This document shows, one piece after another, positions 1 through 64,000 of a DNA stretch of 64,000 nt. Each line of letters begins with the position of its first letter. Positions within the stretch are counted from its first letter, which is position 1. Under the pieces are notes generated by a model. The model was given only the letters and a program-made list of their open reading frames with translations, ran no database searches and was not told the origin of the DNA. The position numbers were made by a program, and so were the translations under genes. Source of the stretch: a virus; the IMG/VR virus record IMGVR_UViG_3300024348_000007. One strand, written 5' to 3'.

Positions 1-1026
1 TTATCATTTATATCAAAGATTAGAAATATTAAAGATCCGCTTAAAGCTCTATTTGATGCGATTAAAGTTAAAGCTCTTATTGAGGCGATCAAAGAAAAAG
101 TAACTAAAGCAGTTATGGGTGCAGTTAATAAAATAAAAGATGCAATAAAAAACTTTGATGTGGCTGAAGCATTATCAGATGTAGTTACTTCAATACAAAA
201 TAAAGCCGGTAAAAAAATAAGTGAATTACAAGAGTCTATCACAAAATTTTTCTCAAAAGAAAACATGGAAAAAATTGAAAATAAAATTAAAGGTATGATT
301 GATTACTCTGTTTCATTATTTGATAATCCATCTATTTCTGAAATACAATTTCTTATTGCAAGAATTTGTGGATTTGCAGCTGGTATCGAGTCAATTGTTA
401 GCGGACTAAAAAAGCCAGTAGATAACGCTGTAGATAGATTTATTAATACCGTTAATACTCTTAAAAATGCATCTGGCATAGCTCAAGCAGAAACTTTAAG
501 AGCCGGAGCTATACGTTTTGACGAGACGGCTCGCATGATTCTAATAAATAGATCTAAGGAACTTTTTGTAGAAGCTGGTAATGTTCAAACTGGTACTATA
601 CAAGAATATAAAAATGTACCAAAATGGGATGAAATAAAAGATAATACTCATGATAAGATAAGAATCGAAGGTGGTTGGGTTAATATACTCAAAGAAGATG
701 GCTGGAATAAAATGGATATGGATTTTAGAGTTTTACTTATGAGATTACATGCAAAAATGATAGAAAGAGAGATTATTAACGGACCAATGACTTTAAATAG
801 CGGATGGAGAAGCCAACAGTATAACGCTGGTTTAAACGGTTCCGCAAAGAAAAGTATGCACTTACTAGGTAAGGCTGCTGATTTAAAATGGCCTGGTTTT
901 GTTAAAGTTAGTGATAATACAAATAACTTTGTTAAGCTAGCAAGAGAGATGGGTTTCGGTGGTATTGGTTATTATAACAGATTTATACACGTAGACGTCG
1001 GTCGACCCAGAAGCTGGGGTTTATAG
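1..1026 (+). CDS. Peptidase M15 family (Zn D-Ala-D-Ala carboxypeptidase-like) C-terminal domain fused to a long helical N-terminal region; 5'-truncated by the window
   Basis: Frame 1 is open from base 1 to the ATG at 115. C-terminal motifs SGWRS..YN....GSAKKSMHLLGKAADL and GFGGIGYY..FIHVDVG match the M15 Zn-ligand pattern (H, D, H). Confidence 0.8.
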   Translation, partial: LSFISKIRNIKDPLKALFDAIKVKALIEAIKEKVTKAVMGAVNKIKDAIKNFDVAEALSDVVTSIQNKAGKKISELQESITKFFSKENMEKIENKIKGMIDYSVSLFDNPSISEIQFLIARICGFAAGIESIVSGLKKPVDNAVDRFINTVNTLKNASGIAQAETLRAGAIRFDETARMILINRSKELFVEAGNVQTGTIQEYKNVPKWDEIKDNTHDKIRIEGGWVNILKEDGWNKMDMDFRVLLMRLHAKMIEREIINGPMTLNSGWRSQQYNAGLNGSAKKSMHLLGKAADLKWPGFVKVSDNTNNFVKLAREMGFGGIGYYNRFIHVDVGRPRSWGL

Positions 1027-1035
1027 GAAAAACAA

Positions 1036-1452
1036 ATGGTAGTAGCATTAGTTACAGCAAAAACAAAAAAGATTGCGATTTATTCTGACTTTAAGAAAAG
1101 TCTTGAGATAAGTCCTGTGTCAGACGATTTAACATTACATAAAGATGAAGACGCAGTAAAAGAATCTATTAAGAATTTATTACTCACCGACAGAGGTGAA
1201 AGACTTATGCAACCTAACTTAGGTGGTAATATAAGAGCTATGCTCTTTGAAAATATTTCGCCTGGCGTTTTAACAATGATCGAAGATCAAGTAAGAACTT
1301 GCGTAAACTTATACGAGCCAAGAGCAGAAATAATCGATGTAATAGTAACTTCTAATATTGATGATAACGTAGTTAAAATCGCGGTTCATTTTTATATAAG
1401 GAACAACCAACAACCAATTTCTGTTGACGTATTTCTAGAGAGGACCAGATAA
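1036..1452 (+). CDS. gp25: Baseplate wedge subunit gp25-like
   Basis: AVKESIKNLLLTDRGERLMQPNLG...LYEPRAEI motif, 138 aa, immediately upstream of gp6. Confidence 0.9.
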   Translation: MVVALVTAKTKKIAIYSDFKKSLEISPVSDDLTLHKDEDAVKESIKNLLLTDRGERLMQPNLGGNIRAMLFENISPGVLTMIEDQVRTCVNLYEPRAEIIDVIVTSNIDDNVVKIAVHFYIRNNQQPISVDVFLERTR

Positions 1453-1453
1453 G

Positions 1454-3244
1454 ATGGTTAAACTAAATATTTCAGAGCTTGACTTTGAAGCAGTAAAATC
1501 ACAATTTAAAACATATCTGCAATCTCAGACGCAGTTTAAAGATTATAACTTCGAAGGTTCTAACATGTCTGTATTGTTAGATGTTTTAGCTTATAACACT
1601 TATCAGAATAACTTTTATTCAAATATGGCAATTAACGAAATGTTTCTTGACTCTGCGGTATTAAGAAACTCGATTGTTTCTCATGCTAAAGAATTAAACT
1701 ATTTACCTGGTTCAAGAAAATCCGCTAAAGCTATCGTTAAAGTAACTTTTACAGATAGCACAGTCACAGGCCAAACGATTACTATACCTCAATATTCACC
1801 GTTTACTTCAAATTATAACGGAGAGAACTTTGAGTTTGTTACTAATGAAACTTACGTAGCTAAGAAAACTGCACCTAATACTTTTGTTGCTGAAAATGTA
1901 GAAATTTTTGAAGGTCAAATGTTAGCAAGCTTTGAACGAGAAGGTTTCTTTGTTGATGAAGATGGCATATTAAGAGTTACTCTTTCAAACGAAAACGCAG
2001 ATACTGATTCAATAGCAGTTTTCGTTGACGCTGAAGCTACTGAAGATGAAAACGTATTTGCAAGAAAAAATGATATTTTTGGAGTTGGAGCCACAGATAA
2101 AGTTTTCTATATAGAGCCTTATGTAGATGGTCGTTATACAGTTTATTTTGGTAATAACGTATTTGGTTTCCAACCACAAGAATTCGAAGATGTAAGAGTA
2201 CGTTATAGAATTACTTCTGGAACTGAAGGTAACGGAGCTTTTGCTTTCTCATTAGCTACAAACTATGGCGCTGCTGTAGTAGAAACTATACAAAACGCTG
2301 CAGGTGGATCTGAAAGAGAAACGATGGAAAGCATTCGTTACTTTGCACCTAAGTCATTACAAATACAAGAAAGAGCAGTAACTACTTCAGATTACGAAAT
2401 CTTATTAAAACAAAACTATCCAGAAATTCAATCTGTAGCTGCTTATGGTGGAGAAGATTTAGAACCTCCTCAATTTGGTAAGGTAGCCATTTCTGTTTAT
2501 TTAGGTCAGGGTCAAGAATCTTTATCAACTACTTTATCAAATACTTATATACAGTTTTTAAAAGAAAGATCTCCTCTAGCTATTGAGCCTGTTTTTGTAA
2601 CTTCTGAATTTTTATATGGTTGTACTACTGTCGATGTGTATTACAATCCTAAACTTACTCGTAAATCTTCTGGCGATATCGATACATTAGTAAGAGACGC
2701 TGTTAAACTTTATTCCGATACTTATTTAGATGACTTTAATAAAACATTAAGAATATCTAAACTTGCTGCTGCGGTAGACGCAACAGATATTTCTGTCGTA
2801 AGTTCAAGTATAACAGTAATGCCTTATATTGAATTTTCACCAAACTTAAATATATCTTTAAATCCTTCATTTAAATTTGTAGCTGAGCTGGTTAAACCTT
2901 ATCCTTTCGATGAAGAAGACGGATTTACTAATTATAAGCCTGCTATTAAAAGCGGTGTATACTCTATGAACGGTTCTAATGTTTATTTACAAGACGATGG
3001 TAGAGGGAACATGCAAGTTATCGCAGACGATATCGCAAATCCAAAAGTTGTTAAACCTAAAGTTGGTAGTGTAAATTATATAACAGGAGAAGTTAATCTT
3101 GTTGGATTTATTACAGATGGTTATGTTGGTTCTGGAATTAAATTTATGGCTACAACTTTAAAGAAAGATATTACTACACCTAACGGTAGAATATTCGCAA
3201 TCAAAAATTCAGATGTAACAATTAATTTAATAGAGTCTAAATAA
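1454..3244 (+). CDS. gp6: Baseplate wedge subunit gp6
   Basis: LDFEAVKSQFKTYL..Q..FKDYNFEGSNMSVLLDVLAYNT...EMFLDSA.LR.S.VSHAKELNY.P.S, and RAVT..DYE motif, typical of T4-like gp6. Confidence 0.92.
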   Translation: MVKLNISELDFEAVKSQFKTYLQSQTQFKDYNFEGSNMSVLLDVLAYNTYQNNFYSNMAINEMFLDSAVLRNSIVSHAKELNYLPGSRKSAKAIVKVTFTDSTVTGQTITIPQYSPFTSNYNGENFEFVTNETYVAKKTAPNTFVAENVEIFEGQMLASFEREGFFVDEDGILRVTLSNENADTDSIAVFVDAEATEDENVFARKNDIFGVGATDKVFYIEPYVDGRYTVYFGNNVFGFQPQEFEDVRVRYRITSGTEGNGAFAFSLATNYGAAVVETIQNAAGGSERETMESIRYFAPKSLQIQERAVTTSDYEILLKQNYPEIQSVAAYGGEDLEPPQFGKVAISVYLGQGQESLSTTLSNTYIQFLKERSPLAIEPVFVTSEFLYGCTTVDVYYNPKLTRKSSGDIDTLVRDAVKLYSDTYLDDFNKTLRISKLAAAVDATDISVVSSSITVMPYIEFSPNLNISLNPSFKFVAELVKPYPFDEEDGFTNYKPAIKSGVYSMNGSNVYLQDDGRGNMQVIADDIANPKVVKPKVGSVNYITGEVNLVGFITDGYVGSGIKFMATTLKKDITTPNGRIFAIKNSDVTINLIESK

Positions 3245-5499
3245 TGGCCTACGATGTAGAAAAGAATATTGCGTTTAAAATAGAGCAACAGTTTCCTGCG
3301 ATATACAGAGAAGAACAAAATGAATTAGTATCTTTAGTTACTGACTATTATAAGTTTATGGAGACTCAATCAAACCAAGCTGTTTATAATAGCAGAAGAA
3401 TGTTTGAATACCGCGATATTACTACTACACTTCAATCTATGATTATATTCTTTCAGAAGAAATACTTAGTAGATTTACCTTTATTAGATGATTCAAGTGT
3501 TAGATTATTGGTAAAGAATATTCTTGCTCTTTATAGAAGAAAGGGTTCAGAAAACGGTATTACACTCTTTTTTAGAATGTTCTATCAAGAAGATATTCAA
3601 ATCTATAATCCTTCTAATAATATATTTAAACCATCAGATTCTAATTGGCGTACTGGTGAATTCTTACAATTAATTCCAAACTCTGGTACGTTTTACGCAA
3701 GAGACGGCGTAACATATTATAATTACGGAGACTTGTTAAATAAAAATATTGTTGGTTCAACTTCTCACGCAAAAGCTGCTGTAGATAAAATTAACCTTAT
3801 TCTTTTAAATAATACATTAACTCCGATTATCTACATAAACCAAGTTAAAGGTAAGTTCCAAAGATATGACGATGTCGTCGCTAGAATAAATGGCCAAGAT
3901 GTTTCGTTCGGTATTGTAAACGGTTCTGCTTCTGGTGTAGAAATAGATTTAAACTATGGCGGAACTACAGGTAATTCTATAGGTGATATTCTTAACATTA
4001 CTTCTACTTACGGAAAAGGCGCCACGTGTATTGTAACTGATACTGAAGATGAATTTACTGGGATAGTTAACTATACATTAGAAGATGGCGGGTTTGGTTA
4101 TACGATAGAAAATACAAGACTTCTTGTTTCTAACCAGTCTTTAATATTACAAAATCCTAATTCTATTTTTGTTGAATTAGAATATTTAGAAGATAATTTC
4201 GGAAATAGAGGTAAAGTTATAGGCCAAAATGCTTCGTCAGTTGGTTTACTAATGGATGTTGGTGATGAATTCGTTCAGAATAGTATAATTAATACAGTAG
4301 ATAGAACGAGTAATATAACTATTAATAACATTTTAAAAATAGCAGCAAAAAATGACAGTTCACCTGGTCTTTTATATCCAGATACTGGCGATGTTAACGA
4401 CGTTAAAGTAGAAGTACTTTCAAACTCACAAACAATTAGTCTTATTACTGACGTTATTTCTGGGTTCTTATCAGTACCTTTAAACTCTGCTAATTTCAAT
4501 ACTGTTCCTCCTGCTACTGCTCCTATGAGTGGTACAGCAAATCCAGTAACTTTAGCTACGCCTCTTAACTCAGCTTTTGATTTAACACCGTTTACAATTG
4601 GTTCTATAGGATCGTTCGAGAACATCAACCCTGGATCAGATTATATTAACGACGTATTTACATTAGTTCGAGATGAGACTATGATATCTTTTGAAAGATA
4701 TGAACAAGTTATTATTGTCGATAATTTTAGTGCTTTATTCTCGGTTGGAGATCCAATTTCTCAAGCTAGTTCTGGTGTGAACGGTATTATTACAAGTATT
4801 AATCCCGACAATAGTTTTATTACTGTGAGACCATATGCGTATTACGGATTTGACGAAACAGATATCGTACATAAGGGAACAACATACGATATTATTTCTA
4901 CTGAAAGAGACTACGGTTCAAATCAGTATGGTAAAAATGCTAAGATGATATCAAAAACATTGTTTGCTACTGGTAGAGTCTCAGAAGTTAAAATTCTTAA
5001 TTCTGGTTTCGGCTATATTAACGGAGAAACAGTTTTCTTAACAGACGACGATGGTAATATAGTTGCTAAAGGTACTATGACAGCTGACGCGCAGGGTATT
5101 TCAGCTGGTTTCTGGGGTGGAGAAACATCACACTTAAACGGTTATAAAACAGATGGAACTTATTATGATTCGCGAAATAAATTACACGATTCAGATTTCT
5201 ATCAAGAATATTCTTATGAAATTAGATCTACTGTAGATATAGAAACATATAGAGATACACTTAAACAAAACGTTCATTTGGCCGGTACAAGATTATTTGG
5301 TAAATTTACTTACAATAAAAAATCTGTAGTTGGTGTATCAGCGAGAATGTTTGTAGCTAAGAAGGAAGATCCGTTAATTGGCGGTGATCCTATAGTCGGA
5401 CCAAACCAACCAGGAATAGAAGGCGTAATAGTTTATAGCGCAGATAGAAATACAATTTCAGTAGACAGTATAAATTTGCGAGTAGATACCGCAGGATAA
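3244..5499 (+). CDS. gp7: Baseplate wedge initiator, gp7-like
   Basis: Follows gp6 with a TAATG overlap. LYRRKGSENG...FFRMFY N-terminal motif and C-terminal LHDSDFYQEYSYEIRS...HLAGTRLFG resemble gp7-like proteins of marine T4-like phages. Confidence 0.7.
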   Translation: MAYDVEKNIAFKIEQQFPAIYREEQNELVSLVTDYYKFMETQSNQAVYNSRRMFEYRDITTTLQSMIIFFQKKYLVDLPLLDDSSVRLLVKNILALYRRKGSENGITLFFRMFYQEDIQIYNPSNNIFKPSDSNWRTGEFLQLIPNSGTFYARDGVTYYNYGDLLNKNIVGSTSHAKAAVDKINLILLNNTLTPIIYINQVKGKFQRYDDVVARINGQDVSFGIVNGSASGVEIDLNYGGTTGNSIGDILNITSTYGKGATCIVTDTEDEFTGIVNYTLEDGGFGYTIENTRLLVSNQSLILQNPNSIFVELEYLEDNFGNRGKVIGQNASSVGLLMDVGDEFVQNSIINTVDRTSNITINNILKIAAKNDSSPGLLYPDTGDVNDVKVEVLSNSQTISLITDVISGFLSVPLNSANFNTVPPATAPMSGTANPVTLATPLNSAFDLTPFTIGSIGSFENINPGSDYINDVFTLVRDETMISFERYEQVIIVDNFSALFSVGDPISQASSGVNGIITSINPDNSFITVRPYAYYGFDETDIVHKGTTYDIISTERDYGSNQYGKNAKMISKTLFATGRVSEVKILNSGFGYINGETVFLTDDDGNIVAKGTMTADAQGISAGFWGGETSHLNGYKTDGTYYDSRNKLHDSDFYQEYSYEIRSTVDIETYRDTLKQNVHLAGTRLFGKFTYNKKSVVGVSARMFVAKKEDPLIGGDPIVGPNQPGIEGVIVYSADRNTISVDSINLRVDTAG

Positions 5500-5526
5500 A
5501 TAGGTAAAATACCTTAGGAGCAGAAA

Positions 5527-6510
5527 ATGGCAAAACAAATTATCGGAGTAGGCGCAAGCGCCAATGACGGAACAGGAGATCCGTTACGTAATGCTATGGT
5601 TAAAGTCAATGCTAACTTTACCGAGTTATACGACGCATCATTCGATGGAGCATATGCTTCGTTAACTGGCGGACCTACGAGTTTATTATATTGGGTTAAT
5701 GACGGTACTAACGGGCAAGTGCTTACAACAAACGGTGCTGGAGTTATCACATTCCAGGATCAAGCAGCAGGTTATGCTAACTCTGATGTTGATACTCATT
5801 TAAATACAAGTACAGCTAATACAAACCAAATATTATCTTGGGATGGCTCAGACTATGATTGGATTGACGCTGCATCAGGTGGCGGTGGTGGTGGTTTATC
5901 TAACACAGAAGTTATAAATGTTGTAACTAGTTCAGACTTAGATATGGGTAGCAACAAAATACTATTTAGTAATGTATATTCCGCAGAAGGCGATTTACCT
6001 TCGGCTAGCAGTTATCATGGTATGTTTGCTCACGTACATGGAACTGGTAAAGCATATTACGCACACGCAGGTTCTTGGGTTAGATTAGCAGATTATTCCG
6101 AAATCGGTGGCGGTGGCGGAGGTGGTACTTTAGAAACGCGAGCCGAAGTTTCTGCGAACACAGCATCCATTGCAAACGGAGTTTCAACTGACATTGATAT
6201 TGTTGGACATAAAGCATACGCATTAATGACTATTGAAACAAGCCATGCAGCATGGGTAACTCTTTATACAAGTAACTCAGCTCGAACAGCAGATAATTCC
6301 AGACTTGAGACTGAAGATCCTGCACCAGATGCCGGCATCATTGCCGAGGTAATTACTGCAGGCGCTGAAACTGTTGTTATTGGTCCTGCTACTATAGGTT
6401 ATAATTTAGAAACAACACCGACAACAAACATACCAGTTAAGGTAAGAAGTAAACACGGTTCGTCAGCCGTGCATACAATAACCCTTAATGTTTTAAAACT
6501 AGAGGCATAA
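5527..6510 (+). CDS. Virion structural protein with gp9/gp10-type N-terminal baseplate-attachment motif
   Basis: N-terminus MAKQIIGVGASANDGTGDPLRNAMVKVNANFTELY, Gly linkers, AGGAG RBS upstream. Confidence 0.7.
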   Translation: MAKQIIGVGASANDGTGDPLRNAMVKVNANFTELYDASFDGAYASLTGGPTSLLYWVNDGTNGQVLTTNGAGVITFQDQAAGYANSDVDTHLNTSTANTNQILSWDGSDYDWIDAASGGGGGGLSNTEVINVVTSSDLDMGSNKILFSNVYSAEGDLPSASSYHGMFAHVHGTGKAYYAHAGSWVRLADYSEIGGGGGGGTLETRAEVSANTASIANGVSTDIDIVGHKAYALMTIETSHAAWVTLYTSNSARTADNSRLETEDPAPDAGIIAEVITAGAETVVIGPATIGYNLETTPTTNIPVKVRSKHGSSAVHTITLNVLKLEA

Positions 6511-6511
6511 C

Positions 6512-8170
6512 ATGCAAAAGTTCGAATGGATTGTTACTCTACGCAGTAAAGAAGATCTAAATGATTTTTACGATGATATGGAAACACCAGGTGGTTCTAT
6601 AACTATACCTGATCGTAAAGTAGAACTAGTAAACCGAAGAATGATTAGTCGTAATACACATTATATGCTGACGTGGGAAGAAGCTGAAGAAGTAAGAGCA
6701 GACAAAAGAGTTGTTGGCGTTGATCTTGCGATAGAATTAGAAGAAACAACAAGGCCAATGGGTTGGACTACTACTGGAACTTTTTCAAAAGATTGGTTTA
6801 CAGACGAATCAGATAAAAACTGGGGATTATTAAGACATACCGAAGTAACAAACAGAAGTAATTGGGGTGCAAACGGTAGTAGCAACGTAACAGATACAGT
6901 TACCGTGACTGCGGCAGGTAAAAATGTTGATGTTGTTATTATTGATGGCCACATTGACCCTGCACATCCAGAGTTTGCTGTTAATTCAAATGGCACAGGT
7001 GGAAGCAGAGTTGTTCAATATAATTGGTTTCAAAATAATATAGGACTCGGAACTGGAACTTACGTTTATACACCTTACGTAGATGTATCTGATGCAAATT
7101 ATAATCTTGACCAAAACCATGGTTGCCATTGCGCAGGAACAGTAGCAGGTAATACTCAAGGTTGGGCACGCCAAGCAAATATATATAACATTAGTCCTTA
7201 CGGTTCTAATCCAAATTGGGGTAATTTGGGACTTAGTAGTAGTACATTTTGGGATTATATTAGAGCATGGCACAATTCAAAGCCAATTAATCCCGAGACA
7301 GGTAGACGTAATCCTACTATAACTAATAATAGTTATGGAAGTTCTAAAAGAGTAAACTACGGAAATTACGGACCAGTGACAGAAGTAAATTATAGAGGTG
7401 TTACGTTTGCACCTGGTAGAGACTTAACTTCAGCAGAGTTAAATGCACGAGGTTTTTGGGCTGGTGATTCAATTGTTGATATATCAATCCCAAATTATTT
7501 TAATTCGCGTGAAGCGGATATACAAGATGCCATTGATGATGGTATTATTGTTGTATGCTCAGCAGGTAATGATAGTTGGAAAACTGTAAACTCTACTGAT
7601 CAAGATTTTAATAATACATATAAATGCACATATTATGGTTTTACACAAACAAGTTACTTACATAGAGGTACCGGTGCAGCTGCAGGATATGCTGCTCTTA
7701 TCAATGTAGGTGCACAATCAAACGATGTCAACGAAGATAAAGCTAACTTTAGTAATTGCGGTAATCAAGTAGATATATTTGCTGGTGGAGAAGGTATTCA
7801 AAGTAGCGTACATACAGGCGGTATTGCTGACACTAGGAATGGTTCGTATGATTTAACCAAGTATCAAGGAACAAGTATGTCAGGTCCACAAGTGACAGGA
7901 GTTGTTGCATTGCTTGCAGAGTCTTGGCCCAATATAACTCAAGCTCAAGCTCATGCTTGGATAGTTGATAACGCTAATACAGGTGAAATGGCGGACACAG
8001 GAACAGACGATGCAACTGATAGAAATAGTTTGCAAGGTGCTCCAAATAGAATGTTAAGATGGATAAACCAAAGACCACTATCAGGAGCAACGCTTCCTAA
8101 GAAAAATTTCGCAAATAGACCTACGTCAGGTAAAACTTATCCTAGAACTCGTGTAAGAGCAAGAGGATAA
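6512..8170 (+). CDS. Subtilisin-like serine protease (peptidase S8)
   Basis: Catalytic triad motifs VDVVIIDG (Asp), HGCHCAGTVAG (His), GTSMSGPQVTG (Ser), plus the oxyanion SAGND motif. Confidence 0.9.
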   Translation: MQKFEWIVTLRSKEDLNDFYDDMETPGGSITIPDRKVELVNRRMISRNTHYMLTWEEAEEVRADKRVVGVDLAIELEETTRPMGWTTTGTFSKDWFTDESDKNWGLLRHTEVTNRSNWGANGSSNVTDTVTVTAAGKNVDVVIIDGHIDPAHPEFAVNSNGTGGSRVVQYNWFQNNIGLGTGTYVYTPYVDVSDANYNLDQNHGCHCAGTVAGNTQGWARQANIYNISPYGSNPNWGNLGLSSSTFWDYIRAWHNSKPINPETGRRNPTITNNSYGSSKRVNYGNYGPVTEVNYRGVTFAPGRDLTSAELNARGFWAGDSIVDISIPNYFNSREADIQDAIDDGIIVVCSAGNDSWKTVNSTDQDFNNTYKCTYYGFTQTSYLHRGTGAAAGYAALINVGAQSNDVNEDKANFSNCGNQVDIFAGGEGIQSSVHTGGIADTRNGSYDLTKYQGTSMSGPQVTGVVALLAESWPNITQAQAHAWIVDNANTGEMADTGTDDATDRNSLQGAPNRMLRWINQRPLSGATLPKKNFANRPTSGKTYPRTRVRARG

Positions 8171-8180
8171 TAGAAATGTT

Positions 8181-8188
8181 TATAAATA
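8181..8188 (+). promoter_or_regulatory. T4-type late promoter TATAAATA
   Basis: Exact TATAAATA in the intergenic gap ~25 nt upstream of gp8. Confidence 0.8.
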
Positions 8189-8212
8189 TTACAAAAGAGC
8201 AGGTTAGGTGAA

Positions 8213-9841
8213 ATGACTGAGATATTAACTTCAAAAATGAAGAACGATACAACTAGAATGTTTTTTGATGACGTTCAACTTAATAACTATTATGTACTCG
8301 TATCTTCAATTACTAGTGGAACAACACGGCAAAGTGCAGTGAACGCTCAGTATTATACAAACGAATTATTAGAAAATACTTTGTTTGGTAAAAAAGTCTT
8401 AGGCTCAGATACAAAATTTATGATTAAGTTTTATGATTGGCAAAAAGATGCTGTTTATGTTCAATACGATGATCAGGAAGATATGGATGGTAAAAGATTT
8501 TATGCCATAGTAAGTCCAAATAACAATGATACCGGCGATTATAGAGTATTCAAATGCTTATCAAATAATAACGGTTCTGCATCTACAGCTCCTCCGAACT
8601 GGAACCCAGAAAACATTAGCCAAGTTTATAGAACTGCTGACGGTTATGTTTGGAAGTTCTTATATGTTATAAGTTCTGCAGAGTTCGAAGCGTACAACGC
8701 AATAGGTTATGTTCCATTAATTGGTTCTTATTTTGTACAAAACCCAGATCCTAATGCTGATGCTAACAATATAGTTTACGGTTCTGAGATTTCTGATATT
8801 TTCGTATCGAACCCTATTGATAATAACGGTTATAAAACTCAATCAGGCACATTGACAGCTGCACCAGGTAATGACGGAACTCTTACTTTAAGATCAGACG
8901 GTATTAATCAAATAACAAATTATTACAATGGTATGTCTATATACTTGACCAACTCTGACGGTAGATCATTCTTATACAAGATTAATTCTTATGTATTCGA
9001 AGCTGGAACAGGATATGGTAAAGCAAAAGTACAAGGCAATCCGTTAGGTGACGAAGTATCAAATATCGCGACTTTCACCATTTCACCAACATGCCTTATT
9101 GAAGGCGATGGAACTGGTGCTGTTGCTGTAGCTAATGTTATAGAAGGAAATATATCTACGCTACTTATTTTGAATGCTGGCACTGGTTATACAAACGTCA
9201 CTGCTAAAATTATAGATCCGATATTTGATTTTGATCCAGAAGATCCTAACTCTATTGATATTAGAGCAAGTTTAAGACCAGTCTTATCTCCTGTCGGTGG
9301 ACACGGTTATAATCTTATAGATGAATTACATTGTAAACATATATTATTCTATGGTTATATTACAGAAACAGATAACAATCAAATCGGAAAAACTGGTACA
9401 TATTCTCATATTGCAGTCGTAAAAAACCCATCATTTGCAAGCGGAACATATCCAGATGTATTTGATAATAGAATTGAGATAGAAACTGATGATATAGCAT
9501 ATGCTGCTACAGGCGATACACTTCAACAATTTAACGAAGATAACGAAGTTATTTTTAAAGCTAAAATTCAAGAAGTCGATGCCAACTCAAATACAGTTTT
9601 CTTATCTAATTATATGGGACCTTATCAAAATGCTGCTAATAACGACGTTTCGATAGATCAAACTAAAGCATTGGTGAATTCTACAGGGCAGAGAATGTTC
9701 ATAAATACACCTACAGCAAATAATATTATAGAGTCTGACTACATTCAGCGCACAGGGCAAGTATACTTCATGGAAGACTTTGTTCCTCTTGCTAGAACGT
9801 TTATGTCTAGAGAAGAATACAAGTTAGTATTAGAATTTTAA
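8213..9841 (+). CDS. gp8: Baseplate wedge subunit gp8
   Basis: YRVFKCLSNNNG..ST..P and TADGYVWKFLY motifs, PVGGHGYNLIDEL, C-terminal REEYKLVLEF. Confidence 0.85.
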   Translation: MTEILTSKMKNDTTRMFFDDVQLNNYYVLVSSITSGTTRQSAVNAQYYTNELLENTLFGKKVLGSDTKFMIKFYDWQKDAVYVQYDDQEDMDGKRFYAIVSPNNNDTGDYRVFKCLSNNNGSASTAPPNWNPENISQVYRTADGYVWKFLYVISSAEFEAYNAIGYVPLIGSYFVQNPDPNADANNIVYGSEISDIFVSNPIDNNGYKTQSGTLTAAPGNDGTLTLRSDGINQITNYYNGMSIYLTNSDGRSFLYKINSYVFEAGTGYGKAKVQGNPLGDEVSNIATFTISPTCLIEGDGTGAVAVANVIEGNISTLLILNAGTGYTNVTAKIIDPIFDFDPEDPNSIDIRASLRPVLSPVGGHGYNLIDELHCKHILFYGYITETDNNQIGKTGTYSHIAVVKNPSFASGTYPDVFDNRIEIETDDIAYAATGDTLQQFNEDNEVIFKAKIQEVDANSNTVFLSNYMGPYQNAANNDVSIDQTKALVNSTGQRMFINTPTANNIIESDYIQRTGQVYFMEDFVPLARTFMSREEYKLVLEF

Positions 9842-9853
9842 GGAAAACAATAG

Positions 9854-12800
9854 ATGCCTATTAACACCAATCTAAATATTGCTCCCTACTTCGATGATTT
9901 TAATCTTGAAAAGCAATTTTATAAAATCTTGTTTAAGCCTGCGTACGCGGTTCAAGCTAGAGAGCTTACCCAACTTCAGACGATACTTCAAAATCAAGTT
10001 GAACAATTTGGAGATAACATCTATAAAGAAGGTAGTATTGTTAAAGGTTGTAACTTTACTACTCTTGATGATTTAGAATTCGTAAAGTTAACTGATAAAA
10101 CTGGGTTTGATCCTGAAAGTTATATCGGAGGAATAGCAGATGAGTTGGTTAGTGGTGTAACTGTTTCTGTTGATACAAAATACGAAATCGTTGGTGAAAA
10201 TTCTGGTCTAAAGGCATCGATCATTACGGCATCCCGCGGTTTTGAAACACGTCCTCCAGATCTTAATACATTCTATATTAACTATCTTAATACAACTGCT
10301 GGAAACTCACAGTTTATTGACGGTGAAAACCTAACAATTAACAAATATCGTTATAACGGTTCATTATTAATCGAAACATCGCTTAATGTAGCATCTATTA
10401 ACGTTACTAACTTGACACCTGCTACAGGGAGTTCTTACGGTATACAAGCTGCTGATGGTGTTGTATTTCAAAAGGGTCATTTCTTATTTGCTAATGCTCA
10501 AACTTTAATTGTTTCTAAGTATACAAATCAGCCTAATGATCTTTCTGCTGGTTACGAAGTCGTTGAAAGTTTAGTTTCATCGTTGCAAGATCCATCATTG
10601 TTCGATAACGCAAACGGATCTAACAATGAAAACGCGCCAGGTGCAGACAGACTTAAAATGGTTCCGACTCTTACTGTTAAAACTACTTCAGTTGCAGACG
10701 TCGACTCAGGCTTCTTTACATTAATTCGTTATCAAAACGGATTTCCGGTTACAATTCGCGATGTTACTCAGTTTAACTCTATTAGCGAAGAAATGGCTAA
10801 GAGAACATATGAAGAATCTGGTGATTATGTTGTCAGTGATTTTAAATCTACTACAGAAAGACGAGGCACAGATCTAAAAGTTTTAGTAGGTAAAGGTACT
10901 GCATACGTTAAAGGATATAGAGTAGAAAACAGAGGTAACCAGGACGTTACTATTGATCCAATTACTACTACAGAAATTCAAGAAAATCAATCTACTTCGT
11001 TAGAATACGGTTCTTATGTTAACATTACTGCAATTCAGGGTACAGTAGACGTTGACTACTCGTCTGTAACTTTACAAAGATCTACTGGTCAAACAATTGG
11101 TCAAGCCTTTGTTGCTAACATTACTCCTACTAGATTATACTTATTTGGTGTTTCGATCTCTGTATCAAGTTATACATTTGCAGACGTCACACGTATTGTA
11201 GGTACTTCTGGTGTTATTACGATTGCAGCTGGATCAAAACTTAAACAGACAAACAAATCTCCTCTAGTATTTAATACTGGAACAAAAAGCTTAAAAGAGT
11301 TAACTGATATTTCTTTACCTGTAAGAGCACAAGATAGTTCAGTAAGTGTAACGAATGATGTGATTACAATAGGACCTATCGTTGGAGCAGACTTCGGTGT
11401 CGACAACTCAGATATGGTATTTGTAGATGCTTCTAATACAGTTATTCCTATTTTAAGTTATACAATGTCTGTTAACAACTCGATTTTAACGGTTAATTTA
11501 GATCCCGCAGCTAACTCAGATCCTGCTGGAACTCTTTATTTTAATAAAAGAGAATTAAATGTAACGCCTTATAACAAACAATCCGTCGATACATGGACTA
11601 AATTTATTTGGAATAACGGCACAACTCAGTATAATCTTGGGTTGCCAGACGTATATGAAATCTTAACTATTGAAGATAGTTCAAACGTTGACTACAAAGA
11701 TAGCTTCAGATTGGTTACAAACCAAAAAGATAACTTTTATGATCATTCATATTTAGAAGTTATTCCTGGCAGACCTTTGCCTACAGCTGGTACGATATCT
11801 GTTAATTTAAAAGTATTTAAACCAAGTAATGCGACTGGAAAATATTTCTTCGCAATTAACTCTTATCCAGTAGATGATGTATCAGTTAATCTTCCTTCTG
11901 GCTATGTTCGTTCAACACAAATACCTGTTTATACATCAGATACCGGAAGAGTTTATAGATTAAGGGAATGCGTTGATTTTAGACCTTATAGAGATAAAGA
12001 TGGTGGAGCAAGTTATACAGCTTCAGTTGAAGCTTCGGCTGGAGTAGTTACAAACGGCGTAGGAGATCAACAACCTACGTTCTCAGATTATACTTTTCAA
12101 ATTCCAGCAATAAACGGAAGTTTAACTTCTGATATAGAGCATTATCTATCAAGAATTGACATGGTTACAATCGATTCGTTTGGTAAAGTAGCTACGATTA
12201 AAGGTACGGAAACAGCATCTCCCGTTCCACCAAAAGTCGGTGCTGATCAATTAGTTATAACACAAGTAACAGTACCTGGTTTTCCTGCGCTTTCACCCAA
12301 AGAGGCGATAGATCAAAATAAAGATTATTACGCAGTAAAGACTAAAGCTTCTGGTGTCAGAAATTATACTATGAAAGATATTTCTGGCTTTGATAAGCGT
12401 ATTAAAAATCTAGAATATTATGTAAGTTTAAACCAATTAGAGCAAAGTACACAAAATATGGTTGTGACTGATGAAAACGGTTTAACAAGATTTAAAAACG
12501 GTTTCTTAGTAGATCCTTTTAATGATACAAATATTTCTAACTTGCAGGATGCAACATTCTCTGCTGCTATTCAAAAAGATGACAGCATTTTATCTCCAAG
12601 TTTAACTACATTCCCTCTGGATTTAAAATATAAATCAGCAACAGGATCTAGTATCTTCCCATCAACTTCTGATGCCGAGATAGCTACATTAGGCAGAAAT
12701 GATCATGCAAAAATCGTTGGGCAACCATACGGTACCAACTTTAGAAACTTAGTAAGTAACTATTGGTCTTATAACGGAACTGGTCAATTATCACCTAGCC

Positions 12801-15205
12801 ACGATATGGCACACGATACTACATCGAATCCAGTTACTCTTGATATAGATTTAGTAACACCATTCACAGACTTTATAGAAAATTTACAAACATTTATTCC
12901 TTTGACTCAAACTACAGCCGTAAATACCGGTTCAGTTACGAGCCATCTTGGAGGTCGTACTTGGCAGACAGTAACTGATTTTACAGATACAACTAATACT
13001 TTAGGTATTGATCCTAATTCTGTTCCAGTTAACAATACAGTAGGTGACTTTGTATCAGATTTCCAATTCTCACCATTCATGAGAGCAAGAGATATTAAAA
13101 TATTTATTGCTGGTTTAAGACCAGACACACCGCATTATTTCTATTTTGACGGTGTTGCAGTTACTGATAAAGTAAGAGCAGGCGATCCTGACTCTACAAC
13201 AGCACGTGATGTTCAACCGTTCGGTGCCTTGTCCAGTACTGAAATTAGTACAGATTCAAATGGTATCTTAAGAGCGGTATTCGAATTACCAGGCAATACA
13301 TTCTTCGTAGGAGAAAGAACACTGACTGTTGCAGATAGTAGTACATTCGGTGATATTAAATCTGCATCTACTTCTCGCGCATCTATGGATTATCACGCTT
13401 ATAATATCTCTATAGAAAAAAGCAGTTTAACAACTTCTACTAGAGTACCAGAATTCGATATTACATCGACTGTAACTACGAGAAGCGTTGCTGGTCGACC
13501 ATTTAATATCGATCCTTTAGCTCAAACGTTCTTTGTTAAAAGCGGTATGGGTAGAGGAGCAAACTCAATCTTTGCTTCAAAGCTTGATTTATACTTTAAG
13601 CGTAAATCTGAAGTTAACGGCATTACTGTAATGTTAAGAGAAGTAGTAAACGGTTATCCATCATCTGCAATCTTACCTTTCTCTAAAATACATTTACAAG
13701 CAAGTGCAGTTAATGTTTCAGATGATGCTAGCGCAGTAACAACCATAGATTTCGATGCGCCTGTAAGATTAGATATAGAAAAAGAATACGCTATTGTTAT
13801 CATGCCAGATGCTAACGATCCAAACTATCTAACATTTACATCAAAAGTTGGTGGTACGGACTTAACGCCTGGTGCAACGCAAGGACAAGCTGTTGTTCAA
13901 GACTGGGGTGATGGAGTTCTATTCTCATCAACAAATAACATGGCTTGGAAATCTTACCAAGACGAAGATCTTAAGTTCACGATTTATAGACATAAATTTA
14001 ACTCTGCAACCGGTGCAGTTACTATGACTAATGACGATCATGAATTCTTTACGTTATCTGATTGGACTGGAAGATTTAGTGATGGAGAAGAAGTATATAC
14101 TGCTCTTGCTCTTTCAGGTTCGACAAGCGCATCTGTAACAATGATTTCAGGAACTAATGTTATAAGTGGTACAGCTTTAGGAGATACTTACGCAGCTGGT
14201 GATAGAATTCTTATCACTTCTGGAGTAAATAAAGAAATATTTGAAATCGCAAGTGTTGATAGTTCAACAGAAATGACTGCGACTAAGAAAATATCTTATC
14301 AAGCTGGAGCTGGTACTGTAGGTACACCTATCATAGCTGGTACTATATCGCATTATAATCCTTTAGAAAGAAGTATAATGCATCTTGTAAAAAGTTCTGC
14401 TACTAATTCTAAAAAGTTCTTAGCTGGTCAAACTATTACAGGTTTAAGAAGTACGATAGAAGGAACGATCGGTTCAGTAGATAATATTAATCTAAGTTAT
14501 GTGCAGCCTTTAATTATGAAAACAAATGATTCTACCACTAGCACAGGATTACGCAGTGTTGTAACTGACCCTGCTAATACTTCAACTAGTTATGCGTTGC
14601 CAATGCAATTTGGTGCTAAGAACACTTTTAATAAGAAGGGTGTTACAGTATTTTCAAGATCAAACGATATCGCTTTATCGAAACCATTTGAAATTGTGGT
14701 AGATATGGCAAACGGATCTTCTGAAACTACTTCGCCCGTTATTGATTTAGAAACATCTTCTTTACTTGCATATCAATATAGAGTTACAAATACTGCTGAT
14801 ACTACTTCTAAATATATTAGTAAAACAATTGAATTGGCAGAAGACTTAGACGCTGAAGATATGGAAGTTGTTATAACTGCGTATAAACCATCTGGTTCTG
14901 ATATTAAAGTTTATATTAAACCGCAGAATGTATATGACTCAGCATCATTTGCAAGTATACCTTGGATGGAGTTAGAAGCATTTGAAGGTGGAAGTTCATT
15001 TAGCTCAGATCTTAATTTACAAGATTATAGAGAAATCAAATATAGAGTTAAAGCTGCAAATCAAAATGGCGGAGTTATAGAATATACAAGTACAGGTGGA
15101 ACTTTCTTAGGATATAGAAAGTTTGCTATACGTATAGATATGCTTTCACCAGATATTGCAAAAGTACCAACTCTTAGGGATATGAGAGCGTTAGCTTTGA
15201 CATGA
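9854..15205 (+). CDS. Large virion structural protein (VrlC/DUF4815-like)
   Basis: N-terminus NLNIAPYFDDF...FYKILFKP..AVQARELTQLQTILQNQVE.FG, NAPGADRLK, RTYEESGDY, RFKNGFLVDPF, DPLAQTFFV. This family typically follows gp8 in marine T4-like phages. Confidence 0.8.
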   Translation: MPINTNLNIAPYFDDFNLEKQFYKILFKPAYAVQARELTQLQTILQNQVEQFGDNIYKEGSIVKGCNFTTLDDLEFVKLTDKTGFDPESYIGGIADELVSGVTVSVDTKYEIVGENSGLKASIITASRGFETRPPDLNTFYINYLNTTAGNSQFIDGENLTINKYRYNGSLLIETSLNVASINVTNLTPATGSSYGIQAADGVVFQKGHFLFANAQTLIVSKYTNQPNDLSAGYEVVESLVSSLQDPSLFDNANGSNNENAPGADRLKMVPTLTVKTTSVADVDSGFFTLIRYQNGFPVTIRDVTQFNSISEEMAKRTYEESGDYVVSDFKSTTERRGTDLKVLVGKGTAYVKGYRVENRGNQDVTIDPITTTEIQENQSTSLEYGSYVNITAIQGTVDVDYSSVTLQRSTGQTIGQAFVANITPTRLYLFGVSISVSSYTFADVTRIVGTSGVITIAAGSKLKQTNKSPLVFNTGTKSLKELTDISLPVRAQDSSVSVTNDVITIGPIVGADFGVDNSDMVFVDASNTVIPILSYTMSVNNSILTVNLDPAANSDPAGTLYFNKRELNVTPYNKQSVDTWTKFIWNNGTTQYNLGLPDVYEILTIEDSSNVDYKDSFRLVTNQKDNFYDHSYLEVIPGRPLPTAGTISVNLKVFKPSNATGKYFFAINSYPVDDVSVNLPSGYVRSTQIPVYTSDTGRVYRLRECVDFRPYRDKDGGASYTASVEASAGVVTNGVGDQQPTFSDYTFQIPAINGSLTSDIEHYLSRIDMVTIDSFGKVATIKGTETASPVPPKVGADQLVITQVTVPGFPALSPKEAIDQNKDYYAVKTKASGVRNYTMKDISGFDKRIKNLEYYVSLNQLEQSTQNMVVTDENGLTRFKNGFLVDPFNDTNISNLQDATFSAAIQKDDSILSPSLTTFPLDLKYKSATGSSIFPSTSDAEIATLGRNDHAKIVGQPYGTNFRNLVSNYWSYNGTGQLSPSHDMAHDTTSNPVTLDIDLVTPFTDFIENLQTFIPLTQTTAVNTGSVTSHLGGRTWQTVTDFTDTTNTLGIDPNSVPVNNTVGDFVSDFQFSPFMRARDIKIFIAGLRPDTPHYFYFDGVAVTDKVRAGDPDSTTARDVQPFGALSSTEISTDSNGILRAVFELPGNTFFVGERTLTVADSSTFGDIKSASTSRASMDYHAYNISIEKSSLTTSTRVPEFDITSTVTTRSVAGRPFNIDPLAQTFFVKSGMGRGANSIFASKLDLYFKRKSEVNGITVMLREVVNGYPSSAILPFSKIHLQASAVNVSDDASAVTTIDFDAPVRLDIEKEYAIVIMPDANDPNYLTFTSKVGGTDLTPGATQGQAVVQDWGDGVLFSSTNNMAWKSYQDEDLKFTIYRHKFNSATGAVTMTNDDHEFFTLSDWTGRFSDGEEVYTALALSGSTSASVTMISGTNVISGTALGDTYAAGDRILITSGVNKEIFEIASVDSSTEMTATKKISYQAGAGTVGTPIIAGTISHYNPLERSIMHLVKSSATNSKKFLAGQTITGLRSTIEGTIGSVDNINLSYVQPLIMKTNDSTTSTGLRSVVTDPANTSTSYALPMQFGAKNTFNKKGVTVFSRSNDIALSKPFEIVVDMANGSSETTSPVIDLETSSLLAYQYRVTNTADTTSKYISKTIELAEDLDAEDMEVVITAYKPSGSDIKVYIKPQNVYDSASFASIPWMELEAFEGGSSFSSDLNLQDYREIKYRVKAANQNGGVIEYTSTGGTFLGYRKFAIRIDMLSPDIAKVPTLRDMRALALT

Positions 15206-15387
15206 TAAATCAGGGGTTAATTAGGGACAAAACGCGAGCAATTTTAAATACCGATGCCGCGGCTTTAAATAAATATAAGCAAGAACGAGCATTGCATAGA
15301 AAAGTAAATAACCTAAGCAAAGAAATTGATGATATTAAAAGTCTATTATTACAAGTTACAGATAGACTAGATAAGATAGAGAAGTAG
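15202..15387 (+). CDS. Small coiled-coil hypothetical protein
   Basis: ATGA overlap with the upstream gene, fills the gap to the next gene, heptad-like C-terminus. Confidence 0.65.
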   Translation: MINQGLIRDKTRAILNTDAAALNKYKQERALHRKVNNLSKEIDDIKSLLLQVTDRLDKIEK

Positions 15388-15389
15388 AG

Positions 15390-16589
15390 ATGGCAAAACC
15401 TAATATTCAAAACATTACCACTACACAAACATTTCAAAATTGGTTTGATAAAACCAACGAGATGGTAGATCTTATGCGATCATCCGTTATAACAGCAACA
15501 GCGTTAGGAGATTCTACAACTGGAGATGCTTCATTAGCCGGTGACTTTACAGCAAATAATATATTTGCCGATACATTGTTAAAATCAGATACTATTGAAT
15601 CTTTTTCTAGCAATAACAGAATTGATCTAAACTCACCAATAAAAATAAACGGTAGTTCTAAACAAGTTGCTATATTTAATTTTAATACTGGAGCACAAAC
15701 TAGATATACAGATGGAACATTATCTTGGGATATGGGCATTAATAACTCTAGTGACGGTGATTTCGTTATCGATACTGGTTCTGGTGATGTTAAATTTAAA
15801 TTATCGACTGCAGGTACCTTAGATATTATTAATTTAAACGTATCAGGAAGTACAAATATAACAGGAGATATTGATCTTGACGGTACTTTTACAGGAAATG
15901 TAAGTGCAAATACTATATCATTTGTTACTGCAACTGGCGGAACATTTACTGGTGATCATGTTGGTGATATTTACGCTTCAAACGGTTCGACTAAAGTATT
16001 CGAAAACGGAAATGGTACTGCTGCTGGTGTAGCTCAATTTACAGGTAACGTTCAAGGTACTGTATCAAGTTTAACAAACCATTATACAGACGCGCTAGCT
16101 GAAAAGCCTGACAATTTAGGTGGACCAACAAATTTATGGTATACTGATACTAGAGCTAGATCCTCGCTTTCAGCAGGAACTGGTATGTCTTACGACTCAT
16201 CTACAGGAGAATTTTCTATTGGTCAAACAGTAGCTACAACTTCAGATGTTACATTCGGTGGCGTTAGTGTTAATGGTTCTGTTGTTGCAACTGGTAATAT
16301 TACTGCTTATGGCACTGTATCAGATATCACAATGAAAGAAAACATTACACCAATTGATAATGCTTTAGAAAAAGTACAACAATTAGGCGGCTACTTGTTT
16401 AATTATAAAGGTGATGATACACAAATGAGCGGTGTTATGGCTCAAGAAATTAAAGATGTTGTTCCAGGTATTGTCTACGAAATAGAAGACCCAAATACAA
16501 AAGAAACAGTTTATGCTGTAAGGCACGGAAATCTGGTTGGTCTACTAATCGAAGCCATTAAGGAATTAACTGAAAAAGTAGGCAAATAA
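15390..16589 (+). CDS. Tail fibre protein with C-terminal intramolecular chaperone (peptidase S74-like)
   Basis: N-terminal TFQNWFDKTNE. C-terminal GNITAYGTVSDITMKENI..I.NALEKV.QL.GY.F....GVMAQE....P..V..LVGLLIEAIKEL. Confidence 0.8.
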   Translation: MAKPNIQNITTTQTFQNWFDKTNEMVDLMRSSVITATALGDSTTGDASLAGDFTANNIFADTLLKSDTIESFSSNNRIDLNSPIKINGSSKQVAIFNFNTGAQTRYTDGTLSWDMGINNSSDGDFVIDTGSGDVKFKLSTAGTLDIINLNVSGSTNITGDIDLDGTFTGNVSANTISFVTATGGTFTGDHVGDIYASNGSTKVFENGNGTAAGVAQFTGNVQGTVSSLTNHYTDALAEKPDNLGGPTNLWYTDTRARSSLSAGTGMSYDSSTGEFSIGQTVATTSDVTFGGVSVNGSVVATGNITAYGTVSDITMKENITPIDNALEKVQQLGGYLFNYKGDDTQMSGVMAQEIKDVVPGIVYEIEDPNTKETVYAVRHGNLVGLLIEAIKELTEKVGK

Positions 16590-16590
16590 T

Positions 16591-17511
16591 ATGGCTATCA
16601 AGGCTTCTGGCACTTTATCGATACAAGATATTGTTGATGAATTTGGAGGTACCGAACCTCATAGTTTAAACGAATATTATCGTGGTGGTGATAATGTATC
16701 TAACAACTCGTATAATCAAAACATTCCTACAAACGGTGAAATATCGGTAGGAGATTTTTATAGTGCAAGAGCCTCAGTTCAGTTTGCAATATTAGCATAC
16801 GGTGGTGGAGGCGGTGGAGGTAACGGCTTTGCAGATGGTTCTGGATCTGGAAGAACCAATCAAGGTCGAAGCTCTGGTATTATGTCAGAAGCAACATATA
16901 ATCTATACGTGACAAATGGTAATATAGGAACTGTAAATGTTCCTTCTGGAAATTATCTTGCTGCGGCAATTGCGACAGGCGGAGCTGGAGGATTTATAGC
17001 AAACAGTAACGGAACTTCTGCTGGTTTTGCAGGTGGAGGTACAGAATTCGGAGAAGGTGGTGCAGGCGGTGTTGTTAATAATATAGGTGGAGATGCACCT
17101 TGGGGACATTGGGGCTCAGGAGGTGGCGGAGCTGGTGGAGATAACGGTTCTGGATCGTATCTTGGTTATAACAACGATAGTCCTGGTGAAGCCGGTACTG
17201 GAGGAAATCAGGGTAGTAACATTACTATAAGTTTAGATTTAGTTGCTGGCGTAAAGTATTATGTAATGATCGGAGGCGGTGGTCAAAACGGTACAGGTGG
17301 AAACTACGCGGGTGGAGACGGAAATCCTGGAGCAGTTTTATATAGAATTAATAGTGATGAGTTGCCTCAATTTGTAGGAACAGGTAACAACGCTGACGGC
17401 GTAATCGCTCCAGAAGAAGCGACTGGAACTGAAGCGCTTAGAATAAAAAATCACGTTTTTGAAATTGTATTAACAAATAGTGGTGATATCACTACTACAA
17501 AAGTATTTTGA
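16591..17511 (+). CDS. Glycine-rich fibre-tip/adhesin-like protein (gp38-like organisation)
   Basis: N-terminal SGTLSIQDIVDEFGG..PHSLNEYYRGG, then multiple GGGGGGG/GGAGG segments. Lies directly after the S74-chaperone fibre. Confidence 0.6.
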   Translation: MAIKASGTLSIQDIVDEFGGTEPHSLNEYYRGGDNVSNNSYNQNIPTNGEISVGDFYSARASVQFAILAYGGGGGGGNGFADGSGSGRTNQGRSSGIMSEATYNLYVTNGNIGTVNVPSGNYLAAAIATGGAGGFIANSNGTSAGFAGGGTEFGEGGAGGVVNNIGGDAPWGHWGSGGGGAGGDNGSGSYLGYNNDSPGEAGTGGNQGSNITISLDLVAGVKYYVMIGGGGQNGTGGNYAGGDGNPGAVLYRINSDELPQFVGTGNNADGVIAPEEATGTEALRIKNHVFEIVLTNSGDITTTKVF

Positions 17512-17521
17512 GGAATAAGAT

Positions 17522-18136
17522 ATGGATATGAAAAAATTCAAAGGCTTTTATCCATCTTTAGATAGAGCTTTAGATATTGTTCCGAATAATATGATACATT
17601 CTCTTGTTTTTACAAGAAGAGAAAATTCATTTACTGCTGCTCTTATCATGCATTACAGAGGTGATGAATATAGAGAAAAGTTTGAAGAACTAATTAATTA
17701 TGATCTCGGAGCAGATTGGTATAAAGCAGCTTATAGAATTAACGTTGCATTTATGTGTGTAGACTTAGAAAGTATTGATACAGAATCATTAAGAGTTTAT
17801 AAAAACCAACCACAAAATATCCCTACTGGAATAGAAGCTACAGATGATGTAGAAGATTGGCATGAAAATTTAGGTTATTATATTAACACTAAAACTAATG
17901 AAGTTTTAGGAACTAAACACTACATAAGAAGTTCGCGAGATCGCTGTTACAAAATTGATTATTATGACAAATCTGGCAATAAAATAAAAGAAGATCAAAG
18001 AGAAGTTATAGGCGAATATGAAGACTGGAACGGTCCTAAAGAAATCTATAATATTGCGGTAGAAGCTGGTGTCTCAACTGGGTTTGCTAAGAAAGTAAAC
18101 AAAGATCAAGGCTATTTTATTGTTCACCAGGACTAA
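17522..18136 (+). CDS. Hypothetical protein
   Basis: 204-aa ORF with GAGG RBS, in operon orientation; no recognisable motif. Confidence 0.7.
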   Translation: MDMKKFKGFYPSLDRALDIVPNNMIHSLVFTRRENSFTAALIMHYRGDEYREKFEELINYDLGADWYKAAYRINVAFMCVDLESIDTESLRVYKNQPQNIPTGIEATDDVEDWHENLGYYINTKTNEVLGTKHYIRSSRDRCYKIDYYDKSGNKIKEDQREVIGEYEDWNGPKEIYNIAVEAGVSTGFAKKVNKDQGYFIVHQD

Positions 18137-18154
18137 CATCCTCAGCCAGATTTA

Positions 18155-18162
18155 TATAAATA
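18155..18162 (+). promoter_or_regulatory. T4-type late promoter TATAAATA
   Basis: Exact motif in the intergenic region ~30 nt upstream of the 4013-aa gene. Confidence 0.8.
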
Positions 18163-18193
18163 AAAGAAATTAGATTTAAAAAGGTACTCGAGA

Positions 18194-21100
18194 ATGTCGT
18201 TGATTTCAGAACTAGGTCCGATAAAAGGCGCTAATACAAGATCCGAGGACTTGTTTGTCATTGTTAACTTGATCCAAGGTGATGACGGAACGAAAAACAT
18301 CACACGAAAAGAGATGGTCCAAGCTCTTCAGTATGAAATATTCAATAGAATAACTATTACTGGCGGGACGATATCAAACGTTACGATGTCTTCTTCTACT
18401 CTTAACACAGTTATTATCAATGACTCAGCATATAATAACGGAACGATTACAGGTTCAGCACTAAGCTCTGTATCTATTATTAATTCTACAGCAAATAATC
18501 TTACTATTACGAGCTCAGATTTCTCTGATGGTACTGGTAACAATAACATCTTTACCAACACTACTTTAATTGACTCAGACATCCTTGATAGTGATGCCAA
18601 CAATATGTTAATTGATAACTCTGATTTCTCTAATGGAACAGGCAATAATAACGTATTTACAAATTCACGTATCGATAACTCTGATTTTGCGAATGTTGCA
18701 ATTGAAGGTGGTACTGCTAATAATCTAACTCTTACGAATGTTATCATCGACGAAATCGTTCTTGAAGACGCGTTGATGTCAAACTCAGTAATCATTACTA
18801 CTGACTTTAGTAATGGTACAATTCGTGACACAGCAATTTCTGGTAATACAACTATCGTTGACGCTAATTTCTCTAATGGCGACATTCGTGACACAGACTT
18901 AGATAATGTTGATATTACAAACTCTCGTTTTTCAAATGGTCAAATTTGGGATACAACTGTAAGCAACTCAACTATTATTGACACGACTGCAAATAACATT
19001 GTAATGACATCTTCAATCATATCAAGTTCTGCACTTAATGATAGTACTGCTAACAATGTTAACATTACAAACTCAGACTTCTCTGATGGAACTGGTAACA
19101 ATAACATCTTTACCAATACTACTATTCAAGATGGTACACTTGCTAATAACGTTATTACCAACTCATCATTCCAAGGTACACTTGATAATGTAACTGCTCA
19201 GAATATGACAATCACAAGTTCATCAACTGAAGGACTTGGTCAACAAAAATCAGTTATTGAAAATTCAGAATTTAAAGATGGTACTGTATCTAATTCATCA
19301 ATCGAGGAAAGCACTCTTGTTGATTTTGATATGGATATTACCAGAACATTCGAGCCTATGCTTGATGAAGATAGTTACTTTGCTCTAAAGAACGTCAAAA
19401 CTGGCGATACAGAGAAAATGACTTATCGTCAACTTTACAACGAATTCTCAAAGAAAACAGAAAAATCTCTTAAAGTACATGTTGCTTCGGACGGTAACGA
19501 TGATTATCCTGGTACAATTCTACAACCAGTTCGTACATTAAAACGTGCTGAGAAAATTGCTTTAGAAAAAGCTGGCGGATCTTATGATCGTAACGCAATT
19601 AATGATGCAGTTCACATTTCAGTAGGTCCAGGTACTTATTATGTAGATGAGCCTGTCATGTTGCCAGATGATTGTTCTATGACATCAACTGCTGGTCAGT
19701 ACGCTACTGTAATTCAGAAAAAGCCAGGTTGGGAAAGAACAAACGGTATCTTAGTTGGATCTGGTTGTTACGTCCAAGGTTTCTCTTATATGAACTTTGA
19801 GGTAGATAACTTTGACCAACCTGAAGGTGGTTTTGCTATCGCTTACAGACCGGGTGCTCTACTAAGACGTTCTCCATATCTTCGTGACTCTACACAGCTT
19901 TCAAACTTTAATAGACTTGATGTTGAACCTCCGTTAAATCCGTTTAACTCAAAAGGTACCATCCTTGATTTAGGTCAGGAATTCTATTTAGTTGCAGGTC
20001 ACTCTGCTCAAACTCAATTTGAAGTTGATGATGAAGTAACATTCTCATCTGGTGCAACAGGTTATGTTTCATATATTGCTGATATTGATACTAACAGACA
20101 AATTTATGTTCGTAACCTTAAAGGTAATGTTGAAGTTGGAGATATTTTATACGCACAACGTGGTGGTACAGGTACTATCGAGTCAATCGGAATTGATGAT
20201 TTCCCTAACAGACTAGTTGGTCGTGGCGGTGGTTGTCTACTCGCAGACAGAGCACAACTTGATACAGACTCACTATATACATACGTACTTTGTTTTGGTT
20301 TCACACCTCGTACTCAAAACGGTACAGGTTACGTTGCTAAAAACGGTGCTGGTGTTAACGGTATTGGTTCACTTTCAATCTTTACACGTCAGGCGTTCTT
20401 TGCTCTTGACGGTGGCCAAATGACATTGAACAACTCAGGTTCTCAGTTTGGTGACATATCAATGAGAGCAAGAGGCAGTACGGTTATTATTAGACCTGCA
20501 GAAGCCACTGCAGCCAACTTAACAGCAAACTCTGCATTCGCTGACGTAATCGAAGAAAATAAACAAGAAATAGTAGATGATATGGTTTATCATCTTACAA
20601 CTCCTGTTGCAAGCGGCGGTTTGGGTTATCAAGGTTATAACGCTGATAAATGCTTTAGAGATACTGGTATTATTGTTGATAATACAGGTTATGACATTGC
20701 AACAAACGGAAACTATTGGGGAAGATTAAACGGTATATCTTACCGTTCACCGATTTCATATCTTGTTGTTGACGAACAATTAACAGAAACTACTGGTTCT
20801 ATCGAACACCTTAAAGACTCAATGACTAGCTCAGATGGCGGCATCTTCGGATACGCAAGTTCTACAGTTAGAGCAAGAATTGATACTTCTTTAAATGAAA
20901 CTCTTAATATTTTACAAAACGGAGAAGAAGCTGCTAATCCTATTATCTTCGCTGATACAGGAAAATCAGATCAAACAGCGGCTCGCGAAGTAGTACAAGT
21001 AAACAGAGATTTAATCATTAACGAATTCGTAGATTGGATCGACAACAACGACGAGTTTTATGCTTATGACAGTGTAAAATGCGAACGCGATGTTCAAGAG

Positions 21101-24100
21101 TATATCTTACCAGCAGTAAAATATGATATGATGCTTGATACTAACTATAATGCTGTAACATCAGGTTTAGCTTATTATGTTAATACTGCAAGAACAAGTT
21201 TAGAAAATCAAAGAAATGAAACAGTTGCTTCATTTAAAAGATTACGTAAAACTACTGATGAATTAATTCAGGCCAATTCTGCTCCTGCTGCTCAAGATGC
21301 TTATGATGCATTCAGCGTAATCATTGACTCAATTTCTAATGTTGGTGATAAGTACACACCAACTAAGGCAACATACGATCCGACAACTGGTGCGATGGTT
21401 ATCACTATTGGTACTCACGACTTAACAGTTGGACGTTACGTTAACCTTGCTGAAGAATCATTTACGTTCACATGTTCAAGCGATAACTTTAAAACAAAAA
21501 TTAGCCATCCACGTAAATCAGAAAAAGCTTACTTAGCTGCGCTTCCAATCGTTGCGGTATCAGCAAAAACTATTACGGTTAACCCTGGATTAACAGCTGC
21601 TAACTTCGAACACAGATTTGTTGAAGCATCTGATAACGCTGTATCAGTAATCGGCGAAGCTATTACATTCAGTGATAACGCTGCAATCTCTGCAGATAAA
21701 CGCAATGCTCGTAAACATCTTCAAGCTAATAAAGAATACGTACAAGATTATATGATGCAATGGGCTGACGATGAATTCTATTTCTATGATAGCAAAAAAT
21801 GCCATAGAGATACAGAAGAATATATTTTACCAGCTGTTCAAAGAGATATGATCCTTGGTACAAACTATAACGCAATCCAAACTGGTGCTGCATATCGTAC
21901 TAAATCAGGCGAAGTTAGTGTTACAGATCAATTGGTAGAAACAGTAGGATCTATTGATTATTTAAAATCAAGAGCTGCTATGTTTATTGGTGATAACTCA
22001 ATTGCTGTTGATAGATCTAATGACTCATTCGATGAAATGAAAAGATTACTTAATAACAATGGTAAGAAATACACACCAACTAATGCATCTTACGATCCTG
22101 CAACAGGTTCTATAGACTTAACTATTGGTTTACACGATTTTGATATCGGTGATGAAATTTATATCGAACCACATAGTTTAGTGTTTACATGCGCACTCGA
22201 TGGCAATGCAACTAAGCATGCTTATCCTGCTACTCAGTTCTTAAACTTTACACCAACTGATGCAACATACAATGTAGCTTCTGGAGAGTTTAGTGCAACT
22301 ATTGGAACTCACACTCTTAAAGTTGGCGATAAAGTTGAATTTAAACCAAATTCTATTGTATTCACTTGCGAGCTTGACAACGACATAACAAACCACCCTG
22401 CACCTGAATCACATCACCCGTTCTATAAGAAACAAATTACTATCACAAAAGTAGATGCTACTAAAATTTACATGAATGTTGGTGGAATTGTTGACGGTGG
22501 TGGTGTTCATACATTTGTATCTGCGGCAGATAACGCGATACAGGCCGAGAAAATACATCCTATATACAAAAAGCCTGTTACGATTTCAGCAAGGACCGGT
22601 ACAACGATTACTGTTAATGTTGGTGAGTCAAGTGATACATCAGTTCATACATTTGTATCTGCAACAACTAATGCAATTCGTGAAGCAGGAATGTGGACAG
22701 GAACATTTACTCCACAAACAGCTACATATGATCCTATATCAGGTGATATGGAAATCACAATTGGTCAGCATGATTTACCAGTTGGTAAATGGATACAAAT
22801 CGCACCTGAGTCAATGGTATTTAGTTGTGATGTTGGCGGTGTAACAGGAACAGATGCTGCTCCGTTATACGATCACCCAGCATATAAAGAACCAGTTAGA
22901 GTAAAAGATGTTACTACTAATACTATTACAGTAAATGTAGGTAATGCAAACGGACATGCAAATAACCACACATTTGTAAGCGCAACTGCGGACTGTATCG
23001 ATGCTAACGCATTATACTTCTCAGATCCTGCTAAAGTATTAAAAGCCTATACTCCAACAACTGCTACATACGATCCAGTAACTGGAGAATTTGTAGTTAC
23101 TCTTCCAGCACACGATCTTACTACTGATGATCATATCGAGCTACAACCACAAAGCTTCGTATTTAGTTGTGCTGCAAACGGTGGAGGTAATGATTATTCA
23201 CCACGTATTGGAGACTTTGCATATAAGTTACCATTAAAAATTAGCGCAGTAACTACAAATACAGTAACGGTTAATGTTGGAAACGCTGGAACAAATACAG
23301 ACGTGCATACATTTGTAAGCGCTGACGAAGGAGCAGTTATTAAAGTTGCAGGTTCTCAGCAAGGTGTATACGCATCTAGAAAATTACAGAAAAACAAAGC
23401 GTATTTACAAGCAGAAGTTGCTGCTTACTTGGATACAAACTATTTCATCTACGATAAAGATAAATGTTCAAGAGATACAGGTTTAATTTTAGATGCAGTT
23501 GCTAGAGATATTCTAACAGACTCAACTGTTAACGCTTACTATGTAGGTAAAGGTTACACGATTGGTACAGTAGGTGCCAACGCAGTAATTAACGAACAAT
23601 TAACTCAAACAGTTGGTGCTATCACTTGGCTAAAAGGTAAAATTGCAACTGAAGTATTAACAGATGCGACAGCGATCACGAGATCGAATGCAGCGTTTGA
23701 TACTGTTATTGATATTATGACAAACGGTATCGGTGGTGCTGCTTTACCAATATACGGTGACTTAACAATTTCACCAGAACATCGTCAAGCAGGTAAAGCA
23801 ATAATTACTAACAAAGCGTTTATCCAAAAAGAAATCATCGCGTTTATCACAGCTAACTATCCAAACTTCGTATATAACACAGCTGCATGCGAAAGAGATA
23901 TGGGTATCTTCGTTGACCTAACCGCATGGGATGTACAAAACGGTTCGAATGCTTTAAGTGCAACTAACTCGAAACTATACTTTGAAAACGCTATCCCAGT
24001 ATTAGACGATGAGGAAGTTGTTCCAACATCGGAAGCATTCTTCTTCGCATCAGATCTAGTTGGTCAAATTGTTAGAAACGAAGTTGTTACTCCACTTCAA

Positions 24101-27100
24101 GGTGTGGTAACTCAAACTATTGTTGAAACAACAACATATACTCCAACAACTGCAACATACGATCCTGCTAATGGCGACTTCGTAATGACTATGCCTGGAC
24201 ATACTGTTTCTCTTAACGACAGAGTTACACTAGAACCAAATAGCTTTACATTCACATGTGCAATGGACGGTGACGATGCTGCTAAAACTTATCCTCGTGC
24301 AGGACTTGATCCATACGCGTTAAAAACATATTTAGTTAAAGAAGTAACATCAAGCACAGTTACATTAGATGCTGCGGCTTCTGGTCCTAACAAATACTTT
24401 ACACCAACAGCCGCTGTTTATGACGCGGCATCAGGCATAATGGAAGTTACAGTTGGACAACACGGCTTAAGAGTCGGTAACGGTGTTGTTCTAGAAAATA
24501 ACTCTTTCACATTTACATGTGATCAAGATAGTAACGCAACACAACATACATATCCAAGAGTTGGTGATCCATTAACTGGTAAATCATTAACAATTACTGC
24601 GGTTGGTGAAACTCAACATACTCCAACAAATGCAGTTCATAGCCCATCAAGTGGTGATACAACAATCACATTAGCTGGCCACGGATTTAGTAATGGTGAT
24701 TATGTAATGATCGCAGATTACGGATTAGTATATACATGCGTACTTGACGGTTACACAGTTGAAAAAGGTTATCCAAGAGCTACTGATTTTGCATCTAACC
24801 GTTGGTTGGAAATTTCAGATGTTACAACTGATACATTCAAATTAAATGTTGGTCCATCTCCATATAACGGTGCTCACACATTTGTATCAGCGACTTCCAA
24901 CTCAATCAGACGCCAAACTGGTACAATGACATTTAATGTTGGTGACGCAGGATCAGCTTCTGGATCAGTACATACATTCGTAAGTGCAACAGCCAACGCA
25001 ATTAAACATGAGCCACAAACTGTACATACATTCGTATCGGTTACTGCTGATGCAGTTAAAGTAGCAAATATGGCAGAAGCTTATACACCAACAGATGTTG
25101 CATACGATCACATATCAGGTGTCATGACAATGACGTTGGGTACACACTCATTTACTGAAAAAGACTACGTAATTTTTGCTGAAAACGCAATTACATTAAG
25201 TTGTGCAAGTAATGGTGGTGGTAACTTATCTCATCCACGTCCTTCAGATCCAATATTCAACAAACCAGTTAGAATTGACTCCACTACTCCAACAACAATC
25301 ACGTTGCAAGTTGGACCAGCTAATGTTAATGCCGCTCATACATTTGTAAGTGCATTAACCGACGGTGTAAGAAGATCAATTAAGCCTGAAGTTTCAGAAT
25401 TAGCTGAGCAGTTATTCTATGATGTTGGCGCTGTTATTAGAGAGAACGATGGAACGATCCCTGCGATTGTTGAACCAGCATTTGATACTCATACCGCAAA
25501 CTATACATTAGGTTCAGAGTTCGAGTCAATCAAAGGTCAATCAATCAAATATCAAACTGAAATCAATGAATATATTACAGAAACATATAACGGTTTAGCA
25601 TACAATATCGCAAAATGTCCAAGAGATGTTGGTTATATTGTTGACGCTATTTCAGAAGATTTAGAATATGGCGGAGACTCTGCTACAATATTTAATGCAA
25701 GATACTATTTTGAAGGCGCTATAAACGTACTTCCAATGTATCAAAGAAAACCTACAAGATTAGCGTTCACTCACATTGCAAATGTAATAGAAAAAGTTAT
25801 AACTAATACTGTTAATGAGCCAGTGTTTGGAACAAGATTTACACCAACAACCGCTACATACGATCCAGCTACTGGTATCATGGAAGCCACGGTTGGTGCA
25901 CACACATTAACAACTAGCGATCACGTTTGGTTCAAGCCAAATGCAATTACATTCTCTTGTGATACTGGTTCAGGTCCAACTAACCACGCAAGCCCAGAAG
26001 CACATCATAGGTTCTTCAATAAAGCATGTCCAATCATCGGAGTAACAGCTACGACTATCACAATGTGGGTTGGAAACGCTGGATCATATAGCGGAGCTCA
26101 TACTTTTGTAAGTGCTTTAACTGATGCTATCTCTCAAATAAACGGCAACATCGTATATCAAGAAGTTGCAATGCAAGCTGCCGATGCCGCAACAGGTACT
26201 GAAGCTAAGAGACTTGCAAACATTATTTCAAATATTGTTGATGATAGATTAGTTATTCCTGATTATCAAGGTTCATTAGATATAACACAACAAACACCAG
26301 AATCTCTTCCTACAGAGAACTTGTTGACTAAACCTAAAATGGATCCTGCTAGAACATTCGCACGCAAATCTCTACAATGGAACAGAACGTTTATTCAAGA
26401 AGAGATTATTCAATTCGTACGCGATAATAACTACACATTTGATGAAGCTAAATGCGCAAGAGATGCAGGCTTTATCATTGATGCGGTTAGAAGAGATGTT
26501 CAAACAGGTTCAACTTATAATGGTAAGTACATTGGTAAATCTTACAGAATTGGTACTGTAGGAGCCGATAAGGTTATTCAAGACCAACTTGCCGAAACAA
26601 TTGAAGGAATTCAATATGTACAAAAAGACATCGAAGCACAACTTTCCGGTGTAGCACTATCTAGAGCTCAGAATTCCTTCAGTAATATTATCAATGCGAT
26701 GGTCAATGACTATACTCCAGACGGAACAAATTATAGTTACGGTGATGGTAAAGTTTCAGAAAATCACGAGTTTGCTCGTACAGGTTTACAATTAAACAGA
26801 GCATTCTTACAAGCTGAAGCTACTGCTTGGGTTAATGTGAATTATCCTGGACTATCGTATGATGTTGCTAAATGCCAAAGAGATACTGGTATCATGGTTG
26901 ATGCAGTATCTTATGACGTACAACATGAGTCAAACTCAGCAATGTTAGATGTTGCTAAACTATACTTTGAAAACGGATTATCAACACTTTCCGCAGATCA
27001 ACGTACACCTACAGCAGCATTATATACACACTTAAGTTCTGTTGCTTCGCAAATCGTTCTTAAACAAACAGTTTCAAAATCTTCTGGAAACACCGAATTA

Positions 27101-30100
27101 CAAAATACTTCTTTCGGAGTTGTAACTGCACCAGTAGCGCAACATATTACATCTCTATGGAATATAGTTGGAGATTTAATTGCTGATGACTCATTAATCA
27201 ATATGCCACAGCTTGTTGAAGCAAAAACAACAACTTCTGGTGCTGATGGTTACTTGTACGAAACAGAAGCTGCGCTTGTAGGATCTCGTAAAGATAATCT
27301 GCAAGCTACAATCACAAACTACTTAAGAGAAAACTTCGGTTATCTCGAGTATGATGAAGATCGTTGTAGAAGAGATACTGGTTATATTGTTGATGCTATA
27401 TCACACGATATCCAATACGGTGGTAACTCTGCAATGCATGGTACTGCTGAACTCTATTTCAAAAATGCGGTTAATATTTTACCTGCTGATCAAAGAGATT
27501 CAACAAGAGAAGCATTTGAACATCTTGGTAAAGTAGTTCGTTGGGTAACACGTAATGAAATGATACCACGTAAAGAAGGACGTAAGTTTACACCTACTTC
27601 TGCAACCTATGATCCAGATACAGGTATCTTTACAGCTACTATGGCAAATCATAATCTTAAAGTTGGAGATTATGTAATGATTGCACCAAATAGTATTGTA
27701 TTCACATGCGCATTAGACGGTGGTGTACATGAACATCCTGCTCCTGAAGCACATCATCCATACTATAATGCACCAATGAAAATTACTGCAAGAACTGGAA
27801 CAACTATTACTATGGATGTTGGTAAAGTTCCTTACGGTAAAGGTGGCGGTGCTCATACTTTTGTAAGAGCTACAATGAATGCGATTACTCACTTAACTGG
27901 TAATACTGTTAAGCAAGAAATGAGTAATATGACTGCAAGAAGATCTATCGCAAACGAAGCGATGGAATTAGCTACGATGTTGGCGAAAGTTGCAGACGAT
28001 AATAGTCCTGCAAATATTCCATCAAGAATTGATCCTGATACAAGTTGGATTGAAACTAACTTGATAACTGCTAAAGCTGCAATAGATAACAACTCTATTC
28101 AGATGGCTAAAGACTTGCAAGTTTATATTTCAGAAACATATAACGGTATTAGTTACTCTAAAGAAAAATGTCGCAGAGATGTTGGTGTGATGATAGACTC
28201 TATTTCACACGATGTTAACTATACAACTAACTATGCAATGTTGATGACAGCAGGCTTATACTTTGAAGGTGCTCACTCAATCTTACCTGCAGATCAAAGA
28301 CAACAAACCGCTAAATTCTTTACTGAAATGGCAAGAGTTGTTGAAGCTATCGTACAAGGTCAGACAGCATATCAAACAGGATTTACTGCCACAAACGCAA
28401 CATACGATGCTGATACGGGTTACTTCACAGCTACACTTCCTGCAGATCACGGATTTAAGATTGGTGATTACGTATCATTCGATCCTGCAAGCTTCACATT
28501 CGCTTGTGATACTGGTTCTGGTGTAACTAACCATGCTGTACCTGAAGCACATCATCCATATTACGATGTACCATGCCCAATCTTATATGTTGAAGGTAGT
28601 GTCATTACAATGTGGGTTGGAGCTGCAGCCACATACTCAGGTGTACATACATTCGTAAGTGCAACTGAAGAAGGTCTTAAGAAAGCAGTAAGAACTTGGA
28701 CTGCGCAAGATAAAACAAATACAAACGCTACCGCGGTTGAAGGTGAAGAAGTTGCAGATCTAGTAAGAATTGTTGAAGATGCAATTAGAAGAGATAATAC
28801 TGATGGTCTACCTGATATTATCGAGCCTAACATAAGTTGGGTTAATGCTTCTAAAGTTGAAGCAGGTAAAATTATCGATGATAACCTCGATGAATTAGCT
28901 GATGATATTACTAAGTTCTTGAAAGATACATTTACAATTATCGATTATTCTAAAGCTAAGTGTCGTAGAGATGCTGGTTATATTGTAGATGCTATGAGTT
29001 GGGACCTTAACTATGGTGGTAACTTGGCAACAAGATGGAACGCTGATTTCTATTATTGGAATAATGAATTACGTATTCCTGAAGACACAAGAGTGGCTAC
29101 TGCTAAAGCTTATCGTCAACTTGGTAAAATAGTAAGTCAAGTAGTTATAGGAAAACTTGCTGGTCAAGCTGTTCGTTCAGAATTAGGTACAACTACACAA
29201 GAAGCTCAAGCAATTAAACTTGGTGATATATTACATAACGTAATGTTCTATGACACACCTCAAGCTCTTGGTCCTGTAACAGAACCTAACTTCGAATGGG
29301 AAACAAACAAAGAATACGGTTTCGCAAAACAAATTCTTGCTAATAATAAAGTTAAACTACAAAGAGAAGTACAAAGATTTATCACTTCAGAATATAAGTT
29401 TATTGACTTACCTAAAACTTATCGTGATGGTCTCAACTTCCTTAAAGTTCTACAAAACGACTTTAATGGCCGTGTAGCTGATCCAGATGTTGGTACAGTT
29501 GGTTCTGATAAAGCTGCAAGATCGTTTGTTGGCGCATTGTTTAATATCGATGCACAACACGTATTCCCAGTGTTTAATCCACCTGCAGCATATACAAATT
29601 GGCGTAGATTGAGATTTAAAGGTACAGTCGATAATGTTCCTGCGTTAGCAACTTTGAACGCGACTTCTAAGAAATGGGATGCTCGTATTGTTCCAACAGA
29701 TCCAAATGCTAATCGTTATGTAGGTGCTATTTACGTATATAACGGTGCAGGTGCTTGGAACATTGTATCTGAAGGTAATAACAATACAGATTTATTACTT
29801 GCCTTCACTGAGGCGTGGTCACGCATGAAAACTTATATAAATACAAATATCGCTCCTGATGTAACACACCAAACGACGGTAACAGAATTGATTGATAACG
29901 TAATTATAGACAGTGTTATTAGACCAGACTTCTTGACCTTTGGGTCGTTAGTTGAATCTATCGCGCACCAGTTTAACGGTGCTTCAGCTGGTGTTAACAG
30001 AAATGCGTTGCCGCTTAACTTCAGAAACGTTGGTGCTGCTATCGGTGCTAATGCTTCGGTATTATCAGAAAATGGTGGTCGTATTAGATGGTCAGGATCA

Positions 30101-30235
30101 GACGAATTAAACAACCAGTACTTCGCAAGAGGTCTTAAGATTAATGGTAGAACAGGTCGAATTGAAGGTAGACCATTTACCTCATCTGTTAGAAAACTTG
30201 CCCGAAGGGCATCAAATAGTAGGGCAACTCTATAA
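18194..30235 (+). CDS. Giant (4013 aa) modular virion structural protein: pentapeptide-like beta-helix region, pectin-lyase-like segment, ~11 helical C-x-R-D repeats and 12 TPT-ATYDP beta modules
   Basis: Single uninterrupted ORF after a late promoter. Repeats are visible in the translation, and VHVASDGNDDYPGT..PVRTLKRA is a typical beta-helix entry motif. Confidence 0.8.
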   Translation: MSLISELGPIKGANTRSEDLFVIVNLIQGDDGTKNITRKEMVQALQYEIFNRITITGGTISNVTMSSSTLNTVIINDSAYNNGTITGSALSSVSIINSTANNLTITSSDFSDGTGNNNIFTNTTLIDSDILDSDANNMLIDNSDFSNGTGNNNVFTNSRIDNSDFANVAIEGGTANNLTLTNVIIDEIVLEDALMSNSVIITTDFSNGTIRDTAISGNTTIVDANFSNGDIRDTDLDNVDITNSRFSNGQIWDTTVSNSTIIDTTANNIVMTSSIISSSALNDSTANNVNITNSDFSDGTGNNNIFTNTTIQDGTLANNVITNSSFQGTLDNVTAQNMTITSSSTEGLGQQKSVIENSEFKDGTVSNSSIEESTLVDFDMDITRTFEPMLDEDSYFALKNVKTGDTEKMTYRQLYNEFSKKTEKSLKVHVASDGNDDYPGTILQPVRTLKRAEKIALEKAGGSYDRNAINDAVHISVGPGTYYVDEPVMLPDDCSMTSTAGQYATVIQKKPGWERTNGILVGSGCYVQGFSYMNFEVDNFDQPEGGFAIAYRPGALLRRSPYLRDSTQLSNFNRLDVEPPLNPFNSKGTILDLGQEFYLVAGHSAQTQFEVDDEVTFSSGATGYVSYIADIDTNRQIYVRNLKGNVEVGDILYAQRGGTGTIESIGIDDFPNRLVGRGGGCLLADRAQLDTDSLYTYVLCFGFTPRTQNGTGYVAKNGAGVNGIGSLSIFTRQAFFALDGGQMTLNNSGSQFGDISMRARGSTVIIRPAEATAANLTANSAFADVIEENKQEIVDDMVYHLTTPVASGGLGYQGYNADKCFRDTGIIVDNTGYDIATNGNYWGRLNGISYRSPISYLVVDEQLTETTGSIEHLKDSMTSSDGGIFGYASSTVRARIDTSLNETLNILQNGEEAANPIIFADTGKSDQTAAREVVQVNRDLIINEFVDWIDNNDEFYAYDSVKCERDVQEYILPAVKYDMMLDTNYNAVTSGLAYYVNTARTSLENQRNETVASFKRLRKTTDELIQANSAPAAQDAYDAFSVIIDSISNVGDKYTPTKATYDPTTGAMVITIGTHDLTVGRYVNLAEESFTFTCSSDNFKTKISHPRKSEKAYLAALPIVAVSAKTITVNPGLTAANFEHRFVEASDNAVSVIGEAITFSDNAAISADKRNARKHLQANKEYVQDYMMQWADDEFYFYDSKKCHRDTEEYILPAVQRDMILGTNYNAIQTGAAYRTKSGEVSVTDQLVETVGSIDYLKSRAAMFIGDNSIAVDRSNDSFDEMKRLLNNNGKKYTPTNASYDPATGSIDLTIGLHDFDIGDEIYIEPHSLVFTCALDGNATKHAYPATQFLNFTPTDATYNVASGEFSATIGTHTLKVGDKVEFKPNSIVFTCELDNDITNHPAPESHHPFYKKQITITKVDATKIYMNVGGIVDGGGVHTFVSAADNAIQAEKIHPIYKKPVTISARTGTTITVNVGESSDTSVHTFVSATTNAIREAGMWTGTFTPQTATYDPISGDMEITIGQHDLPVGKWIQIAPESMVFSCDVGGVTGTDAAPLYDHPAYKEPVRVKDVTTNTITVNVGNANGHANNHTFVSATADCIDANALYFSDPAKVLKAYTPTTATYDPVTGEFVVTLPAHDLTTDDHIELQPQSFVFSCAANGGGNDYSPRIGDFAYKLPLKISAVTTNTVTVNVGNAGTNTDVHTFVSADEGAVIKVAGSQQGVYASRKLQKNKAYLQAEVAAYLDTNYFIYDKDKCSRDTGLILDAVARDILTDSTVNAYYVGKGYTIGTVGANAVINEQLTQTVGAITWLKGKIATEVLTDATAITRSNAAFDTVIDIMTNGIGGAALPIYGDLTISPEHRQAGKAIITNKAFIQKEIIAFITANYPNFVYNTAACERDMGIFVDLTAWDVQNGSNALSATNSKLYFENAIPVLDDEEVVPTSEAFFFASDLVGQIVRNEVVTPLQGVVTQTIVETTTYTPTTATYDPANGDFVMTMPGHTVSLNDRVTLEPNSFTFTCAMDGDDAAKTYPRAGLDPYALKTYLVKEVTSSTVTLDAAASGPNKYFTPTAAVYDAASGIMEVTVGQHGLRVGNGVVLENNSFTFTCDQDSNATQHTYPRVGDPLTGKSLTITAVGETQHTPTNAVHSPSSGDTTITLAGHGFSNGDYVMIADYGLVYTCVLDGYTVEKGYPRATDFASNRWLEISDVTTDTFKLNVGPSPYNGAHTFVSATSNSIRRQTGTMTFNVGDAGSASGSVHTFVSATANAIKHEPQTVHTFVSVTADAVKVANMAEAYTPTDVAYDHISGVMTMTLGTHSFTEKDYVIFAENAITLSCASNGGGNLSHPRPSDPIFNKPVRIDSTTPTTITLQVGPANVNAAHTFVSALTDGVRRSIKPEVSELAEQLFYDVGAVIRENDGTIPAIVEPAFDTHTANYTLGSEFESIKGQSIKYQTEINEYITETYNGLAYNIAKCPRDVGYIVDAISEDLEYGGDSATIFNARYYFEGAINVLPMYQRKPTRLAFTHIANVIEKVITNTVNEPVFGTRFTPTTATYDPATGIMEATVGAHTLTTSDHVWFKPNAITFSCDTGSGPTNHASPEAHHRFFNKACPIIGVTATTITMWVGNAGSYSGAHTFVSALTDAISQINGNIVYQEVAMQAADAATGTEAKRLANIISNIVDDRLVIPDYQGSLDITQQTPESLPTENLLTKPKMDPARTFARKSLQWNRTFIQEEIIQFVRDNNYTFDEAKCARDAGFIIDAVRRDVQTGSTYNGKYIGKSYRIGTVGADKVIQDQLAETIEGIQYVQKDIEAQLSGVALSRAQNSFSNIINAMVNDYTPDGTNYSYGDGKVSENHEFARTGLQLNRAFLQAEATAWVNVNYPGLSYDVAKCQRDTGIMVDAVSYDVQHESNSAMLDVAKLYFENGLSTLSADQRTPTAALYTHLSSVASQIVLKQTVSKSSGNTELQNTSFGVVTAPVAQHITSLWNIVGDLIADDSLINMPQLVEAKTTTSGADGYLYETEAALVGSRKDNLQATITNYLRENFGYLEYDEDRCRRDTGYIVDAISHDIQYGGNSAMHGTAELYFKNAVNILPADQRDSTREAFEHLGKVVRWVTRNEMIPRKEGRKFTPTSATYDPDTGIFTATMANHNLKVGDYVMIAPNSIVFTCALDGGVHEHPAPEAHHPYYNAPMKITARTGTTITMDVGKVPYGKGGGAHTFVRATMNAITHLTGNTVKQEMSNMTARRSIANEAMELATMLAKVADDNSPANIPSRIDPDTSWIETNLITAKAAIDNNSIQMAKDLQVYISETYNGISYSKEKCRRDVGVMIDSISHDVNYTTNYAMLMTAGLYFEGAHSILPADQRQQTAKFFTEMARVVEAIVQGQTAYQTGFTATNATYDADTGYFTATLPADHGFKIGDYVSFDPASFTFACDTGSGVTNHAVPEAHHPYYDVPCPILYVEGSVITMWVGAAATYSGVHTFVSATEEGLKKAVRTWTAQDKTNTNATAVEGEEVADLVRIVEDAIRRDNTDGLPDIIEPNISWVNASKVEAGKIIDDNLDELADDITKFLKDTFTIIDYSKAKCRRDAGYIVDAMSWDLNYGGNLATRWNADFYYWNNELRIPEDTRVATAKAYRQLGKIVSQVVIGKLAGQAVRSELGTTTQEAQAIKLGDILHNVMFYDTPQALGPVTEPNFEWETNKEYGFAKQILANNKVKLQREVQRFITSEYKFIDLPKTYRDGLNFLKVLQNDFNGRVADPDVGTVGSDKAARSFVGALFNIDAQHVFPVFNPPAAYTNWRRLRFKGTVDNVPALATLNATSKKWDARIVPTDPNANRYVGAIYVYNGAGAWNIVSEGNNNTDLLLAFTEAWSRMKTYINTNIAPDVTHQTTVTELIDNVIIDSVIRPDFLTFGSLVESIAHQFNGASAGVNRNALPLNFRNVGAAIGANASVLSENGGRIRWSGSDELNNQYFARGLKINGRTGRIEGRPFTSSVRKLARRASNSRATL

Positions 30236-30657
30236 TGGCAATTTACACAATAGCAACATCACAGGCGCCTGATGCAAAACCGGTCGCCAAATCCTTTACA
30301 TTGACTACCAACTGGTTGCCAATGATAGAAGTACCAAATTATGAAGTCCCAGAGCTAGTCTTTGGGGGTTCAACTACAACAGAACCTGGCGTTGGTGAAG
30401 TTATTTCACCACTCATTTTATGTAACATTACCGCAAACACGGTAGCGGTTGATGTAGAAGTACATAGAGAAGCTGAGAATGCAGAATTTTATCTAGTTAG
30501 AAATTTACAAATTCCAGGTTATGAAACTATTCCATTACCTCTTAACGGGCAATTTTTTAAATCAGGTGATTTATTAAATCTGAAGGCTGATACAAACTTA
30601 GCAATTCATGCTACGTTATCGTTTACACTGGGCCAAGCCGAAGAGGATGACGTCTAA
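30235..30657 (+). CDS. Hypothetical virion-associated protein
   Basis: 140 aa, translationally coupled (TAATG overlaps) on both sides. Confidence 0.7.
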   Translation: MAIYTIATSQAPDAKPVAKSFTLTTNWLPMIEVPNYEVPELVFGGSTTTEPGVGEVISPLILCNITANTVAVDVEVHREAENAEFYLVRNLQIPGYETIPLPLNGQFFKSGDLLNLKADTNLAIHATLSFTLGQAEEDDV

Positions 30658-33600
30658 TGGCATTTAATTCAATAAGCGGAAGTAGAATAATTGGTAAGGG
30701 TACGCCACAAGCTGTACCCATCCAATTAGATCCTGCCCCGTATACTGGAGCCATTGCTTATGGTTCAGACGGTTTAATATATGTTTCTAACGGTACAGCT
30801 TGGAACGCAGTTGGTGCAGGAATTCAGGGTACAACTGGTCTTCAAGGTGATGATGGATTACAAGGTACACAGGGTACGTATGGTCCAGGATTTGATGTTA
30901 TTGGTTCTGTTACAGATGTTGATACTGGCGGAGACCAACAGGCAACTCTTAATACTGCATTCCCATCGGCTACAACTGGTCAAGGTGTTATCGATAATGC
31001 AGATGATGAACTTTGGGTTTATGACGGAGCAGTCTGGGTAAATGTTGGATCGTTTAGGGGTGTTCAAGGTTTTCAGGGTACGTTAGGTAACCAAGGTACA
31101 CAGGGTACAATTGGTGAAGAAGGTATTCAAGGTTCTCGCGGTTATAGAGGATTTCAAGGAACGCAAGGTATACAAGGCGATACCGGTATTCAGGGTATGC
31201 AAGGTATTCAAGGAGACCAAGGGGTTCAAGGAATTCAAGGTGTCCAAGGAGATCAGGGTACGCAAGGTATTCAGGGCTTACTCGGTTTTCAGGGTATACA
31301 AGGACCGCAATCTATTCAGGGTACAACTGGTATACAGGGTGACCTAGGTTTCCAAGGTTTCTCAGGTGACGACTCAGGAATGGTTGTTCAATATAACGTA
31401 GGACACCAATTTGCAGAGCCAGGTCCAGCTACTTCTGGATTTATGATATTCAATTCGCCAGCAGCTGATACAGGTGCATTAACTGGCGCAACTAAACTTT
31501 GGATTGCTGATAGTGATACATTTAACATTGATTTAACAGCTTACTTCAATGCGTTAGGTACATCTAGCTCTACCAATAAAGGTTATATAAAAATCACATT
31601 GCGTGATAATCCTAGTACGTATGCCATATTCTCAATCCAAGGATTGGTTGATGATGGTAGTTACTTTGATTTAGATGTTACTTATCTAAGTGGTAATGGT
31701 AATAAAGAAGATTTTGTTGCTGAGGATTTACCTTCTAATCCAGGAACATATATTTCATTACCATGTATTGTTGCTTTAGATATATCAGGTGATAGAGGTT
31801 TTCAGGGAGTTCAAGGTTTTCAAGGAACGCAGGGACATCAAGGCGTACAAGGTTTACTCGGTAATCAAGGTACTCAAGGTCCACAATCTATTCAGGGTAT
31901 CCAAGGCCATCAAGGCATACAGGGTATTAAAGGTATTCAGGGAAATCAAGGAACGCAAGGAATTCAAGGAATTCAAGGTGTTCAATCTGTTCAAGGTGTG
32001 CAGGGCATACAAGGTGGAACAGGTACACAAGGAATACAGGGTTTACAAGGAGACCAAGGGGTTCAAGGAATTCAAGGTTTTCAAGGCTATCAGGGAACAA
32101 CGGGTATCCAAGGTGATACCGGATTTCAGGGTACACTAGGTAATCAGGGTATTCAAGGAATTGGCGGTAATCACGGCGGATTAACATTCGAATGGAATTT
32201 TAACTCTAACGTTACTCCAACAACAGATCCTGGTACAAGCAATTGGAAAATTAATAACGCTGACATTACTTTAGCTACAAAATTAACTATTGACGATTTG
32301 CCGCTAGATAATTATTCTGCTGCAATAGATGATATTTTTGATTATTTAGACTCAAATCAATCAGCGGTTAAAGGTCAAATCTTTATCGAAAGTGAACACG
32401 ACGATAATGGACCTCCAGGACATCACTTCGTTGTTTACGAATTTACTAATTGGACTTGGGATTCTTCAGGCTCAAAACTATGGGGTGAATTTGACGTTAC
32501 CCACGTAGAGTCTTCTTCTGTTGCAAGCAATGATTGGAATAACGTAGTAAATGATCACGGTTCTAAAGCTATTATCAACTTTATTCCAGCAGGTATACGA
32601 GGAACGCAGGGTGTTCAAGGACATCAAGGCGTTCAAGGAGTTCAGGGCGTTCAAGGAACACAAGGACCACAATCTATTCAAGGTACTACCGGTATTCAGG
32701 GCATGCAAGGTATGCAAGGTATCGAAGGTGCAAGAACATTTACCGTAACTAGCTCTGGAAGTACAGACTATATAGTAGATACTGTTGCAGATCCAGTCTT
32801 ACATTTAATTAGAGGATTTACCTACTTATTTGATGTAGATGCGCCTGGTCACCCATTTGATATTAGAGTTTCAAACGGTGGAGCTCAGTATAATGACGGC
32901 GTTACAAATAACGGGGCAGCATCTGGAATTATTACATTCAGAGTTCCTTTTGACGCGCCAGCATCTTTATATTATCAATGCCAATTACATGCTGGTATGG
33001 GTAATACTATTGTTACTTCAGATCTTGGTCCTCAGGGTACTCAGGGTGTTCAAGCTCTACAAGGTATTCAAGGATTTATAGGTTTACAAGGCGATACAGG
33101 TGCAGGTAATCAGGGTATTCAAGGCACAATTGGTATTCAAGGCGATACAGGCTTTCAAGGAGTTCAAGGTTTCCCTGGTCCGATCGGTCCACAAGGTACA
33201 CAAGGAACATTTGGTTTACAAGGTGGACCGGGTCAGCAAGGTACAACTGGTTCGTTTGGTGGTGTTACTTTTGATTACACATTCAGCACAGATACTACTA
33301 CATCAGACCCAGGTGTTGGTACACTTAAGTTTAGCAATACGAGCATTAACTCTGCAGGTAATCTGTATATGGACGATAGAGATGATAACTTTACGGACAT
33401 TCAACCGTTCCTTAGAACTATTGATGACTCAACAAGCCCTATCAAAGGTCACTTTAAAGTATCTGAAAATGGTTCACCTGAGAATTTTGCAGTATTCACT
33501 ATAACTAGTGTCCAAGAACTTTCAGGTTATTTTAACATAATCTCTTCATATGTAAACGGTTCAGTCACTAGTTTCACAGATGGTGAAGATGTTGTTATCA

Positions 33601-35351
33601 CGTTTGCAAGAACCGGTGATATCGGTGCAACTGGTTCTCAAGGTACGACCGGTATTCAGGGTGATGTCGGTTCACAAGGTACAGCAGGATTTATCGGTGG
33701 CGTAGGCTCGCAAGGTGTGCAAGGTTTTCAGGGTACACAAGGTTTTCAGGGTTTTCAGGGAAATGAAGGAATTGGTACGCAAGGTGCTACCGGTATTCAA
33801 GGTCCTGAAGGACAACAAGGTGACGAAGGTGAAGTCGGTGGAGACGGGCCACAGGGTGTACAAGGCTCGTTGGGTTTCCAAGGTGCAGATGGTTTCCAAG
33901 GCATGCAAGGTATGCAAGGTACGCAAGGCGTAGGAGCGCCTGGTGCTTCTGGTATTCAGGGTAATGATGGTTTCCAAGGTATACAAGGTATGCAAGCTGC
34001 CCAAGGTATTCAGGGTAATGTTGGACCAATTGGATTTGGTACGCAAGGTGTACAAGGCTTACAAGGTTTCCAAGGAGAAAGCGGTTTCCAGGGTGCTGGA
34101 GGTTTCCAAGGTATATCTGGTTCGGGTAACCAAGGTGTTCAAGGTTTTAACGGCTTCCAAGGTTTCCAAGGTGATAACGGTTTCCAGGGACCATCTGGTG
34201 CTGGTAACCAAGGTGTTCAAGGTTTCCAGGGTGCAATTGGTATCGGTGATGTAGGTTTCCAAGGTACTCAGGGATTATTAGGCCCGCAAGGTATTAGTGG
34301 TGAAGAGGGAACTGGCGGTGTACAAGGTTTACAAGGTTACTTCGGTTTCCAGGGTATGCAAGGTATTAGTGGTGCTTTAGGTAATACTGGTTTACAAGGC
34401 TTCCAGGGTATATCCGGTACGGGAATTCAAGGTGTACAGGGTAGAACTGGACAAGGCGTACAAGGTATGCAAGGCTTCCAGGGTTTACAAGGTTTCCTCG
34501 GGTTTCAAGGTGCTATCGGTGGCGGTGTACAAGGTTTCCAAGGTACAGCAGGTTTCCAAGGGGATTACGGTTTCCAAGGTACTCAGGGTGTTCAGGGTCC
34601 AGGTAATGAAGGTGGTGTTGGTAACTTACAAAACGTTCACACATCTGGATTGCAAGAAACTCCACTCTTTATTCCAATGTTTGAAGCTGGTGCAGATCAA
34701 AGACAGTTACTTGCTACGACTGGTCCAAATCCAAACGGAGAAAGTAACTTCTTCTATACTTCTAATATTGACGAACTTAGTGTTGAAAACATCAACCTTG
34801 GCGGTAATATTGATATAGGCGGTTCATTAACAGCAGGAGCTTTAACTGGTCTTACTTCAGATCTTAACTTACCAAATAACGTTTATATGGGCTTTGGTAC
34901 TAACCAAGCTGCTAAACTAGGATTTGATAGTACTGGTTCTGGAACATTGAACATTGATGTCGACACAACTAATGTAAATGCGGTATTAATTGAAAAAAGA
35001 TCAGATGGATCTGCGTTGTTTACATTCGATACGGCAACTGGTTCGTTTACAGCATCTGGTGATGTAGTAACAAACTCAGATGAAAGACTTAAAACGAATA
35101 TTAAAACTATTTCTGAAGCATTACCTAAAGTAATGGAATTAAGAGGCGTATCGTTTAATATGAAAGATAATCTTGATTTGAATAAGATCGGACTTATCGC
35201 TCAAGAAGTTGAAAAGGTAATACCTGAAGTAGTTCTTACTGATAAATCATCACAACAAATTAAGTCAGTAGCTTACAGTTCGCTAGTTGGTCTCTTGGTT
35301 GAAGCCATTAAAGATTTAAAAACTGAGGTCGACGAAATAAAAGTGCAATAA
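30657..35351 (+). CDS. Collagen-like (Gly-X-Gln) tail fibre with globular inserts and C-terminal S74-like chaperone
   Basis: Long runs of G-x-Q triplets. C-terminal SDERLKTNIKTI..AL.KV..LRGVSF....IGLIAQEVEKV.PEVV..VAYS.LVGLLVEAIKDLK. Confidence 0.85.
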   Translation: MAFNSISGSRIIGKGTPQAVPIQLDPAPYTGAIAYGSDGLIYVSNGTAWNAVGAGIQGTTGLQGDDGLQGTQGTYGPGFDVIGSVTDVDTGGDQQATLNTAFPSATTGQGVIDNADDELWVYDGAVWVNVGSFRGVQGFQGTLGNQGTQGTIGEEGIQGSRGYRGFQGTQGIQGDTGIQGMQGIQGDQGVQGIQGVQGDQGTQGIQGLLGFQGIQGPQSIQGTTGIQGDLGFQGFSGDDSGMVVQYNVGHQFAEPGPATSGFMIFNSPAADTGALTGATKLWIADSDTFNIDLTAYFNALGTSSSTNKGYIKITLRDNPSTYAIFSIQGLVDDGSYFDLDVTYLSGNGNKEDFVAEDLPSNPGTYISLPCIVALDISGDRGFQGVQGFQGTQGHQGVQGLLGNQGTQGPQSIQGIQGHQGIQGIKGIQGNQGTQGIQGIQGVQSVQGVQGIQGGTGTQGIQGLQGDQGVQGIQGFQGYQGTTGIQGDTGFQGTLGNQGIQGIGGNHGGLTFEWNFNSNVTPTTDPGTSNWKINNADITLATKLTIDDLPLDNYSAAIDDIFDYLDSNQSAVKGQIFIESEHDDNGPPGHHFVVYEFTNWTWDSSGSKLWGEFDVTHVESSSVASNDWNNVVNDHGSKAIINFIPAGIRGTQGVQGHQGVQGVQGVQGTQGPQSIQGTTGIQGMQGMQGIEGARTFTVTSSGSTDYIVDTVADPVLHLIRGFTYLFDVDAPGHPFDIRVSNGGAQYNDGVTNNGAASGIITFRVPFDAPASLYYQCQLHAGMGNTIVTSDLGPQGTQGVQALQGIQGFIGLQGDTGAGNQGIQGTIGIQGDTGFQGVQGFPGPIGPQGTQGTFGLQGGPGQQGTTGSFGGVTFDYTFSTDTTTSDPGVGTLKFSNTSINSAGNLYMDDRDDNFTDIQPFLRTIDDSTSPIKGHFKVSENGSPENFAVFTITSVQELSGYFNIISSYVNGSVTSFTDGEDVVITFARTGDIGATGSQGTTGIQGDVGSQGTAGFIGGVGSQGVQGFQGTQGFQGFQGNEGIGTQGATGIQGPEGQQGDEGEVGGDGPQGVQGSLGFQGADGFQGMQGMQGTQGVGAPGASGIQGNDGFQGIQGMQAAQGIQGNVGPIGFGTQGVQGLQGFQGESGFQGAGGFQGISGSGNQGVQGFNGFQGFQGDNGFQGPSGAGNQGVQGFQGAIGIGDVGFQGTQGLLGPQGISGEEGTGGVQGLQGYFGFQGMQGISGALGNTGLQGFQGISGTGIQGVQGRTGQGVQGMQGFQGLQGFLGFQGAIGGGVQGFQGTAGFQGDYGFQGTQGVQGPGNEGGVGNLQNVHTSGLQETPLFIPMFEAGADQRQLLATTGPNPNGESNFFYTSNIDELSVENINLGGNIDIGGSLTAGALTGLTSDLNLPNNVYMGFGTNQAAKLGFDSTGSGTLNIDVDTTNVNAVLIEKRSDGSALFTFDTATGSFTASGDVVTNSDERLKTNIKTISEALPKVMELRGVSFNMKDNLDLNKIGLIAQEVEKVIPEVVLTDKSSQQIKSVAYSSLVGLLVEAIKDLKTEVDEIKVQ

Positions 35352-35378
35352 GATTTTGTAGACACTATGGTTTAAATC

Positions 35379-35412
35379 GAGGGGGTCTATTCGTAGTACC
35401 CCCTTATTTTTT
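35379..35412 (+). terminator. Rho-independent terminator
   Basis: GAGGGGGT-CTA-TTCG-TAG-T-ACCCCCTT hairpin with UUCG loop, followed by ATTTTTT, just after the collagen fibre stop. Confidence 0.8.
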
Positions 35413-35419
35413 ATAAATA
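35412..35419 (+). promoter_or_regulatory. T4-type late promoter TATAAATA
   Basis: Exact motif abutting the terminator T-tract, ~27 nt upstream of the ATG at 35446. Confidence 0.8.
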
Positions 35420-35445
35420 GAATAAACGAATAAAGAGATGAAGAC

Positions 35446-35772
35446 ATGGGATCCAAAGCAAATATCTATATAGATCAAGGTACTGATTTTCGCATCACGT
35501 TGGAAATGTTCGACGGGGATGATGATGATTTGGTGATCGGCACTTTTAGTTTCTTCGCAGATTTAAGAAAAATGTACTCTTCAAAAAGAGCTGCAGAGTT
35601 TGTTGTAGAAAAGAACGAAAACGACATAACACTAGTTTTAGAAGCCGATGTTACGGCCAATCTAAAACCTGGGAAATATGAATATGATGTTTTAATGAGA
35701 AAATCCAGCGGTGAGATGTCCAAGATAGTTGAAGGACTAGCTATTGTTATTCCTACTATCACGGAGGTATAA
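35446..35772 (+). CDS. Small virion/tail-associated protein
   Basis: ANIYIDQGTDF...L...T..LKPGKYEYDV.......KIVEG...V.P.IT pattern, common before fibre genes in T4-like marine phages. Confidence 0.65.
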   Translation: MGSKANIYIDQGTDFRITLEMFDGDDDDLVIGTFSFFADLRKMYSSKRAAEFVVEKNENDITLVLEADVTANLKPGKYEYDVLMRKSSGEMSKIVEGLAIVIPTITEV

Positions 35773-35775
35773 CTG

Positions 35776-38700
35776 GTGAGCATTAAAGTTAAAGTAGGTC
35801 AATCCCAGAAGATAAGGATTGTCGCTTCTGCAGAAAAGAAACCGTTAATTACGCCTGATTCGATAACTTTAGGAATCGATACGGTAGGTCAGTATGTAGC
35901 TAAAATTGACGCAGGTTCTGGTATTATAGTTACACCAGAACTTAACGTTGAAAACGCAAACCTAGTAATATCTCATGCCGCAACTTCTACAGAATTAAGT
36001 TCTAATAATGCTGGTTTAGAATTTGCTGGTAATATTGATATTGATCAATACGGTCACATTACTCAATTTACTAATCGTTCTTTTTCTAATACAAATTTCT
36101 CATACGCAAACACCGTTATTAGTACTAATGATATAACTCTTGGTACTACGGCTTTAACATTAGGCGAAACATCGAATAACATAATCGGTCTTACAACTTT
36201 TGAAGCAGGTGGTGTTGAACTATTCGATAGAACATTTACAGCAAACGGTAATATTAGTTTTGAGCCTGGCAGTAACAATGTTATTGACATGGGTTTCTCA
36301 AGAATTACTGGTCTTGCAACTCCTATTGACGGATTTGATGCCGTTAATAAAACTTGGCTTGAATTTGAATTAGATAGAGTTGAAACTTCTATTAAAGTTT
36401 TTGACGATCCTATTCTTCCTTCAGATGCTACTAATAAAAGATATGTTGATAACTTAGTTACTGGTTTTGTTGTTAGACCGCAAGCTTTAGCCGCAACAAC
36501 AGCAGATCTTGGCGCTACTTTTGAAGAAGGTAATACAAGTGTAAGAGATACGCTTACTATTCCGCCAGTTAACTTTTTATATATCGATGATGTTACTACT
36601 TGGACATTAGGCGCGAACCTTCTTGTTAAAGACCAGACAGATGCTTCTGAAAACGGCTCGTATAATGTTAAGCAAATTGGTAGTGCCAATACAGCTTGGA
36701 TTTTTGAAAGAGCTGATTTCTCTACAAACACTGAACTTCCTGGTTCTTATGAATTTGTTACTGACGGTACAATTAACGGCGGCACAGGTTGGGTTGCAAC
36801 AGTTCTAGACGCTTCTAACTTTAACCTTAATACTGATCCTATTGAATGGGCTCAGTTCCAAGGTGAAGGTACATTTACTGCAGGCTCAGGTTTAAATCTT
36901 AACGGAACTCAATTCAGTGTTTCTCAAACTCTGTCATTGGATCAAATCAATCCAGTTGGTGACGATTTAATTGTTGGCGGAACTTCAGCACTTAGACTTC
37001 CTAAAGGTACAGTCGCTGAAAGGCCAAATGCACAAGCAGGTCAGATACGATTTAATTCGCAAGACAATCAATTCGAAGGTTATGATGGAGTAGCATGGGC
37101 AGGATTAGGTGGTACTGTTGATGTTGACCAAGATACAAAAGTTGTAGCAGAAAATTCACCTGGATCTGACGACGATCAATTACAATTCTTTACTGGCGGC
37201 ACTTTAGCTGCTATGATGAATGCAAATAATGTTGCAACCTTTTATGGTGACGTAAATATTAATGCTCTTGGTTCTACTCTTAGTCCTAAAACTCCAGGTG
37301 CAATAAACTTAGGTGCTTCTAACTTTAACTATGATAAAGTATTTACAAGTAAAATTGGTTCAGACGATCAATTAGTTAGAATTGATACTACTGGCGCATT
37401 GGTTATGCCAAAAGGTACGACTCTTGAAAGACCGGTTGGTATCGTTGGTGGATTACGTTATAATATTGATGACGCAAGATTTGAAGGTTATGACGGTACA
37501 GCTTGGGCAGGTCTTGCTGGATCTGTTATGGATCTCGATAGAAATACGTATATTATTGCAGAAACTTCTGCAGGTGTAGATAACAATGATTTAGATTTCT
37601 ATACTGCGAATACTCATAGAATGCAAATTGATCAAGACGGTAATTTAAACTTTGGTCAAAGTCTTAATAAGATTATACTTAACTATAGCACAGGCAATTT
37701 AATTGTCAATAGTGAAATTGGTTCTGCAAGTGATTTAGTTTTAAATCCTACAGGTAATATCGATGCAGCGAATAATACAATCACTAATGTTGCTGACCCT
37801 GTTAATCTTAGTGATGTAGTTACACTCAACTATCTTGGCGGATCATTTTCATCTAAGCTAGAAATACAAGATAATGCTAATAATTATTTAACAGATATAG
37901 ATTTACTTCAAGATCCTAAACTAAAAATAGGTAGAGGTCTTGAACTTCAAAGTATTGATAGTGCAAACAATGAATTTGAAATAGGTATTGATGTATCTGG
38001 TGTTCAACCTGGGATGTACGGTGTAGATAACTTTACTCCTAGAATTAGAATTAACGAAGAAGGTCGTATTGATTTTGCTACAGACATTCCGTTAGAATTA
38101 CAAGCCAACGCGATTCCAAACTTTACTGAAACATCACGTGATATCATTGGTCTAATGTTTACAGACGGTAATGCAAATAACGAAGGTATTATTGCAGTAA
38201 ACGACGATGCTAACGATGTAATGAATTTAAAAGCTGCTAACTTTAACATATCTTTAGCAGGAGATTTATTTGGTCAAGCTCAAGTAACAAGGCTTTCAAA
38301 TACACAAATTGATGCAACTATTACAGCAGATTACATTAGAGATATTGTTCCTTCTGGTCCAAACTCTGGTATTACGGTTTCTGGAGCAAATGGCGCAAGC
38401 GCTAATGCTTCAATAGAAATTGATTATAATCATCTTGATACAGTATATGCTGAGTTAGATGGAGCTACATTTAGTGGTAACGTATTCGCACCAAGATATT
38501 ACGATAGTGATAATAACAATTACTTCGGTGATTTTGGAGGAGAAACAAGATTAAACCAGTTAAGAGTTGGTTTTGGATTAACTACATCTCAAATTAGTTT
38601 TGCTGACGGTGTAGGAAGTCAATCGACATTATATGCTGGTAATGGTAGAATTGGTTTCTTAAACAATACTTTTAACTTTGCTGCTTATTCTGAAAAAACG

Positions 38701-39627
38701 ACAAGCAACTGGGTTGTAGAAAACGGTGATGTATTAGCTGAAAGATTTGTTGACGCAGACTCTACATCTTTCTTTATCCATCCAGGTGGTACAGATTCAT
38801 ACATTAAAGCTTTAGATGTTCAAGATAACTTTAGAGCAGGTGATGTCTTAGTTAATTCAAGAACTATTTCAACTGCTGTTGGAACTGGCGACTTAATACT
38901 TAATGCAGATTCTAATGAGATTTCAGTAGCTTCAAATAAGATTACTAATCTAGCAGATCCTACAAGTACACAAGATGCAGCTACTAAAGCGTATGTTGAT
39001 AGTGTTGCACAAGGTTTAAGAGTTATTCCAGCAGCGAAAGCCTCGACAACAGCAGATCTTGGAGCTACTTACGCATTTAATGCTGGAGCAAGCACATTAT
39101 CTATTAACGCTGGAGCAATACTAGATATTGACGGAGTATTAACTTGGTCTTTAGGTGATAGAGTTCTTGTAAAAGATCAAACAAATGCTGATGAAAATGG
39201 TTCTTATGAACTTACATCACTTGGCGATATATCTAATCCTTTTGTATTAACAAGAGGAGAATATTTTAATGAAACTTCAGAAATACCTGGCTCATTCCAA
39301 TTTATAACTGATGGTAGTGTAAACGCAAGTTCAGGTTATGTAGCAACTGTATTAGATGCAGAAACATTTGTTCTTGGTACAGACGATATCGTATTTTACC
39401 AATTCTCAGGTGCTGGCACTTATACTGCTGGAAATCAATTAACATTAACTGGTAACGAATTTTCTGTTACTAATCCTCAAATCACTATTATTGGTGAAGT
39501 TGGAGCAAATCAAGATATATTATTAGGTGGAACACTTGAATTTGAAGGTACCGATGGCGTAAATACGACCATCTCTGCTGGAAAAGTTTCCATTGCTGTT
39601 GATGAAATAGATGGCGGAAGTTTTTAA
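35776..39627 (+). CDS. Tail fibre/structural protein with internally duplicated modules
   Basis: GTG start after GGAGG. Repeated DA.NK.YVD, LVKDQT.A.ENGSY and LPKGT..ERP...RFN....FEGYDG.AWAGL motifs; ends in IDGGSF. Confidence 0.75.
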   Translation: MSIKVKVGQSQKIRIVASAEKKPLITPDSITLGIDTVGQYVAKIDAGSGIIVTPELNVENANLVISHAATSTELSSNNAGLEFAGNIDIDQYGHITQFTNRSFSNTNFSYANTVISTNDITLGTTALTLGETSNNIIGLTTFEAGGVELFDRTFTANGNISFEPGSNNVIDMGFSRITGLATPIDGFDAVNKTWLEFELDRVETSIKVFDDPILPSDATNKRYVDNLVTGFVVRPQALAATTADLGATFEEGNTSVRDTLTIPPVNFLYIDDVTTWTLGANLLVKDQTDASENGSYNVKQIGSANTAWIFERADFSTNTELPGSYEFVTDGTINGGTGWVATVLDASNFNLNTDPIEWAQFQGEGTFTAGSGLNLNGTQFSVSQTLSLDQINPVGDDLIVGGTSALRLPKGTVAERPNAQAGQIRFNSQDNQFEGYDGVAWAGLGGTVDVDQDTKVVAENSPGSDDDQLQFFTGGTLAAMMNANNVATFYGDVNINALGSTLSPKTPGAINLGASNFNYDKVFTSKIGSDDQLVRIDTTGALVMPKGTTLERPVGIVGGLRYNIDDARFEGYDGTAWAGLAGSVMDLDRNTYIIAETSAGVDNNDLDFYTANTHRMQIDQDGNLNFGQSLNKIILNYSTGNLIVNSEIGSASDLVLNPTGNIDAANNTITNVADPVNLSDVVTLNYLGGSFSSKLEIQDNANNYLTDIDLLQDPKLKIGRGLELQSIDSANNEFEIGIDVSGVQPGMYGVDNFTPRIRINEEGRIDFATDIPLELQANAIPNFTETSRDIIGLMFTDGNANNEGIIAVNDDANDVMNLKAANFNISLAGDLFGQAQVTRLSNTQIDATITADYIRDIVPSGPNSGITVSGANGASANASIEIDYNHLDTVYAELDGATFSGNVFAPRYYDSDNNNYFGDFGGETRLNQLRVGFGLTTSQISFADGVGSQSTLYAGNGRIGFLNNTFNFAAYSEKTTSNWVVENGDVLAERFVDADSTSFFIHPGGTDSYIKALDVQDNFRAGDVLVNSRTISTAVGTGDLILNADSNEISVASNKITNLADPTSTQDAATKAYVDSVAQGLRVIPAAKASTTADLGATYAFNAGASTLSINAGAILDIDGVLTWSLGDRVLVKDQTNADENGSYELTSLGDISNPFVLTRGEYFNETSEIPGSFQFITDGSVNASSGYVATVLDAETFVLGTDDIVFYQFSGAGTYTAGNQLTLTGNEFSVTNPQITIIGEVGANQDILLGGTLEFEGTDGVNTTISAGKVSIAVDEIDGGSF

Positions 39628-39684
39628 CTAAGCCATATTATTATCTTATAGGCTATATAGCTATTATACAGAAGGGGCATAAAT

Positions 39685-42072
39685 ATGTCAACAATTAAAT
39701 TACGCCGAAGTGCCGTAGCCGGTAGAATACCTACTATTGCACAATTAGATTTAGGCGAATTAGCCATCAACACGAATGATGGTAAACTTTATTTTAAAAG
39801 ACTTGATGTTGCTGCAAATACAGAAACTATTGTTGATGTTTCTGCCGATTTAGATGCTAACGCTATTCTCACATTACTTAAAACAGTTGATGGCTCAGGC
39901 TCTGGCCTTGATGCTGACCTGTTAGATGGACAGTCTGGAGATTATTATCTAGACTATACTAACTTTACAAACGTTCCGCCTGCAACTTTAGATTTAACTT
40001 TAAGCGGAAAAGTAACTGGTAACGCTTTTTCAAATACTGGCGTAATGACTCTTGTTACAGAGTTAGCCAATACCGCAGTTACAGCTGGTTCTTACGGTTC
40101 TGCCTCACAAATTCCGGTATTTACTGTTGATGAAGATGGTCGATTAACAGCAGCAAGTACAACAGCAGTTGCGGGTGTTGATGATTTTGTTTGGAATACA
40201 GCCAATAATACTTTGCAAATTGATACGGGAGATGGCTCCTCATTCTTTGCAGATATATCAGATTTTGGCGATCCAGTAAATATTAATACTACTTCTACCG
40301 TTTATTCAGATTCGTTTGATTTATTATCTAATAACCCTCTTACTTTTGGTTACAATTCTGGCGCTTTACCTCAATCTGTTTTAGGACCGACAAGAGATGA
40401 CACTGCAGGTAACTCAGCTTTAGGAATTAGATTATATAATTATGGAACAGAATCTACCGGAGATTTCGCAATTATCGGTAAATCAAACGCGTCTGGATCT
40501 GCAGAGCAATTATTTAGAGTTAATTGGGATGGATCTTCTGTAGACTTAGCTGCACCTAAATTAAAATTAGGTGATACATCAAACAACTCTGTATCTTCAA
40601 CCATCGAAAGTTCTGGTGTGCTAGTATTAGATCCAGCACCGACCGGTGGAAATGTTGCTGGTGCTGTAAGAGTTAAAGGTGATCTACATGTTGATGGAAA
40701 CTTTATACAAGATTTAACTGTTACCTTGACAGGAGACGTTACTGGTACTGTAACTTCTAACAATACCATTATGTCTCTAGTCACTGATATATCTTCGAGT
40801 GGTGTTACTGCAGGACAATATGGTTCTGCTACGGCAATCCCGGTTATTACTGTTGCGGATGATGGACGTATTACTCTTGCTTCTACAACTTCAGTTGCAG
40901 GCGTTGATGACTTTACTTATGATTCAGCAAATAATAGTTTAGTTCTTCAAACTGGAGACGGATCATTCTATATAGCTCCTATTACAACGTTTGGATTAAA
41001 TACAGATTTTAGCGCAGGTATAGATGTTACAGGTAATATCACTGTTACTGGAACTGTTGATGGTAGAGATGTTTCCACAGACGGGGCTAAACTCGATTTA
41101 ATCGAAAATAATGCTACCGCAGATCAAACAGCTTCAGAAATATTAACCGCGATTAAAACAGTAGATGGATCAGGAACAGGACTTGATGCAGATTTATTAG
41201 ATGGTTTACACGCTTCTGATATTCTTTCTCAAGCCGCTAATACAGCTTCGCAGTCAGTAGGTAACGGAGAAGTTGCTATTACTGCGAATACAGGATTAAC
41301 CGGTTCAGGAACATTTAACCTTAATGATTCAACTGATCTTGCTATTAATATTCAGCACGCCGACACATCAAGCGTTGTCGATGTTTCTTTAGCATCAGGC
41401 CGAGCACTTACTGGCTTAACATTTGATACATTCGGTCATGTACAAACACATTCAAATACAGACTTTGACGATCGTTACTATACAGAAACAGAATTAGACG
41501 CAGGGCAATTAGATAATCGTTATTATACTGAAAGCGAAATAGATGGTGGTCTATTAGACAGCAGATATTATACTGAAACAGAATTAGACGCTGGTCAATT
41601 AGATAATCGTTATTATACAGAAACAGAATTAGACGCTGGTCAACTTGATAACAGATATTATACTGAAACTGAAGCAGATGCAAGATTTGTTAATGTTACA
41701 GGCGATACAATTACTGGAAACTTAGATGTTCAAGGTAACTTAGGATTAAATTACTCTACATTTGTATCAGCTCAAGTAACTACGACGACTACGGCAGCTA
41801 CAACTCTATACGCGTTTCCTACTGCAAACTTTGGGTCTGCTGAACTTGTAGTATCTGCCACATCTGGCGGTAATAGACATACTACAAAATTATTGATAAC
41901 TCATGATGGGTCAACTGCAATTGCTACAGAATACGCTACGATATTTACAAATGCAGAGATTGGAACTTACGATGTAACTGTAACAGGCGGAACTTTAGTT
42001 ACGGTACAAGTAACTTCTGCAAATGCTAACTCTACGACATATACAGTAGCTGGACAGCTTTTGAAAGTCTAG
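39685..42072 (+). CDS. Tail fibre protein with Mtd-N-like N-terminus and RYYTETE repeats
   Basis: MSTIKLRRSAVAGRIP....LDLGELAINTNDGKLY, GSGLDADLLDG motifs, tandem 15-aa repeats. Confidence 0.75.
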   Translation: MSTIKLRRSAVAGRIPTIAQLDLGELAINTNDGKLYFKRLDVAANTETIVDVSADLDANAILTLLKTVDGSGSGLDADLLDGQSGDYYLDYTNFTNVPPATLDLTLSGKVTGNAFSNTGVMTLVTELANTAVTAGSYGSASQIPVFTVDEDGRLTAASTTAVAGVDDFVWNTANNTLQIDTGDGSSFFADISDFGDPVNINTTSTVYSDSFDLLSNNPLTFGYNSGALPQSVLGPTRDDTAGNSALGIRLYNYGTESTGDFAIIGKSNASGSAEQLFRVNWDGSSVDLAAPKLKLGDTSNNSVSSTIESSGVLVLDPAPTGGNVAGAVRVKGDLHVDGNFIQDLTVTLTGDVTGTVTSNNTIMSLVTDISSSGVTAGQYGSATAIPVITVADDGRITLASTTSVAGVDDFTYDSANNSLVLQTGDGSFYIAPITTFGLNTDFSAGIDVTGNITVTGTVDGRDVSTDGAKLDLIENNATADQTASEILTAIKTVDGSGTGLDADLLDGLHASDILSQAANTASQSVGNGEVAITANTGLTGSGTFNLNDSTDLAINIQHADTSSVVDVSLASGRALTGLTFDTFGHVQTHSNTDFDDRYYTETELDAGQLDNRYYTESEIDGGLLDSRYYTETELDAGQLDNRYYTETELDAGQLDNRYYTETEADARFVNVTGDTITGNLDVQGNLGLNYSTFVSAQVTTTTTAATTLYAFPTANFGSAELVVSATSGGNRHTTKLLITHDGSTAIATEYATIFTNAEIGTYDVTVTGGTLVTVQVTSANANSTTYTVAGQLLKV
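41473..41688 (+). repeat. Tandem 45-nt (15-aa) coding repeat RYYTETELDAGQLDN, four full copies plus one partial
   Basis: Arg codons start at 41473, 41518, 41563, 41608 and 41653; copies differ mostly at synonymous sites except copy 2. Confidence 0.9.
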
Positions 42073-42078
42073 TTTCAT

Positions 42079-42086
42079 TATAAATA
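42079..42086 (+). promoter_or_regulatory. T4-type late promoter TATAAATA
   Basis: Exact motif in the intergenic region upstream of the long fibre gene. Confidence 0.8.
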
Positions 42087-42124
42087 AAAGAAAAATAGAA
42101 GCCTAACTGGGGAGAGTGAACCGA

Positions 42125-45100
42125 ATGGCAAATGATAAAAAATTCATAGTAAAGAACGGACTTCAATCTGAGAATAACGTTCTTGTCGGTACTACAACAG
42201 ATGACGGCGTAAATAAATTACAAGTATCAGGTACAACTAAGCTTATAAACTCAGGCTCATCGGTTCCAATTACTATTGAGAACACGGGCGGTATTAATAC
42301 TCCTTTAATAAATTTTGAAGGTGGTGTAGGCGCGCTACAAGTTAAAAACACGGGTAGCGGAGACTATAGTATTCTCAATACCTCAGGCGCTAACGAAATA
42401 AAATTTAATGATAATACTGCAAATGGTTTGGTATTCATTGCTGGCAATACAGATCAGCTTAAAATCAATACTACTGTAGCAGATTTCACTAATGTTCCTT
42501 CTATTAATGGTGTACCAGTTTGGTATAGCGGTAACGATGGAGCAGGATCTGGTCTTGATGCCGACTTATTAGACGGTCTTAATTCAATACAATTCCTGCG
42601 TAGCGATGAAAACGATACTTTTGACGGTGACTTAGTTATAACTGGTGATCTTACTGTACAAGGTACTCGTACTGAAATAATTTCAGAAACAGTTTTAATT
42701 GCTGATAATATCATTACACTTAATAGTAATTTCACAGCATCTAATCCTACAGAAAATGCAGGTATAGAAGTAGAACGTGGTACTTTAACTAATTCAATTT
42801 TTCAATGGAACGAAACTATGGACTGGTGGGAACTTAATTCTGCTGGTACAAGTTTAGGACGTATTATTACAACAGCCGATGAAGGTTCAGGCAACGGGTT
42901 TGATGCGGATACAGTTGATGGTTTACAAGCTTCACAATTTATTCGTTCTGATGTTAATGACGTCGCAACTGGTAATTTAGAATTTGAAGGCACAGTTGCT
43001 ATTGGTAACGAGGCTGGTTCCGCATTACTCACAATGCGAGGTGCTGGTACTAACAGAGTTCTTTCTTCTGATAACGGAAAGATAGGTTTCTTAGATACAG
43101 GCTTTGCTTATAATACATATTCTGATGCTAACTACAATTGGCATGTAGGGAACGATGTTATTGCTAAAAGATTACTTGATGCAGATGATAACAGCTATCT
43201 AGTCGATCCTGCGGGAGAGTCTCAACTAAATGATGTCGTATTAGTAGGTGAACTTTACGGCCATGACGGTACTGCAAAAGATGGTAGCACATATATCGAT
43301 CTTCAAAACAACGGTACAACTGGATTAATTTATTTTAACGTTGATGGCGCTGGGTTACACACCACTTTATCAAAAGATCAGATGTTTGTAAACAAAAAAG
43401 TTGTTGCACCAAGATTTGAAGATAGCAACGATAACGGATATTATGTAGTACCTAGTAGTGTATCAAGACTTAGCCAAATTCAAATAGATGATTATATCAT
43501 ACACAAAGGTGATACAAATACTTACTTTGGTTTTGACACAGATGATAGTTATAAATTGTACATTAACGGTGTTCAACAACTCGCAATGTCAGCAAGCTCT
43601 GCCGTATTTACTAATGATGTTGAAGCGGCTAGATTTGTAGATTCAGATAACAATAGCTATTTTCTTGATCCAGCTAGTGCCTCTACTTTAAATACAATTG
43701 GTATTGACTCAGATCTTTTCCATAACGGTGATACCGATACTAAACTTTCATTCGGTACAAATCAAATTGATTTCAATACTGGCGGTACACAAAGACTTTC
43801 TATAGCAAACGCAGCATCAACCTTCAGTCACAGTGTAATTGCTCCCAACGTTTACATAGACGATTACATATATCATACAGGAGACACGCCTGCAAATACA
43901 ACTTATTTTGGTTTTTCTGCAGATGATAATTTTGGCGTAGTATTAGGAGGTAATGGTGCACTTTTACTTACGCCTACCGCTACAACTTCTATTGCTTACA
44001 TATATGCGCCTCGCTTTGTTGACACAGATAATAGTGCTAGATATTTAGATCCTAGTGCTACTTCACCTTTGAATAACATTTCTTTAGATGGTGTTTTACA
44101 AAACTTAAACGATCCAGATACATATTTAACATTTGCTTCGGATGCGGTTCAGTTTTATACTGGTAATACATTAAGAGCTTTTATTAATAATTCTTATCTT
44201 GAAACTACGGTTTCTGTAAGATCTCCAGTATATTATGGCACAAGCCAAATAGTTGATTTCTTAGATCTCGATGCAGGAGCTGGTTCTGACGCTTTAAGAG
44301 TTAGAGGTAGACTTAACATCGGTGGCGGTACTGATGTTGAAAGATTTAACGATACTACAGGAAATGGTGGTATTACTATTTCTGGTTATGCAGGTATGGG
44401 TGGAACAACTAATCCATCAATTCAAGTATCTGGTGCAAACGGCGCAAGATCTCTTTTATCTCTTAACAAGATTGATATTGGTGGAAACCCCTATTCTTCT
44501 AAAAATAACTACTTTGCAGAATTCTTAACTGATGGTGCAGCAGCTTTCTCAATCAGAGGCGACAATTCTAAAAACGCTTATTTTATTGCAGACGCAGATC
44601 AAAAAATGGTGTTTATGGATAGTGGAGCCAATACAAGATTGGCTATGGATGAGTTAGGCAACACTATTATCGGTAACGACTCTATAAGTTTTACTCAAGG
44701 ATCACATACACCAGTACTTGCTTCTGGAGCAAAAACAGATGGTAAACTACACGTTGACGGTTCCATTCATATAAACGGTGCAGACGATGCGTTGGTTATT
44801 GGTGGTACTACATCTACTTTCTTAAGAGATGACGAACTAGGATTTGGTTCAGGCGGTGGTTTCTATATGAACGATACTACCAATCTTAGAGTTAGAAATA
44901 ATAAGTTACTAACATCAACGGGTAATGCTTCATTCGCTCAATATCTAGATGCTAATGATGTTTTATTCTATGGTGACTTTGCTAGTACATCACGAATGAA
45001 TAACATAAGCCTTGTCGGTGAAGTTATACACGACGGAGATACTAATACTAAAATTGGTTTTGGCACAGATCAAATTATTTTTACTGCCGGTGGAACTGCA

Positions 45101-48100
45101 CAGCTTAATGTATATACAACATATGCGCAAGCTACTACAGATATGCGATCCCCAATATTCTCTGATGCTGGTGGAACTTTTAAATTTGAGCCTAACACGA
45201 GCTCAGCTCACAGATTTACAACTCCTACCGGTTGGTTAGAAATCGGTTCTAAAGTTGCAGGTTCAACCGCATTCGATACAGATAGAGCTTTATTCACTTT
45301 CAATAAACGAGTAAATTTTGACGGCGGAATTTCTGCGGCTGACACAAACGATGACGCGTATTTTAATCGCTATTACGATTATGGAGATAATAACTATTAT
45401 ATAGATGCGGCTGGAGATTCACAATTAAATACTATTGACATTGACGACTTTATCAGACATCGTGGAGATACAGGAACTTATATGGGTTTCTCTGCTGCAG
45501 CAACTTATAAAGTAGTCATAGTAGGTACTGAAAGATTAAATATTGACGGAAACTCTGCTGATTTTAATGTTGATGTTTATGCTCCTCGTTATTATGATTC
45601 TAATAATACAAACTATTACGTAGATCCTGGATCTACATCTATTGTTAATAATCTTAGAACAAATCAAATCCAAATGGATGGTTCTTCTCTAATTATCGAC
45701 TCACCATCTGGTCCTAAAGGTACCATAATGGTTACGGGTGAAAGAGATAGTTACGCTGGTTATATGATTGATAACGACTGGGGCTTTATATCTAGTGGTG
45801 CTACAGAAATGGGTCTGTATAACGAGACAGATAACGAATGGTCATTACTCGCCAATAGAAATAACTTCACAAGATTATATTCTAACAACATCCATCAAAT
45901 TGGTGCAGAAAATGGTTACGGTTACGCTCCTAACAGAATGAGAGCGCCAATATTTGAAGACTCAAACGACACGGCATTCTATGCCGATCTGGCTGGTCAA
46001 TCACGATTAAAATCTGTTAAGGCTGGCGATAGTGCAATCTATAATAATACAACTTATCCATTAGAAGTTAAGTCTTCACAAGAACGCATGATCGTTATGC
46101 AAAATACATCTGCTGACACTAACTTTCCATCAATTTTACATAATACTAGAAACTCTCGCGCTACTATGGCGTTATCATTTAACAACATTGGTGAGCGTTT
46201 TTGGTTTGAAGAAAATGGTAATATACAAGCATACGGCGCAGGTATCTTTGGATCTCTTGCACTTAACGGCGGTAATGAAGATCTTGGTCTTCTGAAAACT
46301 TATGGATCAGGACTTGCCGATCTTAAAATGTTTGATGCTTCAGACTATTGGGATAAGCGAGTTATTCAGCCGATGCAAGGTTCTGAAAACAGTGCTACAT
46401 CTAGTACAGGCGAATATGTTAAAAACGGAAATGGTCCATTTGCATCAAGTTATGCTCTAAGAACTGCGGGTTACAGAGATTTCGACTCTGATTATATTCC
46501 AGTTCAACCTGGAGAAACAATCTACGTTGAACAAGCTGTAAGAAATATTAGTGGTTCTGGCGGTTTATTTTATCTTGGTGTTAGAAGATACGATAAAGAC
46601 AAAAACCCGATTGCGTCTAACGATGGTATTGTATACTTCGGAGCAAGCGCTATTAATAATACTTCTACTTCTTGGACGGAATACAAAGGTACTCATACTC
46701 TTCCAACATCTCATACACCGTATAACGGTTCTGACGGAGAAGGTGTTCGCTATGTAAGAGTTATTTCTCTTATGAATTATAGCGCAGGTGGTGCTACACG
46801 CGAATTTGGTCCTCCAATTTTAAAACGTACTAACGTACAATCTGATTTAGTTACTCCAAATCTTACAGTTGAAGTCGATTTAACGGTAGGTGGAAACGCA
46901 ACAATTACCGGTGATTTAACAGTTGATGATATTACAGCAGATGTTATTACCGCAAATAGATTTGCAGATCGTGGTAATACTGCTTATTATGTTGAGCCAT
47001 TAACTGGCGCTAAAGTTGCTGGTTCTTGGGATTGGACAAACGGTTCTATCAACAATCTAAACAACTTAACATTTAACGATCCAGGTCCTAATGAAGGTAT
47101 TAAATGGAACGGTGGTAATCTATGGCAGATTTATGAGTCACCAAATGACTTAGCAACTAATACAGGTGGTAATTTACAATTTACTTCTGGTGCAAATCAA
47201 GGCTCGATGAGACTTAGAGTTGATACTTCTGGTGATGTATACGCTGGACGTTATCATAGAGCACAACGTTTTTATGATACTAACAATGCTGCTTACTACG
47301 CAGATCCTGCTTCAACATCTGTACTTAATCAAGTATATATTAATGAATATCTCCGCCACAGTGGTGATACAGATACTTATTTAAGATTTATAGGTGCAGA
47401 CGATATGCAGCTTGTTGCTGGTGGTCGTCAAATGCTTCGTATGGGTGAAGGTACAGATCCTGATAGATTACGATTTGTTACAGATAGTAACTGGACAGAC
47501 TCTAACGGTGACTGGGCAATGTCTCGTAATGTTGTTGTACAAGGTACACATACCGCTGTAAACAGTTCATACGCGCCAATATTCTACGATTATGATGATA
47601 ATGCTTATTATGGTAATTTTGCTGGCACATCTTTAATGAATATTGTTAGGGCAAATCGGTTTGAAGTAGATGGTTCTACAAGATATATCGACGGCATATC
47701 AGGTCAATACGGTACTATTAGAGTAACGGGTAACACAAACGGTTATGCTGGTTACGCGATTAACGATGACTGGGTGTTCATGTCAAGTGGCGCTGGAATG
47801 TCAGGCATTTATAACGATACGAATAACGAATGGTCTGCTCAATTCCTACAGAATAGTGATGTTAAACTTTATCATAACGGTGGAGAGAAATTCAGCACGA
47901 ACTCTGGTGGCGCTACAATTTATGGCAGACTAATAGCTGATTACATGGCAGATAGAAATAATACAGCGTATACTGTTAACCCTGCTGGCACATCAAGGTT
48001 CTTAGATTTAGACGTTGATAACCCTATCGGTGGAAATATCGCTGGGTATTCTGAGAACTTATTAAGAGTTGATAACAGAGATATTGAGCCAAATGATCAT

Positions 48101-50695
48101 ACTGCAGGCAGATTAACGTTTGGTTTCACATCTTGGAATAATAACAACACATCACCTTGGGCTGATTATTTACACTTAAGATCTTATACAGATGCATCAG
48201 GTGGATCAGATAACCTTCTTATGTTTAAGAAGTCTGGTCGTGGAATGCGTTTATGGCAACAAACTTTTAACAGTGGTACAGCGTATTCCGCGTATTCTGA
48301 TGTTGCGATATATAACGCAAACCCTGGTAATACGCCTTTCTATGCATCAAGATACTATGATTCAAATAATACTGCATACTACGGTGATTTTGCATCAACA
48401 TCCATTGTTAATATAATTAGGTATGCGTCTGGTGGTTATGCAGAGTTCCAAACAGCAGCCGGTAATATTCGCGGATATATGCAAGCAACTGACGACAACG
48501 ATGCGCACCTTAAAATTGCTACATCGGGCGGTGAAGATATTAGATTTACGGACGGCGGCCTATCCGGTGATTGGAATGTGATTATCAGAGGTGATGGTCA
48601 AACATTAATTCGAAGCAGATTAGACACTCCTATCATGTACGATAGAGATGATACTGGTTATTATAGTAATCCAGCAGGAGCCTCCAACTTTAATACAAGT
48701 ATTCGCGCAAACGAGGTTTATGCACGTAACTGGTTCAGAAATGATAACTCTGGCGAGGGTATGTATAACCAAGCAACGGGTATGCATTGGTATTCAACAA
48801 ATAATACCACTTGGAGAGCATACGGCGGACAGACTACTGTAAAAATAGAAATGAACACAGCTAGTAATACTTTAAGAGGTTCATTCTACGCAAACAATAG
48901 TGATGAAGTAGGTATCTTATCTCAAGATAATGGTTGGGCTTTACAAGCTACTAACTCTAAAGTAGATGCGCACCATAATTTCTATGCTCCTATCTTTTAT
49001 GATAGAGACGATTCAAATTATTATGTAAATCCAGCCGGCGATGCAAGAATTTCTGGTACTGTTCAAGCAAACCGTTTTACACATAGAGATGCAGTATCAC
49101 AAAACGATACTTTTGGACTATATTTTGCTGATAACGCATCTACTGCATACGCGATTTATCGTGAAAGCGGTGGTTGGAGCAGCCCATATCCAGATTTAAG
49201 AATTGCTTTCCATACTGGTATTAAGTTTGGTGCAAACTCTGGTTACCAAGGTATGCGTTTCTATAATGACTATAACATGGTTACTCAGGTTATGTCAATC
49301 AATAATGGTAGTGACCCATTAGGTGCTAACGATGTTTATGTAAATAACTCATTGCAATCAGGCAATTCATTAAGATCGCCTATTTTTTATGACTCGAACG
49401 ATACAGCTCGTTACACGAACCCTGCAAGTACATCTGAAATGGGCACTATACGAGCCGATCGTTTTGATATGCGTGATCGTGGAGATTGGATTACTTTCTA
49501 TGGTGATGATAGTACAAACCATGGTATTGCATCTCGTGGTTCTACAGGAACCGCAACTGACGATATTCGTATTAACACCTATGGTTCTCTTTTTATTAAC
49601 CTAGACTCAAACAACAATAATACATCTGGAGCTGACTTCTATATTGGTCGCCATGGTAGTGCTACTGGTACTATTGCTAATAGTGACTTGTTTAGAGTAT
49701 ACGGTGATGATAACTATGCTTACTCAGCATACAGTTTCAGAGCGCCTATCTTCTATGACTCAAACGACACTGGTTATTATTGTAATCCGAACAGTTCATC
49801 TAATTTTGCTACATCTGTTCGTGCAAATGAATTCTATGCTCGTAACTGGTTCCGTAATGATAATGGCGCAGAAGGTTTATATAACCAAAATAACGGTTGT
49901 CACTTCTATGCGAGATCGTCTCAATACTGGCACGCGACTGGTAATAATAACGCCAGTGCTATTAATATGCAATTAAGATCAACATATGACGGCAATATTA
50001 GGATGTGGTTACACGGTGACTCATCAAGTTGGTGTGGATACTTAAATGATGGCGGTCAATGGATGATTAGAACTAGAATGACAGATGGTTCGTCTCCAAA
50101 CCACTGGTATTATGAGGATTCAAACACAACTTGGACCGGTAACCCTGGGAATGATAAAGGTAAAATTGAATATCACTCAGATAGATTTTATATCGCTGCT
50201 GGTGGTAACTCAAATAGAATTTGTCAATTCCGTAGAGATGGTACTGATAAAGCTTATGTTAATAACGATGGCGTTTATGTCGGTACAGCTACGTCAGCAC
50301 AATGGGCTGACCTTGCAGAAAGATATAGCGCTGACGAAGTTTATGAGAATGGTACATTACTAGGTATGAACCTAGACGGTGAATCTGAAGGTACTCTTTA
50401 TCAACCAGGAATGCCTATCTTAGGAGTTATTTCTACATCGCCTGGTGTTAAAATGAACGACATGGAAATCGAAGATGATAACTCTCTTGAAGGTAAAATG
50501 AACCCTTATATTGCTCTTAAAGGACGTATACCGTGTAAAGTAAATGGAGACGTTAAAAAGGGTCAATGGTTAATACCTGATATTGACGGTAAATGTAAAG
50601 GAATAGATTATGGTACTTCTGGTATAAATAGTCATGAAATTATAGGAATTGCGCTTAGCGACTCCGAAAATGGTGAAGTAGAGGTGAAAGTATAA
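42125..50695 (+). CDS. Long tail fibre (~2856 aa) with ~17 AP.FYDS....YY..P repeats and C-terminal autoproteolytic chaperone-like domain (peptidase G2/IMC-like)
   Basis: ATG at 42125 (MANDKKFIVKNGL) after GGGGAG. GLDADLLDG motifs. C-terminus ADLAERY.AD..YE.GT...GVIST.PG..MN....IALKGRIPCKV.G.VKKG...IIGIAL. Confidence 0.8.
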   Translation: MANDKKFIVKNGLQSENNVLVGTTTDDGVNKLQVSGTTKLINSGSSVPITIENTGGINTPLINFEGGVGALQVKNTGSGDYSILNTSGANEIKFNDNTANGLVFIAGNTDQLKINTTVADFTNVPSINGVPVWYSGNDGAGSGLDADLLDGLNSIQFLRSDENDTFDGDLVITGDLTVQGTRTEIISETVLIADNIITLNSNFTASNPTENAGIEVERGTLTNSIFQWNETMDWWELNSAGTSLGRIITTADEGSGNGFDADTVDGLQASQFIRSDVNDVATGNLEFEGTVAIGNEAGSALLTMRGAGTNRVLSSDNGKIGFLDTGFAYNTYSDANYNWHVGNDVIAKRLLDADDNSYLVDPAGESQLNDVVLVGELYGHDGTAKDGSTYIDLQNNGTTGLIYFNVDGAGLHTTLSKDQMFVNKKVVAPRFEDSNDNGYYVVPSSVSRLSQIQIDDYIIHKGDTNTYFGFDTDDSYKLYINGVQQLAMSASSAVFTNDVEAARFVDSDNNSYFLDPASASTLNTIGIDSDLFHNGDTDTKLSFGTNQIDFNTGGTQRLSIANAASTFSHSVIAPNVYIDDYIYHTGDTPANTTYFGFSADDNFGVVLGGNGALLLTPTATTSIAYIYAPRFVDTDNSARYLDPSATSPLNNISLDGVLQNLNDPDTYLTFASDAVQFYTGNTLRAFINNSYLETTVSVRSPVYYGTSQIVDFLDLDAGAGSDALRVRGRLNIGGGTDVERFNDTTGNGGITISGYAGMGGTTNPSIQVSGANGARSLLSLNKIDIGGNPYSSKNNYFAEFLTDGAAAFSIRGDNSKNAYFIADADQKMVFMDSGANTRLAMDELGNTIIGNDSISFTQGSHTPVLASGAKTDGKLHVDGSIHINGADDALVIGGTTSTFLRDDELGFGSGGGFYMNDTTNLRVRNNKLLTSTGNASFAQYLDANDVLFYGDFASTSRMNNISLVGEVIHDGDTNTKIGFGTDQIIFTAGGTAQLNVYTTYAQATTDMRSPIFSDAGGTFKFEPNTSSAHRFTTPTGWLEIGSKVAGSTAFDTDRALFTFNKRVNFDGGISAADTNDDAYFNRYYDYGDNNYYIDAAGDSQLNTIDIDDFIRHRGDTGTYMGFSAAATYKVVIVGTERLNIDGNSADFNVDVYAPRYYDSNNTNYYVDPGSTSIVNNLRTNQIQMDGSSLIIDSPSGPKGTIMVTGERDSYAGYMIDNDWGFISSGATEMGLYNETDNEWSLLANRNNFTRLYSNNIHQIGAENGYGYAPNRMRAPIFEDSNDTAFYADLAGQSRLKSVKAGDSAIYNNTTYPLEVKSSQERMIVMQNTSADTNFPSILHNTRNSRATMALSFNNIGERFWFEENGNIQAYGAGIFGSLALNGGNEDLGLLKTYGSGLADLKMFDASDYWDKRVIQPMQGSENSATSSTGEYVKNGNGPFASSYALRTAGYRDFDSDYIPVQPGETIYVEQAVRNISGSGGLFYLGVRRYDKDKNPIASNDGIVYFGASAINNTSTSWTEYKGTHTLPTSHTPYNGSDGEGVRYVRVISLMNYSAGGATREFGPPILKRTNVQSDLVTPNLTVEVDLTVGGNATITGDLTVDDITADVITANRFADRGNTAYYVEPLTGAKVAGSWDWTNGSINNLNNLTFNDPGPNEGIKWNGGNLWQIYESPNDLATNTGGNLQFTSGANQGSMRLRVDTSGDVYAGRYHRAQRFYDTNNAAYYADPASTSVLNQVYINEYLRHSGDTDTYLRFIGADDMQLVAGGRQMLRMGEGTDPDRLRFVTDSNWTDSNGDWAMSRNVVVQGTHTAVNSSYAPIFYDYDDNAYYGNFAGTSLMNIVRANRFEVDGSTRYIDGISGQYGTIRVTGNTNGYAGYAINDDWVFMSSGAGMSGIYNDTNNEWSAQFLQNSDVKLYHNGGEKFSTNSGGATIYGRLIADYMADRNNTAYTVNPAGTSRFLDLDVDNPIGGNIAGYSENLLRVDNRDIEPNDHTAGRLTFGFTSWNNNNTSPWADYLHLRSYTDASGGSDNLLMFKKSGRGMRLWQQTFNSGTAYSAYSDVAIYNANPGNTPFYASRYYDSNNTAYYGDFASTSIVNIIRYASGGYAEFQTAAGNIRGYMQATDDNDAHLKIATSGGEDIRFTDGGLSGDWNVIIRGDGQTLIRSRLDTPIMYDRDDTGYYSNPAGASNFNTSIRANEVYARNWFRNDNSGEGMYNQATGMHWYSTNNTTWRAYGGQTTVKIEMNTASNTLRGSFYANNSDEVGILSQDNGWALQATNSKVDAHHNFYAPIFYDRDDSNYYVNPAGDARISGTVQANRFTHRDAVSQNDTFGLYFADNASTAYAIYRESGGWSSPYPDLRIAFHTGIKFGANSGYQGMRFYNDYNMVTQVMSINNGSDPLGANDVYVNNSLQSGNSLRSPIFYDSNDTARYTNPASTSEMGTIRADRFDMRDRGDWITFYGDDSTNHGIASRGSTGTATDDIRINTYGSLFINLDSNNNNTSGADFYIGRHGSATGTIANSDLFRVYGDDNYAYSAYSFRAPIFYDSNDTGYYCNPNSSSNFATSVRANEFYARNWFRNDNGAEGLYNQNNGCHFYARSSQYWHATGNNNASAINMQLRSTYDGNIRMWLHGDSSSWCGYLNDGGQWMIRTRMTDGSSPNHWYYEDSNTTWTGNPGNDKGKIEYHSDRFYIAAGGNSNRICQFRRDGTDKAYVNNDGVYVGTATSAQWADLAERYSADEVYENGTLLGMNLDGESEGTLYQPGMPILGVISTSPGVKMNDMEIEDDNSLEGKMNPYIALKGRIPCKVNGDVKKGQWLIPDIDGKCKGIDYGTSGINSHEIIGIALSDSENGEVEVKV
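50623..50630 (+). promoter_or_regulatory. Candidate T4-type late promoter TATAAATA inside the 3' end of the fibre gene, upstream of the CHxS-repeat/radical SAM operon
   Basis: Exact TATAAATA ending 67 nt before the ATG at 50697. It is intragenic in AT-rich DNA, so it could be chance. Confidence 0.55.
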
Positions 50696-50696
50696 T

Positions 50697-51110
50697 ATGC
50701 CATCATATGCAGATTTAAACACTAGCATGCAAGAAAAAGCTGGGGCACAGCTACGCACGTTTGATAAAGGAATTACTATTACAATACAATCGTGGGTTCG
50801 TATTTGGGGGTTTGATAGCTCTTACGGATCATGGATGATTGTTAACGGCTATGGTTGGTATGGTAATAGTGCTCATTACCACAGATTTGAATATGTTAAC
50901 GCAAATAACACATTGTTTGAAAACTATCTTGATGGCGGAATATATACCGGTGGTATTATCCGTTCACAAGATGTTATTGATTCAATTACCGATGTTGTTC
51001 GAAGAGCTGTTGATTTGGTCGAAGGCAGACTAACTAACAGAAGTATGACTGCACGTCCTTGTCACCAAAGCTGTCATAGTAGTTGTCATACATCTAGAGG
51101 AAGAAGATAA
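50697..51110 (+). CDS. CHxS-repeat protein A (putative radical SAM substrate/precursor)
   Basis: 137 aa ending ...CHQSCHSSCHTSRGRR; GAGG RBS; paralog of the next gene. Confidence 0.8.
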   Translation: MPSYADLNTSMQEKAGAQLRTFDKGITITIQSWVRIWGFDSSYGSWMIVNGYGWYGNSAHYHRFEYVNANNTLFENYLDGGIYTGGIIRSQDVIDSITDVVRRAVDLVEGRLTNRSMTARPCHQSCHSSCHTSRGRR

Positions 51111-51532
51111 TGGCTGCATCAGTATCTGACATTAACTCATATGTACAAACATATTCTGGCTCACAACTAAGAACTTTTGATAAAACCGTCACATATACCG
51201 TAAATACGTATGTTCGGTATTATCGATTTGATAGCGCATATGGCGGTGCGTTGAGGCTTGACGGTGCTCAATATACTACAAACTCAACCTTTACTAGAAG
51301 ATATCTTCATTACTCCTGGACCGGGCGCGATGCACTCTTTGACGGCTATTATGACTCTGGAATTACTGCAGGTGGACTTATGTATGCTCAAGATATTGTA
51401 GATACTGTAGAAGATGCTGTAAGAAGAGCTGTTGATCTAATGGAGGAAAGAATCGTAAATACAGTCAAGACAATTAACGCGTGCCATGCTAGTTGCCATA
51501 GTAGTTGTCACACATCGAGAGGAAGACGCTAA
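51110..51532 (+). CDS. CHxS-repeat protein B (putative radical SAM substrate/precursor)
   Basis: 140 aa ending ...CHASCHSSCHTSRGRR. Shares QLRTFDK, FDS.YG and QD..D...D.VRRAVDL with the previous gene; TAATG coupling on both sides. Confidence 0.8.
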   Translation: MAASVSDINSYVQTYSGSQLRTFDKTVTYTVNTYVRYYRFDSAYGGALRLDGAQYTTNSTFTRRYLHYSWTGRDALFDGYYDSGITAGGLMYAQDIVDTVEDAVRRAVDLMEERIVNTVKTINACHASCHSSCHTSRGRR

Positions 51533-52707
51533 TGTCTATGCAAAAATCATATTGTAAACAAATGAGATATTCTGGACCAGAAAGTCTAACACCATCTGAT
51601 GCATCTAAATTCGATGTTCTTATTCAAATGGAAGTTTTAGCTGGGTGCGATCACGGTTGCTTAGGTTGTTTCGTAGATAAAAACATTAATCCTGATATGA
51701 ACCAACAAATTATTGATAGAGCAAAGGAACTCGCTGATGGTGTAAAAAGAACTGGGCTTAATCTTAGAGAATTTGTCATAGGTCCAACAGATTTCTTTTC
51801 TGCAACTAACACGGAGTCAGTTTTAAATAACTCAGTAGTCCAAGAGATTATGAGAGAACACGTTGGCGCTCGGATTGCAGCACCTGCAAAATTTGATATC
51901 GCTACAATGGAAAGAGTAAAAGAAATCTATGCAATTCTTGATGACGAAGATAAGTATCGCCGTGATATGATCATTGAGTTTATTATGCCAATCGGTAAAG
52001 TAGATCAGATGTTAAATGATGAAGAATACTTTAATAATGTTATGGAAAAAGTAGAATTCTTTAAAAATAATACACCAAAACAAATGGATTGGTCTTGGAC
52101 ACTACAGGCTTCTAACGTTGTTGGTAAGAAGATTGATAAAGAAACATATAACAAGATTGTTCAAAAATCAGTAAACGAATACAAGACTATTGTAGAAATG
52201 AACCCTGCTTTCTCAAGAGCGAGATCCCAATTGGTACAGCGTAGAAACCTGTTTGGATGGAACGATTTCCTTGGTAGAGTTATTGATAAAGATAACGCAC
52301 AAGAGACAGTTATGTCAATGGCTAATCTTTATTGTAACTCAATTAACTTTATTGGACTTACAATCGTACCAGGAGAACACGGACCTACTACACATTTAAA
52401 TGTAATGCTACACGAACAAGCATTCTTCCTTAATAATAAAAACTTAGACGTTACAGGTCTTACCTTCGAAGAAATATTAGATCGTAAAAACGAGCTAGTA
52501 ACCAAGGGCATAAATAGATCAAGCAAAGTATCTGATTGCAACGGATGCCAATTTGCCGTAGCTTGTGCAAGTAGACTAATTTTTGAAGCTCAAGAAACTT
52601 TAAACGTCGATGGATGTGTTTTAAACAAAGATGTCCTTGCAGAATATAACCCATACGATTGGACTTGGAACGACGATGCGATGGAAAAACTAGGAGTAAC
52701 ATCATGA
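51532..52707 (+). CDS. Radical SAM protein (GPTD-type paralog 1)
   Basis: CDHGCLGC (CX3CX2C), IGPTDFF, C-terminal CNGC-X5-C-X16-C. Start moved to ATG 51532, which overlaps the upstream stop. Confidence 0.85.
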   Translation: MSMQKSYCKQMRYSGPESLTPSDASKFDVLIQMEVLAGCDHGCLGCFVDKNINPDMNQQIIDRAKELADGVKRTGLNLREFVIGPTDFFSATNTESVLNNSVVQEIMREHVGARIAAPAKFDIATMERVKEIYAILDDEDKYRRDMIIEFIMPIGKVDQMLNDEEYFNNVMEKVEFFKNNTPKQMDWSWTLQASNVVGKKIDKETYNKIVQKSVNEYKTIVEMNPAFSRARSQLVQRRNLFGWNDFLGRVIDKDNAQETVMSMANLYCNSINFIGLTIVPGEHGPTTHLNVMLHEQAFFLNNKNLDVTGLTFEEILDRKNELVTKGINRSSKVSDCNGCQFAVACASRLIFEAQETLNVDGCVLNKDVLAEYNPYDWTWNDDAMEKLGVTS

Positions 52708-53786
52708 TAGGTCAACACCTTTATTTTTTAAATAACAAAAAATATATTACAAACTCGACTAATCTCGAAACTGTATTTTTCGAGATGAACTCGTTTTATC
52801 ACACGAAAACACCTAGAACAGTTTGTATGATTGAATCATCAATGCCAGACAGCCAAATCGTCCAGTATGATGTAAGAGTACGTGCTGATTCTATTCGCGC
52901 TAATGCCGGTGCTGATATTATTTTTAAACCTTGGGAAGAAGTTTGTACTAGTGAGTTTATCCAAAATAGCGAAAAATATATTCTTGTAGCTTGGGAAGAA
53001 GAAGATCAAATTCACATTCACGCAAGATATGCCGCTGGCTTATTAGCCGCTGCTGGTTTCTATGCAGATACTGATCACGACGTAAACACTATTGTTGGTG
53101 AATTTATGGAAAAAATCTTTGATTGTGATAGTATGTTCACGTATATGTCAGCGGCTCCTGCCGTTCAAGATATATCAAACACAGTTGAAACTATTTTGAA
53201 TAATCCAGAAACTCCACCTTTTGATGTTATATATCAAAACGGTAAAAACTTTAGCTATGACTTTTTATTCTTTTTAAACGAATTCTATCCCTGCGCAGAA
53301 GTACAAGCTCTGTTAATCGAGAAGTTTACAATTCATAGCGCTGATATGGCACAAGATGTTATGGAACACTTTACGTCACGGCGCCACTACTTGGCATATA
53401 TTCTTTCTGTAATTGATTGGATGAACAATAACGGTTTACCAGTAGATAAACAACAATTTGTAAACGATGTTTATATGAAAGCTGCTAATAAAGGTAATTA
53501 TCAAATTGCGTTTTATCAATTGGAAGAGTTATGGAATAGGGTAAAAGATAACGAAGCTTTCATTCTTGCACATACTGATAAAAGAGATAACACAAGAGAT
53601 GGTTGGGAATTTTGGGATATGTATACCGAAATAAGCAACGTATTCCCTATCGTTAAAAAGGTGCTTGAGCGTAGTTTTGATATGGATAATCTAACAGAAG
53701 ACTTGAGGTTGATTAACACTGATGTTCAGTTCTTCTCTAAAAGACAAAATAGAATTCCATATTTGATACACAAATACACATTATAG
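52704..53786 (+). CDS. Hypothetical protein in radical SAM cluster
   Basis: ATG at 52704 overlaps the upstream TGA (ATGA) with AGGAG RBS; no recognisable motif. Confidence 0.75.
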   Translation: MIGQHLYFLNNKKYITNSTNLETVFFEMNSFYHTKTPRTVCMIESSMPDSQIVQYDVRVRADSIRANAGADIIFKPWEEVCTSEFIQNSEKYILVAWEEEDQIHIHARYAAGLLAAAGFYADTDHDVNTIVGEFMEKIFDCDSMFTYMSAAPAVQDISNTVETILNNPETPPFDVIYQNGKNFSYDFLFFLNEFYPCAEVQALLIEKFTIHSADMAQDVMEHFTSRRHYLAYILSVIDWMNNNGLPVDKQQFVNDVYMKAANKGNYQIAFYQLEELWNRVKDNEAFILAHTDKRDNTRDGWEFWDMYTEISNVFPIVKKVLERSFDMDNLTEDLRLINTDVQFFSKRQNRIPYLIHKYTL

Positions 53787-53796
53787 GATGTAATAA

Positions 53797-54702
53797 ATGA
53801 ATGATAATGATACAAACAACTTGAATCCAGACAGAGAATTCGAAGATCACAAACTTTCAGAGCGTGAGAAGAATTTTAAAGCTTATACTTTACCTCTTGC
53901 TCCTCAAGATTTAGTTGCGATATATAAACAAAAAGAAGAAGATAAAGACTTTATTCTCTATGTAGACTACTATCAAACTAAACAGAAATTAAGCCCTAAG
54001 CATATTATTATATATTTGGCAAACACCAACTTTAAGGCTGGCTTTACTTTCTTAGATGAAGAATTAATTACAGAATATATTAAATCAGATTTTATGATTG
54101 ATTGTCCAATTCTTGTGCGTATGGTTTCTATTATAGTCAGAATGAGATTGCATTATGATATCAATGGTGCTGAAAAGAAATTAACTATTTTATTCCCAGA
54201 AGAAAAAATACATCAATTTATTGAACAGAACATTGAATTAGTCGATGAACTAATCGAAACTATTAGAGATTCTGTGCCGTGGGCTATGGTTAATTTGCAT
54301 GAAAACTTGACTGACGAAGCCAAAAAAGAAGAGAAAGAACTTACAAACTTTATTAATAATATTGATGTTTATGATAAACCATCGAATTGCGGACCTAACG
54401 TTGCACGATTTATTACAGAAGCTTGGGACGGGTTTTTATGTATTATTCATAATAAGGGTGTAAGCTCGACTTATAATAAAACAGTTTATAATGAACAACC
54501 AAAGTACTTTGGTAAAGATTTATACTACATTATGAACGAAACTAGGGTTATAGATCAGATTATGGCATTGTTCCCATCATGGTTTTGGGCTAAAATCGAA
54601 ACAGTAGATATAAACGCGCTATTAGAAGAAACTGAGGGCGAACATATCGATAAATTTGTCGACGGTCTTGAAGATAAGTTCAATGATAGTCCATCTAAAT
54701 AA
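53797..54702 (+). CDS. Hypothetical protein in radical SAM cluster
   Basis: 301-aa ORF, AGGA RBS, acidic and probably helical; no recognisable motif. Confidence 0.75.
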   Translation: MNDNDTNNLNPDREFEDHKLSEREKNFKAYTLPLAPQDLVAIYKQKEEDKDFILYVDYYQTKQKLSPKHIIIYLANTNFKAGFTFLDEELITEYIKSDFMIDCPILVRMVSIIVRMRLHYDINGAEKKLTILFPEEKIHQFIEQNIELVDELIETIRDSVPWAMVNLHENLTDEAKKEEKELTNFINNIDVYDKPSNCGPNVARFITEAWDGFLCIIHNKGVSSTYNKTVYNEQPKYFGKDLYYIMNETRVIDQIMALFPSWFWAKIETVDINALLEETEGEHIDKFVDGLEDKFNDSPSK

Positions 54703-55705
54703 TTCTTATGCTGGCTATTATACATATGATGAAGATAAAAGTCCAACAAATATTGATTTTCTCAGAACAGAAATAAATTTAGATATCTTACACGGATGTT
54801 CTCAACAATGTCCTGGATGCTTTATACCAAGAAAAAACTTAACAAAAGCAGATAACCTAGAAACCTTATATAATCTTCTTATAGAAGGCGCGTATTATCC
54901 TGACGAAATAACAATCGGCCCAACTGATATATTCGATGCTGAAAATTTCAATGAAATCATGAATCATCCTTATATGGAAAAAATATACGGAATATCTGCA
55001 GTAGGATTTACATCCACTTTAACTCAACCTTATCAATTAATAAGAGATAAACTTGATAAGATATGGAGTTTATATAACAATATAGCGAGAATACCGGATA
55101 TTGATTTTAAAATTGTTTTAGATATAAACAAATATTTAGATGGAGAATTAGATGATTGGTATCGTAAACTTGCGATGTTTAAACATGGTTCTGTGCAATT
55201 TAGAGTTAACTATCATAAAGATATATTCAAACGCATTTCATACAATGAATTAGCTCAAAAAGTATTCGATGACTTTAACGCGCCAGTTATAATCACGCCT
55301 TCTTTCTTAACTGATAGAAATGCAAGAGGTAAAGTAGAACAACACCTTGCAAACTTTAGACGTGAAATGGTTGAACAAAACATAGATAAAAAATGGCTAA
55401 ACTTATATACATTTTTTGATGCGAAGTTTAACGGTTATGGTTGTCAAAATTATAGTTTTTATAATAACAAACTCTATATTAATCCATTCTTATATGATGT
55501 GATTATTCAACGTACACCTCAGTTTGAAACAAATATGGATGCTAATACTTTATACGACAACATAGAATATGCACAACAAGTTGATGACTGTAATGGATGT
55601 GAATATATGATGAGTTGTGCAGAACGCAACGTTCATTTGTATATGGAGTCGAGAGGATTAGACACTTGCGTCGCATTGAAAGAATACATGTATGCCTCTA
55701 ATTAA
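54683..55705 (+). CDS. Radical SAM protein (GPTD-type paralog 2)
   Basis: CSQQCPGC, IGPTDIF, C-terminal CNGC-X5-C-X16-C; probable ATG at 54683. Confidence 0.85.
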   Translation: MIVHLNNSYAGYYTYDEDKSPTNIDFLRTEINLDILHGCSQQCPGCFIPRKNLTKADNLETLYNLLIEGAYYPDEITIGPTDIFDAENFNEIMNHPYMEKIYGISAVGFTSTLTQPYQLIRDKLDKIWSLYNNIARIPDIDFKIVLDINKYLDGELDDWYRKLAMFKHGSVQFRVNYHKDIFKRISYNELAQKVFDDFNAPVIITPSFLTDRNARGKVEQHLANFRREMVEQNIDKKWLNLYTFFDAKFNGYGCQNYSFYNNKLYINPFLYDVIIQRTPQFETNMDANTLYDNIEYAQQVDDCNGCEYMMSCAERNVHLYMESRGLDTCVALKEYMYASN

Positions 55706-56849
55706 GAATAATCTATACTATGAGATGACCACAGAGACTCAGACAAAGCCTGTATCAGCGGTTAAGATACAGCTAGACGTTTTAGACGGATGCCACCATA
55801 AGTGTCCTGGATGCTTTGTACACAGACGTGGTAACTCAAGTGATAAAAATCAGTTAGAGAATGCAAAGCAATTTATCAGAAGTATTACAGATCAAGGCAT
55901 ACTTGTTGATGAAATATTAATTGGTCCTACTGACTTTTTAGCATCAGAGAATTTCTTTGATGTCATGCCTGATTTATTAGATATTATAAATGAGAACTCT
56001 CCTATATTAGCGTTTGTTTCTACATTAATTGATGGAGACATAGAAGGATTTTGCGAGTTTATTACAGACTATGTAAATTTAGATACTGAGATAGAAATAG
56101 GTATTGCGTCAAATCCTTATAAGTTTTTCGATAAAGACTATTTACAACACATCTCTGATATGTTATATTATATAGATCAAAATCTAGAACATGAAGTAAC
56201 TTATACTTTTGTTGTTAATATAAGAGATTACGATCTAGATTATTCTGAACTTCACAGATACGCGGTAGAAAAGTTTGATACAATCCTAGATTTTATTCCA
56301 AGCGTATCGCGCTCTCATAAAGCAAAAATGATTTTAGAAACTCTTGATAAGTTTAATGATTACTTTAATGTCTTAGCCAAAGATACTAATCTTAATAACA
56401 TTATGGTTGATCATTCTCATGCTGGAATTAATTATACTGTTTTAAACTATAAAAGAGGAGAGTGGTATCTTAGTCCGTTTATGTATGAAAATATGGCAAT
56501 ATACCATGAAATGTTTAAGATAGATTCTTTTGAAGATGTCGTACCAATGGTAGAAGACCAGATACGTAGAGCAAAAGGAACTGAATGTGAAAATTGCGAG
56601 TTGTTTTTTTCTTGTTATAATAGAAAAATTATCTTATTAAGAGATTATTTAGGAGTCGATAGATGCATTGCTCCTAAAAAGAATATGTTGAACAATATAC
56701 ACAATTATAATGGCCCTGCACAAGAAATGTATAAATGGGAAGGATATTCTGTAGAGAATGACAAAAAAGGTTATCGCAAAAAGTTTTTAGTCACCACAGA
56801 TGATGATCCAGAATTAGAAAGAATTAAGGATATATCTTATGTTAAATAA
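55692..56849 (+). CDS. Radical SAM protein (GPTD-type paralog 3)
   Basis: CHHKCPGC, IGPTDFL, C-terminal CENC-X5-C-X16-C. Confidence 0.85.
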   Translation: MPLIKNNLYYEMTTETQTKPVSAVKIQLDVLDGCHHKCPGCFVHRRGNSSDKNQLENAKQFIRSITDQGILVDEILIGPTDFLASENFFDVMPDLLDIINENSPILAFVSTLIDGDIEGFCEFITDYVNLDTEIEIGIASNPYKFFDKDYLQHISDMLYYIDQNLEHEVTYTFVVNIRDYDLDYSELHRYAVEKFDTILDFIPSVSRSHKAKMILETLDKFNDYFNVLAKDTNLNNIMVDHSHAGINYTVLNYKRGEWYLSPFMYENMAIYHEMFKIDSFEDVVPMVEDQIRRAKGTECENCELFFSCYNRKIILLRDYLGVDRCIAPKKNMLNNIHNYNGPAQEMYKWEGYSVENDKKGYRKKFLVTTDDDPELERIKDISYVK

Positions 56850-57996
56850 TGATTGGAAAGATATAGTAAGTGGAGGCGGAATGGGTGAAGAGTTCGCTTC
56901 TATTGATAGTATGAAACAATATAAAATTCAAGTTAACCTAGAAATATTAGAAGGTTGCTCTTATATGTGTCCTGGTTGTTTTGTGAAACGTCGCGGAAAC
57001 TGGCATCCAAAATCAATAACAATGTTTCATTCTTTGGCTTACGAATTAAAAGATAGAACAGACATCGTATTAGATGATATTGTGATAGGACCTACTGATT
57101 TCTACGGAGCTGAAAACTTAGATGAGATTATCAATAATTTAAAATTATCTGACGCCATTAAGATGATGCCAAAAGATAATAGAAACATTCAACACAATTG
57201 TTCTATACTTGGTTCGTTATCTGAGAAAGATATTGAAGGAAAGATAAGAGATATTGAGAAATCGCCTTTAGGAGAAGCAGTAGAAGCCTGGGATGTTCAG
57301 ATCGCTTTGGATTTAAATCGATTAATGAATGACCAAGAATATATCGATGCGCTTGATGAAAGGATAGAGACATTTAAAAACAGCTCTTTAAACTTCGAAA
57401 TATCAATGGCTACTAATATCGTTCAAGGTGTAGAAGAAATACTATACCCAGCTATTGATTTTGTTCGTTCGAAATACGAAACTGTTATCGAAGTATTACC
57501 TTCTGTAGTTAGATCATTTAACCATAGTGCAAAGCACGGTGATAAACTATTTGAATGGAATGATATGTTAACTCGATTGGCATTAGATACGCATCGTTTT
57601 AAAAATAAGTTTCACTTCTTACAGGGAGATGTATCGCATAAAGCATTTAATTATTCAGTTATAAGTATTCACAAAGGAAACATGTATTTGTCTCCTTTCA
57701 TATACGAAAATGCTCAGATACACACAGAAGATTTTCTAGTATCTGATGGTTGGATGTGGTTACCAGATGCTGATATATCTGATTTCATACTAGATAGAAA
57801 GAATGAAATTGTCAATAGTCAAATTGAAAATAGTCTTGAAAAAGAATGTGGAACATGCAAATATCTTAACATATGCGCGAACAGAATGGTGCCATTAATA
57901 ATGGATACAGTATTTAATGGAAGAAAGGAATGCATTCTTAATAAAGATGTTATTGCTTTATTTGATGATGAGGTTTATCATGGGAATAGTTACTAA
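56839..57996 (+). CDS. Radical SAM protein (GPTD-type paralog 4)
   Basis: CSYMCPGC, IGPTDFY, C-terminal CGTC-X5-C-X18-C. Confidence 0.85.
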   Translation: MLNNDWKDIVSGGGMGEEFASIDSMKQYKIQVNLEILEGCSYMCPGCFVKRRGNWHPKSITMFHSLAYELKDRTDIVLDDIVIGPTDFYGAENLDEIINNLKLSDAIKMMPKDNRNIQHNCSILGSLSEKDIEGKIRDIEKSPLGEAVEAWDVQIALDLNRLMNDQEYIDALDERIETFKNSSLNFEISMATNIVQGVEEILYPAIDFVRSKYETVIEVLPSVVRSFNHSAKHGDKLFEWNDMLTRLALDTHRFKNKFHFLQGDVSHKAFNYSVISIHKGNMYLSPFIYENAQIHTEDFLVSDGWMWLPDADISDFILDRKNEIVNSQIENSLEKECGTCKYLNICANRMVPLIMDTVFNGRKECILNKDVIALFDDEVYHGNSY

Positions 57997-58999
57997 TAAC
58001 CTAAGAGCTGCTAAAGCTGATAAAGATTTTGATCTATCATTCTCTGAAGGACATGAAATTAAAGTACAGTTTAATTGCGAAGTATTATCGGGGTGTGAGT
58101 TTAAATGTAAAGGTTGTTTTGTAAACAAACTTGGTTCCAACATGGGATCTTATGATAGACTTAATAACGCTATAGATTTATTTAATGCAAACGGTTACAG
58201 AGTGTCAACCATTAATATTGGGCCTACTGATTTATTTGGTAATAATAATGTTATCGAGTTATTAAAAGACGAAACATTTCGAGAGTGTTTAAGCAAGGTT
58301 TCTACTATACAATTCGTAACAACCCTAACAAGCATTTCGCAAGAAGTTATTGAACTACTTAACAGCATCCCTAAAATAGATGGATTTTTATATGATTGTA
58401 ATATAGCTTTACAACCTCCTGTAAATTGGGATTGGGTAGAAGAGCGATTAGACCTTCTGAATGGATTTACGGATGATCTAAATTATTATATGGTTTATAA
58501 CATGGGTAATGATGACGAGTACAATTCTAAAGTGCTTGAAATGTCAGAACTTGTTGAGGATAGGTTTGACTCAATCCTTACATTAAACCCGTCATTCTTT
58601 AGAGCACCAAAATCTAAGGTTCAAAAACATCTTATTGAGAAATGGAAGAACTATGACTTCTCAGATAATCTTATGCCTAAAACATTTATTGACCAAGCGC
58701 AAGGTGGTTCTTTAGAGTTAAACTATACTTACTGCAACGAACGTTTCTTTTGGACGCCATTCGTATATGACATCGCTTTAATAGGTACTGATGAATTCCA
58801 AGTTAAAGATGAGAACGATATTGAATCATGGACTCAAGTAAAAGAAAATAAGTTTATGTCACAGTTGTCTTATTCAAGTAAAACTGATAACTGCGCCTCT
58901 TGTAAAAACCTAATGACATGTATTGATAAAGGCGTATTAAGTTATATGGAACATCATTCACTTACGGGCTGTACGTTTCCTGGAGTAATAACGACCTAA
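57980..58999 (+). CDS. Radical SAM protein (GPTD-type paralog 5)
   Basis: CEFKCKGC, IGPTDLF, C-terminal CASC-X5-C-X16-C; probable ATG at 57980 after GAGG. Confidence 0.85.
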   Translation: MGIVTNNLRAAKADKDFDLSFSEGHEIKVQFNCEVLSGCEFKCKGCFVNKLGSNMGSYDRLNNAIDLFNANGYRVSTINIGPTDLFGNNNVIELLKDETFRECLSKVSTIQFVTTLTSISQEVIELLNSIPKIDGFLYDCNIALQPPVNWDWVEERLDLLNGFTDDLNYYMVYNMGNDDEYNSKVLEMSELVEDRFDSILTLNPSFFRAPKSKVQKHLIEKWKNYDFSDNLMPKTFIDQAQGGSLELNYTYCNERFFWTPFVYDIALIGTDEFQVKDENDIESWTQVKENKFMSQLSYSSKTDNCASCKNLMTCIDKGVLSYMEHHSLTGCTFPGVITT

Positions 59000-59671
59000 G
59001 AATGTTCTTGGAAACGAATCATTAATCTTACCCCATTGTTCCATGCTATCTACAAATATATTTTTAAAAGTAACATCGATATCTTCCATTGGATAAATCG
59101 CCATCAGATCGTTACCGTAATTTAATCTAACTTCGTATGTTTCGTCTTTTAAAGGAAACAATAAGAATACATTAATCGCATGTTGATCATAGAAATTAAG
59201 AACGCCTGGTGCTACAAGTATCCCATGCTTGCGTAAATCTTCACTGTAATGAAATTCACAATTCATAAAATCTACTGGCTTCTTAGCTTTTAAATACCAA
59301 GGAGCTTCTAATTTCACGACAGCATATCCCTTATAAAAATCATCGCCATACTGTCTTTGTTCATGCACACCAGTACTGACTTGATGAGAATGCAACGGAC
59401 TTGCAGACGAAACCTTTCCGTTTGGTTCAACTCTAAAAATCATATCGGACCACAATCTCATTATAATAGCTTTTTGCATATATTGTGTAATTCCAGGACA
59501 AGCCTTTACAGTTGGGGTTGGAACCATAATGCCTGACTTTGAATTATAAACAGTGTACATTGTCGACAATTTTTTCCACCATGAAGGCTTTCTAATTTTA
59601 GATGTCCATTTAAAATTTTCGAAAACGCTTTTATCGTAAGTGTAAGCTTCAATCTCTAGTTTTTTTCTCAT
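58958..59671 (-). CDS. Hypothetical protein (TVKACPGI...W.D family, beta-rich)
   Basis: Long ORF ending the - strand cassette. TVKACPGITQYM..AIIMRLWSD resembles a recurrent phage hypothetical family of unknown function. Confidence 0.65.
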   Translation of the reverse strand: MRKKLEIEAYTYDKSVFENFKWTSKIRKPSWWKKLSTMYTVYNSKSGIMVPTPTVKACPGITQYMQKAIIMRLWSDMIFRVEPNGKVSSASPLHSHQVSTGVHEQRQYGDDFYKGYAVVKLEAPWYLKAKKPVDFMNCEFHYSEDLRKHGILVAPGVLNFYDQHAINVFLLFPLKDETYEVRLNYGNDLMAIYPMEDIDVTFKNIFVDSMEQWGKINDSFPRTFLGRYYSRKRTARK

Positions 59672-60728
59672 AATCAAATCCTGTAATTAAGTTCTGTCCA
59701 GTTTTTTCCATATAGTTAAACCACATTCTCATGATGCAGTCAGGTAAGTCTCGTTCTCTATTCTTCCAATCCCATTGGGTATAACATCTAAATCCACATT
59801 TGTTCCACCACTTACAAGATAAACAACCATTCTCGTCCATATATGCTTGCATCATACCAGCATTATCTTTGGGTTTATATTCTGTATTAAAATCTCTCTG
59901 ATCATATCTATCCCATCTACAGTTTGACGTAGAATTATCGGGGAATATCGTAACCTTATTTAAAGCCAAGCAATGCATATGGTTACTATCATTATATATA
60001 AGATCTTTTATAGGATTAATATCGGGATAGTTATGATATACAAATTTAAGAAATTCTAAGTATTCACTATCAGATGGAATCATATAATCATAACCACGAT
60101 CTGGAATGTAATCATCAAAGTAAAAGTTATCAAACTTTTCATATAGATAGTGAAAATACTCATCATCGTCTGCCATAAACTTTTTTATTGATAAAGTAGT
60201 AGCAACCATATTAATTGATACGATATAGTCGGCAAAGTATTCTATATTTTTAGCATATGGACCTTTTGTTGGTCGCCCATCAAAGTCATATGAACATATA
60301 ATATGTGAAGGAATTGCTTCAGCGTTTAGGTCGTCGAGCAGTCGCTGAACTCTGTCTCGTTTACTAAATTGAAACGATGTTACCCACACAACTTTAATTT
60401 TTTGTTTATGTTCGTCAAATATCTTTTTAATTGCTACAAGGAAATCAAAGTAAACAGGGTAAGCCCATTCTGATATTCTATCTTGGAATAACTCACCGCC
60501 AACCATATTGATTTGGATTATATCAACTCTGCCTTTCATCTTAATGACATGTTGTTCAACTAAATCCAATTTAGAGAATATCTCTTCCCTACTCAATCCT
60601 ACGGTAGATTTTTTATCATGATGGCAGAACGAACAATTGAGGTGACAGTTTTCAAATAAAGTCAACTCAATCTCAGCGATATCAGGTCGTTTAGTTTCTA
60701 ATAATGTTTTTGTTATTTCAAAGTCCAA
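59649..60728 (-). CDS. Radical SAM protein with SPASM-like C-terminus
   Basis: CHLNCSFC, MVGGELF, C-terminal HC...NC...CLSCKWWNKCGFRC...DC. Probable TTG start at 60728 after GAGG (ORF open to 60785). Confidence 0.85.
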   Translation of the reverse strand: MDFEITKTLLETKRPDIAEIELTLFENCHLNCSFCHHDKKSTVGLSREEIFSKLDLVEQHVIKMKGRVDIIQINMVGGELFQDRISEWAYPVYFDFLVAIKKIFDEHKQKIKVVWVTSFQFSKRDRVQRLLDDLNAEAIPSHIICSYDFDGRPTKGPYAKNIEYFADYIVSINMVATTLSIKKFMADDDEYFHYLYEKFDNFYFDDYIPDRGYDYMIPSDSEYLEFLKFVYHNYPDINPIKDLIYNDSNHMHCLALNKVTIFPDNSTSNCRWDRYDQRDFNTEYKPKDNAGMMQAYMDENGCLSCKWWNKCGFRCYTQWDWKNRERDLPDCIMRMWFNYMEKTGQNLITGFDYEKKTRD

Positions 60729-61116
60729 ATAACATTTCCTCTTTATAGTATTCGTAGATATCGGGAACCATACCAAGTTTTTCATTAAACTCTAGTTGGA
60801 ATAGTATCTCGTCGTAAGTTTCTTTGTCTTGCCAATATGGAACAAAGTGCGGATCATTATTAAATAGTAACTCAGGATCGTTAAGTGCATCGAAAAACGG
60901 TTCGTTAAAATCCCTGTTTAACCAATGAGCATAACATATAGCAACTACATATGATTTAGCTGGGTAAATCCATTCGTCTACATACTCTCTGAAGTGTGTT
61001 AGAGCAAACTCAACCGTAAGGTCAGGTTGCCAATTAATCTCCACGTCAGTCAGATCATCTTTGAATAAAGATGCTGTCAAATGATATGCGCTTTGTCTAG
61101 CTTTCCATTCTTTCAT
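60718..61116 (-). CDS. Hypothetical protein in radical SAM cluster
   Basis: Acidic, aromatic-rich ~132-aa ORF overlapping both neighbouring radical SAM genes; start at 61116 or 61143. Confidence 0.7.
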   Translation of the reverse strand: MKEWKARQSAYHLTASLFKDDLTDVEINWQPDLTVEFALTHFREYVDEWIYPAKSYVVAICYAHWLNRDFNEPFFDALNDPELLFNNDPHFVPYWQDKETYDEILFQLEFNEKLGMVPDIYEYYKEEMLFGL

Positions 61117-62005
61117 AATATTCCAACAATCCTTTATATCCATTACAACTATTAGTCAAATCTTTAACATATCGGTAATGTTCTGTTAAACAATTACCAT
61201 AATATTTACACGTCTTACATATTTCGCTTAGATTGTTCTCAGGTTCTTCCCTTGCCCACTTCTTGTACTCATAATATGTTTTATATTCTTTGAAGTATTC
61301 CCTATCATATTTATCGAACTCCAATACCCCAAACTTACCAGATGGAGTAATATACACATGATCATTACTAAAAGCATCATACTCTTTATCTATGCTTCTC
61401 CATATATTATCCATATTCTGAAAATTAAACTTTTTCTCTGTTTTTGCTTCGTCAAACTTAATAACAAAATCTTCAAAGTCTTTGTGTGTAACAGGATGTG
61501 CATTTGCTTGGTTTATTGAGTAAGGTTTAATTTCTACAGACTTAATATTAGATACCATATTAAGAGTGAAGATCATAAACTCTACATCCATCTCTAATAC
61601 TTTTGGAGAGGCCAATATTAATACAGATAAATCCTTATTGGCGTTCATCATATTATTTAAAACATGCTGTTCTTTTTCTCTGGCATGGAAATCATATGAT
61701 ACAGATAATGTTACATCCTCATCTCGAAAGAAGTCTGGGAACGCAGACAAATTAGTATTGATATTGATAGGACCTTTGTAATAATTACGTATTACTTTCT
61801 TTAATGAATAATAATATTCTGGTGATAGTAAACCAATCTCACCGCCGTATAGATCTACGTGCCCTATTTGATCATCTACTTGACTTAAAGAATGATCTAA
61901 CCATAAAGGCGTTATCTTATGTCTATCGTTTAATTGTGCTGGCGTTAAATAACAAAAATCACAACTGAAGTTACAATAGTAGGTGGGATTAATTGATAGA
62001 TTCAT
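61097..62005 (-). CDS. Radical SAM protein with partial SPASM-like C-terminus
   Basis: NPTYYCNFSCDFC, LYGGEIG, C-terminal CKTCKYYGNCLTEH...SC; start at 62005 or 62011. Confidence 0.85.
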   Translation of the reverse strand: MNLSINPTYYCNFSCDFCYLTPAQLNDRHKITPLWLDHSLSQVDDQIGHVDLYGGEIGLLSPEYYYSLKKVIRNYYKGPININTNLSAFPDFFRDEDVTLSVSYDFHAREKEQHVLNNMMNANKDLSVLILASPKVLEMDVEFMIFTLNMVSNIKSVEIKPYSINQANAHPVTHKDFEDFVIKFDEAKTEKKFNFQNMDNIWRSIDKEYDAFSNDHVYITPSGKFGVLEFDKYDREYFKEYKTYYEYKKWAREEPENNLSEICKTCKYYGNCLTEHYRYVKDLTNSCNGYKGLLEYYERMES

Positions 62006-63026
62006 CAACATAAGGCGTCACCATATCTGGGCTCATTCCATTCGTAGCAAGTATTCTTGGAGCGAGCGTTTTCATTTGTTTGCAATGTGCTTCATTTGTC
62101 CCTTCTCTTTTCATATCACGTACTGTCTTTTTACAACCATTACATATTTCGAACATTGGACACGTATAGCAAGCCATCTTCATTGTTTGGATATGAGGAT
62201 CGTTAGCCAATGGAGTCTGCATTTCGCCATTCATTTCTTCCTCAAAATCAATAGGATAATCCATATCATCAGCAAACGAACCGCAAGAATAGTAATCACC
62301 GCCAGGGTTAAAAGCTCGAATGCCACTATCACATTGTCTATTTTGTGGACAAGATGTTGAAAAACCTTTGAGGCGTTTCATCATTTGCTTTGTATTATAT
62401 TCGTATTCTGCTAATCCACGATCGTATATCTCAAGATATGTTTCGTAAATCTTACTTAACTGATATGTACTGCCTTGAACACCAGAAGCCATAGCATAAT
62501 TTAGTTTGCATTCTACACCCATTTCTTTAGCAAGTTCAACGTTCTTAATAGCAAGATGTTCGTTCTCATCTGTTATGACGGCAATAAAGTCTGGTCTTTC
62601 TCCAGTGTGTTTCAACATAGCGTTTGATACCATCCAAAAATCTTTCTCAGTAAATTCGGAATAATCACCTTTTAATCTACCACCACCATATTGAAATGAT
62701 GTTGCACAACCAAACCTATCATTCTTAAAGATAGGAAGCCACTTCTCGGGACGCATTAAAAAAGGCCACAGATTAGATGTAAAACTAATTGATGCGGGAT
62801 AATCATGTTCATTAAGATGATCTATTAGTTCCTGATAATATTCTGGCTTTACCATAAGAGGGTCACCACCATTAACGATAATAGTATTAGTATCGGGATA
62901 TCGCTTAAGAAATTTGTATATGTATTCCAAGTCTAATAAGCCAACTTCGTTAGGATCGATGTCGGTAGAAGAACAAAATGTACATTTAAAATTGCAAGCT
63001 TCAGTGGGTTTAATAATTAAATCCAT
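61989..63026 (-). CDS. Radical SAM/SPASM domain protein
   Basis: IIKPTEACNFKCTFC, NGGDPL, SPASM-like CPQNRQC...YSCG...CYTCPMFEICNGC...HC. Confidence 0.9.
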   Translation of the reverse strand: MDLIIKPTEACNFKCTFCSSTDIDPNEVGLLDLEYIYKFLKRYPDTNTIIVNGGDPLMVKPEYYQELIDHLNEHDYPASISFTSNLWPFLMRPEKWLPIFKNDRFGCATSFQYGGGRLKGDYSEFTEKDFWMVSNAMLKHTGERPDFIAVITDENEHLAIKNVELAKEMGVECKLNYAMASGVQGSTYQLSKIYETYLEIYDRGLAEYEYNTKQMMKRLKGFSTSCPQNRQCDSGIRAFNPGGDYYSCGSFADDMDYPIDFEEEMNGEMQTPLANDPHIQTMKMACYTCPMFEICNGCKKTVRDMKREGTNEAHCKQMKTLAPRILATNGMSPDMVTPYVDESIN

Positions 63027-64000
63027 CCCTTATCTCCTGCTAGTTTTAGCATTAGAGTTTTAGGCGCTGGACAAACGTCTTCCATCCATTGAAGTTGGTG
63101 ACAATCAGAATGGCAATAGATAAAGACTGGGCAATCATAACATCTTGGATCACGATCATGAGTTTCACACGAAATGATTTCCATTCGTTTCGGGCTTAAT
63201 CTTACTTCTTTTGCTGGCATACTAATATCACCATACCATTGAGTAGGCGCAGTATTAGGACAACCTGCTACAGTTCCATCAGCATTGATTGTGTGTATCT
63301 TTTGTTCACAATCCCTACAGAACGTACCATTAAAGAATTGACCTTTACTAAACTTATCATAAACTGAGTTAAGAAAGTTGTTTTCAATAGGGTGATCTTT
63401 AGTTGTCTCATGCATTTTCATCCAAAAAGCATCGAGCTCAGAATTATGAGGGAAGATTTCTGTGTTTATCGTTGCGTTACCATCATGAGTAAGTCTTTCA
63501 TAACTAATAGTACCAATACCTAATGAATACATATAATCAGCAATTTCAAGAGGATCCATTGCAACAACATCTTTAGACACTGAAATAAAGCATTGGATAT
63601 AACATCCCTCAGCTACCAAAAGCTTTACATTATCTTCCCATAACTTTCTCTGCTTTTCATTTGCAAATCTAATATTTGGGTCCCAAGATGTACCGATAGA
63701 ACCAGAGTCTAATATTTTAAGAAACTCGATACGTTCATCTGTAAGTTTATAAGTTAGATTTGTTGTAATACCATGTGTGCATTTATCACCCCAATGATCT
63801 TTCGTAACATTGTAGAAATGCCACAGATCTTTCATAGGCGCTAGCAAAGGTTCTCCACCATGATATTCGAAGTGAATACGGTTTGAACCATCGTCTAGTT
63901 CGTTACACCACTTTGCAGTTTTATCTGCATCAAAATAAATTTTACGACCATTGATACCAGAGGTAAAACAATGTGCACAATTTAAATTACAAGTTTCTGT
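63017..64000 (-). CDS. Radical SAM/SPASM domain protein, 5'-truncated by the window end
   Basis: The frame stays open upstream of the listed ORF to base 64000 and reads TETCNLNCAHCFTSG...EYHGGEPLLAP. SPASM-like CRDC...GCP...CYDC-X5-C-X3-C...C. Confidence 0.9.
   Translation of the reverse strand, partial: TETCNLNCAHCFTSGINGRKIYFDADKTAKWCNELDDGSNRIHFEYHGGEPLLAPMKDLWHFYNVTKDHWGDKCTHGITTNLTYKLTDERIEFLKILDSGSIGTSWDPNIRFANEKQRKLWEDNVKLLVAEGCYIQCFISVSKDVVAMDPLEIADYMYSLGIGTISYERLTHDGNATINTEIFPHNSELDAFWMKMHETTKDHPIENNFLNSVYDKFSKGQFFNGTFCRDCEQKIHTINADGTVAGCPNTAPTQWYGDISMPAKEVRLSPKRMEIISCETHDRDPRCYDCPVFIYCHSDCHQLQWMEDVCPAPKTLMLKLAGDKGWI

Follow-up and report, generated by a model that had tools for sequence, protein, structure and literature searches.

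A C-terminal (CHxS)3-RGRR tail strictly linked to phage radical SAM genes points to a probable maturation pathway for a virion protein

Phage proteins ending in three C-H-x-S units and R-G-R-R are strictly linked to radical SAM genes across the loci compared, and one homologue is present in a virion. We put at roughly 60% the probability that these loci encode a phage-specific maturation pathway, in which the tail is the substrate and radical SAM/SPASM enzymes together with a cupin modify a virion protein that is neither cleaved nor exported. The window, that is, the whole 64-kb stretch of DNA analysed, contains two such proteins (A and B) with a shared tail, followed by nine genes with a CX3CX2C motif, five on the + strand and four on the − strand; inspection of the open reading frames confirmed the original observation of this arrangement. 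The features are as follows.

42116..50695, + strand: tail-fibre-like giant protein, 2859 aa, conserved C-terminal domain with ADLAE...ALKGR motifs
50623..50630, + strand: TATAAATA, T4-type late-promoter-like motif, 67 nt before gene A
50697..51110, + strand: tail protein A, 137 aa, tail CHQSCHSSCHTSRGRR at 51060-51107
51110..51532, + strand: tail protein B, 140 aa, paralogue of A, tail CHASCHSSCHTSRGRR at 51482-51529
51532..52707, + strand: aR1, atypical radical SAM-like enzyme; CX3CX2C, phrog_31457, family invariants
52704..53786, + strand: U1, conserved, family not recognised, syntenic in type I loci
53797..54702, + strand: U2, conserved, function not recognised, phrog_20767
54656..55705, + strand: aR2, atypical radical SAM-like enzyme; CX3CX2C, phrog_31457, family invariants
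55692..56849, + strand: aR3, atypical radical SAM-like enzyme; Pfam Radical_SAM 20.6 bits (sub-threshold), phrog_31457
56839..57996, + strand: aR4, atypical radical SAM-like enzyme; CX3CX2C, phrog_31457, family invariants
57917..58999, + strand: aR5, atypical radical SAM-like enzyme; CX3CX2C, phrog_31457, family invariants
58958..59677, − strand: U3, final gene of the − strand cassette, phrog_7084
59649..60785, − strand: cR6, radical SAM with seven-Cys SPASM-like C-terminus; phrog_1802 E 6e-20, GGE motif and cysteines conserved
60718..61143, − strand: U4, small conserved protein, phrog_20737, 3' of cR7 in both cluster types
61097..62011, − strand: cR7, radical SAM with four-Cys auxiliary motif; phrog_1802 E 2e-32
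61989..63026, − strand: cR8, radical SAM/SPASM; Pfam Radical_SAM 36.8 > 29.5
63017..64000, − strand: cR9, radical SAM/SPASM, exits the window; NCBIfam PapB 2.6e-9, SPASM TIGR04085 27.1 vs 27

The fibre stop codon and the start of gene A are separated by 1 nt, and TAATG overlaps are found at both the A/B and the B/aR1 junctions. The likely start of aR1 is the ATG at 51532, which overlaps the stop codon of B (longest ORF from 51505), and that of U1 is the ATG at 52704 (longest ORF from 52659). On the contig past the window cR9 is complete, and a cupin gene fragment precedes it there.

A and B share the C-terminus CHxSCHSSCHTSRGRR and are 46% identical as whole proteins. Their tails agree at 15 of 16 residues, yet differ at 11 of 48 nucleotides. 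The tail was kept at the extreme C-terminus in 119 of 120 database homologues with identities from 35 to 98%, which rules out chance. Its DNA exists in 65 distinct versions with free synonymous changes, and serine codons even alternate between the AGY and TCN families, indicating that selection acts at the protein level. The tail holds three tandem H-x-S units, repeats of the kind that define His-Xaa-Ser substrates, and a structure prediction for the tail alone gives a disordered chain (pLDDT about 50).

IMG/VR was searched with a DNA pattern of the tail that ignores both the carrier and the enzymes, and at least 118 stretches were obtained, 117 of which were analysed. Homologues of the cR or aR enzymes were present in 112 of the 117 loci, and the remaining 5 are cut off beside the tail gene, so the expectation that tail proteins do not occur without radical SAM genes was upheld. 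The same count (112/117) describes the clustering of a precursor gene with modifying enzymes that is canonical for RiPPs. Similar results were obtained with a carrier-based search, in which 55 of 55 loci showed the linkage. Four to nine radical SAM genes lie beside the tail gene at each locus, and in type II clusters the tail gene is placed between them. The same cassette was found in the cultured jumbo phages Ralstonia RSL2 and RSF1, Burkholderia FLC6 and S13, Agrobacterium Atu_ph07 and Pseudomonas pPa_SNUABM_DT01, and the linkage spans genome organisations as different as T4-like marine phages, the phiKZ-related Chiangmaivirus and the Rak2-like Atu_ph07. Among 185,579 species genomes, the cassette was seen only on phage-like contigs of one MAG and in no genuine cellular genome.

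The carrier domain of A is predicted to be folded, and its hairpin loop is hypervariable. This loop, placed at the tip of a predicted beta-hairpin, also varies in length, as expected if the carrier is an exposed virion protein. Carriers range from 124 to 309 aa, and the tail was found on two or more carrier domains between which similarity is slight or undetectable: homology between the N-terminal parts of the carrier families was not detectable by hhalign (probability below 1%), and the 60 residues preceding the tail showed marginal similarity (53%). The enzyme set is constant across these families, indicating that the tail, and not the carrier, accompanies the enzymes.

The CX3CX2C motif, which binds the SAM-coordinating [4Fe-4S] cluster, is located near the N-terminus of 9 of 9 ORFs. 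Its three cysteines are invariant across 144 members of the aR family and conserved in cR6, cR8 and cR9. The four − strand genes matched phrog_1802, annotated as radical SAM domain-containing protein (E 6e-20 to 5e-54), the five + strand genes matched phrog_31457, and the aR and cR groups were related to each other by hhalign (probability 76-83%, E about 1e-5). Together, the motif, the PHROG and hhalign matches and the invariant cysteines tie all nine to the radical SAM superfamily, as judged from their sequences. The profile searches gave a mixed picture. The gathering threshold of Pfam Radical_SAM PF04055 (29.5 bits) was exceeded by cR8 only (36.8), with cR9 (24.4), cR7 (21.1), aR3 (20.6) and cR6 (17.0) below it, and aR1, aR2, aR4 and aR5 gave no match in the Pfam search. 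The cut-off of 27 bits of the SPASM model TIGR04085, which describes a C-terminal seven-Cys domain with two auxiliary clusters, was reached by cR9 (27.1) and not by cR8 (21.4), and the His-Xaa-Ser TIGRFAMs scored far below threshold. Eight conserved C-terminal cysteines are found in cR8 and seven in cR6; cR7 and the aR family have four only, in the pattern CX2CX5C...C. The best characterised matches were peptide or protein maturases throughout, namely NCBIfam DynA (1e-14), anSME (7e-11) and the anSME structure PDB 4K36 (E 5e-7) for cR8, and PapB (2.6e-9), DarE (4e-8) and HxsB (2e-7) for cR9.

The cupin scored above threshold for Cupin_2, and its RSL2 version also for JmjC_2, a family of protein hydroxylases. 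U1 gave no match in Pfam, NCBIfam and Atlas searches. The model of U4 is confident (pLDDT 88), but its fold is not recognisable, and the best fold match (Z 3.4) is not significant. No RRE or PqqD-like domain was matched in Pfam and NCBIfam searches of the cassette proteins; likewise, neither a transporter nor a protease that could act as leader peptidase was recognised in the window or related loci with these libraries, in line with the first reading of the sequence.

The suggestion that the product is a virion protein found support in one phage. Atu_ph07 gp170 (296 aa, 31,894 Da, tail ...CHSSCHASCHNSRSRR) is listed in the published virion proteome as a 31.89-kDa protein with 8 unique peptides and 35% coverage, the C-terminal peptide not being among those reported (PMC6102473 Table S5). 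The radical SAM proteins gp165, gp168 and gp171 are absent from the same list (PMC6102473 Table S5). The list comprises 131 proteins, some of them non-structural, such as RNR and terminase (PMC6102473), so carry-over of gp170 is possible. The protein was spread over gel bands 1-9 with its maximum in band 1, the top band (PMC6102473 Table S5). No reducing agent is named for the sample buffer as published (PMC6102473), so the high-mass gp170 could be a disulfide-linked or SDS-resistant oligomer rather than an enzymatically crosslinked one. In the RSL2 and RSF1 records the homologue carries no virion protein label.

In most loci compared the tail gene lies directly 3' of the fibre gene, as it does at this locus. 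With the gene that precedes the tail gene in most loci, the fibre protein shares only its C-terminal domain, the final ~140-200 residues (about 50100-50692). Because 23 of 70 loci have this domain without a downstream tail gene, the link to the fibre is one of position only. The domain gave no match in a Pfam search, and its profile (~50243-50692) matched the phi29 gp12 autochaperone 3GQH weakly, in two collinear stretches (E 0.021). Autocleavage is the second hallmark of this domain type. In this respect, Atu_ph07 gp176 (66.07 kDa) is most abundant in a gel band where proteins of 50-57 kDa run, and the portion preceding its ADLAE motif has a mass of 52.5 kDa. Six copies of the late-promoter-like motif lie in the window; none is on the − strand, and five are within about 75 nt 5' of a start codon; the total is not above chance, and the promoter reading is thus suggestive only.

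Modification of the tail, its chemistry and the location at the fibre are what we infer from these data. The substrate would be the nearly invariant 16-residue C-terminal tail, appended to variable carriers. In the infected cell, the core enzymes cR6-cR9, the JmjC-like cupin and the small protein U4 would act on it, joined in this lineage by as many as five radical SAM paralogues of the atypical group and by two proteins of unrecognised function. By analogy with the nearest characterised relatives, PapB (thioether), DynA/DarE (cyclophane/ether) and anSME (Cys/Ser oxidation), the likeliest chemistry would be the formation of C-S and/or C-C crosslinks in the Cys/His/Ser repeats, or oxidation at their C-alpha positions; the cupin may hydroxylate His or Arg. 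The matured protein would be neither cut nor exported, and would become part of the virion, probably together with the tail fibre whose gene lies just upstream. More tentatively, the multi-enzyme pathway may turn the C-terminus of a fibre-associated virion protein into a Cys-His-Ser knot that is crosslinked or oxidised. If so, this would be the first virus structural protein matured by radical SAM enzymes, and phages could here have their own equivalent of the bacterial HXS system. Once modified, the basic tail might tether the protein covalently to the fibre, withstand host proteases and redox conditions, or have a role in the envelope while the phage adsorbs or its genome enters.

At the T4 fibre tip, His-x-His motifs coordinate metal, and the three Cys-His pairs of the tail are classic metal ligands. 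The tail could be a metal or Fe-S site instead of a substrate, either coordinating metal in the fibre or accessory to enzymes that modify something else; the tail protein would then be a cluster donor, electron carrier or scaffold, and the fibre, another virion protein or nucleic acid the target. The predicted disorder of the isolated tail (pLDDT about 50) fits this explanation, as do the Fe-S assembly genes also encoded by radical-SAM-rich marine T4-like genomes (PMC5332604). We nevertheless regard it as unlikely: an accessory to cytoplasmic enzymes is not expected in a virion lacking those enzymes, a structural site would not explain why unrelated carriers are all obligately linked to a set of four to nine radical SAM genes, and metal binding does not account for the invariant Ser and R-G-R-R.

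A route in which the modified 16-residue tail is released to serve as a redox cofactor or a small bioactive compound, with the carrier as a long leader as in a classical RiPP or a peptide-derived cofactor of the PQQ or mycofactocin type, is less probable still. SPASM maturases usually target C-terminal cores, type II clusters embed the substrate gene among enzyme genes, and one of U1-U4 could be a novel protease. Against this, the Pfam and NCBIfam searches recognised no protease, transporter or RRE, and the carrier is a folded domain of 124-309 aa with hypervariability in places where conservation would be expected of a leader. The cluster also lies in the fibre/host-recognition region. Canonical RiPP release was rejected, as neither a leader protease nor an exporter was recognised in the window or related loci and a full-length homologue is found in virions. 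The position of the tail gene also resembles that of T-even gp38, whose gene directly follows the fibre gene. That the tail proteins serve as adhesins or as chaperones of fibre assembly, with the tail as docking peptide, next to a radical SAM cassette that is an unrelated island neighbour, is nonetheless very improbable. Although radical SAM cassettes are gained and lost in pelagimyophage host-recognition clusters (PMC7029224), the linkage is essentially complete across phage lineages of differing genome organisation, and chance co-location is insufficient for a tail gene amid radical SAM genes in type II clusters.

For the preferred reading, enzymatic maturation of the tail, the PapB, DynA and cyclophane families are the top-scoring characterised relatives of cR8 and cR9, yet scored far below family cut-offs. 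PapB makes ranthipeptide Cys-Asp thioethers, DynA and DarE act in dynobactin and darobactin maturation, and XyeB, YhhB and AmcB form three-residue cyclophanes. The phage enzymes share with them a radical SAM core with a C-terminal SPASM/auxiliary-cluster domain, and in these families one enzyme is able to process several copies of a short motif, as may be the case here. Unlike them, the phage system has no recognised RRE, leader-recognition domain, leader protease or exporter, its substrate is a folded protein of 124-309 aa, and up to nine paralogues are encoded per locus. Identity with ranthipeptide/SCIFF maturases was rejected (PapB NF047865 36.8 vs 340; SCIFF TIGR03974 17.6 vs 425). Like the putative phage pathway, anSME works directly on a protein without an RRE, oxidising Cys/Ser in C/S-x-P/A-x-R; the final repeat C-H-x-S-R has the same Cys-to-Arg spacing, and among solved structures 4K36 comes nearest to cR8 in sequence (E 5e-7). 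Position 3 of the tail motif, however, is T/S/G/N instead of P/A and a sulfatase is absent, and identity as an anaerobic sulfatase maturase was rejected (TIGR03942 41.8 vs 349).

No published description of this phage system was found in the literature searched. Marine T4-like radical SAM cassettes have been described in a pelagimyophage host recognition cluster (PMC7029224) and in an environmental T4-like genome with 12 radical SAM genes (PMC5332604). These concern the same kind of genome and the same variable fibre/host-recognition island, and report gene presence only, naming no substrate, tail motif or function. The claim that no system of this architecture has been characterised held in the literature searched, with the functionally related bacterial HXS anti-phage system, published in 2026 (PMC13128918), as the closest known system. 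There, the effector HxsA is matured by the radical SAM enzymes HxsB and HxsC with HxsD (Li et al., Nat Commun 2026, PMC13128918). Maturation gives a site-specific mass change of +8 Da at an S-H-x-S-S motif, every repeat being needed, and the matured HxS-repeat protein exerts its effect in the periplasm, at the step of DNA entry (PMC13128918). The HxsA and HxsD models gave no match to A, B or U1-U4, and the His-Xaa-Ser models (TIGR03976-03979) matched only far below threshold (HxsB 30.1 vs 370 for cR9, HxsC 24.5 vs 267.9 for cR8); the phage system is therefore not in that family. Both systems have a full-size protein, rather than a short peptide, with tandem H-x-S units in a basic context, several radical SAM enzymes with a small partner protein, and a place in phage-host conflict at the cell envelope. 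In contrast to HXS, the phage system is encoded by the phage and apparently virion-borne, its units carry a Cys ahead of the His (C-H-x-S), three of them stand at the extreme C-terminus followed by RGRR, the protein has no recognised peptidoglycan-binding domain, and four to nine radical SAM genes and a cupin are present versus two radical SAM genes in HXS.

The window spans almost the entire 66.4-kb metagenomic contig, a baseplate and fibre region from a T4-like myophage. The gp6-like wedge protein encoded there is nearest to those of the Sinorhizobium phages phiM12 and phiN3 (39% identity), and the host is therefore likely to be alphaproteobacterial. In the gene order below, A and B are the tail proteins (137 and 140 aa), aR1-aR5 the + strand atypical radical SAM-like genes, cR6-cR9 the - strand radical SAM(/SPASM) genes, and U1-U4 proteins of unknown family.

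Gene order of the fibre region and cassette
9854-15205, giant ORF before the fibre gene, 1783 aa
18194-30235, giant ORF before the fibre gene, 4013 aa
30657-35351, giant ORF before the fibre gene, 1564 aa
35446-35772, 108-aa ORF matching tail-fibre-assembly PHROGs
35776-39627, giant ORF before the fibre gene, 1283 aa
42116-50695, + strand, fibre-like protein of 2859 aa, 3' of several giant structural ORFs
50697-51110, + strand, A, small ORF starting one base past the fibre stop
51110-51532, + strand, B, small ORF 46% identical to A
After B, + strand, aR1, U1, U2 and aR2-aR5, with overlapping stop and start codons
Convergent, - strand, in transcription order: cupin gene (off the window), cR9, cR8, cR7, U4, cR6, U3
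8181, 18155, 29836, 35412, 42079 and 50623, all + strand, six exact copies of TATAAATA

A and B share the ending C-H-x-S-C-H-S-S-C-H-T-S-R-G-R-R despite their 46% identity, and the CX3CX2C motif was present in all nine aR and cR ORFs. The original prediction had thus described the sequence accurately, with two paralogous tail ORFs, nine CX3CX2C genes and a convergent - strand cassette. Five of the six TATAAATA copies precede the start of a structural gene by no more than about 75 nt; the total of six is below the shuffled expectation of 11. The pattern fits T4-type late promoters. The copy before A, at a distance of 67 nt, is similar to those in front of structural genes, which faintly suggests late co-expression.

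The tail, comprising the C-terminal 16 residues (C-H-x-S)x3-R-G-R-R, was exactly C-terminal in 119 of the 120 B homologues from the database (35-98% identity). The DNA encoding it took 65 distinct forms, with several codons used at every fixed residue and both the AGY and TCN families used for serine, indicating that selection on the tail acts at the peptide level. When IMG/VR was scanned for a degenerate DNA pattern covering the tail and the stop codon, at least 118 stretches matched, and 117 loci were analysed. As originally predicted, tail and radical SAM genes co-occurred: homologues of the window's enzymes were present in 112 of the 117 loci among the matches listed, and the remaining five are stretches that stop no more than about 1.7 kb from the tail gene. 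The same linkage was observed in 55 loci found via the carrier domain, i.e. the tail protein minus its tail.

Among the 117 analysed matches listed, the tail proteins formed three size classes (124-140, 170-219 and 257-309 aa). With the tail removed, hhalign detected no similarity between the N-terminal parts of the small class and those of the larger classes (<1%), and the 60 pre-tail residues showed marginal similarity only (53%, E 1.3e-4); the carriers of the two larger classes are mutually related (99%). Thus one tail is attached to differing carriers. No longer, fused protein containing the A domain turned up in a search, a weak line of evidence. Two cultured phages depart from the consensus: in Pseudomonas phage pPa_SNUABM_DT01, PA10_00065 (locus L257, 5294-5830) ends in CHTSCHTSCHSARGRR, with Ala replacing the last Ser, and the Atu_ph07 tail has RSRR instead of RGRR. 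The final Ser and the Gly are therefore not strictly required.

Two layouts of the cassette recurred. Type I, as in the window, runs fibre, A, A', aR1, U1, U2, aR2-5, followed by Cup (the cupin gene preceding cR9)-cR9-cR8-cR7-U4-cR6-U3, the latter in convergent or in matching orientation. In type II, the order is fibre, Cup, cR9, tail protein, cR6, cR8, cR7, U4, and aR genes are present in some cases. The layouts therefore have in common a core of the tail protein, Cup, cR6-cR9 and U4, and the aR paralogues, U1 and U2 are lineage additions. In some type II loci (L177 12632-13467; L150, L197, L048), long tail proteins occur as a tandem pair (309 and 260 aa) or cR9 is duplicated around an aR gene; the cassette is therefore expanding independently in several lineages.

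Among the nine enzyme ORFs, the Pfam threshold for Radical_SAM was passed by cR8 only, and all four cR proteins matched phrog_1802, annotated as radical SAM domain-containing protein (E 6e-20 to 5e-54). The GGE motif is kept in cR6, cR7 and cR9 and reads GGD in cR8; in three of the four, the C-terminus holds 7-8 conserved cysteines, and the SPASM domain of cR9 scored 27.1 against an NCBIfam cut-off of 27. The aR1-aR5 proteins form their own family, phrog_31457, in which the three cluster cysteines, GPTD at the GGE position and a CX2CX5C...C auxiliary motif are invariant (144 members), and hhalign linked this family to cR6 and cR9 with 76-83% probability. The closest characterised relatives of cR8 and cR9 (DynA, DarE, PapB, anSME, CbpB and HxsB) are all peptide or protein maturases, and the scores against their models were all far under the family cut-offs. 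Judged by these profiles, cR8 and cR9 therefore represent new branches within the SPASM group that modifies peptides, outside every named family. For U1 and U2, the ESM Atlas search gave no usable match. U4 may be a partner of the RRE/PqqD-like or HxsD-like kind, but its model (pLDDT 88) matched no fold (Foldseek E > 1, best Z 3.4).

The simplest account is that the core enzymes act on the tail as their substrate, because tail and enzymes travel together across unrelated carriers and phages, and because the enzymes belong to the peptide-modifying SPASM group and have no recognised RRE domains, like anSME, a direct protein modifier. By analogy, the thrice-repeated unit would suit enzymes such as PapB, with each repeat processed in turn. 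Within C-H-x-S, the modified site may be the Cys sulfur, giving a thioether; the His-x-Ser unit, as modified in HxsA or in three-residue cyclophanes; or the C-x-x-S-R end, where Cys and Arg are spaced as in the sulfatase motif. The JmjC-like cupin could hydroxylate His or Arg.

A nucleotide or cofactor role for the cassette was also considered, prompted by two DHFR-like genes in the clusters of the Ralstonia phages RSL2 (L001 16941-18090, ORF073/074) and RSF1 (L256 6328-7245 and 14330-15619). This role was rejected, as DHFR genes were absent from the cluster maps of the other loci, with maps only being compared. The RSF1 cluster additionally holds GIY-YIG and HNH homing-endonuclease genes; because these adjoin the DHFR-like genes, both look like insertions into the Ralstonia-phage cassette. 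The fibre was weighed as a further component. The tail gene or cassette is in most loci immediately preceded by a gene for a protein of 258-3319 aa that has only its last 140-200 residues in common with the window fibre. The profile of this C-terminal domain (window 50243-50692, ADLAE...ALKGR) weakly matched the C-terminal autochaperone fragment of phi29 gp12 (3GQH, E 0.021). The domain occurs without a tail gene downstream in 23 of 70 loci, and in some phages a second fibre also has it, which ruled it out as a component of the system; it is therefore a general fibre module. In Atu_ph07, gp176 (L002 24634-26457; 66.07 kDa) bears the domain, and its segment before ADLAE is 52.5 kDa. The protein peaks with 50-57 kDa proteins, about 14 kDa lighter than predicted (PMC6102473), consistent with autocleavage. 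Gene position suggests a link between tail protein and fibre. In marine T4-like phages, this region is a variable "host recognition cluster", where radical SAM cassettes have been recorded unexplained (PMC7029224, PMC5332604).

The idea that the product is a virion protein gained support from Atu_ph07, since the homologue gp170 is listed in its virion proteome (PMC6102473). PEG-purified particles were studied by SDS-PAGE and ESI-MS/MS, and gp170 was detected with 8 unique peptides at 35% coverage (31.89 kDa; 31,894 Da from the translated gene). It was spread over bands 1-9 with its maximum in band 1, which was otherwise the peak mostly for 75-139 kDa proteins, whereas most 30-34 kDa proteins peaked in bands 7-8 (PMC6102473, Table S5). 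Most gp170 therefore migrates as an SDS- and heat-stable high-mass form. Because the sample buffer is described without reductant, disulfides, a stable oligomer and an enzymatic crosslink are all possible. The radical SAM proteins gp165, gp168 and gp171 were missing from the virion list, as were gp166, gp167, gp169 and gp172 (PMC6102473, Table S5). The AlphaFold model of A was confident at residues 1-120 (pLDDT 82), with a disordered tail; it shows a long beta-hairpin between two helices, the second of them long. The modelled hairpin tip corresponds to the hypervariable, length-variable part of the A family, as would be expected of an exposed surface. No convincing match was obtained against the PDB (Foldseek, best E 0.19) or with VIA-align (best Z 5.7); against BFVD, the top row was a 296-aa uncharacterised Atu_ph07 protein of gp170 length (E 0.03).

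Radical SAM maturases are known in bacterial peptide natural products, in cofactor biosynthesis and, since 2026, in one anti-phage effector. The nearest characterised system is bacterial HXS defence, in which two radical SAM enzymes, together with HxsD, mature a protein that carries five basic H-x-S repeats; this protein shows a +8 Da shift at an S-H-R-S-S motif and acts in the periplasm to stop phage DNA from entering (PMC13128918). The phage system is similar in logic but differs in motif, motif position, enzyme number and the side of the conflict that encodes it, and came out negative in the HXS membership tests. The "radical SAM maturase" of cyanophage S-SCSM2R was set aside, as it lies in an unrelated sugar/antibiotic-type cluster (PMC12801897). 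The literature search found no paper tying phage radical SAM cassettes to a substrate, in agreement with the earlier claim that no system of this architecture has been characterised. If the reading of the tail as substrate is true, 4-9 radical SAM genes (up to about 13 kb) devoted to a single 16-residue tail on a protein of the particle would represent a new use of this chemistry and account for the puzzling cassettes of marine T4-like and jumbo phages. Such a pathway, notable for being widespread and strictly conserved, could matter for host recognition, virion stability or DNA entry, and the invariant tail may serve as a portable tag for a defined enzyme set.

The system is open to direct test, since cultured Agrobacterium, Ralstonia/Burkholderia and Pseudomonas phages of very different lineages carry the cassette: Ralstonia RSL2 (ORF068, 186 aa, ending ...CHSSCHTSCHGSRGRR) and RSF1; Burkholderia FLC6, FLC8 and S13; Agrobacterium Atu_ph07 (gp170, ending ...CHSSCHASCHNSRSRR); and Pseudomonas pPa_SNUABM_DT01. 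Sinorhizobium Phosso carries a cR8 homologue. Megablast of the region and tblastn of B gave no match to cultured phages, and these relatives surfaced only when the query was an enzyme, the RSL2 homologue or the tail pattern. Among 185,579 prokaryotic species (one genome each), the tail protein was confined to three phage-like contigs of one Rhodobacteraceae MAG; the system is phage-specific. A match on a 3.2-Mb alphaproteobacterial contig (L061) was spurious, with neither a tail ORF nor an enzyme homologue. The three contigs (L058, L059 and L060; FZLS01, "Rhodobacteraceae bacterium Water_Bin34") are different phage contigs with the system in one MAG, which is either a binning artefact or a host hint, and one of them encodes proteins 91-99% identical to those of the window.

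Follow-up and report, generated by a model that had tools for sequence, protein, structure and literature searches.

The closest known parallel to the locus analyzed in this work is the HXS antiphage system, in which the HxsA effector with His-Xaa-Ser repeats is accompanied by the radical SAM enzymes HxsB and HxsC and by HxsD (Li et al. 2026, PMC13128918). A +8 Da modification was mapped there to a single S-H-R-S-S unit, and neither His nor Ser is dispensable (PMC13128918). Besides HxsA with its HxS repeats (PMC13128918), CrpA/CrpC (PMC13692751) is a precedent for radical SAM modification of a whole protein, and thioether crosslinks are made on CrpA (PMC13692751) as well as on QhpC of the QhpC/QhpD pair (PMC8326336). 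Residues that carry a functional group (Thr, Asn or Asp) serve as acceptors in ranthipeptides (PMC8326336).

The window, i.e., the whole stretch of 64,000 nucleotides of viral DNA that was analyzed (IMG/VR record IMGVR_UViG_3300024348_000007), contains two adjacent genes for small proteins with a common Cys-His tail (tail proteins A and B), which are followed by a cassette rich in radical SAM genes. As in HXS, the genes of several radical SAM enzymes and small helpers accompany that of a whole protein, not a short peptide, which bears H-x-S units in tandem amid basic residues. The cassette is not, however, a member of that system: an invariant Cys stands before each H-x-S unit, the units occupy the extreme C-terminus with R-G-R-R behind them, the carriers are structural-type proteins of phages with neither an export signal nor a peptidoglycan-binding domain, the enzymes number four to nine, and the cassette belongs to phages and predatory bacteria and not to host defense. 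In NCBIfam, the HxsA model gave no match for either tail protein at E <= 0.1, and no HxsD match was obtained for the 141-aa, about 360-aa, 301-aa, and 239-aa cassette proteins. HxsC (TIGR03977) reached 24.5 and 15.5 bits where the cut-off is 267.9, HxsB did not appear among the models listed, and the paralogs on the + strand gave no match.

The nearest solved-structure relative of the best-conserved cassette enzyme is, by sequence, anSME (TIGR03942; PDB 4K36-4K39), which modifies Cys or Ser within a folded protein substrate (sulfatases). In phmmer the enzyme aligns with 4k36 (E 8e-7) over no more than its N-terminal 105 residues, TIGR03942 reached 42 bits against a cut-off of 349.45, and no sulfatase domain was found. 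The substrate motif of anSME is C/S-x-P/A-x-R, whereas the last unit of the tail, C-H-[TSG]-S-R, has neither Pro nor Ala at +2. Ranthipeptides and sactipeptides (SCIFF/CteB, freyrasin/PapB, NxxcA), whose crosslinks are thioethers, resemble the tail in having Cys-rich C-termini with short, regular spacing and SPASM radical SAM partners. Compared with the acceptors of ranthipeptides, the tail position after His-x is Ser and sometimes Asn. The invariant His, the size and type of the carriers (virion-type proteins of 100-541 aa), and the presence of many enzymes in place of one set the locus apart from these peptides; there was no match to a SCIFF precursor, and rSAM_PapB gave 24.4 bits against a cut-off of 340. 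No paper describing the combination of the tail with a radical SAM cassette was found in the literature.

Organization of the Tail-Protein Locus

The pair lies directly behind a giant fiber-like gene, in the following arrangement.

42116..50695, + strand: giant distal fiber-like gene (2859 aa), directly 5' of the pair
50198..50692, + strand: putative Peptidase_G2-type intramolecular chaperone domain at the C-terminus of the fiber
about 50303-50320, + strand: putative self-cleavage motif W-A/D-L-A-E (slash at the putative cut) in the fiber chaperone domain
50623..50630, + strand: TATAAATA, T4-type late-promoter-like motif, 67 nt before gene A
50697..51110, + strand: tail protein A (137 aa), copy-1 orthologous clade
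51060..51107, + strand: tail peptide of A, C-H-Q-S-C-H-S-S-C-H-T-S-R-G-R-R
51110..51532, + strand: tail protein B (140 aa), copy-2 orthologous clade, start overlapping the stop of A (TAATG)
51482..51529, + strand: tail peptide of B, C-H-A-S-C-H-S-S-C-H-T-S-R-G-R-R

A single base separates the fiber stop from the start of gene A, which has a GAGGTG Shine-Dalgarno-like motif 10 nt 5' of it, and TAATG overlaps couple A, B, and the first radical SAM gene (51532..52707) translationally. All six copies of the late-promoter-like motif in the window are on the + strand, and four others than the one before gene A lie 25-31 nt before the starts of structural genes. The last 140 aa of the fiber are 37% identical (E 7e-9) with the C-terminus of gp176, a virion protein of phage Atu_ph07. 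A profile of 18 homologs of the chaperone domain matches the pre-neck appendage gp12 of phi29 (6qz9, 3gqh; E 0.003-0.004), and W-A-D-L-A-E of the fiber aligns on W-S-D-F-A-E of gp12 (residues 690-695). PF11962 matches 11 of the 18 members of the domain (best E 1.8e-6); the copy in the window gave no match, and that of Atu_ph07 reached 19.5 bits against a cut-off of 25. In all short-scaffold loci the first tail gene abuts a gene ending in such a putative phi29-gp12-type chaperone domain.

This arrangement recalls that of T-even phages, where gp38 is encoded directly after the distal long-fiber gene and has conserved ends around a hypervariable segment. An earlier note, made on this DNA from the sequence alone, had placed the pair at the site of the T-even adhesin/chaperone gene. 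The position directly behind the distal fiber gene stands, but no homology to gp38 or to a known adhesin or chaperone was detected, either in sequence or (with a model of B of pLDDT 72) in fold, and gp38 has no counterpart of the Cys-His tail or the radical SAM partners. As the fiber appears to carry its own C-terminal intramolecular chaperone, a self-cleaving domain of the phi29-gp12 type, a chaperone role of the pair is not needed.

A and B are tandem paralogs (47% identity, E 8e-40) with common conserved blocks at both protein ends, so that the alignment described in the note was recovered together with the blocks it had quoted. The divergent middle, pointed out there as W/Y-rich, has 10 F/W/Y residues out of 33 in one protein and 8 out of 35 in the other; family-wide these residues make up 18% of the middle vs 9-12% of the flanks, and the middle is between 20 and 36 residues long. 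The two proteins represent ancient orthologous clades that were both retained, and they therefore probably act together, e.g., as a hetero-oligomer. For the body of B, an AF2 model of moderate confidence (pLDDT 72) predicts a variable beta-hairpin region with many aromatic and G/S/T/N residues, flanked by one helix on the N-terminal side and a long one on the C-terminal side; the 16-residue tail is predicted to be disordered in the monomer.

Searches of the pair against Pfam and NCBIfam gave no informative family, and its sole match in PHROGs was phrog_35144, to which no function is assigned. The AF2 model of B had no significant Foldseek match in pdb and BFVD, and a wide VIA structure search returned generic helical matches (best Z 5.1). 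When the pair and a 128-aa relative were used as tblastn queries, cultured phages yielded nothing; the link to such phages was obtained solely through the enzymes. Two actinobacterial matches among genome contigs turned out to be GC-rich repeats read in a wrong frame and not genes, and a 140-aa ORF (30235-30657) behind a 4013-aa gene, considered as a further member, is unrelated.

The Tail as a Portable, Strictly Conserved Module

The general form of the tail is (C-H-x-S)x3-R-G-R-R. The 16 codons of A and B differ by a single replacement, Q/A at position 3, and by synonymous changes at seven codons, AGA/CGC for Arg among them. The same tail ends 119 of 120 homologs, far more than chance could produce, so the loss in homologs that the note had named as refuting its view did not occur. 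Amongst 65 distinct DNA versions of the tail, 13 of the 16 residues are invariant and synonymous sites are saturated; at invariant positions Ser is encoded by both AGY and TCN, and Arg by both AGR and CGN. The regional comparison that had been proposed gave a pN/pS of 0.11-0.21 for the tail and 0.60-0.68 for the middle. As the residues are fixed despite saturated synonymous sites, selection acts on the peptide, and it is strict, which bears out the purifying selection suspected from the two copies in the window.

The pair is one branch of a large family, whose gene contexts were taken from IMG/VR, from GTDB genomes, and from phages in GenBank. Many scaffolds carry the tail, which behaves as a portable module: near-constant across hundreds of phages and some predatory bacteria, it is always the exact C-terminus, in more than 100 clusters (at 50% identity) of scaffolds of 100-541 aa that are otherwise unrelated. 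The unit count is exactly three, with four in two MAGs. Across the wider family only Cys, His, and the terminal Arg are strictly invariant; the Ser positions tolerate Asn or Ala, and some members have Ser, Asn or Ile in place of the Gly of R-G-R-R. Immediately ahead of the tail, hydrophobic and polar residues alternate in a beta-strand-like manner.

Three further roles of the tail were considered and set aside. Heme attachment through overlapping CX3CH motifs appears improbable, given that there is no export signal and that cytochrome c maturation genes are lacking in the cassette. The replacements of Gly speak against a glycyl radical in R-G-R-R, and an Fe-S carrier serving the many radical SAM enzymes fits poorly with bodies that are hypervariable and of which one was found in virions.

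The Radical SAM Cassette and Its Co-Inheritance with the Tail

Downstream of the pair, the following genes were distinguished.

51532..52707, + strand: radical SAM paralog 1 of a divergent 'IGPTD' family; likely ATG at 51532, overlapping the stop of B (TAATG)
52704..53786, + strand: protein X, about 360 aa, conserved, no assigned function, found in 46 loci
53797..54702, + strand: protein Y, 301 aa, conserved, no assigned function, found in 43 loci
54656-55705, 55692-56849, 56839-57996, and 57917-58999, + strand: radical SAM paralogs 2-5 of the IGPTD family
59649..60785, - strand: radical SAM gene with a CX3CX2C motif, ortholog of RSL2 ORF072 (E 4e-64)
60718..61143, - strand: 141-aa conserved cassette protein, no assigned function, ortholog of RSL2 ORF081 (8e-22)
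61097..62011, - strand: radical SAM gene, ortholog of RSL2 ORF077 (E 3e-76)
61989..63026, - strand: radical SAM/SPASM gene, best-conserved cassette enzyme, anSME/DynA-like
63017..64000, - strand: radical SAM/SPASM gene, ortholog of RSL2 ORF067 (E 5e-67), running off the window end

With a CX3CX2C motif and a C-terminal Cys-rich auxiliary-cluster domain, the enzymes can be assigned on their motifs to the radical SAM/SPASM superfamily. CX3CX2C is invariant in the five paralogs of the + strand, which have a C-terminal CX2CX5C...C motif in common; paralog 1, in which both were found, matches phrog_31457 and is the ortholog of RSL2 ORF071 (3e-15). The best-conserved enzyme corresponds to RSL2 ORF075 (1e-132) and passes the PF04055 cut-off (61989-63023; 36.8 vs 29.5 bits), while its NCBIfam matches (DynA 1e-14, TIGR03942 6e-11) all stay under the curated cut-offs. 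The SPASM domain TIGR04085 was recognized at 63017-63844 with 27.3 bits against a cut-off of 27. Altogether, the cassette enzymes resemble SPASM protein/peptide maturases, such as anSME, DynA, and PapB.

Of the accompanying proteins, Y is homologous to RSL2 ORF070 (E 5e-5) and matches phrog_20767, and the 141-aa protein occurs in 41 loci covering all scaffold classes; neither a Pfam scan nor its conserved residues support a RiPP recognition element in the latter. Protein X (AF2 pLDDT 86) gave no match in an atlas search; its N-terminal domain is weakly PTP-fold-like (Z 5-6.7), with neither a conserved nor a catalytic Cys. Neither the enzymes nor the small cassette proteins showed a RiPP recognition element, no protease was recognized in the cassette, and PADLOC returned nothing specific, only generic similarity to radical SAM N-termini.

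It is gene neighborhood that connects the tail with these enzymes, and the association suspected in the note was present at every locus that we inspected. Radical SAM genes lie within 12 kb of the tail gene in all 58 viral loci (median 6), the nearest of them at most 100 nt away in 44 of the 58. Seen from the side of the enzymes, each of the 15 cultured-phage records with the best-conserved enzyme has a tail protein inside the cassette, and the pairing recurs in about 12 loci of Bdellovibrionota MAGs. For the 141-aa protein and for four of the radical SAM genes, the marine T4-like phage analyzed here and the phiKZ-related RSL2 have 1:1 orthologs (E about 1e-22 to 1e-132), whereas the bodies of the tail proteins are unrelated. 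RSL2 has one IGPTD paralog and one tail protein; five paralogs and two tail proteins are present here.

A Family Member in Purified Virions

A distant member of the family, gp170 of Atu_ph07 (31.89 kDa, tail C-H-S-S-C-H-A-S-C-H-N-S-R-S-R-R), was identified in purified virions by eight unique peptides covering 35% of the protein (PMC6102473 Table S5). The sample was a PEG-purified preparation in which some non-structural proteins were present, and the evidence concerns this one distant member. The radical SAM and cupin proteins encoded next to gp170 were not detected in the virion proteome (PMC6102473). Other proteins of 30-32 kDa peak in gel bands 7-8, and gp170 peaks in band 1, at the top (PMC6102473). 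Running so far above its own mass fits a fiber-associated, crosslinked or SDS-stable protein. Such migration is also typical of SDS-stable fiber trimers and is no proof of a covalent link.

Proposed Function and Alternative Explanations

The explanation that we prefer, at a probability of roughly 0.55, is that A and B are late, fiber-associated virion proteins whose tail is covalently modified by the co-encoded radical SAM enzymes. Both would be expressed late, and their folded body would present the disordered, invariant C-terminal 16-mer as the substrate of the radical SAM/SPASM enzymes, aided by the cassette proteins without an assigned function and, in related phages, also by cupin and 2OG-Fe(II) oxygenases. 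In the cytoplasm, Cys, His or Ser would receive at least one covalent modification, with thioether- or cyclophane-type crosslinks or Cys oxidation as the likeliest chemistry. The modified protein may then join the particle at or near the tip of the upstream-encoded fiber, whose own C-terminal chaperone domain would by then have cleaved itself off. The variable middle would make lineage-specific surface contacts and the modified basic tail would supply a fixed chemical function, with A and B probably acting together, for example as a hetero-oligomer. Such a modification would probably be a chemical finishing step, not previously described, for a fiber-associated particle protein. The view advanced in the note, of small receptor-binding or fiber-capping proteins with a crosslinked or metal-loaded tail, is thus upheld in part, through tail conservation, the radical SAM link, the virion member, the position behind the distal fiber gene, and the late-promoter motif; receptor binding, metal loading, Fe-S ligation, and RGRR as a cleavage tag are candidate roles. 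Five to nine radical SAM enzymes are many for a substrate of 16 residues, and the invariant His is equally compatible with plain metal binding; both observations, together with the negative search for a RiPP recognition element and the moderate confidence of the body model, count against a modified tail.

That the tail is instead a structural site for Zn, Fe or an Fe-S cluster, with no covalent modification and with the enzymes acting on another target, e.g., the giant fiber, seems rather unlikely. Phage fiber and spike tips do have metal-binding His motifs, as in T4 gp37 and gp12 and P2 gpV, and three Cys and three His per chain could stack sites on the symmetry axis of an oligomeric fiber tip. 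The restriction of strict invariance to Cys, His, and the terminal Arg, with Asn or Ala tolerated in place of Ser, suits such a site; so do the strand-like alternation before the tail, which would put Cys and His on opposite faces, and the high-mass band of gp170, which fits an SDS-stable oligomer. It leaves unexplained, however, why phages as far apart as T4-like and phiKZ-like ones, and also Bdellovibrionota, inherit the tail on unrelated bodies together with one and the same set of enzymes, even where no giant fiber gene is nearby (L052-L056), and the tail is disordered in the AF2 monomer. If the tail were a docking tag (follower peptide) that recruits the enzymes, the modified sites would be located in the aromatic-rich middle, as cyclophane-type crosslinks, or in the partner fiber. 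We consider this decidedly unlikely, because three invariant Cys and three invariant His are rarely needed by a pure tag, long-scaffold and jumbo-phage bodies lack a common aromatic-rich segment, and the number of IGPTD enzymes does not track that of tail proteins (1:1 in RSL2, 5:2 here), even though RiPP systems combine a conserved recognition sequence with a variable core, the Trp, Tyr, and Phe enriched in the middle (18% vs 9-12%) are typical partners in radical SAM crosslinks, and many enzyme paralogs (five IGPTD) could match many variable cores.

In PqqA and MftA an invariant C-terminal core is processed by radical SAM/SPASM enzymes with oxygenases, a logic that the combination of an invariant C-terminal core with radical SAM/SPASM enzymes and oxygenases recalls, and the terminal R-x-R-R could serve as a processing signal. 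The body might then be a long leader and not a virion component, with the tail cut off and processed into a small molecule that diffuses, either a RiPP or, like PQQ and mycofactocin, a cofactor made from a peptide. It is highly improbable in view of the body of a family member in virions, with 35% coverage, of bodies that are hypervariable where leaders are normally conserved for recognition, of a cassette without a recognized protease, and of genes embedded among late structural genes. Scarcely credible, finally, is an effector of the HXS kind whose basic His/Arg tail would serve at DNA entry (e.g., in superinfection exclusion or genome delivery through the envelope) and not in receptor binding. 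The radical SAM-matured HxsA does act at a DNA-entry step, its basic HxS repeats bind DNA (PMC13128918), and the tail consists of three H-x-S units followed by R-G-R-R; but a signal peptide and a peptidoglycan-binding domain are missing, models for HxsA, HxsB, HxsC, and also HxsD had no match above cut-off and PADLOC gave nothing specific, the gene lies behind a fiber gene, and a relative is in the virion.

Wider Significance

Should the tail be modified as we prefer to think, virion/fiber proteins would join the substrates of radical SAM maturases, and a new kind of phage particle chemistry would be shared by the abundant T4-like phages of the sea, by jumbo phages from soil whose hosts are plant-associated bacteria, and by bacterial predators. 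Such chemistry would account for the radical SAM cassettes in host recognition clusters of marine myophages (PMC7029224) and among accessory genes of jumbo phages (PMC8066314, PMC11898562). A broader reading, to which we assign slightly less than even odds, holds that a dedicated radical-SAM/oxygenase pathway, common to very different phage lineages and predatory Bdellovibrionota, chemically remodels the fixed Cys-His-Ser peptide with which interchangeable cell-attack proteins end. The outcome would be a crosslinked element of the fiber or baseplate tip that might bind metal or anchor covalently. It would be the first radical-SAM-dependent PTM of a structural protein in virions and, on the side of the phage, would correspond to the host HxS-repeat defense effector. 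The parallel with HXS suggests, by analogy, that the same HxS chemistry may be used on both sides of the phage-host conflict. The conserved 16 residues would also provide a tag to find host-attack proteins in metagenomes, and the cultured carriers Atu_ph07, RSL2, FLC6, and pPa_SNUABM_DT01 make the chemistry directly accessible.

Gene Layout of the Pair and Its Surroundings

The + strand of the window, which derives from a 66-kb IMG/VR record with a completeness estimate of 30%, carries a T4-like structural module, whose baseplate wedge protein finds its best matches in Sinorhizobium phiM12-like (39% identity) and Caulobacter Cr30 (34% identity) phages. On this strand, a fibre-like gene is followed by two tandem paralogs, encoding proteins A and B, which share a 16-residue C-terminal peptide (the tail), composed of three C-H-x-S units followed by R-G-R-R.

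Fibre-like gene and the two tail protein genes of the window
42116-50695, + strand: fibre-like ORF, 2859 aa, ending one base before the 137-aa ORF
50697-51110, + strand: protein A, 137 aa
51110-51532, + strand: protein B, 140 aa, start overlapping the stop of A (TAATG)

A second TAATG overlap links the stop of B with the first of five divergent radical SAM genes. The T4-type late-promoter-like motif TATAAATA is located 67 nt upstream of gene A (position 50623). Its six copies in the window (8181, 18155, 29836, 35412, 42079, and 50623), fewer than in shuffled sequence (mean 11.2), are all placed on the coding strand, and five of them precede gene starts; apart from the gene A copy, four lie 25-31 nt ahead of structural gene starts. 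The R-G-R-R codons (AGAGGAAGA; 51096-51104 and 51518-51526) double as a Shine-Dalgarno-like GAGGAAG, placed 8-14 nt upstream of the next gene's overlapping start, the same bases serving two purposes; the R-G-R-R residues are kept even in sequences using CGN codons.

The earlier observation on the pair was confirmed as written. Proteins A and B (47% identical) align at both ends, where the conserved blocks quoted in the earlier note are present, and diverge in an aromatic-rich middle, where F/W/Y account for 10 of 33 and 8 of 35 residues, respectively; their tails differ by one replaced residue, accompanied by seven synonymous codon changes.

Conservation of the Tail and Diversity of the Bodies

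The word-indexed search yielded 126 homologs, and in 119 of the 120 listed the tail (C-H-x-S-C-H-x-S-C-H-x-S-R-G-R-R) forms the exact C-terminus. For the codon analysis, tail genes were drawn from 58 loci, which gave 65 distinct tail DNA sequences. Thirteen of the 16 tail positions are free of any residue change, and the codons of the invariant positions vary freely (Cys TGT about as often as TGC; Ser as AGY and TCN; Arg as AGR and CGN). The pN/pS values, obtained with synonymous sites saturated, were 0.11-0.21 for the tail, 0.36 for the helix region, 0.42-0.46 for the N-terminal part, and 0.60-0.68 for the middle. Invariant residues, free codons, and the lowest pN/pS together bear out the previously proposed purifying selection at the peptide level.

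The full HMM search, covering 1.84 billion representatives, resulted in 131 clusters (at 50% identity) with scaffolds of about 100 to 541 aa, most of which match the query in the last 30-60 residues only. The tail is present in about 110 of them, its consensus being three C-H-x-[S/N/A] units ahead of R-[G/S/N]-R-R. The occurrence of one tail on many scaffolds indicates that the pair represents a single branch of a large family with a constant tail and an interchangeable body.

Across the family, the middle comprises 20-36 residues (about 100 in some relatives) and exceeds the other regions in its content of F/W/Y (18%) and G/S/T/N (46%). For protein B, AF2 modelling (pLDDT 72) predicts an N-terminal helix, a beta-hairpin region with the variable segment, and then a long helix spanning residues 93-114, with the tail disordered. 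The same layout is seen in the long-scaffold and jumbo-phage proteins, where a helix precedes a low-complexity segment enriched in G/S/T/N and aromatics, followed by another helix, a short strand-like linker, and the tail. In the tree of 53 distinct proteins from short-scaffold loci, the class to which the marine pair belongs (FastTree, midpoint-rooted), first and second copies form two clades, each covering all phage lineages, and the divergent L036-L043 group is split likewise. Both copies thus appear to have been kept since before the diversification of these phages, which speaks against redundancy and in favour of separate roles, probably in cooperation.

Association of the Tail with Radical SAM Genes

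ORFs with the CX3CX2C motif were found within 12 kb of the tail gene in all 58 viral loci (median of 6 per locus), and the loci with a single such ORF are truncated contigs. In 44 loci, such an ORF lies at most 100 nt from the tail gene, and in the other loci the nearest one is no more than 2.3 kb away. In the phiKZ-related Ralstonia phage RSL2, 1:1 orthologs of the window's - strand genes are present: four radical SAM genes match with E values of 4e-64, 3e-76, 1e-132, and 5e-67, and a 141-aa protein with 8e-22. In addition, a 301-aa window protein matches RSL2 ORF070, and the five-member + strand 'IGPTD' radical SAM family corresponds to one RSL2 gene only. Inside the RSL2 cassette (the radical SAM genes with their associated genes), ORF068 is a 186-aa protein with a body of unrelated sequence and the terminal residues C-H-S-S-C-H-T-S-C-H-G-S-R-G-R-R. 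Searching from the enzyme side, we found a tail protein in the cassette of all 15 cultured-phage records with the best-conserved enzyme (the RSL2/RSF1/FLC/SURPRISE13 group, Agrobacterium Atu_ph07, Sinorhizobium Phosso, and Pseudomonas pPa_SNUABM_DT01), the gene order being mostly cupin, radical SAM, tail protein.

Among solved structures, the best-conserved enzyme (61989-63026) matched anSME over the N-terminal 105 residues (E 8e-7); in NCBIfam, it matched DynA (1e-14), anSME (6e-11), HxsC (1e-5), PapB (1.5e-5), and several further peptide-modifying radical SAM families, all far under the curated cut-offs. The radical SAM gene at the window end (63017-64000, - strand) encodes a SPASM domain (27.3 bits, cut-off 27). 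Taken together, these matches place the cassette enzymes, as judged from sequence, among SPASM-type protein/peptide maturases of no described family.

The gene at 63017-64000 runs off the window; its RSL2 ortholog, ORF067, has CX3CX2C near the N-terminus, a part that here falls beyond base 64000. Five tandem copies of the 'IGPTD' family (51532-58999) are present here, as in most marine loci, and one in RSL2 (L057:11650-13035); the number of copies does not follow that of the tail proteins. Protein X (52704-53786), also conserved among the cassettes, has a confidently predicted fold (pLDDT 86), with an N-terminal domain weakly resembling PTP/DUSP phosphatases (Z 5-6.7) that has no conserved Cys, and a remainder modelled as an all-helical domain. 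The 141-aa protein (60718-61143, - strand), which gave no family match, is kept in every cassette type, including RSL2, and W..YP.KSY.VA.CYA.W and GMVPD..EYY.EE are among its invariant residues.

Virion Association of a Distant Family Member

The tail protein of Atu_ph07 is gp170 (L062:9980-10870; 296 aa, computed 31.89 kDa). It is listed in the published virion ESI-MS/MS table (31.89 kDa, 8 unique peptides, 35% coverage) in bands 1-9, being most abundant in band 1 (PMC6102473 Table S5). Among the other 30-32 kDa proteins, those with several peptides have their maximum in bands 7-8; the remaining band 1 proteins are of 76-139 kDa, apart from gp321 and gp616 (about 32-36 kDa, only 1-2 peptides), and annotated tail fibres (61-72 kDa) peak in band 2 (PMC6102473 Table S5), which makes the gel behaviour of gp170 fibre-like. 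The fibre-like gp176 (L062:5532-7355), which bears the putative chaperone domain described below, is likewise in the table; the enzymes encoded between gp176 and gp170, the adjacent radical SAM proteins gp171, gp168, and gp165, and the cupin gp172 are absent (PMC6102473 Table S5). The preparation was PEG-purified and also held a few one-peptide non-structural proteins (PMC6102473). These data show that a distant family member is virion-associated and survives SDS boiling as a high-mass species, which fits covalent linkage and an oligomer stable in SDS equally well.

The Fibre C-Terminal Domain

The last ~165 residues of the fibre (50198-50692) constitute a conserved domain, whose 18-copy profile matches the phi29 pre-neck appendage gp12 (6qz9) and its C-terminal fragment (3gqh, 163 aa) with E of 0.003-0.004. 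PF11962 (Peptidase_G2, IMC autoproteolytic cleavage domain) was matched by 11 of the 18 members (best E 1.8e-6), the copy of the window falling below detection. The invariant W-A-D-L-A-E (about 50303-50320) aligns on W-S-D-F-A-E of gp12 (residues 690-695), at the start of the 163-residue fragment, and on this alignment the last ~128 fibre residues are probably cut off after assembly.

At every short-scaffold locus, the gene with this putative chaperone domain at its end abuts the first tail gene (gap of at most 1 nt or overlap), even though its product ranges from 154 to 3320 residues. In Atu_ph07 (gp176), Phosso, and four metagenomic loci, this gene lies 1.5-2.6 kb upstream of the tail gene; the domain was not found in the fetched stretches of RSL2, pPa_SNUABM_DT01, L052-L056, and the Bdellovibrionota loci, and was found in 57 of 82 loci overall. 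The fibre thus probably folds with its own self-cleaving chaperone, making a gp38-like chaperone role for the pair unnecessary; the mature fibre end would be the likeliest partner of the pair.

Proposed Role of the Tail and Alternative Explanations

We propose that the body would be the part fitted to a given fibre and cell surface, and that the tail would be the fixed substrate of the radical SAM enzyme set. The tail is read as a substrate because, on bodies unrelated to one another, it is inherited strictly together with the enzymes, because these enzymes are of the SPASM maturase type, and because it resembles known radical SAM substrates: ranthipeptide cores contain regularly spaced Cys-x-x-Ser/Thr units, with Thr, Asn or Asp as acceptors (PMC8326336), and HxsA, the effector of the HXS antiphage system, contains H-x-S units, with +8 Da mapped to S-H-R-S-S, in which His and Ser are essential (PMC13128918). 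Modification of whole proteins by radical SAM enzymes also has precedents, in HxsA (PMC13128918) and CrpA/CrpC (PMC13692751).

A plain metal site would be consistent with the invariance of Cys and His and with migration in the gel like that of fibres, but it leaves the universal enzyme linkage unexplained, and we regard it as unlikely. That the tail serves as a docking tag appears quite unlikely: the aromatic-rich variable middle would suit it, but the invariant Cys and His are at odds with it, and the other scaffolds share no aromatic segment. Cleavage of the tail into a small product is highly improbable given the hypervariable bodies and the detection of the body of a family member in the virion. 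A DNA-entry effector resembling that of HXS is very unlikely, its export and anchoring features being absent here; HXS is the closest described system, and none of its defining features tested here was found.

In jumbo-phage papers, cupin, radical SAM, and 2OG-Fe(II) genes are listed as accessory, with role unknown (PMC8066314, PMC11898562), and our literature search found no paper on the tail or its link with the enzymes. Proteins matured by radical SAM enzymes are known; here they would be present in virions, the virion evidence coming from the distant member gp170 and not from the pair in the window.

Occurrence of the Tail in Bacterial Assemblies

A degenerate DNA pattern of the tail detected 22 loci in species-representative genomes. 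About 12 of them belong to Bdellovibrionota MAGs, on contigs as long as 1.29 Mb, and here too radical SAM genes are close by. In two of these loci, L074 and L078 (Bacteriovoracia MAG contigs), the tail has four C-H-x-S units, not three, with radical SAM genes adjoining. Several of the other loci are phage-like contigs binned into MAGs. Five phage-like contigs with the cassette (L058, L059, L068, L073, and L083), one of them with 93% identity to protein B, were assigned to Rhodobacteraceae bacterium Water_Bin34. They are probably mis-binned phage DNA; any indication that they give of an alphaproteobacterial host, which would agree with the best matches of the baseplate protein, is weak at most.

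Follow-up and report, generated by a model that had tools for sequence, protein, structure and literature searches.

A distinct subfamily of predicted radical SAM proteins with GPTD in place of GGEP in a fibre-associated phage gene cassette

We analysed a window of 64,000 nt, i.e. the whole stretch of DNA considered in the present study, of a marine T4-like phage (viral record IMGVR_UViG_3300024348_000007). As listed in Table 1, its 3′ part carries a giant fibre-like gene, two genes for small proteins with a Cys/His/Ser tail, five divergent putative radical SAM genes (A–E, referred to here as the GPTD family) and a convergent block of genes that includes four canonical radical SAM enzymes.

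Table 1. Features of the locus, with coordinates in the 64,000-nt window
Feature	Coordinates	Strand	Remarks
Giant fibre-like structural gene, 2859 aa	42116..50695	+	ORF list; directly upstream of cassette
TATAAATA, T4-type late-promoter-like site	50623..50630	+	67 nt upstream of presumed substrate gene A
Tailed protein A, 137 aa, ends CHQSCHSSCHTSRGRR	50697..51110	+	Presumed substrate; PHROG 35144 matches
Tailed protein B, 140 aa, ends CHASCHSSCHTSRGRR	51110..51532	+	Presumed substrate
GPTD paralog A, predicted radical SAM	51532..52707	+	Longest ORF from TTG at 51505; own orthogroup
u1, about 360 aa	52704..53786	+	No Pfam/NCBIfam match; confined to multi-copy marine cassette form
u2, 301 aa	53797..54702	+	PHROG 20767; adjoins tailed gene in many GPTD-less cassettes too
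GPTD paralog B, predicted radical SAM	54683..55705	+	Start uncertain: 54656 or 54683
GPTD paralog C, predicted radical SAM	55692..56849	+	Copy used for AF2 model
GPTD paralog D, predicted radical SAM	56839..57996	+	CX2CX5CX18C
GPTD paralog E, predicted radical SAM	57980..58999	+	Start uncertain: 57917 or 57980
m1, 239 aa	58958..59677	-	First gene of convergent block; no family found
m2, core radical SAM/SPASM enzyme	59649..60785	-	GGE and CX2CX5CX3C
m3, small core protein, 141 aa	60718..61143	-	Co-occurrence
m4, core radical SAM enzyme	61097..62011	-	GGE and CX2CX5CX14C
m5, core radical SAM/SPASM enzyme	61989..63026	-	Pfam Radical_SAM 36.8 bits
m6, core radical SAM/SPASM enzyme	63017..64000	-	N-terminus cut by window end

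Genes near the giant fibre-like gene match baseplate and tail-fibre PHROGs, and the relatives L003–L007 likewise have a giant gene at this place. Six exact copies of the late-promoter-like sequence are present, each of them on the + strand and most of them just upstream of structural genes; as 11 copies would be expected by chance, its number is not above chance and the late-promoter reading draws on strand and position only. An ORF at 30235–30657, behind the other giant gene, was considered as a third tailed protein and rejected, as it has no such tail. The span 51532–58999 had been described as a five-member tandem family, and all five genes do lie on the + strand, but the span comprises seven genes, with the two unrelated ORFs u1 and u2 separating paralogs A and B. 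In the convergent block, m2 has orthologues in RSL2, DT01 and Atu_ph07, the best NCBIfam matches of m5 are DynA and anSME (both far below their cut-offs), and m6, whose SPASM domain just exceeds the cut-off of 27 (27.1 bits), is the enzyme that directly adjoins the tailed gene in most other cassettes.

The five paralogs have a mutual identity of 18–25% (18–24% to paralog A in the alignment). The columns invariant across all five are an L, G-C-x3-C-x-G-C-F, I-G-P-T-D, an N and C-x2-C-x5-C-x16-C (x18 in paralog D), whereas PF.Y(E/D) is found in paralogs B, C, D and E and is absent from A, in agreement with the motifs listed in the preliminary description. A search of 1.84 billion (1.84e9) proteins with the five-paralog profile returned only 217 clusters. 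Within 134 family members, for which the mean column identity is 18%, the three cluster Cys residues (CX3CX2C) are invariant (134/134), and G40, P79, T80, D81, N87, R207 and the four C-terminal Cys residues are individually retained in ≥90% of the sequences; such conservation in so diverged a family indicates that the motifs shared by the paralogs are not due to chance. Searches of Pfam, NCBIfam and PDB sequences gave no above-threshold match for any GPTD paralog. The best PF04055 score was 20.6 bits for paralog C against a gathering threshold of 29.5 bits, with no PF04055 row at E ≤ 1 in Pfam for paralogs A, B, D and E, and TIGR04085 was hit by paralog D alone, at 14.1 bits against a cut-off of 27. 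When PDB sequences were searched with the 134-sequence profile, the only significant match was to the Cys-loop of GDGT-MAS (E 0.008). All five paralogs gave partial and weak matches (E 1e-5 to 1e-8) to the unannotated PHROG 31457, the phage-protein cluster to which this family currently corresponds. The literature searched on phages, RiPPs and radical SAM enzymes yielded no description of the family, only genome papers in which "radical SAM genes" are listed. On the sequence evidence, these data support the earlier proposal of a distinct group: the GPTD family is a sharply bounded and previously undescribed subfamily of predicted radical SAM proteins.

All five paralogs contain CX3CX2C, but the GGE expected at the end of strand β2 is absent and G-P-T-D is found instead. 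IGPTD aligns on the HGGEP of core enzyme m6 in the profile alignment. The aromatic residue usual before the third cluster Cys is likewise absent, this position being the Gly noted above (G40), whereas the four core enzymes of the same window have F or H there. The seven-Cys SPASM motif, CX9-15GX4C...CX2CX5CX3C...C, was not found in the paralogs, which have CX2CX5C-X16-18-C only; in the profile alignment these residues coincide with the AuxII ligands of SPASM, with an Arg at the position of the fourth Cys, bearing out the earlier suggestion that only the second half of the motif is represented. Only 3 of 150 family representatives have the last Cys of the CX2CX5CX3C motif of SPASM. The best explanation of this pattern is that the GPTD family has a single AuxII-type auxiliary [4Fe-4S] site, as predicted from the ligand set.

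The AF2 model of paralog C (pLDDT 93.9) has a radical SAM/SPASM-type fold, with six β-alpha units after the Cys loop and GPTD following strand β2 (71–78), so that the placement of GPTD at the GGE(P) position made in the preliminary description is upheld in both the predicted structure and the profile alignment. The model matches many solved radical SAM enzymes with Z 8–15.6, corresponding to the partial TIM-barrel core, and the structural alignments with anSME, CteB and SuiB cover model residues 22–345, C-terminal domain included. The barrel begins at about residue 22, and the model contains no N-terminal RRE (PqqD-like) domain. The nearest structures are anSME (Z 15.6), ChlB (14.3), CteB (13.6), TigE (12.9) and SuiB (12.5). 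All five of these are peptide or protein maturases.

The best structural match, anSME (PDB 4K36–4K39; TIGR03942), aligns with an rmsd of 4.4 over 298 residues through both the barrel and the C-terminal Fe-S domain. It acts on a Cys or Ser of a protein substrate and, like the GPTD family, has no separate RRE domain. However, GGE, two auxiliary clusters and the seven-Cys SPASM motif are all features of anSME, whereas the GPTD family has only the CX2CX5C...C set, and no NCBIfam match places the five paralogs among anSME sequences. The top Foldseek match (E 3.6e-6) is CteB, the thioether-forming SPASM maturase of SCIFF (PDB 5WHY); the best NCBIfam match of m6, below threshold, is PapB of the ranthipeptides. 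The SCIFF and freyrasin precursors, which are the substrates of CteB and PapB, have a Cys at every fourth residue, as in CHxS. In contrast, CteB binds its substrate Cys on AuxI, and the GPTD family lacks any AuxI ligand as well as the N-terminal RRE domain. The Twitch enzymes BtrN, SkfB and MoaA have a single auxiliary cluster and a shortened C-terminal domain, and are weaker structural matches (Z against the paralog C model of 8.6, 11.6 and 11.2 respectively). The Twitch cluster occupies the AuxI position, whereas in the profile alignment the single four-Cys set of the GPTD family falls on the AuxII ligands of a paralog with a complete SPASM domain. A further likeness is with the HXS antiphage system, in which the radical SAM enzymes HxsB and HxsC, together with HxsD, mature HxsA, a protein of tandem His-x-Ser repeats, and a +8 Da change maps to a His/Ser motif (PMC13128918). 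HXS is, however, a bacterial defence system and not a phage or fibre module, and both Cys and an RGRR end are missing from its repeats. Weak HxsB/HxsC matches were obtained for core enzymes m6, m5 and m4 (15–30 bits against cut-offs of 268–370; TIGR03978/TIGR03977), and none of the five GPTD paralogs has an Hxs match in NCBIfam.

Among homologues of the tailed proteins, 119 of 120 end in (CHxS)3RGRR or a near variant. The AF2 model of tailed protein B (pLDDT 80) has a disordered tail; for its fold, Foldseek gave no match at E ≤ 0.001 and the VIA-wide best Z of 5.5 is at background level. The strings 'SRGRR' and 'SCHTSRGRR' did not occur in the literature searched, and the anSME substrate motif C/S-x-P/A-x-R is absent from the (CHxS)3-RGRR tail. 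A homologous tailed protein is present in a virion: that of Atu_ph07 is gp170, detected in the virion proteome by eight peptides with 35% coverage, and the cassette enzymes are not listed in this proteome (PMC6102473). The C-terminal 78 residues of gp170 are homologous with the tailed proteins of the window (hhalign 97%). Despite its mass of 32 kDa (31.89 kDa), this protein is found mainly at the top of the SDS gel.

The tailed gene belongs to a cassette found on more than 130 phage contigs and on Bdellovibrionota chromosomes, whose core consists of four canonical radical SAM enzymes (m6, m2, m5 and m4) and a protein ending in (CHxS)3-RGRR. The GPTD family is an add-on to this core, in 0–6 copies, and is not confined to phages. 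In the window and in every marine relative the GPTD genes directly follow the two tailed genes; at least one GPTD gene is present in 31 of the 33 loci with two tailed genes, and 80 of the 100 single-substrate loci have none in the stretch retrieved. Distant subclade members, for which the loci were obtained from contigs encoding them, still adjoin m6, m5, m2 and a tailed gene. For one GPTD cassette, secA is present on the same contig, in keeping with an occurrence beyond phages.

Each of the five copies forms a separate orthogroup, and the same gene order is found even where the substrate of a relative shares only 41% identity, which indicates that the expansion is old. The preliminary description had proposed an ancient in-phage expansion of a distinct radical SAM subfamily; the age is borne out, but the family also occurs in Bdellovibrionota, and MAG sequences of this phylum nest among the paralog groups in the tree (by the quick IQ-TREE topology and its starred branches), so that the five paralogs are not an exclusive clade. 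All five copies are under purifying selection (dN 0.08–0.22, dS saturated, dN/dS about 0.05–0.09), with every Cys kept. As every motif is retained too, we saw no sign of the non-catalytic subunits also envisaged at the outset.

Given these data, we favour with moderate confidence the explanation that the five GPTD genes encode active accessory tailoring maturases of the fibre-associated cassette, with a SPASM-like fold and GPTD in place of GGEP. The probable target of the cassette as a whole is the invariant Cys-His-x-Ser tail of a small virion protein. In the proposed sequence of events, the two tailed proteins and the enzymes would be made late in infection, the core enzymes (m6, m2, m5 and m4) would modify the Cys/His/Ser tail, and abstraction of a hydrogen atom by each GPTD paralog, at a site or step particular to that paralog, would then introduce more cross-links or oxidations into these tailed proteins, after which the product would join the particle. 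We infer this substrate and this chemistry, together with SAM cleavage itself, which is not assured, as neither of the two classic SAM-contact motifs is retained: GGE is replaced, and so is the aromatic residue that precedes the third Cys. Two further points speak against this explanation. Besides the many single-substrate loci with no GPTD gene in the stretch retrieved, near-identical tailed proteins occur with a GPTD gene (L096) and without one (L097), which indicates that the invariant tail does not need the GPTD enzymes. In addition, judging from the known SPASM structures of anSME and CteB, a lone AuxII-type cluster would lie far from the active site.

An unlikely alternative is that the GPTD enzymes modify a target other than the (CHxS)3 tail, the candidates being u1, u2, the giant fibre protein encoded just upstream and, within the short tailed proteins, the N-terminal domain. 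The tail is equally invariant in cassettes with and without GPTD genes; in addition, the multi-copy sets go with u1 and with a short substrate type in which an N-terminal (L)RTFDK motif is conserved, and fibre genes lie next to the cassette in every case. However, single GPTD copies also accompany long substrates that lack (L)RTFDK (L096, L121, L047 and RSL2), these phages do not share conserved fibre proteins, and we saw no further Cys- or His-rich candidate.

It is less probable again that the GPTD proteins are Fe-S proteins that no longer cleave SAM and instead, perhaps in hetero-oligomers, serve as scaffolds, chaperones or electron-transfer partners by which the core enzymes are presented with the tail. 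The replacement of GGE and of the aromatic residue, the lack of an RRE-like domain and the presence of many paralogs side by side with overlapping genes would fit such a role. Yet the invariant CX3CX2C, the barrel modelled with high confidence, the conserved D81 and N87 in the SAM loop and the strong purifying selection on all copies argue against it.

More speculatively, and in our view improbably, the GPTD family might represent a new mechanistic class, in which the Cys/His tail of the substrate enters the vacated AuxI site, ligates or completes a metal cluster and is cross-linked there, giving a metal-binding or covalent joint that fixes the small protein to the fibres of phages and to fibre-like proteins of predatory bacteria. 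On that reading, the AuxI ligands and both SAM-contact motifs would have been lost because the substrate tail occupies the vacated site, and the position of the Atu_ph07 homologue at the top of the SDS gel would be the first trace of a covalent bond. Finally, the strict version put forward in the preliminary description, in which one paralog serves each CHxS unit of each of two substrates, is very improbable and contradicted by the copy-number data: two substrates do accompany expanded sets and window-type cassettes have five copies, close to the six predicted, but two substrates are found with anything from two (L046 and L063) to six copies (L076), four copies occur with one substrate (L034) or as a tandem set of another subclade (L148), and most cassettes have the same three repeats and no GPTD gene.

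The cassette, with up to nine radical SAM enzymes, is a large and unstudied protein-maturation unit. It is associated with tail-fibre modules in marine T4-like phages and in jumbo phages that infect plant and animal pathogens, and with fibre-like proteins in Bdellovibrionota. A family in which selection strongly maintains the Cys triad, while GGE and the aromatic SAM contact have given way to other residues and only the distal auxiliary cluster is left, offers a natural test of the need for these motifs, which are near-universal in radical SAM enzymes. Post-translational chemistry of such complexity on a virion protein has, to our knowledge, not been described, and the chemistry of the cassette could bear on host recognition or particle stability.

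Judged from their sequences, the five paralogous genes A–E are real and look like active members of an undescribed family of radical SAM enzymes whose motif set is unusual (the GPTD family). Aligned with one another, the paralogs have only 18–24% identity to paralog A, and the motifs that the preliminary description had read as shared proved real: all five contain an invariant GC-x3-C-x-GCF, IGPTD, an Asn six residues further on and CX2CX5CX16C (X18 in paralog D), and four of the five have PF.Y(E/D). Among 134 family members the three cluster cysteines are invariant at a mean column identity of 18%, and G40, P79, T80, D81, N87, R207 and the four C-terminal cysteines are each at least 90% conserved.

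AlphaFold2 modelled paralog C with high confidence (pLDDT 93.9, pTM 0.93), and the best structural matches of the model, with which Foldseek concurs, were all SPASM-group protein or peptide maturases, namely anSME (Z 15.6, 298 residues aligned, rmsd 4.4), ChlB (Z 14.3), CteB (Z 13.6), TigE (Z 12.9), SuiB (Z 12.5), SkfB (Z 11.6) and MoaA (Z 11.2). In this model P79-T80-D81 directly follows strand beta2 (residues 71–78), and in the profile alignment IGPTD falls on HGGEP of m6, one of the four core radical SAM enzymes (m2, m4, m5 and m6) of the minus-strand block; GPTD therefore occupies the site of the usual SAM-contact motif GGE(P), as had been proposed. The same alignment places the family CX2CX5C on the first three cysteines of CX2CX5CX3C in m6, with Arg at the position of the fourth, and the last Cys of the family on the last Cys of m6, in agreement with the earlier view that only the second half of a SPASM domain is present. 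By the published description of SPASM domains from anSME structures, the four aligned cysteines would be ligands of the auxiliary cluster AuxII, the absent ones all belonging to AuxI.

The claim of a distinct subfamily also held. Searches of Pfam, NCBIfam and PHROGs with the five paralogs gave only sub-threshold or unnamed matches, the best in Pfam being PF04055, whose 20.6 bits fall short of the 29.5-bit cut-off; they also match PHROG 31457, which has no assigned function. Among 1.84 billion representative proteins the five-paralog profile matched no more than 217 clusters (E <= 0.001; 82 of these at E <= 1e-30) and therefore stays out of the wider radical SAM superfamily; the closest ESM Atlas clusters were hypothetical proteins, from viruses only. 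A search of solved structures by sequence with the 134-sequence family profile returned no match. Profile–profile comparison shows the GPTD family as separate from the neighbouring core enzymes, which match one another at 96–99% probability, the family matching them at only 8–92%. Neither family nor cassette is described in any searchable paper, genome papers merely listing ‘radical SAM genes’.

The window covers 64 kb of a 66.4 kb virus contig and carries T4-type baseplate and fibre genes on the plus strand, among them giant genes of 4013 and 2859 amino acids. The two tailed proteins, the presumed substrates, are 47% identical overall, and their final 16 residues, CH(Q/A)S-CHSS-CHTS-RGRR, differ at one position only. 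Downstream lie seven overlapping plus-strand genes, five of them GPTD paralogs; for the other two, u1 and u2, no family was detected. The core enzymes carry the usual GGE or GGD motif, and their SPASM cysteine sets are more complete than those of the GPTD paralogs. Directly behind the 4013-residue gene, in the position that the tailed proteins have relative to the 2859-residue gene, is an ORF with neither a Cys/His tail nor a PHROG match. Exact TATAAATA sites occur at 8181, 18155, 29836, 35412, 42079 and 50623, all six on the plus strand (11 were expected by chance, so the count is below expectation); they mostly sit a short way before structural genes, and within the window the minus-strand block has none ahead of it. 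Strand and position, and these only, suggest that they are T4-type late promoters.

Coordinates of the tailed genes, GPTD paralogs and associated genes in the window
Feature	Position	Strand
140-aa ORF adjoining the 4013-aa giant gene	30235-30657	
Two paralogous small tailed proteins (137 and 140 aa), starting one base past the 2859-aa gene	50697-51110, 51110-51532	+
GPTD paralog A	51532-52707	+
u1, between A and B, unrelated to paralogs	52704-53786	+
u2, between A and B, unrelated to paralogs	53797-54702	+
GPTD paralog B	54683-55705	+
GPTD paralog C	55692-56849	+
GPTD paralog D	56839-57996	+
GPTD paralog E	57980-58999	+
Convergent block: radical SAM genes m2, m4, m5, m6 and small proteins m1, m3	58958-64000	-

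Related cassettes (tailed genes and core enzymes, with or without GPTD genes) were sought with a degenerate DNA pattern encoding the tail, which gave more than 118 viral contigs among the matches listed and 18 contigs of species-representative genomes, and HMMs of the window's proteins served to annotate the loci (L-numbers). The core that recurs has the order m6 – tailed gene – (u2) – m2 – m5 – m4 – m3. GPTD counts are lower bounds, many fetched stretches being incomplete: the 100 loci with one tailed gene had none (80 loci), one (12), two (6), four (1) or five (1), and 31 of the 33 loci with two tandem short tailed genes had at least one, with a maximum of six. Among cultured phages, Ralstonia RSL2 and RSF1 and Burkholderia FLC6, FLC8 and S13 have one copy, Pseudomonas pPa_SNUABM_DT01 two and Agrobacterium Atu_ph07 none; the substrates of L096 and L097 are nearly identical, yet a GPTD gene is present in L096 only. 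Thus the GPTD family is an optional add-on that has been expanded repeatedly. The idea of one enzyme per CHxS repeat does not fit these counts, since marine loci with two substrates range from two copies (L046, L063) to six (L076) and L034 has four with one substrate. A 4.3-kb metagenomic contig (L148:1-4308) carries four tandem GPTD genes of a subclade distant from the window's five, an independent expansion. Relatives of u2 adjoin the tailed gene in many cassettes lacking GPTD enzymes, and u1 is almost confined to marine cassettes with two substrates and several GPTD copies (25 of the 33 two-tail loci, plus four single-tail loci). Within the S13 cassette, gp77-78 (L144:14335-15512) are recorded as dihydrofolate reductases, a label that may be wrong, as both lie between core radical SAM genes.

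An old expansion within phages, as first suggested, was sustained in part. FastTree and IQ-TREE agree in giving every paralog a separate, well-supported orthogroup, and gene order stays exactly the same even in relatives with as little as 62% or 41% substrate identity to the window. With the gene at the corresponding position, a window paralog shares 60–98% identity in most marine relatives and only ~32–38% in some, compared with ~20–25% to its window neighbours. Both trees place the window's five in one half and jumbo-phage copies in the other; Bdellovibrionota MAG sequences nest among the five paralog groups, so by tree topology these form no exclusive clade. A 32 kb Pseudobdellovibrionaceae MAG contig (L146/L147, G001:C55) carries a full cassette, comprising a tailed gene, core enzymes and GPTD members, and also encodes SecA (secA) and a TRAP-type (DctP-type) solute-binding protein/transporter; the family therefore extends beyond viruses. 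Adjoining this cassette are two pilin-like proteins that combine a pilin methylation motif at the N-terminus with a Peptidase_S74 fibre-chaperone domain, and also two B12-binding radical SAM genes. The five GPTD genes have dN of 0.08–0.22 against saturated dS (dN/dS ~0.02–0.09 where computable) and are better conserved than the substrates, u1 or u2.

Constraint on the tail is exceptional: (CHxS)3-RGRR or a near variant ends 119 of 120 tailed-protein homologues. Rare variants have four CHxS repeats (L015), CHSN-CHSN-HSS-RGRR, in which the third Cys is missing (L149:5881-6453), CHCS as first unit (L013) or RSRR for RGRR (L145, Atu_ph07). In the model the substrate consists of a small alpha/beta domain and a tail that is disordered; fold searches detected no relatives. 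Short marine substrates have a conserved (Q)LRTFDK motif at the N-terminus, present in 59 of 74 from two-tail loci. It is absent from the long substrates of other phages, which begin with ...QNIVDRF...VWGT.N.P... instead, the two classes having in common only a C-terminal module of ~75 residues. The Atu_ph07 tailed protein (L145:9044-9934, AUZ94952.1; 296 residues, computed 31.89 kDa) ends CHSSCHASCHNSRSRR, and over its last 78 residues it is homologous to the substrates in the window (hhalign 97%). It corresponds to gp170, the numbering having been checked against gp176 and gp177 masses, and was found in the virion proteome with eight peptides and 35% coverage; the cassette enzymes are not among the listed virion proteins (PMC6102473). 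Abundance of gp170 reportedly peaked in gel band 1, at the top of the gel (>120 kDa range), whereas other 30–34 kDa Atu_ph07 proteins were most abundant in bands 7–8 (PMC6102473). This single observation suggests that gp170 is attached to something large, in an SDS-resistant or covalent manner.

Among published systems the nearest in function is HXS, a bacterial defence system in which radical SAM enzymes mature an HxS-repeat protein, adding +8 Da on its His/Ser motif (PMC13128918). Against HxsB, HxsC, PapB, DynA and anSME the core enzymes gave weak matches far below thresholds and the GPTD family none. For the GPTD enzymes the most likely role, at about an even chance in our estimation, is that of accessory enzymes tailoring the tailed virion proteins beside the four core enzymes. 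They might alternatively act on another target, i.e. the N-domain of these proteins, the fibre, or u1 or u2. They could also be Fe–S partner proteins without SAM-cleaving activity: radical SAM enzymes usually carry an aromatic SAM contact just before the third cluster Cys, where the GPTD family has a near-invariant Gly and the core enzymes of the window have F or H. In the favoured reading, the core enzymes and GPTD paralogs would jointly mature the tailed virion proteins, with the GPTD enzymes as accessory tailors.
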